The notes beneath the pieces are model-generated. The model searched no databases. It was not told the origin of the DNA and saw nothing but the letters and a program-made list of their open reading frames with translations. Below, in pieces: positions 1 to 49,153 of a stretch of DNA of 49,153 bases (positions within the stretch are counted from its first letter, which is position 1; each line of letters starts with the position of its first letter). Location: contig NC_068981.1 of NCBI RefSeq assembly GCF_001194135.2, positions 17,722,209 through 17,771,361 on the forward strand, in the 5' to 3' direction. Source of the stretch: Octopus bimaculoides (taxonomy: Eukaryota). Both the position numbers and the translations under genes were made by a program.

Positions 1-73
1 TCTTGTAATAGATTGTACACTATTCTGTCATCAAAACAGTATCATCTTATTTATTTCATCTTAATATGTAATT

Positions 74-410
74 GTGGAGGCGCAATGGTTAGGGCAGCGG
101 ACTCGCGGTCATAGGATCGCGGTTTCGATCCCCAGACCGGGCGTTGTAAGTGTTTATTGAGCGAAAACACCTAAAAGCTCCACGAGGCTTTATCTCACTC
201 TTACTTCCTGTTTCTGTTGTGCCTGTATTTCAAAGGGTCAGCCTTGTCACACGGTGTTACGCTAAATATCCCCGAGAACTACGTTAAGGGTACACGTGTC
301 TGTGGAGTGCTCAGCCACTTGCACGTTAATTTCATGAGCAGGCTGTTCCGTTAATCGGATCAACTGGAACCCTCAATGTCATAACTGACTGAGTGCCAAC
401 AACAATATGT
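74..410 (+). mobile_element. tRNA-derived SINE, family A (internal ~47-bp deletion relative to the 11690 copy)
   Basis: tRNA-like head with A box (tggttagggc) and B box (ggtttcgatccc), then a body and (caa)n tail. Near-identical inverted copy at 11690-12066. Confidence 0.85.
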
Positions 411-1066
411 AATTATGATGTTCATAAGTTCAGTGATATTAGTCTTGTATGGGAGTTGTGTATTGACTGGATCATTACCTTGAATGAGCAAAGTTAAAGT
501 TGGTGGCTGGGAGGAAGTTTACACAACACAATGGTTCTGAAATAATCTAATGTTGACAAATTCTGCAATATTTGTATCCTTTCATAAAGTGCTTACTCAT
601 TCACCTCTTGATGGTTCATAGACTTAAAACAAAACATGCCAGTAAGGCGAAGCTGGAAACAATCGCACTCAAATGGTGCTTTTTACGTTCCACTGGCATG
701 GAAGTGAGACCGCTGCTCTGGCAGTGATCCCGCTCGGATGGTGCTGTTAGCGCTCCACTGGCATGGGTACCGGTCATCAAATTTGGTTCAGTTTCGATCG
801 AAGATGCCAACACATATTCATTCTATCAACTGAGTTCACTCACAAATCTTTGTTTGGTTCAGTGCTAGTGCATAAGACACTCCAAGTGCCATACAACTAT
901 GGTTATGAAGTAAACTTTTTATCTATTGTTTTTGGCTTCTGGTTGGTGTATTTTTTATTTTAATTTGGACTGGGAGTTGCCCTGTAGAGTATCCATATGA
1001 AATGATTGAGTTTTTAGGGTTATATATTTTGTTTGTTTTTTGATTCGACCTATTTTAGATATGGTA

Positions 1067-1099
<33 letters not shown>

Positions 1100-1101
<2 letters not shown>

Positions 1102-1475
1102 TCTCTTTACTCTTTTACTCGTTTCAGTCATTTGACTGTGGCCATGCTGGAGCACCGCCTTTAGTCGAGCAAATCAACCCCAGGACTTATTCTTTGTAAG
1201 CCTAGTACTTATTCTATCGGTCTCTTTTGCCGAACCGCTATGTGACGGGGACGTAAACACACCAGCATCGGTTGTCAAGCGATGTTGGGGGGACAAACAC
1301 ACATATATATACGACGGGCTTCTTTCAGTTTCCGTCTACCAAATCCACTCACAAGGCTTTGATCAGCCTGAGGCTATAGTAGAAGACACTTGCCCAAAAT
1401 GCCACGCAGTGGGACTGAACCCGGAACCATGTGGTTGGTAGGCAAGCTACTTACCACACAACCACGCCTACGCCT
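1100..1475 (-). mobile_element. tRNA-derived SINE, family B (CORE-like central motif, internal TA/TG microsatellite, (gagtaaaa)n tail)
   Basis: Same sequence as 22463-22895 inverted. The motif gcaccttgggcaagtgtcttctactatagcctc resembles the CORE domain (from memory). Confidence 0.85.
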
Positions 1476-1859
1476 ATATATATATATATTATATTATTAG
1501 GTTATATTGGATAAATATATCATGCCTGTACCTGTATGGACTTTGTTTATTTTTTTCCCATGTAGGTCACATTTTTCTGAAATATTTTCTTAAGTACATG
1601 TACTGCAGTGCCTAAGTTGGTTGTAGTGTTATTGTAAACCATATTTCAATTTTTTTTAGTAGACTGGCTCAGTAGATTTTGAGATCTATATCTTTGATTT
1701 CTTTATTGATATGTGTTTAGGGGATCAGAGGAGAGTTGATGGATTATTTATTTACCTTGTGAGCCGCTGGCTCTCCAGACTTCAGCCAAACTGTCCAACT
1801 CGTGCCAGCATGGAAAATGGATGTTAAACGATGATGATAATGATGGTTGTAGTGGCTAG

Positions 1860-2340
1860 GTATGTGAAGCTGAAGGTAACATCAGAGGAGAAATTATATT
1901 TAGTTTGGTGAGGTGTGTTCTGTGTTGAAGTGAATGTGAAGATAGTTAAGTTTTGATGCTATTGTCTCCTCTTGTATTATCTGTATTGTTTATGCCCCAG
2001 GATGTATTGGGTGCATTAAAATCTTCTGTTTGGGAGAGTGGTCATAATGTTATAGTTGAAATGGTGTAAACTATTGATATAGTTGGTGTTGGTATGTGTT
2101 ATGCTGATTTATAGTTTGCATTTCAGTATTTGACAGTCATTTGTGGAAACAGGATTTTATGTATGAAGTCTCTGAAATAGTTTAGCCAATTCTGCTTTAT
2201 CAAGGAGTAATAAATACAATATGTCTGTTTAGGACAAAATGTATTAGGTATCACCAGTTAAGTGCTCAACTTGGGGTATTGTTCAAAATCTTAAAAAGAT
2301 GTTTAAGGATTTAACAGAGCCAAGAGAGCAGTTATATATT
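1860..2340 (-). mobile_element. Degenerate non-LTR retrotransposon APE-endonuclease fragment
   Basis: Minus frame around 2023-1860 reads DFNAPNTSWG...TRGD...SDVTF, resembling GDFNAH..WG..TN.RG..SPD.T of APE domains. Heavily decayed. Confidence 0.45.
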
Positions 2341-5099
2341 AAAGTATAAGTGAGAATGGAACAGTTATATTGTGATTATTCCAGATATAATCATTCCATT
2401 CTCCCTTATACTTTATGAAGGAGTATTTAATGTTTAGAGGTGTTGTTCTGCATTGAAACATTGTGATGAAGAAAATTTTATTTACTAACATACAGGAGCT
2501 AAAATCGTATGGTTTATATTTATGAATGAAATGCAGGAATTTCTGAGTGTAGTTTATGTTTTGCATGAAGCTAAGGTATTGAAAAAAGGGGCTAACAGCA
2601 ATACTTCCAGTTTTTATTGATATATGATTAGTAATGTGTGTATGTGATGTTTAAGTATGTTTGTGCACGCATATTTTCCTGGAATTGAATTTTCAATGAT
2701 TTTTACAGCCTTGTTTTTTTATTCATTACTTCCTCCGACTATTTTTGTGTTGCATTTTCATAATTTTAAAGCTAACAACATTTTCTTTTCTAGCAAATGG
2801 TTGGTGTTAGATAGGACATCCAACCATAGAAACTATACCAAAACTGGAATATACTAGTGAAACAGAGTCCTCTGACTTGCCTAGGAGGTCAGTAATCTAA
2901 ATTAGAACTGATTCAGACCATGTCAACTTGTCCCACTTGTGCTAACAGTGAAAGCAAACATAAAAGGATGAGGAGGATATCCCAAGCTAATTTGTTTAGT
3001 ATATTCATCTTATAGACAGCAGGGTGAGATTTAGTTGCTATTTTTAGCAGGTTGACAAATAACAAAGAGCTCCTTCTTTAGTTCAACTAATGCAACATTT
3101 ACATTGTTATTTTAACAATTTCAATTATATTTATTTTATTTCATCAACTCGAGACTTATAAAAAACACAACTAACATCATCATCGTTTAACATCCACTTT
3201 TCATGCTTACATAGATCAGAGAGAATTTGCTGTAGCTGACTTTCTACAGCCAGATGCTCTTCTTGTCAGACTCTCACCTGTTTCCAAGCAAAGCAAAATT
3301 TCCCCATGGCTAGACATTTTTCATGGAAATCCAGAAACTAACATCATTCACATGATGATGCTTGTTTACAACCATCACACACACACTCTCTCTCTCTCTT
3401 TCTCAAACAAACAAACACACTCATATGACAGGTTTCTTTCAGTTTCTATCAGCCAACTTCACACACAAGGCTTAATTGGGTCCAGACCAACACAAAAATG
3501 CTGCACAGTGAACTGATCCCAAGACATGGTTGGGAAGCAAGCTTATTAACCACGTAGCTATACTTATGTCTGAGTGAAATGGAATATATTTTCTTGTTTC
3601 AATAAATACAAATAAAAATGTTTTACAATGAAAATGTACAGACAAGGTTAAAATGTTATATACAGAATAAGTTTTATTTAAAATTATTTTACATTATTAG
3701 CAATACAGGATAAAGCATAAATACATCTATAAGGATGTGAAAATCAAAAACCTTCTATTATTATCTAAGCATTATGTTAAAAAATAAAGATGGATTTTGT
3801 AAAAGATACAGATGGTCAGAATCTACCCAGCTTGTCAAAACATAATTCCTCACCTACTAGAATGTTATCAAGGGTCAAACAGAATTTGATAGAAAGAAGT
3901 GATGACCAGAATATTTAGCAGAAAGACTCATAAGTTATTCAGCATTGGCTTAGTGGATTTAACCTACACATCCCACTTAAAACGGGATGAGCTACAATTC
4001 TCCCAAAGGAATTGCTGGTACTCATCAACATTTGAATAGAGAAACCCAACACAGCACATCTTTTGAGTATCACAAGCAACATTTTTCAAGATGGTATAAA
4101 TGTATGTATTTCTTTAATCCATACAAGGCTCAAATTAGCTCTGTGTGATGATGGTGGTGGGAAGGGAGATTTCATAATGAAATTACCTGTTAATTAGAAA
4201 CAACTAATTGACAAATATATTTCAAGGCCAACACAAAAGACATTGACAAGGAACATGTTCTCATGTTGTCAGTTTGGAATTCCTGTTTTAAAATATCCAT
4301 GCACCATACTCCTTATGTAATGTTGAATTATTATCTAAAAAAATTAAAAAAAGACTACTTTCTCTCAATCCTAGAACAGAGCTGTAACCAACCGACACCT
4401 CAGTATGAACACAACCATTATGTATCACAGAGAAGAGAAAAAAAAAACTAAAAATAGAAATATTAAATCTAAGTGAATTTAAAATATCTTCCCTATTTTA
4501 ATTTTAACAAAAGAACTTTCTAAATACATTTTACAGAACTTTTTCACCATTTCAAAATTTACCTGAGTCCACCAGAGAATAGTTTTCAAGGAGTATCTAA
4601 ATGTATTGATTTAGTTATGTCACATAATTGACTGACAGAGTTTTACAGGTCAGTTACATCCCTCAAAGACATTTCTTCCCTAAAATTTGGTGGATTCTTT
4701 TTTTCGATATGGCATGAGGACGGGAGTAGAACATCAGAAAAATTATACAAATGTGAAAATCATTACAGACGTCACTAAAAACTTGATTTTATTGTCGATT
4801 GGAACTCTTTGAATACTTTGTAACTGCTACGTTAATTAGTGCCACATCTTGCCAAAATACTTTAACTCTACCATGCCACATTCCCAGTATAGTGGGAATA
4901 GTCTAGACTATCTACCAGATTCCTATTAAAGTGGTAATGAACACCACATGTAAAATAATAAGATAAAATACTAAAAAAAGAGAACCAATCACATTGCAGT
5001 TTTGTAGTCACATGTCCCCCTTAGCTGTTCTTTATTTTTGTTTTTAATAATAATAATAAAACAAAAACCCAGATTATTTTGCAATGAAATGAGAATGTG

Positions 5100-6450
5100 A
5101 TGAACCCAGAACTTCATCAAGAAATTATTAATATTTATTCTTTGGATGAAGAGTTTACCTTTACACAGACAATGAGAGTGATTCAGACAATCAAACTGGA
5201 GAAAGTGATGAGAAAAGTAAGTGATTCAGGTGAACAAAGATGGTAGTTGAGAGATAGACCTATTACTGTTATTCTCCTGAATTTTTTTGTTATTCTGTCC
5301 ATTAGTTTGCTTGCAATCATTACTCGAGTTGCATGTGCATCTACCTCTTTTTTTGCTCAAGAGCCCAGGAGGAAGGTAAAGTTATATACAAAGACCCAGG
5401 TACAAGAGGGTTAAATTTATTAAAAACACTTCAGTGTTCTCTTAACAAATTTAAGTTTACACTATATCCAGGCATTTTAATCCAAACATCATTTTCTCCA
5501 TCAGTTTGGAATCTTCAAAATATCAACTGATACCTCGTAGGTGAAGAAGTGCAGCTCCTCTGTTTAGTAGAATTCAGATAAAAATGCAGTTTGATCAATG
5601 GGAATACAAGTCCTGGAAATACAACCTCTACTTGCCCTCATTTTGCCAACATGATGAAGCAATTGACATATCTTCAGATCAAGCAGTACAAATAGATGCA
5701 GAAAATGAGACATGAATTGGATTAAATAGACCTACATAAATCAAATTTACCAGTTGTTATTTGGAGAGGTCGTGATTGTGGTGGTAATAGAGACACAACA
5801 TAATCCATTGACCCTTCACGGAAGCAGTTCCAGTTCTATCATTATAGATTACAAGACAGCTGTTCTTCCCTAAAACTAAACTTGTAAAGTGTCGATTTAA
5901 AAATCAGACTTGAAATCAAACATAAGAAAGTGGTCTAGTGTTTGAAGTTGTATCTCTGATGGACCGTATACATAGCTAACATGGCATTCCTATTTTCCTA
6001 TTATGTCTGAAAAAAAAAATAAAGATAAAAAAGATGGTAGATCACAATTGGAATGATTTTAATCATAGCTCTGCTCAATCATCAGGTTTGACCTTGAGTC
6101 AAGCAACAAAATACACACACCAAGATCATGATACACTGTTATGCCTTGATTTACTTCTTTTATCCTAATAAATTACTTTCGAGGAATAATTCATAAAAAT
6201 GAGAATGTCTCAACTAAACACATAAGAGAGAAATTAAATGTTGGTGTTATTGCCAACAATATATACAAGATTAGCCACAGCAAGAAGAGAACCAGTTTCA
6301 AAGCTGGTTACGGTAACAGTAGAAGCAGGAGATACTAAGTGCAGAAAATGTGGCTGCACTTGGAATTTACTTGTAAAGGTAATTCTACATGTGTGGTAAT
6401 TATGGGATATACACAATGTAAAATACCCATTTATAGATCAATTGTTTTTT
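5100..6450 (+). mobile_element. Possible highly decayed piggyBac-like transposase relic
   Basis: Frameshifted motifs in piggyBac order: KYNLYL (5615), IIIDYK (5838), VDL (5891), RKW (5925), LMD/IAN.AFLF (5956-), CRKCG-LHL (6340). No TIR/TTAA ends identified. Confidence 0.33.
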
Positions 6451-7517
6451 TTCTTTTAAGGCACAGATATTTGCAAGTGGCATAGCCAAAGAAAGACAGC
6501 AAGTAGCATAAACAAAGGAAGATGGCATGTGACAGTATAAGAGCCACTGGACATCTCACTGTCCCCCACCCACCACACCCCCATATATTGAACTAACTAA
6601 ATTTCTGTAAAATGGACACCACACTATTGTGGTCATGATAATACAATATACAAATATCAAGTTTATCTACAATTCAGAATTAATGATCCAATGAAAATGA
6701 TCAAATGATAAGAGAAAGGAGGATATTTAAGTGCCGTAAACAAACAAAACAGGGATTTGAAATTAGGAGCACAACATTCAATCTCTACAGTGTAAATTCT
6801 CCACAGTCACTCAATGTAATTCTAGAATACAGAATTTATATTTTCTCATTTGAAAACCAAAAATATATATATATAAAAAAAAAAATTGCATTTCGAAATA
6901 TCACGAAAATATTTTCAATTAACAAAATGTCTAAATGAAATGAAACTAATTATCTTCATTTCACAAAAGATGGCATCAAAAAGTGAGGCTGATAGAGGAA
7001 AGATTGAACAAGCAGTTCAGTTCTAAGTGGAAACTAGCAAACACAAGCATGGAAATCAGATTTTAACGAATATCAAATAAATCAGATGCAAATACTGAAT
7101 AAAATGAAAAAGAGAACAAAATTAAATAATTAGTGTTTTAAACTTGGTTCATACATTCAGAACTGGACCAATTACATATCAAGGAAAAGATGAATATATA
7201 TCTCTCTCACACACACACACACACTATATTCACAATCATAGGTGCAGGTATAAAAATGTGAATGTTTGTTTAATCTGTATGTATGTTTATATATATACAT
7301 GTACATTGACATATGCACATAAATTTTTTTTTTTTTCATGTATATACACATATATTTAACATATACTTTTACATATATTTATATATATAAATACATACAC
7401 ATATACACACTTAAAACAGGGAAGCACGCATAAAACATGGAATCTACAAACATATATTTAGTTTGATAAAACTACCCCTTGGTGTAAAAATAAAATTGTT
7501 GTTAGTTTGTTTTATCA

Positions 7518-7523
7518 TTTATT
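7518..7523 (-). promoter_or_regulatory. Candidate AAUAAA polyadenylation signal for SREBP
   Basis: tttatt on the plus strand, about 105 nt past the stop codon. The context is AT-rich, so this could be chance and the UTR may be much longer. Confidence 0.25.
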
Positions 7524-7627
7524 ATCAAGGTAGAAGTTGTTTCAAATAAAATCTATGATACTGTGACTTTAAGGACACATCTGAACCAAGTTAGATAGCA
7601 AACAACCCCTTCACAATGGTGCTACAA

Positions 7628-7938
7628 TCAGCACTTAACAGCCTGTGGTACAGGATATTTGGACAGTTGTGCAACTGAAGGAACCAAGTCCGGCTTGTAC
7701 TGGTATTCTTCAAGAGTTTTTAACAAACTCTGACACATATTTACAGCACGTTTGTCCTGCAGCGTGCCATAAAGATGTGCAGCTTCTTCAACCATCTGTC
7801 TGCGACTCAGATTGTGTCCACCAATTGTTTCGCTTGTAGATGTGGCAGTTGGTAGGTGACAGCTGGCCAGGATCAATGCAGATGCCTCATCATGATTGCC
7901 AATGTGACTTTTGTTGTCATGATTCAAGCTGCTTTCAT
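7628..7938 (-). CDS. SREBF: SREBP last coding exon (..[13 protein letters not shown]...[23 protein letters not shown]...QAVKC*)
   Basis: Acceptor aactaccag|AT, phase 1; TGA at 7630-7628. Matches human EHAEALLLASCYLP...AEAARTLEKLGDRR..HDCQ. Confidence 0.95.
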
Positions 7939-10900
7939 CTGGTAGTTGGAATTAAAAAAAAAATAAACAATAACTTTCATTGTTATTTAAAACACAATAA
8001 TAAATAGTAAATTAAGAAATCACATAAAACAATCAACATTTTAGTCAACATCATTAATCATAAATTTTTACGTTGCCAGTACCGCCTGACTGGCTTTGTA
8101 GGGTTTTCGAGCGAGATCGTTGCCAGTGCCCCTGGACTGGCTCTTGTGCGGGTGGCACATAAAAGACACCATTTCGAGCGTGGCCGTTTTCGTGCGGGTG
8201 ACACGTAAAAGCACCCACTACACTCTCTGAGTGGTTGACGTTAGGAAGGGCATCCAGCTGTAGAAACTCTGCCAAATTAGATTGGAGCCTGGTGTAGCCA
8301 TCCGGTTGCACCAGTCCTGTCAAATCGTCCAACCCATGCTAGCATGGAAAGCGGACGTTAAACGATGATGATGATGATGATGACATGACTATCAGATAAA
8401 ACTTCACTGACGAACATATAACCATCACTCACTCACCAATATACATGTGGGGTGGTGAGGTGCATACGCATGTTTCTACCTGATTGATAAAGCTTCACTG
8501 ATTAACACAGCATAAAGTAGAAAATGATCAATATGTCAGCAGAAGCACAATCTCTCTGGCCTTGACAATATTGATGATCTTTCCTTCCCAGCAAATCAAC
8601 TGTGTAATCTGCAAGATTTGTTGAGATCCCTTGAGAATGCTGCAGCCAAGACCAGTCTGTTGCTATCAATGAAGATGAATGCTATCTGCCAATTTGTTCC
8701 AACAAAGGCACACAAATCAAGGAGCTCGTTGATGGAGGAATCATCATCATCATCGCTTAACGTCCGCCTTCCATGCTAGCATGGGTTGGATGATTTGACT
8801 GAGGACTGGCGAACCAGATGGCTGCACCAGGCTCATAGTTGATTTAATAAACTCAGCACTTGGAGAGTGGAAAGCAAGGCTAACCAGTGGAATCTGAACT
8901 CAGAACATAAAGAAATATAAATACCATAGGGCAATTTAATAACCATTTCTGCCATTAATCATAACTCTAATTTTTGGCACAAGGTTAGCAATTTACAGGA
9001 GAGGAGGAAGTTGATTACGCTGACCCCCAATGTTCAGCTGGTACATATTTCATGAACACTGAAAGGATGAAAGGCAAAGTTAACCTCAGCATCATTTGAA
9101 CTCAGAATGTTAAAAAAGGATGAAATACTGCTCAGCATGCCAACCATTCAGCCAACTTGCCTCTTTCTTAATAATCCTTTCTATTATAAGCACAAGGCCT
9201 GAAATTTTGGGGGATGGCGAAGTTGATCACATCAACGTCAGTACTTCACTGGTACTTAATTCATCGACCTCGAAAGGATGAAAGGCAGAGTCAACCTCGG
9301 TGGAATTTGAACTCAGAACATAGCAGCCGGCAAAATACTGCTAAGTATTTCTCCCAGCGTGTTAACACCTTCTTAATAATAATAATAATAATTCTTTCTA
9401 CAATAGGCACAAGGTCCGAAATTTTGGGGGAAGGGCGATTTGACTGCACTGAGTCTAGTGTTCAACTGGTACTTATTTCATCAACCCTAAAGGGATGAAG
9501 TCAACACTGGTGAAATATGATCTCGGAACATAAAGACAGATGAAATACAGCCAAGCATTTTGTCCAGTGTGCCACCGAGTCACCCTGCTCACTACCTTCT
9601 TCTTAACAACAACAAAAAAAGAAAGAAAGAAAAAAACGATCTGCAATAGAATACCTTCTTTTCCTTTTCCAGCACGTCTACGAAGACTTTGATCTAACAA
9701 TTGTTGAGTACGATATGGATTGGCACCAACCATGATACGTGCCGTGGCCTCGTAAAGAAATACCTAAAATGACACAGAGACAGAGAAAAAGAAAACAATA
9801 TTTATAAAACTTTGAGTTGAGTCAGTAATTAGCACAGGTGAAAAGTAAATTTGATATGACAGAAGAAATATGTCATTACTCTTTAGTAAAATTTTGAATA
9901 AGGAATAGGGAAAAAGCACTAGTCAAATTAGCCATTAATATAACATCAATTATCATAGTTTTGCAAAATTTGTGGGTCGGGAAGTGCCCTGCCAATACAC
10001 ATACTGTGATGAAATATTCTCGCTGGAAATTTATAATCCAAGAGATGACAGATGGAGGGAGTCCATAAACGAGCAACTTCACAAGAAAATTCTTATTTCA
10101 GACATCATGAAAAATTTAGATATGTGAAGAACATCATCATCAAGTGAGTTAATTAACAGGTTTAATGAAAAGAGAATTAAAACATGTTAACTTGATTTCA
10201 CTGACTTTTGGTAAGTTCTTCAGACAATTCTGATTATTGTATAAGATAACTTACAATCAAAATTTGGTCAAAAGATAAAGCAAATCAAAGAATTGATTCA
10301 ATATCATACGCTTAGGATATATTATGAACAGTTTGCTGTGTAATTTGTTCCTGTATGTTCCAAAGTGACAGATTACAGTGAAATAATTTTAAGTGTTTGA
10401 GGAAGGCAGGGGAACCCAGCAGAGAGCTTGTATATTTTGAAGAAATATATTGCAGATGTCTCTGTGTTCTATGGACATGACAAGAGATGCTGAATTTTAG
10501 CATGTTTGTTAATGGATCTGGATACACAGGTCTCAGTGGGAATAGTGTGACTAGCACTTGTACAACTCACACGGTGTCAGGAGTGGTAGGCATGGGGTTT
10601 CTAAAAAATACATACTTTTAGTATGATTCCTTTAATTCTTTTTGCTACTCTGAACCAAACTAGTGGTTCTAATGATAACATAACAGTCAAATCTAGATAT
10701 CATAGCAATATGTGATAAATAAATAAAATAAGAAAAAAAAATCTTTCACCTTTTTCAGTGCATGTTTCATGGTATGAGTAACACGACGGAGGCAATATAA
10801 ATCTTGCTGGAATGCAATAATATGCGAGTGTGATGGCCTGGTATAACTTGGATCTTGGCTCTGACGTTGTTGCCAAAGTTCTCGGCGAGTACGAAGAAGG

Positions 10901-13900
10901 AAGTCACATGTCAACAATTGGATGCCCTGTAGTAATATAACAATTGTTACATTCATATATCAGACACTGGAGGAGGTCGAGAGAGAGAAAATCAAACAAA
11001 TGATTAAAATTTCTTTCTTAAATATCAAGTCATATTACTTTTGCTATTTATTCTTGTAAATAGAACCATTATTTAATACATGTGGAATGAAGTAGCTGCA
11101 GCTAACACAAGTTTTTGATCATATCCTTAAAAAAAAAATCTCTGATTGATTAACAAACTTTCACTCCCCAACACACTGCACACCAAGACTACAGAAGTGT
11201 TGTGTCTTCCTCTGTCACTTTCACTGCGACTACAACAGCTCCTGCTCCTCCTAGTAAACCACCTGTGACCATCACCCCCACCAAGCCCCATTCAATACAT
11301 CAACCTAAGCTTCATCTGTCATCCTTGTTTATGTGTGTCTCAGCTCTCAAAGACCTGGCACTGAACATTTCACCTAATCTGTCATCCCTACAACTGGTAA
11401 GCCCCTCTCCTGCCAACTTACCCTACAAGCCTCAACCTACACACTTTCAAGCTAAATATGAATAACAATTGACTTCACTTATCTGGAAAGGTCTACATAG
11501 GCTATGAGCCCTCTGCTCTTCCTGGCAGTATGTTATAGCAAAAACTTATACTCAGTGGGTGGGAAGGTAATTAAAACAAGGGATAAACTTTCGTTAATTT
11601 ATCTACAAAACAACAACAATAATTTAAAATATGAACCATGTTATATCACAGGAAATGGAAAAAATTTAAACTGCTTCTGTTCATGTTGTTGTTGGCACTC
11701 CGTCGCTTACAACGTCAAGGGTTCCTGTTGATCCGATCAACGGAACAGCCTGCTCGTGAAATTAACGTGCAAGTGGCTGAGCACTCCACAGACACGTGTA
11801 CCCTTAACGTAGTTCTCAGGGATATTCAGCGTGACACAGTATGACTCTTTGAATTACAGGCACAACAGAAACAGGAAGTAAGAGTGAGAGAAAGTTGTGG
11901 TGAAAGAGTACAGCAGAGTTCGCCACCATCCCCTGCCGGAGCCTCGTGGAGCTTTTAGGTGTTTTTGCTCAATAAACACTCACAATGCCCGGTCTGGGAA
12001 TCGAAACCGCAATCCTATGACCGCGAGTCCGCTGCCCTAACCACTGGGCCATTACGCCTCCACATAAACTGGTNNNNNNNNNNNNNNNNNNNNNNNNNNN
12101 NNNNNNNNNNNNNNNNNNNNNNNNNNNNNNNNNNNNNNNNNNNNNNNNNNNNNNNNNNNNNNNNNNNNNNNNNNNNNNNNNNNNNNNNNNNNNNNNNNNN
12201 NNNNNNNNNNNNNNNNNNNNNNNNNNNNNNNNNNNNNNNNNNNNNNNNNNNNNNNNNNNNNNNNNNNNNNNNNNNNNNNNNNNNNNNNNNNNNNNNNNNN
12301 NNNNNNNNNNNNNNNNNNNNNNNNNNNNNNNNNNNNTTAGGGATATGATCTTTTATATTGACCAAGAGGTCAAACTGATCGAGTTGTTTTGTAAATCATC
12401 ATCATCATCGTTTAACATCCGCTTTCCATGCTAGCATGGGTTGGATGATGTGACTGAGGACTGGCAAGCCAGAAGGCTGCACCAGGCTCCAATCTGATCT
12501 GGCAGAGTTTCTACAACTCGATGCCCTTCCTAACGCCAACCACTCTGAGAGTGTAGTGGGTGCTTTTACATACCACCAGCATGAGGGCCAGTCACACGGT
12601 ACTGGCAACGGTCTCGCTCAAAAGGTGTTTTTTACGTGCCACCTGCACAGAAGCCAGTCCAGCGGCACTAGCAACGACCTCGCTCGAATGATTTTCTCAC
12701 GTGCCACCAGCACAAGTGCTGGAAGGCAATGCTCGTAACGATTACGCTCAAATGGTGCTATTTACGGGCCACTAGCACGGAAGCCAAAGAGCTGCTCTGG
12801 CAATGAACACACTCAGGCAGTGCTGATAGTGCTCCACTGGCACAGGTGCCAGTCAGCGGATATGGTTCAATTTCGATTTTGATTTCACTTGCCCCAACAT
12901 GTCTTCTAAAGCAGAGTTTAGTGTCCAATGAAGGAGAGAAACACAAAAGAAGTTAATAATTCAACAAATTTTATTTATATAAAATTAAAAGCCTATGAGA
13001 GAATATGTGCACCCACTAAATATATAATAGAATTCTCAGAGTGCATCTAGCCATTTCTTAAAGACAACTAAAACCAGTAGCTTAGTTTGACAAATTTCTC
13101 ATAGATTTTATATACAATAACAAGATTGGTTGTTATTTAGTACAGATAATTAACATACTGTAAAAACAGTATACAGAGTAACTAAAAAAAACCAAAGTGC
13201 TTTACATCACTTTCTGTAAATAGCAAAAGGGATTCAAAAGACGCAGACCTCATTTCCACCTCAGTACCCTATGTCAGAGAACAGTTTGTGAAACAGGCAA
13301 ATTTCAATTTTATGATATTTGCAATTATACAGGATGTAAAGTCTGAATGAGAAAGGAAGATAAGATCCTTGATTTGTCAGTACCTGTATTTCTGGATTGA
13401 TACTGTATCAGCAGGTAATAAAGAAAGGTGTGGGAAAAAAATAACAACTGTTCAGCAAGTGGATGATATATTTAGAAAGAGAAACCCAACCACTCAAAAC
13501 AAAGTAGCTGACTCCATACAATAAGTTTAGTTCAGTTCTATAAATACAAAATATTCATTACAGTGTTCATGAGAGCACAAAGGGGATGGGACACAGACAT
13601 GAAGTGGTAATATTCATACATTCCCAAAGTATACCAATATTAATGGAGCAATCCCAACTGGAGATTAAAATAAGGTCATGAATTTAGTTCACCAATAAAA
13701 TGACCATTATATTACAGCACTATCATAATCATAACAGTAATGATTATGATTTCTTAATTACACCTATTTCTGCCAACTATAATATAACCAAGCAGAGTTA
13801 TAACCTGTCTAAAGACACAATATATACAGTAGTGCAAGAAGTCAAGTGTTTAATATATTATTTTCCTTACTATTTCCTGTCACATTAGAAAGGTCTCTGT

Positions 13901-14168
13901 TGGTAGTTCCTACCTTATTAACATACAGAAGTAGAGCCAACTGCTCTGGATTCAAAATCTCAGAGACTAATGAGAAAAAACAAAAACATTTAATCTAGTG
14001 TAGCACTACTAGTTATATAGTAGAATAATAAAAGAACAGTTCTTGGTACAGTATTATATTTGAAAGAATGAGTAAAAATGGCTTTTTTGAGGGGATAAAT
14101 AGAATAAAAATTATCCCCTCAAAAAAGCCATTTTTACTCATTCTTTCAAATATATATATATTGTGCTC

Positions 14169-14215
<47 letters not shown>

Positions 14216-15295
14216 GCTCCTTTATATATATATATATATACATCATGCTAAATCAAGTATGATAACCATAATTTTTTATTGAGTTATAGGCAGTGCCTTC
14301 TTGGGTTTGGTTGATTATATTGACTCCAAAATTTTTAATTCACCTCAGAAAGAGAAAGATGAACACATGGGGAAATATTCTCACAGCATAAAAAGACATA
14401 ACCAAGTACCAGAAGTTGTTTAATCTGATACTCTACTGACTCTGTCATCTAGCCATTTTTGTCCTACCTTTATGACAAAATTGGCAGAGCATTGAACTAA
14501 ATGTCACATAGTTTTTAGTTACACCTTGTTACAGCTTCTTGGTCATCAATAAAATGGATCAATCTAGGGCATAGGATTAACAGAACTCTAATAATGTTGG
14601 ATCAGATGCCTTGTGGTATTTGTTCTGGTTCTTTGCATTTTTAGTTTAAATACCACCATGGCCTACTTGGGTGGTAGACTTAATCCGTTGCCTGGTTTAA
14701 CATACCGCCTGGTACCTTGGGGGAGCCTTTAGAGGAATCCACACCATCGTAAGCATTCAGATCAAATCTTCCGTTTGAAGATACCATCCTCTCTCCCACA
14801 GTTTTGTGATGTCTGAGATGAGTTGTTAATAAGATTATAATTTTTTGAGCTATTAATCCTTTTGATCCCACCCTGCTTGAAATGCCTCTGGTTCTATGAT
14901 ACAAAACCACCCATGTTAAAGTGTTTGTATTTAATTTAAATATTCCATTGTAATTTTTACGTAATATACTTTTATATTCTAAACAAACACCAGCTTAATG
15001 ACAACAATACTTTACTAAAATATTTTGATTATTTTCAAAATAAATTGAAGTTTATTCTTATTAGAAATATGGTTACAAAAAGATTGATCTCATCTTTAGA
15101 GATATAAAAGTTTCTATATTTAAACCTGTAAATGTAGGCACATGCATGGCTGTCTGGTAAAAAATTTGCTTCCCAACCACATGGTTCTGGGTTCAGTTCC
15201 ACTGCGTGTCACCATGGGCAAGTGTCTTCTACTACAGCCTCAAGTCAACCAAAGTTTATGAGTGGATTTGGTAGGTGGAAACTGAAAGAAGCCTG

Positions 15296-15336
<41 letters not shown>

Positions 15337-15342
15337 CACACA

Positions 15343-15399
<57 letters not shown>

Positions 15400-18379
15400 T
15401 ATATAATAATAATAATATATAACATCTGCTTTCCATGCTGGCATGGGTTGGACGGTTTGGTGGCGACCCCTGTTGTACTCTTTCACCCCAACTTTCTCTC
15501 ACTCTTTCTTCCTGCTTCTTGAGTAACACTGCGATGGACTGGTGTCCTGTCCAGCTGGGGAGGAACGCCTATGCCATAGAAACTGGGAAACCAGGCCCAT
15601 GAGCCTGGCTAGGCTTTGAAAGAGCACATAAATAAATAAAATAAAATACATTTATACACACACATGTCCTTGTGATGCATATGGATGAGGACAGTTGTGT
15701 AAAGAAGTGCTGATCTCTAACTGTGGAAGGAACCTGTGGAAGAGGTTGCAATTTAATTTTATACATCCAGACAAGCATGCATACTTGCTTCATGTCTTTC
15801 TAGCCTTCAGATATATTTTGCATTCAATACTTCACACTTTGTATACAAACATCATACAATCAGCCCTTCACTTAGAGAGAGAATCCATTTGTAACTAGTA
15901 GAGTTAAAGGCTCCATCAACATTTTTTTTCCAACATGTTCCTAATCTAACTATGCTTTTCAAACACTGAACTTCACTGCTAATTACATCACCTAGATAAC
16001 AAGAGCCATAAATTAATTCTAAGGAGTCTTCTAAGTATTTGAAAGAACTTATTTCATGGGTACTCTGACTGTTAACTACACCTGTACACCTGCTACACAT
16101 GAAATCTTTCTCCTGGGTTATCTGCCCATTGATTCCACTGAATCTTTTCTATGCTGTTTACATTTGGTACACAGTACAAAGTTACTAGAACTCCCTTTCT
16201 ACATTCAGAGTATGACCAGCTCTTTGACGTTAGCTTTATATATCTATACATATGTAAATGTGTGTGTGTGTGTGTGAGTGTCATACATGCATGCATGCAT
16301 GCATACATGTCATCACATCATTATTTCAAAATAATTTTATTTAATGTAGACATAAAAGATTACATCATAACAAACAATCTACCATTATCAGGTAAAAATC
16401 TTAGCTGTTTAAAATTTTACCTGATCATGGTGGATTGTATGTTATGATGTAATCTTTTCTGTCTACATTAAATGAAATTCTGCTGAAACAGCTCTTGTAA
16501 ATTTTAAACACCAATTTTGTTTGCACCACATCAAGGTAAGTCACATTGATGGCTACAAACTGGATTGGTACATGCCTATCTATGTGTTTGTACCTAGCCA
16601 TTTTCTGGTGTCTTACATGGTGTGCCTTGATTCTTAAGGAATCCTTTTAACTAATTCACACACACACACGTTTGGTCTCATACACTGAAAATAAGGAACC
16701 TGCAAAAAATCTTGAATTATTTAAGATTATTATATTGTCTGAGACACTCTTTGACATAAAAACTTCAAGTGTTATTATTTTGTCTTTATTGTGAGAGATT
16801 CTTAATTGTTAAAATATGAGTCATTCATTATGATTTGGCTGCCACAGTGAAAAGGTTGAGATGTTATATACAGACACACTCTTGCTGGCTGACATTAAGA
16901 ACAACAAAGGGACTGGTTAGTGAGGAATTGTGCTTTGGAGGATAAAATAGGCTGAGATTCTAAAAATAATGATACATAATGACTAAGAAAAATGCGAGAG
17001 ACAAGTTAATCTGAGGATCCAATAATAGATGTGACAGAGAAACAGAGGGGGTGTAAATTACTAAAAGCATTGTAAAGTGTGGAGGGTGGTTGAGGCATTC
17101 TCTGAAAGTTTAACTGAAGATATCCAGGCCTAACTCAGGAATATTTTAGTTCAGGCATGGCTGCGTGGTTAAAAAGGTTGCTTTGCAACCACGTAGTTTA
17201 GAGGGTTCAGTCCTACTGTGAGACACACTGAGCATCTTCTACTGCAGCCCTGGGCCAAATGCCATATGAGTGAATTGAGAAGATGGAAACTGTGAGGAAG
17301 TCCATTGTATATATATATATATATATATNNNNNNNNNNNNNNTGATGATGATCACGTGAAAAGACATTCAAGCGAAGTCGTTGCCAGTGCCCCTGGACTG
17401 GCTCTTGTGCGGGTGGCACATAAAATACACCATTTTGAGCTTGGCTGTTGCCAGTACCGCCTGACTGGCCTTCGTGTGGGTGACACGTAAAAGCACCCAC
17501 TACACTCTCTGAGTGGTTGGCGTTAGGAAGGGCATCCAGCCGTAGAAACTCTGCCAAATCAGATTGGAGCCTGGTGTAGCCATCTGGTTTCACCAGTCCT
17601 CGGTCAAATCGTCCAACCCATGCTAGCATGGAAAGCGGACGTTAAACGACGATGATGATGATGATCACGTGAAAAGACATTCAAGCGAAGTCGTTGCCAG
17701 TGCCGCTGGACTGGCTCCTGTGCAGGTGGCACGTAAAATACACCATTTTGAGTATGGCCGTTGCCAGTACCACCTTACTGGCCTTCATGCCGGTGGCATG
17801 TAAAAGGCACCCATTACACTCTCGGAGTGGTTAGCGTTAGGAAGGGCATCCAGCTGTAGAAACTCTGCCAGATCAGATTGGAGCCTGGTGCAGCCTTCTG
17901 GTTTGCCAGTCCTNNNNNNNNNNGATTGGAGCCTGGTGCAGCCTTCTGGTTTGCCAGTCCTCAGTCAAATTGTCCAACCCATGCTAGCATGGAAAGCGGA
18001 CGTTAAACGATGATGATGACGATGATGAATGTACATGTGTATATGTGATTGTGTTTTTGTTTGTCTCACACACATGCACACTGCTTGACAACTGGTGTAA
18101 GTTTGTTTATGTCGCCATAACTTAGTGGTTTGACAAAAGGTACCAATAGAATAATATCAAACTTAGTAAAATAAGTGATGGGGTCAGTCTTCCAGCATGG
18201 GCACAGTCCAATGGCTGAAACAGGTGATCCAGTCATGCAAAGCTGTTAGAGCTGAAGAAAAAGGACAGATTACTGGAGGGAGGGGGTGCTTCCCTTGAAT
18301 GTGGAAACTTTACAGAATATAGAAACAACAACAGCTATCTGTTCCCAAAATATCAGCAAAGTTGGCCAGTGGAACCCCT

Positions 18380-18416
<37 letters not shown>

Positions 18417-18565
18417 CTCTCTTAACCCAGCAAATAACTGAAGCTACACAACATTCAGGAGACTGTAGACACATTGCCAAGCACAAGTACTACACAAACA
18501 CACACACACAGAGCCAGAGATAACATATACACCTACAATCCACACAGCTATCTGCAAATAATAAT

Positions 18566-18635
<70 letters not shown>

Positions 18636-21600
18636 ATGATGATGATGATGATAATATAGCCCTATTATTGTTACAATACATACACACTACCTAAAATGCA
18701 AGAAAAAAAAAATGGCTAAGATGCTGATGCTGGAAACGACAATGGTGACGGAGTTGGTATCAGAAGTGCCTGCAGTGGTGGTGGTGGTGTTGGTGTTGGT
18801 GACAGCTGTGGTGGTGGTGGTGGTGGTGGTGGTGGTAGTGGTGGTGGCTGTGGTAGCTGTCGTCTAAGTCTGGTGTGTTGAGCAAGATGGTAGCAACTGT
18901 CCCTGATTACACTGTGTATGCACTGCATAATGCAAAGCTAATGCAATGCAACTAACAATGCAAAACAGACACAGTCAAAAGCAGCCACATTCGACATTAG
19001 GAGACACGGATTGAAGCTGGTGACGTCAGGAAACAGCTTTCCCAGCAGGACGCAGGACGGTAGACAGATACAGGGTGCAGGGAAACAACAATAAACAATA
19101 CAGCACATCTGATGGGGTTGCAACTGCAGCTGCACATACTTTGAATACAATGACTCTTGTGATAGCTGTTTCTGCTCTGGCAGTGAAAGGCTTTCATGAC
19201 ATAGACATCTACACACATGCACATATTGCATACAAACATGTGCACACACACACACACACAAACAATAGTTTATTTTTTTTTAACTTTGGGCTATTTCATT
19301 TTACAGTATTTTTTCTTTCAAAATTTAAATACCTTGGGAAAGAAATGTTTGTTTGTTGAGACAGTTTACACCTCTCACATGCAATGTTTTCTTCATAGAT
19401 CGTCATTTAAAAAGGGAAAAAAAAAACTTGTTCTTTCTCTCAAAGAAACCTAACTACCGTTGAAGTAAGGCTTAAAAAGGAATTAACAAACGTTATTAAC
19501 CGGAATATAATACCAGAGTTGAAGAAAGGCCCAGGAGGGGAATTAACAAATGTTATTCACAGGAATGTGACACAAGTGAATTCAAAGACCCAGTCTTTGC
19601 TGATACAATAATGATGATGAAAATAATAATGGTTTCAAATTTTAGTACAAGGCCGGCCATTTTTGAACGAGAGGGTTTGTCAGCTACATCAATCCCAGTA
19701 CTTCGCTGGTACTTTATTTTATCACTCCCGAAAGACTGAAAGGCCAAGTTGACCTTGGTGGTATACAAAGACATGGAGGGTGGAATTATAGTTGATTTTA
19801 ACTGACTGCAGGACTCTACTTTTCGTATAAATTTAGTATAAAACAAACTGTTTAGGAATCGCTTCTTAAGAATGAAAATGATACATGCTTGCATCTAAAT
19901 ATGATTTATTTCAGTGATTCATATAAATTTGCTTATATAGCATATTAAGGATGTGTTGTAATGGCATCCAATGCTATTTGCAAGCAGTTGCTAAGTTTTT
20001 ACTTATTTCTTTTATTTATAATTTCATCAATCCAAAGTGATTGGAATTAATGTTACTAAACATTTCAATCTATTTTTATCTGTTATTTTTAAAACTCACT
20101 AATTTATACAGTTTTTATTCATATTCTCTAACTTTTACTTTATCATATACCAAAAATATTTTGTTATTGATATATCTAATGATACACATAAAAGAATTGT
20201 AACGACCTTTTAAAAAATCAGTTTAAACATAACATCGATAATAAAGAAACATAACCTTCTTGTGTAGTAAGCTACCTGCAGCTGTTATTGGCATGTAAAA
20301 TATATGTATATTTGTATGGTGCAGTAAACATAAGTGACATATTATAGTGTGAGTTGAATTAAATAAAAGTAAAAACTACAGCTTACTTTAATAACATCAC
20401 TATGATCAGAACTCTTTTCAAATTTAAGACTTTCGCGGAGTAAACGGCCAGCATGATCACACTGACGTAGTATACTGGAGTCTGAAATATTCTGAGTACT
20501 GGACAGGAATCGGCGCCGAGCTTTATAGGCAAAGAAGACAGCTTTGGGCAGTGGATCACTGTTAAAATGATGTGAGATAGAATAAAACAATCAAGGATAA
20601 AAACTGATGAAGCGATTAAAGTAAAAACAGATTATCAGGATTTTAGATTAAAATACATTAAAAATTTCATAAAGAACTGTAAAAAGAAGGAAAAATTAAA
20701 CATGTATCAAAATTTTGATTAAAATCTTTAGAATATGTTTAAAATACAAAAATTGCTTATTCCGTTTCTCCAAATTATCTTTTAATATTTTCTAAAACAC
20801 AACAACATTTTGAAATAAAGGATTCATCAACATTTATCAACCCTGTTTTTTTTTTGTTTTTTTTTTAATCAATCTAATAAAGTTACAAGAAAAACAAAAG
20901 TACTATAACAAAGTAAATGTAATTACAATGTGAGGAAAGAAAAACATACTATATTTGAGAACATAAAAGATGCACACCAATTTCAGCAGTATATATTCAG
21001 GGAAAAAAAAGTTTCAGTATATTAAAGCTTATGGGAGACCCAACTTTGCATATAGGACCCAGAGTGATTTTCTNNNNNNNNNNTGGCAATGGTACTTGTC
21101 ACAAAAAGAGGACAAAGATGAGAAAAGGGTAAATAATGTTAGGGAGGGGTGGGGGGGAGATATTGAAGTCAGTGGAACAACATTTTTTTGTTAAGCAACT
21201 ACAACTGTCCAAAATGCGGAATTCTCCTCTTCTTTCCTTATTGTATAATTATATTAACGTTGTACTTTTGTTCATTGGTCTTGTTTTTTTTTTTCTTGTT
21301 TTTTTTTGCTTTGTCTTTTTTCAAGATTCTAGGTGAATATTCCACTACCAAACAAACACAGACTATTAGGATTACTGCTGGATTTTTATTATTATATTTC
21401 ACTCAACTATTTTATGTCCATATTTCTATACAAAGACGACTCGACAAGTCTGCAACTGTTACGTTTCCATTAGTCTTCTTCTCGCATCATTTTGTCTATG
21501 ATGAACAACCTTCACGCTTGGTATTACCAACATGCGCCAACTGAACACATTTTATCACTAGTTTACCAACCTGTACACTTACTAATGATATTTTTAGACA

Positions 21601-22319
21601 GCAGGAATAATCCAATATCAAGTGATGAAAACTTAGTATTCGATATTAAGGTGTTTGTCAAATATTAGGTCAGTCAGTTCAGAAGAATCTTCTAATGCAC
21701 ATAATGGTATCCCAAGTCAAAAAGGGATTCTCTGTGCAGTCAACCTGCAAGAGATAGCAGCTGAATCTTCCTCAAGTCACACCTTGTTTTATATGAAGTA
21801 TACAATAAGTAATTTAGTACTGAAGTGCTCCTGTCCAGAATGCATTTGATCATTGCACTGGTGTGCTTGTTTACAGGTTACCTAGGGCCAAACAACAGTT
21901 CTGTTATTATCCAGCTGTTACAGATATGACCGTTGGTGACCTAATCTCGCAGTGTAGAAAAATAGACATCATTAAGGAAGTAATTTGCAGTCCTTTGGAG
22001 TTTCCAAGTGACCAACCATACAAAAATGCTGATAATGACAGCTGATGAGAGACAGCAGTTATGGGAAAATGGTGTTGAACTACTGACTACAAAGTCACAG
22101 GTTCAAACATTACTGCAAAATACATTGTATCAGTGATCCAGACTGAAACTGGCTACCACATTATTTGAACAGTTAACAACAAAAAGAAAACAAAATGTGA
22201 ACATCCATGTTGGGAAGAAAAGAGTCGGAAAATAAATTACATAAATTTTAATACAGCACAACTACTTCATGTACTTACAAGTTTGAGACTAACATATATT
22301 TGAAGAGGAAACACAACAT

Positions 22320-22363
<44 letters not shown>

Positions 22364-25300
22364 ACTGCTGTTGCTATTGTTGTTATTGTCATCATCATCA
22401 TCAACAGCATGATCATTTACTACAACAGATATATACAGAAATGCTCTAAAAACATCATTCATAGGCGTAAGAGTGGCTGTGTGGTAAGTAGCTTGCTTAC
22501 GAACCACATGGTTCTGGGTTTAGTCCCACTGCGTGGCACCCTGGGCAAGTGTCTTCTACTATAGCCTCGGGCCGACCAAAGCCTTGTGAGTGGATTTGGT
22601 AGACGGAAACTGAAAGAAGCCCGTCGTATATATGTATGTATGTGTGTGTGTGTGTGTGTGTGTATGCTTGTGCATCTGTGTTTGTCGCCCCAACATCATT
22701 TGACAACCGATGCTGGTGTGTTTACGTCCCTGTAACTTAGCGGTTCGGCAAAAGAGACCGATAGAATAAGTACTAGGCTTACAAAGAATAAGTCCCGGGG
22801 TCGATTTGCTCGACTAAAGGCGGTGCTCCAGCATGGCCACAGTCAAATGACTGAAACAAGTAAAAGAGTGAAAGAGTAAACAAAAGAGTAAGAGAGTTAA
22901 TTCATACCTTGCACCAATAAACTTCTTGGGGAAAACATCAAGAAGATGAAAGTTGCGTTCTGCATTTCCATAATCACCAGTGAACCAGTAAGTAGCCACA
23001 TTGACAATAGCTGACCACCACCGAGCAATTTCATCAACATCCAACACAGAAGGAACCACTGACAAGAAAGCAAAAGATGTTTTATTTAACCCTATGGCAT
23101 TCAGATTACTCTGTCAAATGCAATGCTTATTTATTCACATTGTTTCGAATCAATCCTACATTATCTTACAGCTTCAAGATTTTGATGATGTGATTGTTTA
23201 TCTTTTAGAATGACGTTGCAGGGTAAGTGTGAAAGGCTGGATCTGGTTGGTTTGAATATAAAAACAAAATGGTAGGACATCTGGCCTCACTCTATATAAC
23301 TTGGTGATGACAGTAAGTCAAAAAGACTATATCATATATAAGACATTGATTAATGATGACATTTGTGCTGACAGGCTCTTTTATAATTAGGACCTTTGGG
23401 TGGATTAATAATGATAATTGTTTCTGGACCACTTCACTATACACCTAACTTACTCTAGGAGGTTAGTTATATAATGATGTTGAAATATGTAACAGGGACA
23501 AAAACAGGTGTCTTGCCGTAGGAGAGAGACATGGTTGTGCCAGTTAGATAAGAGATACCAAAAAAAAAAAAAAAATACAAAAGGTTCCTTTGATTTTTTT
23601 TTTTTTTCAATAAGTCAAATAGATTCTATTTCAACACAACGATGTAATCTTCACAAATGTTGAATATCAACCTTAAAACACATTTACTATAGAGGAGAAA
23701 AAAACAGTGAGTTACATCAGCAAGAAGCACTTTCCATTTGTTCAAAGAAGTAAGCAAAAACTCATTTTACTACTACTACATCATTATTATCATCATCATT
23801 GTCATCATCATCATCATCATCATTTAACATTTCTTTTTCCATGCTGGCATGGACTGAATGGTTTGGCAGGAGTTGGCAAGCAGGAGAGCTGCACCAGGCT
23901 CAAATTGTCTGTTTTGGCATCGTTTCTACAGCTGGATGCCCTCCCTAATGCCAACTACTTTACAGAATATACTTGGTACATTTTACATGGTACCAGAAAG
24001 GGTGCTTTTTCACATGACATCAGCATAGGTGCTTTTTACATGGCACCAGCAGCAAAACTTCAATAATGTTCTAGAAACCAGCACTAAGTCTTCCACTCAC
24101 TGAAACATAAAGAAAACATTCCCCTACCTTGGTTTGGCAGTTTCACAGACTCTTGAATGAGTATTGTTGATTCTTTTGACTGTAAACAGGAACAATCTGC
24201 CAATAACTGTGTGTACTGTGTCACCTCACTGATAAAACTAGTTCTGAAAATACAACCAAAACAATAGCTACAACTTTGGAGTTTCTTAACAGCAATATTT
24301 CATATAAAAACATGCGGAGTGGAGAGAACTAAATGTTTTACTTTTAAATATCTTATAACTTTCAAACATTGTATAGTCAGAATAATTCAACATTTTTCTT
24401 CATTTTCCAAAGCAAACCGGTTAGAATGCTACCTATCATAGGTCTACTCAGCCAGAGCTGATCTGGGGATAAACAAAATCAACAAAAAGGCAAGACAAGT
24501 AGGGTCTTCAAAAACACCAGAAGATATCTTATAACAAAAATAATTTAAATGAAGGTCAAATTTTAAGCAAAACTGTTTTAATCAAACTATCTTGTCACTC
24601 TTACGCAGTGGTTCTCAACCATTTTTTTTTCACCTAGGGACCCCTTTGATTAAATATTTTATTCTCGTGGACACCCATAGCGATTCAATGTTTAAAACTA
24701 GTTTTATACATACTCCTTTCAAAATTCCTATTTTGTTTTTCACACATTAACTTGTGTAAGTTGAGCTATGTAAAATGTTAGAGAGAGAAATCTAGTCGTT
24801 TCATGCAATAAAGACATCTAAATCAAAGTATTTCATGGACCCTTAGAATACTACTTGTGGGTCCTCGATTTACTATTTTGTTAGCATGCCCAATTGAGAA
24901 ACACTGTTCTAATTAGTACCAACATCTGGATGCCGTCGTCGTTTAACATCCGCTTTCCATGCTAGCATGGGTTGGACGATTTGACTGAGGACTGGTGAAA
25001 CTGGATGGCAACACCAGGCTCCAATCTGATTTGGCAGAGTTTCTACAGCTGGAAGCCCTTCCTAATGCCAACCACTCTGAGAGTGTAGTGGGTGCTTTTA
25101 CGTGCCACCGGCACGAAGGCCAGTCAGGCGGTACTGGCAACGGCCACACTCAAAATGGTGTATTTTACGTGCCACCTGCACGGGAGCCAGTTCGGCGGCA
25201 CTGGTAAGTGTTGTAACATTTACGTAGACATTTCTCTTTATTATCCCTCAATAATAGACTGATACTCCTTTCAGAAGAGCATTTCTAATGAAATACACAG

Positions 25301-28101
25301 TCCGTGAATTTCAAAACATATTTTTATTAAAAATCAAGAATTGGGAAGAATTTGGTTAAATAAATACCCTTTTCATTAAGCTGATATTTGGAATATAACT
25401 TAAGAAAAGGTTCAGTGATAAAATTACAATGGTAAATGCGTTAATCAAATTCATGAACATAGCTGCTTCACCACCTGATGAGACATCAACTTCTGCATGC
25501 AAGTGCTAACTCTAAATGCATCATAGAAGCAAGAGTTGATTTAGGTAGGTCGGTATCAAAAGCGCTAAAGATCCTAATTAGTCAATGAAGGTAGGATCCT
25601 AAATCTAGGAAAAACGATCTGCATTGATTCATAAAACAAGGTGAATATTTACAAAGAGACATATTTAAAAAGCTTCAAAAACTGACGCAGTACCTTTCCC
25701 ACTTCTGAGACGGATTGTTCAAGATAGCAAGTGACTTTGCTAACAGATGTTCACGAAAGTGTCTAGTGACGATAGCCAGAGGATCGACTGAAAATAGACG
25801 AATTGTTAAAAAAGAATTTAAAATAAAATATCATAACGTTTTACAACATGTGGTCCCTTTTCTAGCTAAATAAACCATATAAAGGGTTATCAACCTCCAA
25901 ATACAACGGGGAGCAGTGCATAGTATATTTAGTCAGTGACTCAGCAGTTTTGAAGATGTTTTGGAATGGTTACCCTTTATAAATCTATCCATACAAACAG
26001 TAGATTTATAAAGGGAGGTAAAAAGCAACAGAAAAAAATTTCTGATTTGTAATTCACAAGTATAAAGCACTATAACTTGAGGGTAATGCACCACAAACTA
26101 TTCTGCACCTCAAGGTGAGACTGAATCTGAATTACTGACAGCAGGTTCTACTCTTATTCAACAGCTGATTGATTAAGCAGCAACAAGCACAATCATTAGG
26201 AAAAACACTAATTTCAGTCATTTTCAAATGGTCAAATTTGTAATTGCCATTCTACCTATTTTTAATACTCTTGATGTCAAAATGGAAAAATCAATGCAAA
26301 ATATAAACAAGAGGTAAAAATCAAACAAAATACAAAGTTAACAGAAAAATTAGACAACTGAAATTCATCTTTATTGTTTTAATGTTCACTTTTCTATGCT
26401 TGCAAGGGTCAAACAGTTTATTAAGGTGAATTTTCTATGGCCAGATGCTCTTCCAATTGCCAACCCTCACCTGTTTCCAAGCAAAGTAATATTTCCCTAT
26501 AACCAGACCATGTTTCTGCAGAATATTGGAAGTGAATGATACTGCTTATATAACAGTAACACTCGTTTACAACTGACACTCAACGTCAAGACCAGGAGAA
26601 GCAAACATACATGCACTCTTACACACACACATGCATATATACATGCATACATCATCATCATTGTCGTTGTTTAACATCTACTTTCCATGCTGGCATGGGT
26701 TGGATGGTCTGACTGAAGACTGGCAAGCCAGTAGGCTGTGCCAGGCTCCAGTCTGGTCTGGCAATGTTTCTACGACTGGATACTCTTCCTAATGCCAACC
26801 ACTCCGCGAGTGTAGTGGGTGCTTTTTACGTGCCACCAACATGAGGTTTAGTCAGGCAGCACTGGCAATGACCACGGTTGAATGGTTATTCTTACGTGTC
26901 ACTGGCATGGGAGCCAGTCAGGCGGCACTGGCAATGACCACACTTGAATGGTGCTTTTTACGTGTCACTGGCACAGGAGCCAGTCAGGCGGCACTGGCAA
27001 TGACCACACTCGAATGGTGCTTTTTACGTGTCACTGGCACAGGAGCCAATCAGGCGCCACTGGCAACAAATGCATACGTCATACTCTTTTATTCTTTTAT
27101 TTGATTCAGTCATTAGACTGTGGCCATGCTGGGGCACCACCTCAAAGAATTTTAGCCAAATAAACCAACCACAAAGCTTAATTTTTTTTCTTTTTTAGTG
27201 TTGCTGTGTTTATGTCCCCATAACGTGCTAGTGGCACATAATAAGCACCATTCAAGCAAGGGTCGATGCCACATAAAAAGGACCATAGGAACATGGTCGA
27301 TGCCAGTCCCCTTGCTTCCCAACTGGATGCCGTGCCGGTGGCACGTAAAAGGCACCCACTATAATTCCAGGGTGGTTGGCATTAGGAAGGGCATCCAGCT
27401 GTAGAAACCTTGCCAGATCAGATTGGGGCCTAGCACAGCCTACTGGCTTGCCAGTCCCCAGTCAAACTGTCCAACCTGTGCCAGCATGGAAAACGGACGT
27501 TCGATGATGATGATGAACTTAGCAGTTCAGGAAAAGAGTCCAGTAGAACAAGTACCAGGCTTTAAAATAATATTTATTATTTAAAATAATAAGAGTCAAT
27601 TCATTGACTAAAATATTCTTCAAGGCAGTGCCCCAGCATGGCCACAGTCTAATAAGTGAAACATGTAAAAGATAAAAAATATCTCCCAAAAAAAAGAAAA
27701 TCGTATTTTAAAAATTTCCGTCAGAAATAGATTGAATAATTAAAAACATTTTTTCAAATTTTCATCTTACCATGATTGCCAATACTGGAGAAAGAACTTT
27801 CTTCAAAGCTTATATCCCAGAAACTGTCAACAAAGAATCGGTAACCATCTTTATGGCATAACCACTGGATATAAGCAGGAACTTTCCCTTCACAGCGAGA
27901 ACAAGCGTGGCTCACTTTATGGAGGAAGTAACGCTGAAAAAGAGGAGATAAATCAAAATAGAAGTTGAAAGGATTCTAGCTTTAATTTCACTCTTGAGAA
28001 ATTCCTGGAAAATAAGAATTATTAACTGTAAAGGATAAAACACATCCTATTATACACCATCTTGAGACACTGAAGAGCAACAACAAAAATGGGACTCAAA
28101 C

Positions 28102-28140
<39 letters not shown>

Positions 28141-28846
28141 ATGGGTGTATGTGTATGTGTGCACATATATTGAAAAATTATTTTGGATGAAACAGCTTAA
28201 TGGTTAACTAANNNNNNNNNNTAACTAATACTTAGGAATCCATGTATATCCAATCAAGTAGTAAATATAATTTGTCCTCTGATTTTTTTTTTTTTTTTTT
28301 TTTTGGTATTATATAGATTTGTATGATTTACAGAATGTATAACCACAAGCAAAATTAAACAGATTTCGTTTATCTTTTTATTGTTACATCCTCCTGTTGT
28401 ATTTTGCTTGTGTGTGTGTGTGTGTGTGTAATTATGTATGTAATGGATGGATGGATGGATGGATTTATTTTCTACAAGAAATCATTCCTGAATCACTGAA
28501 AGGGACAAAAGTGCTAAATAAAATAGTTTTTGTTTTTTTCCCTGATTTCCTTCTTTTTCTTAATATACGTATACATATATATGTGTGTACGCATGCATGT
28601 GTGTGTATGTGAGTGTGTGCGCGCGTGCACACGTGTGTGTATGTAAATGTAAGATCCAAGGATCAAGGTGTAGGAAGAAAGTTAGCATCAAGCAATCCAT
28701 AGTGAATATAAAAAAACAACTTTCAGGAACAGTGGTTTACTGAGGCTGAAGGTTGTGGAATTTTTTTTATTGAATAAAAATAAGAAATGAAACATACATA
28801 ACCCAGATCTTATCTACTCCATTCCTTAACTCTCTCTCTCTCTCTC

Positions 28847-28893
<47 letters not shown>

Positions 28894-30785
28894 ATGCGTG
28901 CGTGCGTGTGTGTGTGTGTCACTCTTCAGGTGATCACATTAGTTATAATACAGAGAAGATGCTATTTCATCTCAAATTAGCTACAATATATTGATTCTGT
29001 GATATTTTATTTTAACAAGGTAAATCATAAGTGACATAATTCTAGCATGATAGGTTAATAATACCCAACATTTATATGTAGACTCGGGATTTTATCCATC
29101 ATAACCATTAGAATTAGATCAGTTGAGATCGATAGTTCTCAATTGGAGTCTAGACGACCCTTGGAGATCCATATGACCCTAAGGGGTCCACATAAGATTT
29201 TGCTGCTAAAATTTATGTGCAATAAACTGGTTATAGGTTATATTTCTACAAGATACAAAATATTTTAACAATTTTTTTATACAATTCCCAATAATATTTA
29301 CTTATAAGAATATAATAATATGATTTTTTAAATATTGATTATTTATGAGGGTCCACTGAGCAAAACAGGAATCAAAGGGATTCATAAGTAAAAAAGGGCC
29401 GAGGATCACTGGTTTAGCCTTTAATGGTTCAAGGAGTTTGTAAAGTTGGCAAAAGTGATATTAGAACCTAGAATTGAATGTCATATCATCATTTAACAAC
29501 AACAATGAAAACAGTATTATGTTCTAATAGCTATTAAGTAAATAAAATAAAATATATATATATAAACAAATATAATTGCAGAAACTGACCAAAGATAAAC
29601 AATTACAGGACAACTGATAAGAACGAACAGGGAAGTAGTTTTATGATAGAAAGATTATCTTGGATTAGTGATTTTAAATCTAACATTCTCTACATACATT
29701 TGTTTATCTATCATTCATGTTCTTTGTACTTTAAAATACTCAGACATTATTACAGAACATAGCTGTTTTCAATGAACAGATTAATAATTGAGGAGATTAA
29801 GCTCGCTTAAGAACACTGGGGGTAATCCACTTAGTGGTTGGCGTAAATTTTCAAGATCAGTAAAAGCAACTCACACAGAGAGATTTCAAGTTAAAAGGGG
29901 CACTCTGGTGGATCGTTATGGCAGCTGTAGCATAGATCTCAGCGAGAGTAGAAGTCGGAAGCATTTCTCCGGCAGCTTCAGCAAGGTTGACAGCACACAG
30001 AGCCAAGTTAATCCCATAGGCTGAGCTACCACTTGTGTGACCTAGGTAAAAGAAAGAGATAAAGATTACATGAGAAAGGGATAGAAAGGGAGAATGTTAG
30101 AAATAAAAGCTAAAATTTTTGCAGACTGCATGGGGAGATAATCTATGAAAAAAAGTAAGAGAAATGTGTTTTTTGAAAGTAATTAATTTTTAATGCTGAC
30201 ATTAAACAATAAATGCAATGTGTTATGTTATCATTGAATGATCTTAAACAGAGATTCAATTTCAATCTTTAATACATACATAGCACTGTGAAAACAACAA
30301 CATGAAATATTAGTATTCCTGGCTAACATCACATGTTGCCATTATGTTTAAAGATAACACCTGCATACCAATATCAACAAACTTTATGTCATTTAGGCTA
30401 TATTCCCATAAAGCTGTAGCAAAGTACAACTTGAAAATGCAAATATATAAGGTTATATGAACCTACATTGGATGGCACCTCAGCCCAAATCATAAATCTT
30501 GAACACTTGCCACAGCAAAATCAATCTTAAACTAAAACTTTCTCAGCTCATGACAAGAACTTGGTCAACATACATCTTTCATTAAGTTCATTATATCCCC
30601 TCTGATATACTCTCAAATATTCCCCATTCCACATGGTCAAGAGGGCCTTTTCCTGTTCTTTTTCTGTCTCATGAGTTACTTGGCAACCTCACTAGTGCTG
30701 GTGCCACAAAAAAGGTAACCCGGTACACACTGCATTAAGTAGTAGGTGACGAGCAGGCAGAAACGTTAGCATGCCAGGTAAAATT

Positions 30786-30831
<46 letters not shown>

Positions 30832-33445
30832 NNNNNNNNNNNNNNNNNNNNNNNNNNNNNNNNNNNNNNNNNNNNNNNNNNNNNNNNNNNNNNNNNNNNN
30901 NNNNNNNNNNNNNNNNNNNNNNNNNNNNNNNNNNNNNNNNNNNNNNNNNNNNNNNNNNNNNNNNNNNNNNNNNNNNNNNNNNNNNNNNNNNNNNNNNNNN
31001 NNNNNNNNNNNNNNNNNNNNNNNNNNNNNNNNNNNNNNNNNNNNNNNNNNNNNNNNNNNNNNNNNNNNNNNNNNNNNNNNNNNNNNNNNNNNNNNNNNNN
31101 NNNNNNNNNNNNNNNNNNNNNNNNNNNNNNNNNNNNNNNNNNNNNNNNNNNNNNNNNNNNNNNNNNNNNNNNNNNNNNNNNNNNNNNNNNNNNNNNNNNN
31201 NNNNNNNNNNNNNNNNNNNNNNNNNNNNNNNNNNNNNNNNNNNNNNNNNNNNNNNNNNNNNNNTATATATATATATATATATATATCGCCTTCTAGCACT
31301 TGTGCTGGTAGCACGTTAGAAAATCATTCAAGCGAGGTCATTGCCAGTGCCCCTGGACTGGCTCTTGTGCGGGTGGCACATAAAATACACCATTTTGAGC
31401 ATGGCTGTTGCCAGTACCGCCTGACTGGCCTTCATGCGGGTGACACGTAAAAGCACCCACTACACTCTCGGAGTGGTTAGCGTTAGGAAGGGCATCCAGC
31501 TGTAGAAACTCTGCCAAATCAGATTGGAGCCTAGTGTAGCCATCTGGTTCACCAGTCCTCAGTCAAATCGTCCAACCCATGTTAGCATGGAAAGCGGACG
31601 TTAAACGACGATGATGATGATGATAATGAAACACTATGAAAGAAATTGTAATACTGACCAGTCAGATGGAGTTGGTGAAGTTTGTGATAAGCCAAAGCAG
31701 CATTTACAGCAGACTGTTTCACTTCCGATGCTTCAAATTCTTTTGACCACAGACCACCAGCTCTGTTACTTAGCCATCTTCCCAGGTAAATGTAATGTAA
31801 AAACTGACGTAAGGAATGCCAAGCCAGACTGGCAACCAGGTCAATCTTCGAAGTTGGAAGGGGTCGACCAAGAGCAAGAAGGCCAAGATGCAACTGTTGA
31901 GCAGAAGCTGCATAGTTTCCCTGGTAACAGAAGAACAAAACAAAAATGGATAGTGAATAAAAAAAATAATTGAAGAAATATTACTTTTAAGTAAGAATGG
32001 CTGAATAATATATATATATATATATATATTTTACTGGCTATGTGGTAAGTAGCTAGGCGCAGGAGTGTCTGTGTGGTAAGTAGCTTGCTTACCAACCACA
32101 TGGTTCCGGGTTCAGTCCCACTGCGTGGCACCTTGGGCAAGTGTCTTCTACTATAGCCTCATGCCGACCAAAGCCNNNNNNNNNNCTGGTGTGTTTACAT
32201 CTCCGTAACTTAGCGGTTCGGCAAAAGAGACTGATAGAATAAGTACTAGGCTTGCAAAGAATAAGTCCTGGGGTCGATTTGCTCGACTAAAGGCGATGCT
32301 CCAGCATGGCCACAGTCAAATGACTGAAACAAGTAAAAGAGTAAAAAGAGATATATATGTTTATCTAGCAGAGATAAACATGAAGTATTCTTGGTTATTA
32401 CAGCAATAGGGATCAGATGGCTGCACCAATTACAACACTGGCATCATTATATCATCGTTACCTAGGATATTAAAATGGTATCTAACTGGGTTTTTTTTTT
32501 CAATAAACCAAGGTATAAAAGGCTGTGTTTCAAACACAAACACTGCACTGGTGTTTGAACTTATGATTCTGTAACGAGTAGAGTCACTGCTTGAAACTGT
32601 TGTTAATCCTCTTCAAATTATCATCATCAAAAATGGTTTTGCATCCTATTTTCCACACAGTTATAACTTAAACAAGTCTCTCAGCTCTTCTTTCAACTGT
32701 TTTACTTCAGACACTTCATTTGTACACCCAAATTTAAAATAGGTACACTAAATTATTTTGCACTCAGAGAATAAACTACTTGTATCAGTAGTTGGTTGTT
32801 GGGACACTGCATCCTGCAAACTTCCATGCTTCCTGAAATTCACCAACAGTACACCTGATGCACTCACCCCCACCACCACATTTTTTTTAAAGAACTCATT
32901 CACCGTTCCCTTCCTGTGCATTATTCTATGTACTCTTTGTGCACTTTCGGTTACTTTCTGATAAGTTGTAATGCATCTGAGCACTGCATACAATAATTTC
33001 ATTATTATTATATCATTGGAGCGCTAAGAGCACCATCCGAGTGTGATCATTGCCAGAGCAGTTGTCTGGCTTTCATGCCAGTGGCACATAAATAGCACCA
33101 TTTGAGCATGATCATTACCAGCGTTGCCTTACTGGCACATGAAAAAACATCCGAGTGAGGTCGTTGCCAGTGCCGCTGGACTGGCTCCTGTGCAGGTGGC
33201 ACGTAAAATACACCATTTTGAGTGTGGCCGTTGCCAATACCTCCTGACTGGCCTTTGTGCCGGTGGCATGTAAAAACCACCCACTACACTCTCGGAGTGG
33301 TTGCCGTTAGGAAGGGCATCCAGCTGTAGAAACTCTGCCAAATCAGATTGGAGCCTGGTGTAGCCACCTGGTCCACCAGTCCTCAGTCAAATCGTCCAAC
33401 CCATGCTAGCATGGAAGGCGAACGTTAAACGATGATGACGACGAC

Positions 33446-33497
<52 letters not shown>

Positions 33498-36452
33498 AAA
33501 TACTTCAGTGTCATAATAGGTGACCAAAAGTATTGGCATCTGGAAGATCCATCCATTAAACACTGCCTCAAAAAGTATAACCCCACCATCCCAGCCTGGA
33601 GGGGCAGACATAAAACAATGGTAGCAGGAGCAATGATGACAGCTCCAGATCAACCTACCCTGTCTCTTGCTCTCCCACAAACAGACCCAATTAAAAATTT
33701 AAAATACTCACTTGGGTGATGTATTGATCAGATTGTTTCTTGTGTCTCCAATAAGCTACTGATGCTTGACTGTTCTTGGATTTGACAGGTTCACCATACA
33801 CAAAAAGCATCAACAACATGATCAATATGAAAATACTGTTCAAGATTTGTGGCAGGAACGGCCAGTATGAGATCATTTCTTTCTCTGAAATTAAAACACA
33901 AACGTCAACTTACTTCCAGACTGTTCTACATCAAACTACTGCCATTTATTATTACGCATCAACCAAGAAATATAACGAGTGCAGATGAAAAATATAAATT
34001 CATTAATTCTTCCCAATTGCTCTTACCCAATAAAATACATGGTGGTAGCCATGTATCACCTCTATAGTAAGATACCCATACTTGTCCTTCTATTCTACTT
34101 TAGCCACTCAACAATTGGTATAAAGCCACCTCCTCCTCTCAAGTACTCCCTCACCATCACCACCACTATTTAATCAATGGGAGCCCCTTTCCTGTTCTTT
34201 TCCCATTTTGCAAGTTACTTGACAACCTCATTAGTGCTAGAGTCACAAAATTTTTTTTTTAAAGCACCCAGTACACACTGTAAAGTGATTGATATTATGG
34301 AGAACATCCAATTGCAGAAACCATGCCAAAGACAACATCAAAGCTCAATGCAGCCCAGCAGCTCACCAGAACCTGTCGAACGGTCCAACCCATGTCAGCA
34401 TGGAAAACAGACATTAAATGATGGTGAATCGAAATCGTAATTGAACCATATTCGATAACTGGCACCTGTGCCAGTGGAGCACTAACAGCACCGTCCGAGT
34501 GTGATCACTGCCAGAGCAGCTGTCTGGCTTCCGTGCCAGTGGCACGTAAATAGCACCATTTGAGTGTGATCGTTACCAGCGTCGCCTTACTGGCACGTTA
34601 GAAAACATTCGAGCGAGGTCGTTGCCAGTGCTGCTGGATTGGCTGCTATGCAGGTGGCACGTAAAAAACACCATTTTGAGCGTGGCCGTTGCCAGTACCG
34701 CCTGACTGTTCTTCATGCCGGTGGCACGTAAAAGCACCCATACACTCTCGGAGTGGTTGGCATTAGGAAGGGCATCCAGCTGTAGAAATTCTACCAGATC
34801 AGATTGGAGCCTGGTGCAGCCATCTGGTTCACCAGTCCTCAGTCAAATCGTCCAACCCATGCTAGCATAGAAAGCGGATGTTAAACGATGATGATGATTT
34901 ACACTAAAGAAACAACTGGCCTCAAATTTGCTGAATATGTACAGTCAATGAGAACAATCATAGTACTTGACTCGTACTTTATTTTATCGACTTCAGTGGG
35001 ATTTGCACTGAGAGCATCAAGGACTGTAATTAAATATCACAAGGTATTCTACACTATTCTATTGATTCTGATGTTGTACAGCCCTTACATTTATAATAAA
35101 GCAGCACAGTAAAGCACTAAACTACAATATCCAATATACATCAAACATTTTATTACATGTAAGGGTAGCATCAACAAAAACATAATGACAATTGTGCCAG
35201 ACTAAAACATATTTTTATTAATTACTGATTAACCAAAATTGAGCACTATTATCTTTGCGCTTTTTTTTTTTTTCAATTAAGAGCACAAATCAAAATAAAT
35301 AATAAAAAAATGTTTACAATTAATTTATTTAAAAACCAATTTAGACCATCTTGAATATTTACAATAAAAACCCCAAGTTCATTGGACAATGTCATATAGC
35401 AGTTTTCAAAGAAATAAAATACAGCAGAACTATATTTTAAGATTCCCACTATCACCACCAACTGAATGGTTACATTACTAAGATGCTCTCTTGTCATCCC
35501 AAGTACTCAAAATTCAGCAATATGTTAACTATATATTGCAAAATAGTGAAAAAGTTGTGTTTGAGTGGGAAACATAAAAATGTGTGTGTGTATGTACCAT
35601 ATTTGATAGCATATAAAAAGGTACTATTTTCACCCCGAAAAACTCTTTTAAAAAATCACTCCAGCTCCTATATGCAAAGTTGGGCCATCCATAAGCTTTT
35701 AGCACAAAGACTCTTTTTCCTGAAACTGCGTGCATCTAACATGCCCATGTGTCTTTTATGCCATTGCAGATAGTGTGTGTGTGTGTGTGTGTGTGCGCGT
35801 GTGTGTGTGTGTGCGTGCGTGTGCATGTACACACACACACACATACACATTTTGATGTAACTTATAATCTAAATACAGAAATGACGTAGTTTCATTTTTG
35901 ATCAGAGTCAAACACATTGGATATCATAATGTTTAAAAAAAAGAAAGAAAGAAAGAAAAACAGTAATACTCACTTGTCGTGGACACAAGTAGGGAACGAG
36001 AACTGTGTTCAGAAGGCATCCCATAATAATCTGAATACATTTTAGTATTCAAGAAAAATCCAAACGGATTGAAAGCAAGGACGCCGAACATAAACATACA
36101 GAGTGCCAGACGAGATCGATCAAGCATACCAATGTTAAAGATGTGACCATCACTCCCTGATAAAGTGAAAGAAAAAAGGGAATTAGTTGAGAGATCCCTA
36201 GAGTTAGTGACACACATTTAAAAATTAAAAAAATTGTGAACTTTATTTCTGAAAGAAATCATTTATAACGTATTTCGATCTATAGCAGTAAATATTAAAA
36301 CGCAATATATCTACCGACATCTCGTCACAATGTTAACTGCTGCACTGCACTCACCATCCTGCATCCTACAGCTTTCCCATTATCTAACACCACCTGCTAT
36401 TGCTGCCTTCCTCACTGATGTACAACAGAAGGTCCTTCTCTCCCCTGTCCTC

Positions 36453-36483
<31 letters not shown>

Positions 36484-39039
36484 GCGTGCGTGCGCATGTG
36501 TGCACGTGTATGCACACCACTGAAAAGATGTATGATTTTATGTGAAAAGTTGTAAGTGCACATCATATTTGGTTACTGTCGTTGTTGTTGTTATTCAACT
36601 TCTCGATTAACTTTGACCGAGTAGACCAAAAGTATTCCACCCTGTCTGTTTCCAGACATCATGTCCCTAGGTCTACATTACTCAATGTGTCATTTCATCC
36701 TTTAAGCTTGCAGTGAGATTTCAAGATCTGGCTGCTATTTCTTGCAAATAAAGTTAGCACACAGAAGTTCCTCAGTTGACTTGAATCATATATTGTGATT
36801 GTGACTATGTGGTGTCTAAGTTGTATATTAGATTACAATGGCAGAGATGATATTGTGGAAAATAGTGTGTGTGCATGTATGCGCATGCACCAGTGTGTCT
36901 ATGTGTGTGTGAAAGAGAGAGAGAGAATTCCATTGTATGTCTAGTGTTTTATTTTGTTTGGTTTAGGTATTGTGCAAATCTTAATTTTCTTTTATGTCAG
37001 TGTTAATGTTATAATTGATGATGTTAGTACTGACATTGAGACTAATACCAGTGATGTTCAGGTAGTCATGGAAGTTAAGTACAGTAGTCTAGTGATTCGA
37101 TAAGAGCCCCATCATGTCAAGTAGTTTCTACACTCTATTGTGAAATAAGTTGGTATCAGGAGTACATGTTGTGTAGGAGTATACAAAGTGTTGGATTACC
37201 AGCTCGAGTTTAATCTGTGGCAGATATTTTGCTGTTTCCAGACAGAACACTTTATTTACATTATTTCGCTTACCTACTTTTAGGTAACAAATTATCCGAG
37301 AAATTACTAGAGGTAGACTTTATCCCATCTAGAGACAGATCTGTCTTTCACCCACAATACATTATAAATTCATAACAAATTATTGACACCACCCCCCTCG
37401 ACCTGCCTAAAATTCTATAAGATTTACAGGATATTTACTATTTTCACATGTATTTCAAAGAAGATGCTGCTACATGGTCAGTGTTGTTTGTATTAAGGTA
37501 TATTTGATTCTATGATATAATGGTGCCAAAATAATGCAACCTTCTTTATTTTGCCTTCTATGTTGCTTTAACATCATGATTTTCATGTTTTATTGTAACT
37601 CGAAAATTCCGAATCTGTCTTACACCAATTTACAAACCTCGTTACAAGTATTCTTGTGTCGCTAGACAGACACAAGCATTCAACCTATCTCAATCTAGTC
37701 TATCATAGTTCTAAATAACTACCCACAACATGTCCTTCACAGCTGAAGTAGTTAGCAAGACATCTGGTTACAAAAACATATAATCTAGCTATTTCTTTTA
37801 AAATATTTATTGGCGAAAAAAAAAAAAACACATTCTTCTTAGTTATAATAAAATAGATGTGAAACAGTTGGTCTTTTTTTATCATGAAGATAATTATGAA
37901 ACCTGTCCATGTCTGGATAAATATGAATATTTGAGAAACAGAACCTGAAAAGATGAAAGTTAACTGATATGCGACTCGAATAAGTGACCTTCCAAAACAT
38001 AAAACTAGACATTTTATTTCAAATATCAAGATGTTAAAATCAAGTAGATGCAATTTTTTAAATTCTTTTCTATCTATATTTTCTTTTATAAAATACACAA
38101 GTCTACTGAATTTTAATTAATTTCTAAAATAATCAAGAATTTAGAATTTAGTAAATTAATTTTTTTTTTATTTTTAAGGTGGAGTTTAGTACAAAGATAA
38201 ATAAAATTTATCAAACTGTTTTAACTGAACTTAAGTGAGTTGGTTATCAAAAGAGTTGGCATATATAGAAAACATTGTTTCTATACATTATTGTCTATAT
38301 ATTATTTAAAAGCTTCAATTCATGTAAATAAATTCTTCTTCAGACAATTTCACTCATGATTAAGATATTGTTTAAACAGGTACATATTTCTGTTATGCGT
38401 AGAACTAAATACACAATATAGAGGAACAGCAATGTTAACAGAAACCACTTAACAATTGCAAAGTTGAAAACAAATATTTATTTATTCATTGATATTTCAA
38501 TATTTGCAAATCCTAATCTAGAACTGGGTAATTTGAAATAGGAAGCAAACAATACCAAATTGTTAATATGTACAGTGATGTACAGTATGGTGACTGTGTG
38601 AACTGTAATCTTCAAATGCTGCAGCAAACTGCTGATCAGCTAACAGCAGTTATTGTGCTCATAGATACCCAATAAATATTACTTTCTTAATATCCAAAGA
38701 TACTAAATTTTTGACGTCCATAACTGGCATTCTGTTGGTTACGACGACGAGTGTTCTAAGTTGATCTGATCGACAGAACAGCTTGCTCATGAAATTACTG
38801 CGCAAATGGCTGAGCACTCCACAAACATGTGTACCCATAATGTAGTTCTCAGGGAGATTCAGCGTGACATGGAATGTGACAAGAACAACTCATTTTTGCC
38901 AGCTGAGTGGACTGGAGCAATGTGAATAAAGTGTCTTGCTCAAGATCACAACCTGCCACCAGAAACTGAATTCAAATTCACAATCTTACTACCATGAGCC
39001 AAATACCCCTAACCACTAAGCCAAATGCCTTCACTCATG

Positions 39040-39073
<34 letters not shown>

Positions 39074-41565
39074 TAGATAGAGANNNNNNNNNNAGAGAGA
39101 GAGAGAGAGAGAGAGAGAGAGGCTTTGTATCTCAGTGTGAAACATTGGAGAATATATTTTCCCCTACATCTGCACTGTTAAGTTCCTATACAAGTGTCAA
39201 TGGACAATGGCTAAGCTAGGGTACCATATTCAAGTGTTTAATCAACCATATTGACCCCGATATTTATTTCAATCAGGTACTTATTTCCTCACCTCTGTCT
39301 GTCAAACCCACCAATTAAAGGACATAACATGGACACAACATCATCATCCTCATTTAGTGCCCGTTGTCCATGCTGGCATGGGTTGGACAGTTTGACTGGG
39401 CTGGCATGCTGGAAGGCTGTGCCAGGATCCAGTATGGTTTTTTACGGCTGATTTTCTATGGTTGGATGCCCTTCCTAATGCCAACTACTCCGAGAATGTA
39501 ATGGGTGCTTTTATGTGCCATCTGTACGGGTGCCATTTGCGTGACACCAGTATCTGCCACAACTACAATTTTACTCGGCTTGATGGGTCTTCTTCTCAAG
39601 CACGACATAATGCCAAAGGTCTTGGTCATTGCCTCTGTGAGGCCCAACACTCAAAAGGAGGTCGGCCACTTTGCCTCCATGAGGCCTAATGCTCGAAAGG
39701 AACTCAGTCATCTCACCTCCATGAAGCCCATTTGAAAGGAACTCAGCCACTTTGCCTCCATACGGCCCAGGAGCTTGGTCACTTTGCCTTCATGAGGCAT
39801 AAACAGAATAGTTTTATTCAGACCAGCATAAATATAAAACACTCACACTACGTACATGCATGTATGTATGTACTTACATACATATAATTCTGAGAAATGA
39901 AACATTCTAATAATATACAAAACATTTTCAAAAGTATCTGTCAACGTAACATCTTGCAGAGGCTAACATGTAATGTTATGTATCAGTCATGCAAGGGTAG
40001 CTCTCAGGTCTTACAAACTGTCATGCTGAAGAATTATTACAGAAACAAATTCTATGTTTGCCAATATCTTTAAAACAAACACCACTGAAAGAGATTTATA
40101 CAATCTTAACCATCCATAAGCAATTAAAGCATCATTGAAGAAGAAAATGAAAGGGGAATGAAGAGTATCATTAATATATTGTCAATAGGGCTAGTTAAGT
40201 GCACATGTTCAGTTGACATCAAAACATATCATCTAGGTGCCATACACCACTAAAATAATACTGTAATCATTTGAATTAAGATAACAGAGATATGGTAAGT
40301 ATGCATGTATGCATGCATGCACATGTGCAGTACAGTCTAGTGGTTAGAGTGTTGCGCTTGTAATTGTAAGTCATAGGTTCTTTGGCATTATATCATGCTT
40401 AAGAAGAAGACCCATCAAGCCGAGCAAAATCGCAGTCATGATAGATATTGGTGTTGCGCAAATGGCAACCGTGCCGGTGGTACATAAAAGCACCCATTAC
40501 ACTCTCGGAGTGGTTGGTGTTAGGAAGGGCATCCAGCCATAGAAAACCATGCCAAATAATCTGACTGGAGTCTGGTGCAGCCTTCCAGCATACCAGCCTC
40601 GGTTAAACTGTCCAACCAACCCATGCCAACACGGACGATGATGATGATGATGAAGATGATGATGATGTTCTCTTCCTAGACTGAGTGGTATCTTGTGTCA
40701 CTGAGCAACACACTTCATTTCAGGTTGTTCTGGTCTACTGGGCTGAAAACATGTACCAGCTTAGTACTGGTATAGTCCTACCTCCTTCCCTCCCTCCAGT
40801 AGTCACGCCATCAATCTTCCACTGGGTTAAGGGTGGGAGGGCCAAGAAGGTCTCTATGCCAGTTTGTGAATACATAAGCATCTAAATAAATTAGCAGAAG
40901 CATGGCACATGCTACTAAGTGAAACTTAAGCGACTGCTACCACTCTTTTACTTTGGATGGGTGGGTGGGTAGGCACGCAAGCGCACACACACACAAACAC
41001 ACAAGGTCTGATCAAAAAGTATTGAGGCTGTTACTATAGCAATGGAGCTATATATAGTACACTGGGTTAAGTCACTTGGCATAGACCTTGAACTCTGTCG
41101 CGCATGCACACTGAGCTATAACATTCCCAACCACTTTCATTGTTTATAGCAGTGCTTGGAAACAAAGTATGTAGAGTGAGCTCATCTCAAGAAGAAGATC
41201 ACCTCTCAGCTGCACAGGATCTCCTCGACTGTGTTGCAAAAAAAAAAAAAAAAAACTTTTTGTAATGGTTTTAACAGGTGATGAATTGTGGGTCTGTAGC
41301 TATGACCCCAAAACCAAGGCTTGAAAGGAATCCCATTTGAAAGGAACAAGATTTCAAGTCCAGAAAATCCAAGAGAATGCAACAAGTCGGCTGTTCACTG
41401 TCTCAAGAACAGAGTTCCAGGAATGCTTCCAATAGCGGAAACTACAATGGATAAAGCATCTGGTTTCAGAAGGCGATTACTTCAAAGAAGATTAAATGCC
41501 AAATTGATATGGGTTGTAGTTTCCTTTTTAGAGCTATAGTCCCAGTAATCTTTGATCAAACTTCC

Positions 41566-41596
<31 letters not shown>

Positions 41597-42821
41597 AATA
41601 AGGATAAGATCGATATTTAAAATATTGATCTTATCAAGTGGTCAGCATGGGAATAAAAACCATCAAAGGTAATAATTATTTAAAATTATAANNNNNNNNN
41701 NTCATCATCATCATCGTCGTCATTGAACATCCACTTTCCATGCTGGCGTGGGTTGGATGGTTTGACTGAGAACTGGCAAGCCAGAAGGCTGCACCAGGTT
41801 CCAATCTGATCTGGCAAGGTTTCTACAGCTAGATGCCCTTCCTAACGCCAACCACTCTGAGAGTGTAGCGGGTGCTCTTTACGTGCCACCAGTACAAGGG
41901 CCAGTCGAGTGGTACTGGCATCGACCATGCTTGAATGGTGCTTTTTATGTGCCATCAGCACTGGAGCCAGTCAGGCGGTACAGGCAACGGCCATGCTCGA
42001 ATGATACTTTTTTTTTTTTACATGCCACCGGCACAGGACCAGTCAGGTGGTACTGGCATTGACCATGCTTGAATGGTGCTTTTTATGTGCCACCGGTACA
42101 GGTATCAGTCAGGTGGCACTGGCATCAGCCACGACAATGAATTCACTTGCCTCAACAGGTCTTTGCAAGTGCAGTTTATTGCCCAATGATTGAAGGATAC
42201 TCTTAAATGGGCCGATTATGCTACACTGGCATAGGCCACGGTTACGGTCTCACTTGGCTTGCCAGGTCTTCTCAAGCACAGCATATCTCCAAAGATCTTG
42301 GTCACTCGTCATCGCCTCTGTGAGGCCCAATGTTTGAAGGTCGTGCTTCACCACCTCATCCTAGGTCTTCCTGGGTCTACCTCTCTCTCTATATATATAT
42401 ATGAAAAAATGATAAACACAAGATGAAATTTATACTATTTGTTAAATGTACACATATGTGTCGTCTGCAGTGGATGTTCATAATGCAATTGGATGCAGAT
42501 CCACAACAGTTCTTCAGAGGAACTGTGTCAATATAATGCAATACAGTGTTCCCTTGAAGAATTATAGTAGATCTGCATCCAAATGGACCACGAACACCCA
42601 CAGCAAAAAATGCAAATAACGACAATGATGAAACATGTACAGGGAACAGATGGTATAAACTGCATCTTGTGTTCATCATAATTCTCCTTATATTTGCTAA
42701 TACTACTAAGAACAGTAGTAACCACAGCACTTTACTGGAAGTAAACTAGATGAGATACTTGACACGGAGCTCTAAATTCAAAAGCAGAAGCCATACATCT
42801 AACTGTAACACAGGAAATACC

Positions 42822-42869
<48 letters not shown>

Positions 42870-43155
42870 CTGTTGCCAGTATTAGAGTTTAATCTTCAAT
42901 TAATCTCATAATACACACACACACAAATGATGTGGAATTAGAACAACAGTGTTCTCATGTGAAAATATTAATTAGGAAACATGTTTTCTCTCATGGAACA
43001 GCCTCGTTTATTTTTCAGCCACATATTTCACTCTGTAAAATGGATGTCATTAAGTAAAAACCATGCCAAAACAGACAGTAGAGCTGGACACAGACCTCTG
43101 GTTCACTAGCTTTTGTCGAACTGTCCAACCCATGCCAGCATGGAAGACATGTTGA

Positions 43156-43217
<62 letters not shown>

Positions 43218-46200
43218 ACCATCACACCAAACACCATTTAAACCAGGTGTACTTCTTTCCTGTAGTCATTACCCCCCACTGTTCCCCTTTTGAAAAATAT
43301 TCCATTGGTCATTAAAGCTATGATTAAAAATATTCCAGATATTCTGCCAATGTCCATCCAGTCTTTTTAAGGATTATGACTGGGCCTACATTATCTATGT
43401 GTCATTTCCTAATTCAAGACACCGAGGGAGATTAGCCTGCTATTTCTATCAGGTGTATCAATTATACAGTGTTTCCCTCTACAACATACTTTAGTTGTCT
43501 AACCACCATTACTAACCATAACCTGAAACAGTTGAGTAACATTGGTTTCCCCCTATATCCTACAGTCTAAAAAGGGGCCATGAGACTGCTAACCTACACC
43601 CTCACATAAATTACTGACAAAACTGAGAAGTTAGGACATTCATACATTTCCTTAGTCTACTAATGCTACTCATATAGTTCACACTGGAAATTGAGATCAA
43701 GTAATGGATTTGAGTTACTAAACACCAAAACACTGCCCCACAACACTTGTTACATGATCACTCAATCAGCTAGAAATAGCAGCCAGATAATTCTCAAATC
43801 ATATGCTATTCTTACAAAAAGAGAAGGACAGAGTGGACAATGTAGTTTTGGATGTATGAAAATATGACAGTCATAGATGGAAACTCGTATGATCACATAT
43901 CTGCTAAAAACATAGCTGATTGGTCTCAAAAGCTCTATCACCATTAACTCTTAATTCAATACTGAGTGAAGTCATTGTCCATGACACAATGACTACAGCA
44001 GTATAAAGGGATAAAATAGTCATAGTAGTAAGAAAGAATGTTATGTCTACTCAATGTCTATGGCAGGAAGGGCAATAAATACAATAGTATGGAAGGACCC
44101 AAATGTCTACAACAATATGGAAGGTCACAACATCTACAGCAAGTGTTCAACAGTTTGAAGAATTAATCTGTTGGTTATTTCCATGGCGGCAAGTTGGCAG
44201 GAATGTTAGCATACCAGGCGAAGTGCTTAGCGGTATTTTATCTGTCTTTACATTCTGAGTTCAAATTCCACCAAGATCGACTTTGCTTTTCATCCTTTCA
44301 GGGTCAGTAAATTAAGTACCAGTTGCATACTGGGTCAATCTAATCGACTGCCTCCCCTCCCCAAAAATTTCAGGCCTTGTACCTAGAGTAGAAAAGAATC
44401 TGTTGGCTATTCCACACAACAACAATTACAAAGATTTCTATCATTGGTACAAGATGGAAGAAGTACTATTTGACGGAAGAAGTACTATTTGACGGAAGAA
44501 GTACTATTTGACGGAAGAAGTACTATTTGACAGAAGTACTATTTGGCGGAAGAAGTACTATTTGACGGAAGAAGTACTATTACACAGAAGAAGTACTATT
44601 TGGTGGAAGAAGTACTATTGACAAACTAATCTCAGTACTTGACTGTTATTATTTTATTTTCTCAACCCTGAAAAGATGAAACTTAATATTGACCTCACTT
44701 GGATTTGAAATCAAAATACTGGTTAAAAAGGGCAGCAAGTTAGGGGGAGGGGTAAGTTGATTACATCAATCCCAGTGCTCAACTGGTACTTATTTTATTG
44801 AGCCCTGAAAGGTTGAAAGGCAAATTCGATTTCATCAGAGTTTGAACTCAGGATGTAAAGATGAAAGAAATGCTGCTAATCATGCACCCAACACGCTAAT
44901 GATTCTGCCAGCTCCACTGCCTTTTGAGATCAAAATATTAAAGCAACATAACTAAATAATGCAAGGCACTTAATCGGTCAACCTACTGTTTTTCCCATTC
45001 CATAACAATAACATCATGCAACAATATTACAAAATCTACAAGCACAAGAGAAACAAGCAATGCAAGCAGAAGGAAAAGTAAAATATGGAAGTGATAGGGA
45101 GAGAGAGAGAGACAGACAGAATGGGAGAAAGGGAAGGATAAAGAAAGATATGCAATGAGAAGAGAAATAAATTAAAGAAGTGACAGAAGAGGCAGGAAAT
45201 CATCATAGAAGGTAAAACAAGAGGAAGTGAATTAAAACTGCTGTGTTATTAGTAAGAGAGCTTGGACAGAGAGAGAGGGATTAAAGTTAGCAAAATAGGA
45301 TCTGATTAAAATCAAACAGTAGAGATTAAAGTTAGTAAAAGAAAAAAAAAAGGAAGAAAGAAAAAGGAGTTCACTTGAGGTCAAACAAGGATTCAAAACT
45401 AGCAGCATTTGAAGTCAGTAGTTTAGTTGTTTTTGTTTTTTAATAAAATCTTTTAAACTCACAAGAAGTCTTCATATCACCTAAAATAAGATAGTTACAT
45501 AGTGAAATATATNNNNNNNNNNNNNNNNNNNNNNNNNNNNNNNNNNNNNNNNNNNNNNNNNNNNNNNNNNNNNNNNNNNNNNNNNNNNNNNNNNNNNNNN
45601 NNNNNNNNNNNNNNNNNNNNNNNNNNNNNNNNNNNNNNNNNNNNNNNNNNNNNNNNNNNNNNNNNNNNNNNNNNNNNNNNNNNNNNNNNNNNNNNNNNNN
45701 NNNNNNNNNNNNNNNNNNNGTGAATAGATTTATATAAGTAAATAGTACCTAATTTTTGTCAAACTTTCGTTTGGTTTGAATAAATTCTACTGGCTTTTAA
45801 AATACTGGCAACATCAATGTGTATGAAAACCAGTATTATTTTTATACTAGTCAATCTATTAGCTGCTGGTAATAGCCACATATGTATATATAATTTCACA
45901 TATATTTTTGCTAGACATCCAGACCCTTGTCCAGTAAAAGGATACATAGAATACGTATGTTTACTTTAAAGTGTCTCCTTTGATTTGTTAACCACATGTC
46001 ATTCCATTTAAACTATTTTCATTTATTTATATATTAGTACTCTGAAATTTTAATACTTTCTATTTCAGTGAAATCATTGTAAATCTCTACCACGAAATAT
46101 TTTCTTACATCTATGATATATTCATTCCTATTGCTAATATTATAAATACATAATGATCAACTACCACCATCGTTGTTTTTAATGTCTATTCTCCTATTAT

Positions 46201-47619
46201 TGCATAGGTCAGACAGAATTCACTGAGGCAAATTTTCTATGGCCAGATGCCATTCCTATTGTCAACCTTCATCTGTTTACAAGCAAGGTAGTATTTCCCC
46301 TTGCTTGGAAGATTGGAAATGAATGACATCACTTGTATAATGGTGATACTCATTTACAATTTATCACACGATAATACTTGTGTTATACTGATTCTATTCG
46401 ACAATCACATTAAGGTTACATGTGTCTGTAGAATACTCAATTCCTTCACATACTAATTCAATGAGTAGGTTCTCCAGTTGATCAAAGAACTGGATGTTCA
46501 TACATCAAAATGAATGGTAAATCATAAACACACACACACACATTTATATGATACATTCCACATCAGGCATAAACTACATATTGCTTTCTTGTAATATCTT
46601 TCTCGTTCATGCTCTTGAATCATAAATACCTTTGGATTTCTTATTTTCCTAATTTAGAAAATACTATGGTTCTATCTCAAATGCAATATTACAACTAACT
46701 TACTCACTTATTTACTACATTACAAACTGTTTTTTTTTTTTTTTAAATTCAGTCATAGAATTACTTTTATATTTATCACAAACAATGAGAGATATGTGTA
46801 ATTTAGTCAATAGTTTCTATTTATGAGTCCCCAAAACAAAACTTTTTCCTTCCTAACAAACGTTTTCACTGAAGATACCACAATCACTAGATTATACTGC
46901 TTAATCCATCATAATCTCCTTGATCACTTTAACTGGATGTTGGGTTTTGTCTGCCATGTTAGTTAGACAAACTGCTTTCAGCCACTTGTATATATAAATA
47001 AGTTACAATACAGTGGCTTCTGTAGAAGAACGGAACCTAAATGCTATTGCTATACTGTGTGAAAGTGAGTTCCTGCAGCAGTGAAGTTAGTAAGAAACTA
47101 GAATACAGTAACTAATCATAGTAAATAGATATTAAAATGTTTTGTAAAAGCAAGGAGAGGATACAGTTGGTGATATCCACCAGTTACCATGTTTAGAAAG
47201 CATATATAGCCAGAAACACAGCTCTTCTGTTACACTTTTATAAGCACAACATTTAGAAACAGTGTGCAAAAAAAAAGAAAAAAAACATATAAATGTAAGA
47301 GGAATATTTATCTATTACTGACAAAATGGTTTCCAATAAGAGCAAAGCAGAAAGTGATATTATAAGGCTCTAGCTTGAGTTATAAAGGTGGAACAACAGA
47401 GTTACAATATATATACAGACAACACCGAGTGTGAAATGACAAGCTTACCAGAATTTTGCGAGGAGTCATCAAATAGTGGACTTGGGGGAGAAGACATTTC
47501 ACTGTCACTGCTAGCAGTAGGGGGACTGCGGGAAGGAGAACCTGTGATAGAGCCTGGTGGGGTCAGAACCATAGTAGGATCACTCTTCAGTTGGGCTCCA
47601 GCCAAATTATCTTCCAAAT
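7628..47619 (-). CDS. SREBF: SREBP (sterol regulatory element-binding protein), 5'-partial spliced CDS: join of 13 exons, minus strand
   Basis: Exons 47449-47619, 35974-36156, 33712-33884, 31659-31920, 29875-30041, 27771-27933, 25694-25787, 24128-24243, 22908-23058, 20387-20558, 10750-10926, 9655-9763 and 7628-7938 all have AG/GT boundaries and matching phases (2249 nt, no internal stop). Motifs are collinear with human SREBP1/2 as I recall them: [94 protein letters not shown]. Confidence 0.97.
8065..8382 (+). mobile_element. RTE 3'UTR fragment (representative of about 20 copies)
   Basis: Shared block aaaagcacccactacactctcggagtggttggcgttaggaagggcatccagctgtagaaactctgcc...catgctagcatggaaagcggacgttaaacgatgatg. 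Other copies: 635-800(-), 1775-1848(+), 8742-8832(-), 23790-24060(-), 24932-25204(-), 27215-27515(+), 31285-31625(+), 34300-34425(+), 43065-43217(+), 48727-48946(+). Confidence 0.88.
8838..9596 (-). mobile_element. Head-to-tail cluster of four tRNA-derived SINEs, family C
   Basis: Repeated blocks ggcacaagg...ctggtacttatt...gaaaggatgaaaggc...tttgaactcagaac at about 8838, 8976, 9190 and 9406, separated by AT-rich/(taa)n tails. The core ctttgcctttcatcctttc.gggtcg recalls Meta-domain SINEs (from memory, unverified). Confidence 0.8.
9655..9763 (-). CDS. SREBF: SREBP exon ([36 protein letters not shown])
   Basis: Acceptor cattttag|GTA and donor GAAG|gtattc; 109 nt, phase 0-1. Confidence 0.96.
9960..10140 (-). 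mobile_element. Degenerate CR1/L2-like reverse transcriptase fragment
   Basis: [23 protein letters not shown] resembles the KL..YG....L..WI..FL..R...V motif after SKAFD. Confidence 0.45.
10750..10926 (-). CDS. SREBF: SREBP exon ([18 protein letters not shown]...[10 protein letters not shown]...ALKK)
   Basis: Acceptor tactacag|GGC and donor AAG|gtgaaa; 177 nt, phase 0-0. Confidence 0.95.
11690..12066 (-). mobile_element. tRNA-derived SINE, family A, full length
   Basis: Reverse complement of the 74-410 element with intact head tgtggaggcgtaatggcccagtggttagggc and CpG-rich body. A degenerate 3' piece is at about 38720-38880. Confidence 0.88.
12397..12935 (-). mobile_element. RTE 3'UTR fragment, long form
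   Basis: (cat)n tail at 12397 and diverged tandem UTR units. The 5' part matches 42140-42190 of the ORF-bearing copy. Confidence 0.85.
14055..14154. repeat. Perfect 44-bp inverted repeat with a 12-nt loop
   Basis: 14055-14098 is the exact reverse complement of 14111-14154. Both strands give ORF-track entries containing [10 protein letters not shown]. Confidence 0.95.
15301..15420. repeat. (TA)n microsatellite, representative of many TA, CA/TG, CT, GAT, TAA/TAG and GGT tracts
   Basis: Other tracts at about 1070, 14150-14240, 18570-18655, 18775-18850, 22320, 28100, 28830-28920, 30790, 35770, 36450, 39045, 42825 and 43157. Confidence 0.95.
15750..16230 (-). mobile_element. Degenerate RTE ORF fragment (Cys-rich segment, then CYLGD motif region)
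   Basis: Frameshifted pieces in order: ECRKGV...[34 protein letters not shown]. This is the order seen after RT domain 7 in RTE ORFs. Confidence 0.7.
16333..16479. repeat. 65-bp imperfect inverted repeat with a 17-nt loop
   Basis: 16333-16397 versus the reverse complement of 16415-16479: 5 mismatches, no gaps. Confidence 0.92.
17343..18027 (+). mobile_element. Two head-to-tail RTE 3'UTR fragments
   Basis: Both start atcacgtgaaaagacattcaagcgaagtcg and end in the RTE (gat)n tail. N gaps flank or interrupt them. Confidence 0.82.
18895..18976 (-). ncRNA. MIR33: miR-33 pri-/pre-miRNA hairpin, intronic in SREBP; predicted mature 5p arm 18963-18942 UUGCAUUGUUAGUUGCAUUGCA
   Basis: The 5p arm differs from human miR-33a (GUGCAUUGUAGUUGCAUUGCA) by G1>U plus one inserted U; seed UGCAUUG is intact. 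The 3p arm 18927-18907 (UGCAGUGCAUACACAGUGUAA) pairs in two 9-bp helices around a small internal loop. There is a 14-nt terminal loop, a lower stem, basal UG at -14/-13 and CNNC (CAUC) at +16. Same strand as SREBP. Confidence 0.93.
20387..20558 (-). CDS. SREBF: SREBP exon ([15 protein letters not shown]...[12 protein letters not shown]...DVIK)
   Basis: Acceptor ttttaacag|T and donor AAA|gtaagc; 172 nt, phase 2-0. Confidence 0.95.
22463..22895 (+). mobile_element. SINE family B, full length; its tail ends about 12 bp from an SREBP donor site
   Basis: Runs aggcgtaagagtggctgtgtggtaagtagc to gactgaaacaagtaaaagag. Other copies or parts: 32055-32350(+), 15136-15298(+), 17151-17307(+), 18055-18225(+), 3425-3555(-), 27070-27210(-), 27515-27675(+). 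Confidence 0.87.
22908..23058 (-). CDS. SREBF: SREBP exon ([19 protein letters not shown]...[18 protein letters not shown])
   Basis: Acceptor cttgtcag|TG and donor GCAAG|gtatga; 151 nt, phase 1-2. Confidence 0.94.
24128..24243 (-). CDS. SREBF: SREBP exon ([19 protein letters not shown]...LPNQ)
   Basis: Acceptor attttcag|A and donor CAAG|gtaggg; 116 nt, phase 2-1. This is the exon needed to bridge the neighbouring phases. YTQLLADCS resembles human YLQLLNSCS. Confidence 0.88.
24606..24906. mobile_element. hAT-type MITE
   Basis: TIRs cagtggttctcaa / ttgagaaacactg, about 300 bp, non-coding. An 8-bp TSD is not recognisable. Confidence 0.6.
25694..25787 (-). CDS. SREBF: SREBP exon ([20 protein letters not shown]...WE)
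   Basis: Acceptor attttcag|TC and donor AG|gtactg; 94 nt, phase 1-2. Matches human VDPLAQVTQLFREHLL. Confidence 0.93.
26650..27065 (-). mobile_element. RTE 3'UTR fragment with about 3.3 copies of a 66-bp unit
   Basis: Unit agtcaggcggcactggcaatgaccacacttgaatggtgctttttacgtgtcactggcatgggagcc starts at 26850, 26916, 26982 and 27048. Confidence 0.87.
27771..27933 (-). CDS. SREBF: SREBP exon (RYFLHKV...[19 protein letters not shown]...SIGNH)
   Basis: Acceptor ctttttcag|CGT and donor CATG|gtaaga; 163 nt, phase 0-1. Confidence 0.95.
29130..29411. mobile_element. Degenerate hAT-type MITE
   Basis: Ends cgatagttctcaa / gaggatcactg resemble the same TIR, and internal ggggtccac motifs are as in the 24606 element. 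Confidence 0.4.
29875..30041 (-). CDS. SREBF: SREBP exon ([25 protein letters not shown]...LAEIYATAA...KSLC)
   Basis: Acceptor ttacctag|GT and donor TGT|gtgagt; 167 nt, phase 1-0. Not shown in the ORF track. Confidence 0.94.
30832..31263. other. Assembly gap (also 12074-12336, 45513-45719 and eight 10-14 nt N spacers)
   Basis: Runs of n, mostly bordered by (TA)n or repeats. Confidence 0.99.
31659..31920 (-). CDS. SREBF: SREBP exon ([10 protein letters not shown]...[12 protein letters not shown]...[10 protein letters not shown])
   Basis: Acceptor gttaccag|GGA and donor ACTG|gtcagt; 262 nt, phase 0-1. Confidence 0.96.
32055..32350 (+). mobile_element. SINE family B copy (contains a 10-N gap)
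   Basis: Head and tail nearly identical to 22463-22895. Confidence 0.85.
32748..33002 (-). mobile_element. Possible Tc1/mariner N-terminal relic
   Basis: [12 protein letters not shown] and [10 protein letters not shown] loosely recall the HTH-region motif FR.TGS..D. Weak. Confidence 0.22.
33020..33495 (+). mobile_element. RTE 3'UTR fragment with long (gat)n tail
   Basis: Same UTR consensus; tail expanded to about 20 GAT units. Confidence 0.85.
33712..33884 (-). CDS. SREBF: SREBP exon: TM2 ([21 protein letters not shown]...[14 protein letters not shown])
   Basis: Acceptor aatttcag|AG and donor CAA|gtgagt; 173 nt, phase 1-0. Confidence 0.96.
34430..34895 (+). mobile_element. RTE 3'UTR fragment, long form
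   Basis: Collinear with 33020-33495 and with 12397-12935 (inverted). Confidence 0.85.
35974..36156 (-). CDS. SREBF: SREBP exon: DRSR, TM1 (with NP) and lumenal RSLL S1P site
   Basis: Acceptor tttatcag|GG and donor ACAA|gtgagt; 183 nt, phase 1-1. Encodes [24 protein letters not shown]...[10 protein letters not shown]. Confidence 0.97.
39338..39797 (-). mobile_element. RTE fragment, short-UTR subfamily, with ORF end (..[16 protein letters not shown]) and a 5' tandem ~40-bp array
   Basis: LGLTEAMT and [10 protein letters not shown] are homologous to the ORF end of the 42384 copy. The UTR lacks 66-bp units. Matches 40381-40668(+). Confidence 0.78.
40381..40668 (+). mobile_element. RTE fragment, short-UTR subfamily, directly preceded by a tRNA-like head (40335-40380)
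   Basis: Runs tttggcattatatcatgcttaagaagaagacccatcaagccgag through to the (gat)n tail. Confidence 0.75.
41002..41566 (+). mobile_element. Internally deleted mariner-like DNA transposon
   Basis: Imperfect TIRs ggtctgatcaaaaagtatt / agtaatctttgatcaaactt. Relic peptides [16 protein letters not shown] (first catalytic D region) and [22 protein letters not shown] (C-terminal mariner motif). Confidence 0.72.
41702..42384 (-). mobile_element. 5'-truncated RTE-clade LINE: last 45 codons of the ORF plus long 3'UTR and (gat)n tail
   Basis: 42384-42250 translates [43 protein letters not shown], an RTE ORF C-terminus pattern (GRP..TW...V..DL...DR..WR). It is followed by a UTR with tandem units and the catggaaagcggacgttaaacgatgatgat-type tail. 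Confidence 0.85.
44185..44399 (+). mobile_element. SINE family C
   Basis: tRNA-like head ggcggcaagttggcagg...gagttcaaattcc, followed by the gactttgcttttcatcctttcagggtc core. Confidence 0.8.
44456..44622. repeat. 19-bp minisatellite (ggaagaagtactatttgac), about 9 units
   Basis: Directly visible tandem array; unit 5 is shortened to 16 bp. Confidence 0.95.
44725..44921 (-). mobile_element. SINE family C, inverted relative to the 44185 copy
   Basis: Reverse complement of the same consensus. Further copies at about 19635-19760(-), 34960-35030(-) and 44630-44710(-). Confidence 0.78.
47449..47619 (-). CDS. SREBF: SREBP exon, Ser/Pro-rich linker after bHLH-Zip (DLEDN...LTPPGS...[14 protein letters not shown])
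   Basis: Acceptor ctctatag|AT and donor TCTG|gtaagc; 171 nt, phase 1-1. Resembles human TLTPPPSDAGSP...DSPVFED. Confidence 0.9.
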
Positions 47620-47964
47620 CTATAGAGAATTGAGTGAATTGAAATTCATTCAGTTTTGACAATCAGCTAAAGGAACGGATTGATACCCCAAGTTACAACA
47701 GCCTTCCACAGTAACATGTATATATAAATATATATATATATAATTTAAATAATTTGGGAAAATGAATTTCCAAATCAATCAGGTACAACCCTTCAGCATA
47801 ACATGCATCTGCATATCGTACCTTGGGGTCTTATTTATCATATATTTATATATTTATCTAGAAATGTACAAAGTATCTAATAAACGTCAATAATAATTCA
47901 GTTTTGGGGATTAATAGATATACGGGTATTCTATTTCAGATAATACAAAAAATATAACCTAATG

Positions 47965-48167
47965 AGTATATCTGAAAGTAAACTCATGGTATCCATTTGC
48001 ACATCACAAAATAATACTTAAAGGATATAAACATTATACCAGCAGGGTATATACTATACTTCCTTAATTATCTCCTACTTTAGTTAACACTAAATTAATT
48101 AAATATGAAGGAACTACACATGTTTCAGTATTGGAAGATTACAATATATATACATACACAATATAGT

Positions 48168-48206
<39 letters not shown>

Positions 48207-49153
48207 TAAATACAGATTTACAATTATTCCAATATATCTTCAGGTTCTTTTTCAAAATATTATAAATCTAATTTTACATCCCTTTAAAAAATAAGCAATG
48301 AAATTAAGCATTAAAGATTAAAAATTGAAAATAAAAATTATACTTTGTAATATTAAGAATTAAAATTTATAAATTATACATTATAAATATGAATTTGTAT
48401 ATAAATCAACCTTGTAAAGTCAAGTATATAATGTCAAATACAAATTATAAGATATAAAATTATACTTCAGAATAAAAATGTCTGTGTTTAAATGTGAAAT
48501 ATAACAAGAAAAATTCAAATACATATCTTCCTTTTTTGCTGGTATCAGGATTAGTCTTCAAAATAGCAATTAGAGGAAATTTTTAATTTTTAATGCTTAA
48601 TTTTATTGCTTATTTTTTTAAAGAGATGTAAAATTAGATTTATAATATTTTGAAAAAGAACCTGAAGATGTGTTGGAATAACTGTAAATCTGATGACTGC
48701 ATATATGTATTTATATATGTATATATAAAAGCACCCACTACACTCTCGGAGTGGTTGGCATTAAGAAGGGCATCCAGCTGTAGAAACTCTGCCAAATCAG
48801 ATTGGAGCCTGGTGTAGCCACCTCGTTCACNNNNNNNNNNGCCAAATCAGATTGGAGCCTGGTGTAGCCACCTCGTTCACCAGTCCTCAGTCAAATCGTC
48901 CAACCCATGCTAGCATGGAAAGCAGATGTTAAACGACGATGATGATATATGTATACTATAGTGTGTATGTATATATATTATAATCTTCCAATACTGAAAC
49001 ACGTGTAGTTCCTTCATATTTAATTTAGTGTTAACTAAAGTAGGAGATAATTAAGGAAGTATAGTATATACCCTGCTGGTATAATGGTTATGTCTTTTAA
49101 GTATTATTTTGTGATGTGCAAATGGATACCATGAGTTTACTTTCAGATATACT
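47965..49153. repeat. Long inverted repeat (foldback): left arm 47965-48326; right arm 48578 to beyond 49153, interrupted by an RTE insertion at 48727-48946
   Basis: The reverse complement of 48947-49153 matches 47965-~48180, and that of 48578-48726 matches ~48195-48326, with few substitutions or indels. Spacer is 251 bp. Confidence 0.92.

What the first reader, a model, noticed from the sequence alone, without database searches (positions are those of the whole stretch)
18895..18976. miR-33 inside the SREBP intron equivalent to human SREBF2 intron 16: the host-miRNA lipid module in a cephalopod
Seen: a well-formed hairpin on the SREBP strand with the miR-33 seed (UGCAUUG). The lower stem pairs out to -13, with basal U(-14)G(-13) and CAUC starting 16 nt past the predicted 3' Drosha cut. 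It lies between the ...DVIK and GIQLLTCD... exons, the fourth- and third-last coding exons. Established: miR-33a lies in SREBF2 intron 16 (19 exons, so the same position counted from the end), miR-33b lies in SREBF1, and Drosophila miR-33 is also SREBP-intronic. In mammals it represses ABCA1 and fatty-acid oxidation genes. Inference: the co-transcribed transcription-factor/miRNA circuit persists here at the same intron despite 9.5 kb of repeat turnover. The ORF track cannot show it. The arrangement is known in other phyla; I cannot tell whether this locus is already annotated.
Basis: partly seen in the sequence, partly recalled or inferred. Interest (0 to 1): 0.8.

Follow-up and report, generated by a model that had tools for sequence, protein, structure and literature searches.

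The report
Known miR-33 hairpin inside SREBP intron

Summary
Confirmed and ordinary. On the minus strand, 18895-18976 folds into a 35-bp stem (-42.5 kcal/mol, z -3.2). The plus strand does not fold (z -0.04). The 5' arm reads UUGCAUUGUUAGUUGCAUUGCA, with the miR-33 seed UGCAUUG at nt 2-8. Rfam mir-33 is the best family: 39.6 bits, E 1.1e-5 over the whole window. This is below the curated 50-bit cut-off because of a G1>U change and one extra U at position 10.

The hairpin lies 1,418 nt inside a 9,460-nt phase-0 GT..AG intron, between ..SDHSDVIK and [11 protein letters not shown].. of a gene homologous to SREBP. Three coding exons follow.

In four contigs from other, unidentified animals (three distinct genes), an intact mir-33 (57-69 bits for the three scanned) lies on the coding strand in exactly this intron. 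A further contig keeps only a decayed 3' arm there.

The literature already reports oyster miR-33 inside SREBF-1, and Ovu-Mir-33 as annotated and expressed in Octopus vulgaris with the matching seed site. The same 138 families are annotated in O. bimaculoides.

Not tested: processing of this copy, co-transcription with the host, and lipid targets. The stored part of a published octopus conserved-site table lists no Mir-33 site in ABCA1, CPT1A, HADHB or CROT. The window's species could not be verified.

The parts
18895..18976 (-). pri-miR-33 stem: lower stem, miRNA duplex and apical loop
   Evidence: Fold at -42.5 kcal/mol, z -3.2. The plus strand is unstructured. RNAalifold with four other loci keeps 30 pairs, 7 of them with compensatory changes, mostly in the lower stem.
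18903..18968 (-). Stretch matched by the Rfam mir-33 model (RF00667, positions 1-69)
   Evidence: 39.6 bits against a gathering score of 50. E 1.6e-7 locally and 1.1e-5 over the whole window.
18942..18963 (-). Predicted mature miR-33-5p, UUGCAUUGUUAGUUGCAUUGCA (seed 18956-18962)
   Evidence: Sequence read. The seed agrees with the Ovu-Mir-33 target 8-mer CAATGCAA and with Ovu-Mir-33_5p reads. Compared with the canonical GUGCAUUGUAGUUGCAUUGCA of L001, nt 1 is U and there is one extra U at position 10.
18905..18925 (-). Predicted miR-33-3p (star), CAGUGCAUACACAGUGUAAUC
   Evidence: Derived from the / structure, assuming 2-nt 3' overhangs. This is an inference; no reads were available.
18976..18977 (-). 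Basal UG at -14/-13
   Evidence: Present here only, not at this position in L001, L003 or L005, so it is weak evidence.
18886..18889 (-). CNNC (CAUC) starting at +16 from the predicted 3' Drosha cut
   Evidence: CNNC is also at +17 in L001 and L005. In L003 it is at about +15 to +17, read by hand because the L003 minimum-energy fold took another register.
10927..20386 (-). Host intron: 9,460 nt, phase 0, GTAAGC...CTACAG
   Evidence: It contains 287 N in three assembly gaps. 24% of it matches repeats found elsewhere in the window. The hairpin itself is unique.
20387..20558 (-). SREBP coding exon ..[26 protein letters not shown] (4th-last)
   Evidence: tblastn to L003, L005, L006, L007 and L001, E 1e-23 to 6e-7.
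10750..10926 (-). SREBP coding exon [15 protein letters not shown] (3rd-last)
   Evidence: The alignment starts at residue 1 in all loci. The 116-column alignment across the junction has no gaps.
9655..9763 (-). SREBP coding exon [36 protein letters not shown] (2nd-last)
7628..7938 (-). Last SREBP coding exon, ending ..PVPQAVKC then stop
   Evidence: The acceptor and phase 1 are consistent with the previous exon.
22913..47662 (-). Upstream SREBP coding exons (approximate): 47.6k LTPPGS; 36.2-35.9k [19 protein letters not shown]; 33.9-33.7k FVYGEPV; 31920-31657; 30018-29887; ~27.9k [14 protein letters not shown]; 25785-25702; 23083-22913
   Evidence: The bHLH exons are not in the window.

Best explanation
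This is the orthologue of the bilaterian microRNA gene Mir-33. It is a canonical (non-mirtron) intronic miRNA hairpin on the coding strand of the SREBP gene, in the same phase-0 intron that carries mir-33 in other animals.

Shown: the hairpin, the seed, its strand specificity, the host gene, and exact intron orthology.

Inferred from established miRNA biology:
- The hairpin is transcribed as part of the SREBP pre-mRNA.
- Drosha/DGCR8 cut about 13 bp above the basal junction (5' cut before 18963, 3' cut after 18905), helped by a downstream CNNC.
- Dicer removes the loop.
- The 5' arm UUGCAUUGUUAGUUGCAUUGCA is loaded into Argonaute and represses mRNAs with CAAUGCA sites.

Whether those targets are lipid-efflux or fatty-acid-oxidation genes in this animal is not known.
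For: Hairpin:
- -42.5 kcal/mol, z -3.2 on the minus strand, against z -0.04 on the plus strand.
- Best Rfam family is mir-33: 39.6 bits, E 1.1e-5 window-wide.
- The double-seed motif is unique in the window, with 0.02 expected.

Host gene:
- Eleven exon peptides match, in order, the exons of contigs L001 and L003-L006 (E down to 1e-30).
- The bHLH exons of L001 and L003 hit human SREBP-1a (1AM9) at E 9e-17 and 6.5e-12, and L001 also hits Pfam HLH.
- The sequence carries the DRSR..NP and RSLL motifs typical of SREBP site-2 and site-1 cleavage (motif meaning from my own knowledge).

Intron orthology:
- All six loci have a GT..AG phase-0 intron between ..(I/V)(K/Q) and (G/A/S)xQ(L/V)LxCD(F/W)LL.
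- The flanking exons are 57 and 59 residues in every gene and align without gaps.
- That intron holds mir-33 at 69.1 bits (L001), 56.8 (L003) and 60.6 (L005) on the coding strand. L004 holds it by pattern match. L006 holds a decayed 3' arm.
- The lower stem co-varies: 7 compensatory pairs.
- CNNC lies at +16 or +17 in octopus, L001 and L005.

Literature:
- Ovu-Mir-33_5p is sequenced in O. vulgaris tissues. Its conserved target 8-mer CAATGCAA equals this seed. The name has no paralogue suffix, so one gene is annotated (nomenclature from my own knowledge).
- The same 138 families are annotated in O. bimaculoides.
- Oyster cgi-miR-33 lies in an SREBF-1 intron.
- miR-33 is intronic in human, chicken, fish and Drosophila SREBP genes.
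Against: - The score is below Rfam's gathering threshold, so nothing is reported at that threshold.
- No small-RNA reads could be mapped here, so processing of this particular copy is unproven.
- The window's species could not be identified.
- Pfam and PDB give no hit to the octopus C-terminal exons themselves. SREBP identity is transitive, through L001 and L003.
- Host and miRNA are only weakly co-expressed in oyster (r 0.58) and not co-regulated across chicken tissues.
- In the stored (truncated) part of the octopus conserved 8-mer table, CPT1A carries a Mir-71 site and CROT a Mir-1 site. ABCA1, ABCG1, HADHB, HADHA, NPC1, PRKAA1, SIRT6 and IRS2 do not appear.
- The basal UG is not conserved in the other loci.
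Confidence: 0.88

Rival explanations
1. It is a genuine Mir-33, but it is transcribed from its own promoter inside the 9.5-kb intron rather than processed from the SREBP pre-mRNA. Host and miRNA would then be uncoupled.
For: The hairpin lies 1.4 kb from the donor and 8 kb from the acceptor, in a repeat-rich expanded intron. Oyster host-miRNA correlation is weak (r 0.58). Chicken shows no co-regulation across tissues. A Drosophila study reports direct regulation of miR-33 by E2f1.
Against: Orientation is sense in all five genes examined. Residence in one and the same intron across distant animals is most simply explained by dependence on host transcription. No promoter evidence could be obtained with these tools.
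Confidence: 0.12
2. It is a decaying or unprocessed relic of mir-33. The 1-nt insertion and the G1>U change are early signs of decay, and the expressed Mir-33 is encoded elsewhere or has been lost.
For: The score is below the Rfam gathering threshold. A truly decayed copy exists in the same intron of another animal's SREBP gene: L006 has the 3' arm only.
Against: Both arms, the seed, the 3' half GUUGCAUUGCA and a strand-specific 35-bp stem are intact. The centre of the 5p arm (nt 9-11) also varies in loci that score above threshold: UUG in L003 and AGG in L005. A single Ovu-Mir-33 with exactly this seed is expressed in octopus.
Confidence: 0.05
3. It is a chance hairpin arising from TGCATT-rich simple sequence next to microsatellites, with no relation to miR-33.
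For: The region is flanked by (CCA)n and (TG)n microsatellites. Other sub-threshold 'miRNA' hits in the window are repeat artefacts, such as mir-297 and mir-466 on CA/TG runs. A 21-nt exact match elsewhere proved to be chance.
Against: E is 1.1e-5. The motif is expected 0.02 times. It sits on the right strand of the one intron that carries mir-33 in other animals.
Confidence: 0.01

Closest known systems
Ovu-Mir-33 / Obi-Mir-33 (MirGeneDB; Zolotarov et al. 2022, PMC9699675)
   Same: Same family and same seed: the target 8-mer is CAATGCAA. The 5p arm is dominant. An A at 0-based index 4 fits UUGCA. The family is annotated in both O. vulgaris and O. bimaculoides. This is most probably the same gene, if the window is from one of these species.
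   Different: The precursor sequence and coordinates are not in the held text, so identity could not be checked base by base. The paper does not discuss the host gene. No held paper combines miR-33, SREBP and cephalopod.
cgi-miR-33 in an intron of SREBF-1 (CGI_10004108), Crassostrea gigas (PMC4138081)
   Same: A mollusc miR-33-5p inside an SREBP-family intron. The authors had already noted its conserved sequence and location.
   Different: That paper does not state which intron. Host co-expression was weak (r 0.58).
Human MIR33A in SREBF2 intron 16, and MIR33B in SREBF1 intron 17
   Same: The unidentified animal gene L001 has a bHLH that matches human SREBP-1a. It carries the canonical GUGCAUUGUAGUUGCAUUGCA in the intron orthologous to the octopus one.
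   Different: The octopus 5p has U at nt 1 and an extra U at nt 10, which shifts nt 13-16 by one. The intron is 9.5 kb, against about 1-3 kb in the compared loci. The mammalian targets (ABCA1, CPT1A, HADHB, CROT) are not supported for octopus. The human exon junction itself was not examined.
Drosophila mir-33 in the SREBP gene
   Same: Intronic in the single SREBP gene of a protostome.
   Different: The intron position was not compared here. The fly mature sequence differs in its 3' half (from my own knowledge).

Membership tests
Mir-33 (Rfam RF00667 / MirGeneDB MIR-33) | A hairpin of about 60-70 nt with an imperfect stem of about 22 bp above a lower stem of about 11-13 bp, on one strand only | tested here: met
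Mir-33 (Rfam RF00667 / MirGeneDB MIR-33) | 5p-arm mature sequence with seed UGCAUUG at nt 2-8 and the conserved 3' half GUUGCAUUGC | tested here: met
   Invariant with L001, L003 and L005 except for nt 1 and one inserted U at nt 10.
Mir-33 (Rfam RF00667 / MirGeneDB MIR-33) | Match to the family covariance model | tested here: inconclusive
   39.6 bits is significant (E 1.1e-5 over the window) and is the top family at this site. It is below the curated gathering score of 50, so nothing is reported at that threshold.
Mir-33 (Rfam RF00667 / MirGeneDB MIR-33) | Conserved genomic position: sense strand of an SREBP intron | tested here: met
   The same phase-0 intron as mir-33 in L001, L003, L004 and L005.
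Mir-33 (Rfam RF00667 / MirGeneDB MIR-33) | Expressed 5p and 3p reads of about 22 nt with homogeneous 5' ends and 2-nt offsets (MirGeneDB criteria) | not testable with these tools
   Literature only: Ovu-Mir-33_5p reads in O. vulgaris tissues.
SREBP (host gene) | bHLH-Zip DNA-binding domain with the SREBP-type HNAIEKRYR basic region | not testable with these tools
   These exons lie outside the window. They are present in the orthologous loci L001 and L003.
SREBP (host gene) | Two-pass membrane hairpin with DRSR..NP in TM1 and a luminal RxxL site | tested here: met
   [26 protein letters not shown]..SSRSLL, and LFVYGEPV read. The meaning of the motifs comes from my own knowledge of SREBP processing.
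SREBP (host gene) | C-terminal regulatory domain homologous to known SREBPs | tested here: met
   Exon-by-exon tblastn to loci that carry SREBP bHLH exons. There was no direct Pfam or PDB hit.
Mirtron | Hairpin ends coincide with the splice sites | tested here: not met
   The hairpin is 1,418 nt from the donor and 7,976 nt from the acceptor.

The most novel reading that the evidence does not exclude
The physical Mir-33/SREBP linkage has been kept in one specific phase-0 intron since before the lineages compared here diverged. In octopus the linkage survived a 5-10-fold intron expansion. At the same time the miRNA acquired a lineage-specific centre (an extra U at nt 10, and U at nt 1). Its conserved targets may no longer include the classic lipid genes. 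If so, the linkage is maintained for a reason other than the mammalian ABCA1/CPT1A circuit.
Probability: 0.25. Interest if true: 0.3.

Novelty: already known. Interest (0 to 1): 0.15.

Why it matters
It is a clean positive control for the scan. A reader without tools recovered a real, conserved non-coding gene and its host from raw sequence, with correct cut sites.

Biologically it adds little. Mir-33 is a catalogued bilaterian family, it is annotated in octopus, and its residence in SREBP is reported from human to fly and oyster.

Two modest points are worth keeping:
- The intron position is identical at residue and phase level in every animal SREBP gene I could fetch. I did not find this stated in the held literature.
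- A standard Rfam gathering-threshold annotation misses this copy because of a 1-nt insertion in the centre of the mature sequence.

Tried and rejected
- Rfam at gathering threshold: no hit. The hit appears only with E-value reporting.
- Pfam and PDB sequence searches with 693 aa of concatenated octopus exons: nothing. SREBP identity had to be established through L001 and L003.
- Protein search with the spurious ORF that overlaps the 5p arm, meant to fish out other cephalopod loci: no candidates.
- Exact 21-mer scan of JGI metagenome contigs: one hit (L010). It is a chance match inside a bacterial dehydrogenase-like ORF with no hairpin.
- P0008 contigs (L007-L009; 70% identical exon, likely the nearest relative) end about 750 nt after the exon, too short to reach a hairpin. 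No cephalopod-to-cephalopod comparison of the hairpin was therefore possible.
- L011 (an SREBP1-like contig) ends before the relevant intron.
- Full-text searches for the mature sequence, for run or assembly accessions, and for miR-33 + cephalopod + SREBP: no papers.
- The MirMachine and MirGeneDB 3.0 papers have no held supplements. The key 2010 paper PMC3840500 is not held.
- Mirtron reading: rejected on distance from the splice sites.
- Antisense miRNA: rejected (plus-strand z -0.04; Rfam 19.6 bits).
Full report
**Observation**

Read on the minus strand, 18990-18880 contains GUUUUGCAUUGUUAGUUGCAUUGCAUUAGC...AUGCAGUGCAUACACAGUGUAAUCAGG. It folds into one long hairpin at -42.5 kcal/mol. Dinucleotide shuffles average -30.6 +/- 3.7 (z -3.21), and 2 of 200 fold as well. 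The complementary strand gives -23.3 kcal/mol, z -0.04. Five G:U pairs become A/C mismatches on that strand, so the structure belongs to the minus strand.

- With the seed UGCAUUG at 18962-18956, mature nt 1 is 18963.
- In the structure, positions -3 to -13 of the lower stem are paired, with one mismatch at -7.
- G(-13) = 18976 pairs with 18895. These are exactly the coordinates of the finding.
- U(-14)G(-13) is present, and CAUC begins 16 nt after the predicted 3' cut.

**Is it more than chance?**

- At Rfam's gathering thresholds the window has no hit at all.
- With E-value reporting, mir-33 (RF00667) matches 18968-18903 end to end at 39.6 bits (gathering score 50). E is 1.6e-7 in a 701-nt search and 1.1e-5 for the whole window, both strands, all families.
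- The antisense strand scores 19.6 bits.
- The shortfall comes from nt 1 (U instead of G) and one inserted U at position 10 of the 5p arm (alignment).
- The motif TGCATTG-N(3-6)-TGCATTG occurs once in the window, against 0.02 expected.
- Other sub-threshold 'miRNA' hits in the window sit on CA/TG microsatellites or long palindromes, and are artefacts.

**Host gene**

Stop-to-stop reading of the minus strand and tblastn give an ordered series of exons, listed in the parts table. The membrane-hairpin exons read [32 protein letters not shown] at 36.2-35.9k and LFVYGEPV at 33.9-33.7k. The last four coding exons are:

| Exon | Coordinates | Peptide |
|---|---|---|
| 4th-last | 20558-20387 | ..SDHSDVIK |
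| 3rd-last | 10926-10750 | [11 protein letters not shown].. |
| 2nd-last | 9763-9655 | VFLYEATAR.. |
| last | 7938-7628 | ends in a stop codon |

The bHLH exons lie beyond the window.

Pfam and PDB do not recognise the C-terminal exons directly, and the large protein collection returned only unnamed exon ORFs. Identity was therefore established transitively:

- Contigs L001 and L003, fetched through those ORFs, carry the same exon series in the same order (E down to 1e-30).
- Upstream they also carry a bHLH exon that matches human SREBP-1a (PDB 1AM9), at E 8.8e-17 for L001 and 6.5e-12 for L003. L001 also matches Pfam HLH.
- The DRSR..NP and RxxL motifs are, from established knowledge of SREBP processing, the site-2 and site-1 protease determinants.

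**Intron orthology**

The hairpin lies 1,418 nt into a 9,460-nt intron (20386-10927). The donor is AAA|GTAAGC, the acceptor is CTACAG|GGC, and the phase is 0. The same junction was examined in five other loci:

| Locus | Junction | Intron length (nt) |
|---|---|---|
| L001 | ITQ / AMQVLVCDWLL | 1,135 |
| L003 | IIK / AVQLLLCDWLL | 954 |
| L004 | IIK / AVQLLLCDWLL | 1,057 |
| L005 | AIK / SVQLLICDWLL | 1,731 |
| L006 | TVK / SIQLLLCDWLL | 3,018 |

- All are GT..AG and phase 0.
- The flanking exons are 57 and 59 residues in every gene, and the 116-column alignment across the junction has no gaps.
- Rfam finds mir-33 above threshold on the coding strand in this intron: 69.1 bits in L001 (and its near-duplicate L002), 56.8 in L003 and 60.6 in L005. 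L004 has it by pattern match.
- L006 keeps only the 3' arm. The 5' arm and seed are gone.
- An RNAalifold consensus of the five hairpins keeps 30 pairs. Seven show compensatory changes, concentrated in the lower stem, while the miRNA duplex is nearly invariant.
- CNNC lies at +16 or +17 in octopus, L001 and L005. In L003 it is at about +15 to +17, read by hand because the L003 minimum-energy fold took another register.
- The basal UG is not shared.

The source organisms of these contigs are unknown (ENA assemblies; no paper cites them). I can therefore say 'other animals', but not which phyla.

In L001 the two exons after the intron are fused. Counting exons from the end is therefore not a reliable homology criterion. 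The residue-level junction is.

**Equivalence to human SREBF2 intron 16**

No human sequence was available. The claim therefore rests on three things:
- The junction is invariant in all fetched SREBP genes, including one (L001) with a canonical GUGCAUUGUAGUUGCAUUGCA.
- Literature places miR-33a in SREBF2 intron 16, miR-33b in SREBF1 intron 17, mouse miR-33 in intron 15, and chicken and rabbitfish miR-33 in intron 16.

It is very likely, but only indirectly tested.

**What is already known**

- Xu et al. 2014 placed cgi-miR-33 in an intron of oyster SREBF-1, and remarked on the conserved sequence and location.
- Zolotarov et al. 2022 annotated 164 miRNA genes in O. vulgaris, and 162 in the same 138 families in O. 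bimaculoides, deposited in MirGeneDB.
- Their tables list Ovu-Mir-33_5p reads and a conserved target 8-mer CAATGCAA. This is the site for seed UGCAUUG. An A at 0-based index 4 fits UUGCA.
- The name carries no paralogue suffix, so one gene is annotated. This reading of the nomenclature is from my own knowledge.
- No held paper combines miR-33, SREBP and cephalopod, and none prints this mature sequence. The host relation in cephalopods may therefore be unstated in print, but it is the expected one.

**Mechanism and function**

The most likely mechanism is the canonical one:
- Co-transcription with the SREBP pre-mRNA.
- Microprocessor cleavage about 13 bp above the basal junction.
- Dicer cleavage.
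- Loading of the 5p arm.
- Repression through CAAUGCA sites.

Only the anatomy is shown. The rest is inferred.

Caveats:
- Host-miRNA co-expression is weak in oyster and absent across chicken tissues, so independent transcription remains possible.
- In the stored, truncated part of the octopus conserved-8-mer table, CPT1A carries a Mir-71 site and CROT a Mir-1 site.
- In the same table, ABCA1, ABCG1, HADHB, HADHA, NPC1, PRKAA1, SIRT6 and IRS2 are absent. One listed Mir-33 target is PPP1CB.
- This is weak negative evidence against simple transfer of the mammalian lipid circuit (targets listed).

**The intron**

- It holds 287 N in three assembly gaps.
- 24% of its bases match repeats found elsewhere in the window.
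- The hairpin is unique.

**Verdict**

The finding is a known miRNA family in its known host gene, already reported for a mollusc and annotated for octopus.

- Novelty: already known.
- Interest: low (0.15).
- Residual interest: the residue-exact conservation of the host intron, the lineage-specific 1-nt insertion that drops the hairpin below Rfam's threshold, and the open question of whether the lipid targets are conserved.

Noticed in passing
window 42495-42577 (-): A second, very stable hairpin on the SREBP strand, in the intron between the 47.4k and 36.2k exons. The stem is about 40 bp and nearly perfect (-50.1 kcal/mol, z -6.7). Rfam mir-22 scores only 30.1 bits against a gathering score of 48, and the Mir-22 seed is absent. 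The arms are unique in the window. Six candidate seed-match 8-mers are not in the octopus target table. It could be a young miRNA, a hairpin RNA or an inverted repeat. It remains unexplained.
   Followed up: partly
L006:11949-11985 (intron 10154-13171): In another animal's SREBP gene, the orthologous intron holds only the mir-33 3' arm (ATGCAATGCATCTGCAGTGCAAGTACCA). The 5' arm and seed are lost, so this is a decayed mir-33. L005, from the same ENA assembly (ERZ26696912), keeps an intact copy. The two may be paralogues or different species.
   Followed up: partly
window 16324-16488 (+): An inverted repeat with 74-nt arms, 89% complementary and 17 nt apart. It gave a sub-threshold plant MIR4371 hit of 61.8 bits against a gathering score of 110. 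It looks like a palindromic repeat element, not a miRNA.
   Followed up: partly
window, many sites, e.g. 8054-8332, 17213-17629, 24995-25207, 31338-31517, 33132-33386, 34576-34842, 48643-48890: A SINE-like repeat is scattered on both strands. Its translation reads ..[41 protein letters not shown]... It accounts for much of the 24% of the miR-33 intron that matches repeats elsewhere in the window.
   Followed up: no
window 18800-18860 and 19200-19260 (-): The hairpin is bracketed by microsatellites. A (CCA)n run begins about 30 nt 3' of the CNNC motif, and a (TG/CA)n run lies about 250 nt 5' of the hairpin. Neither overlaps the stem.
   Followed up: no
window 12074-12336, 17329-17342, 17914-17923 (and eight more gaps elsewhere): Runs of N inside the miR-33 intron total 287 nt, so the 9,460-nt intron length is an assembly estimate.
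   Followed up: yes
L003 and L004 (ENA ERZ25071447, contigs of 459 kb and 852 kb): Two near-identical SREBP loci, each with an intact mir-33, sit on two long contigs of one assembly. They are haplotypes or a recent duplication. Their 5p is GUGCAUUGUUGUUGCAUUGCC.
   Followed up: no
L010:377-397 (-): The only exact match to the octopus-type 21-mer in JGI metagenome contigs lies in a bacterial ORF (..[36 protein letters not shown]..). The ORF looks like a 2-hydroxyacid dehydrogenase, and there is no hairpin. It shows that a 21-nt identity alone can be chance.
   Followed up: yes
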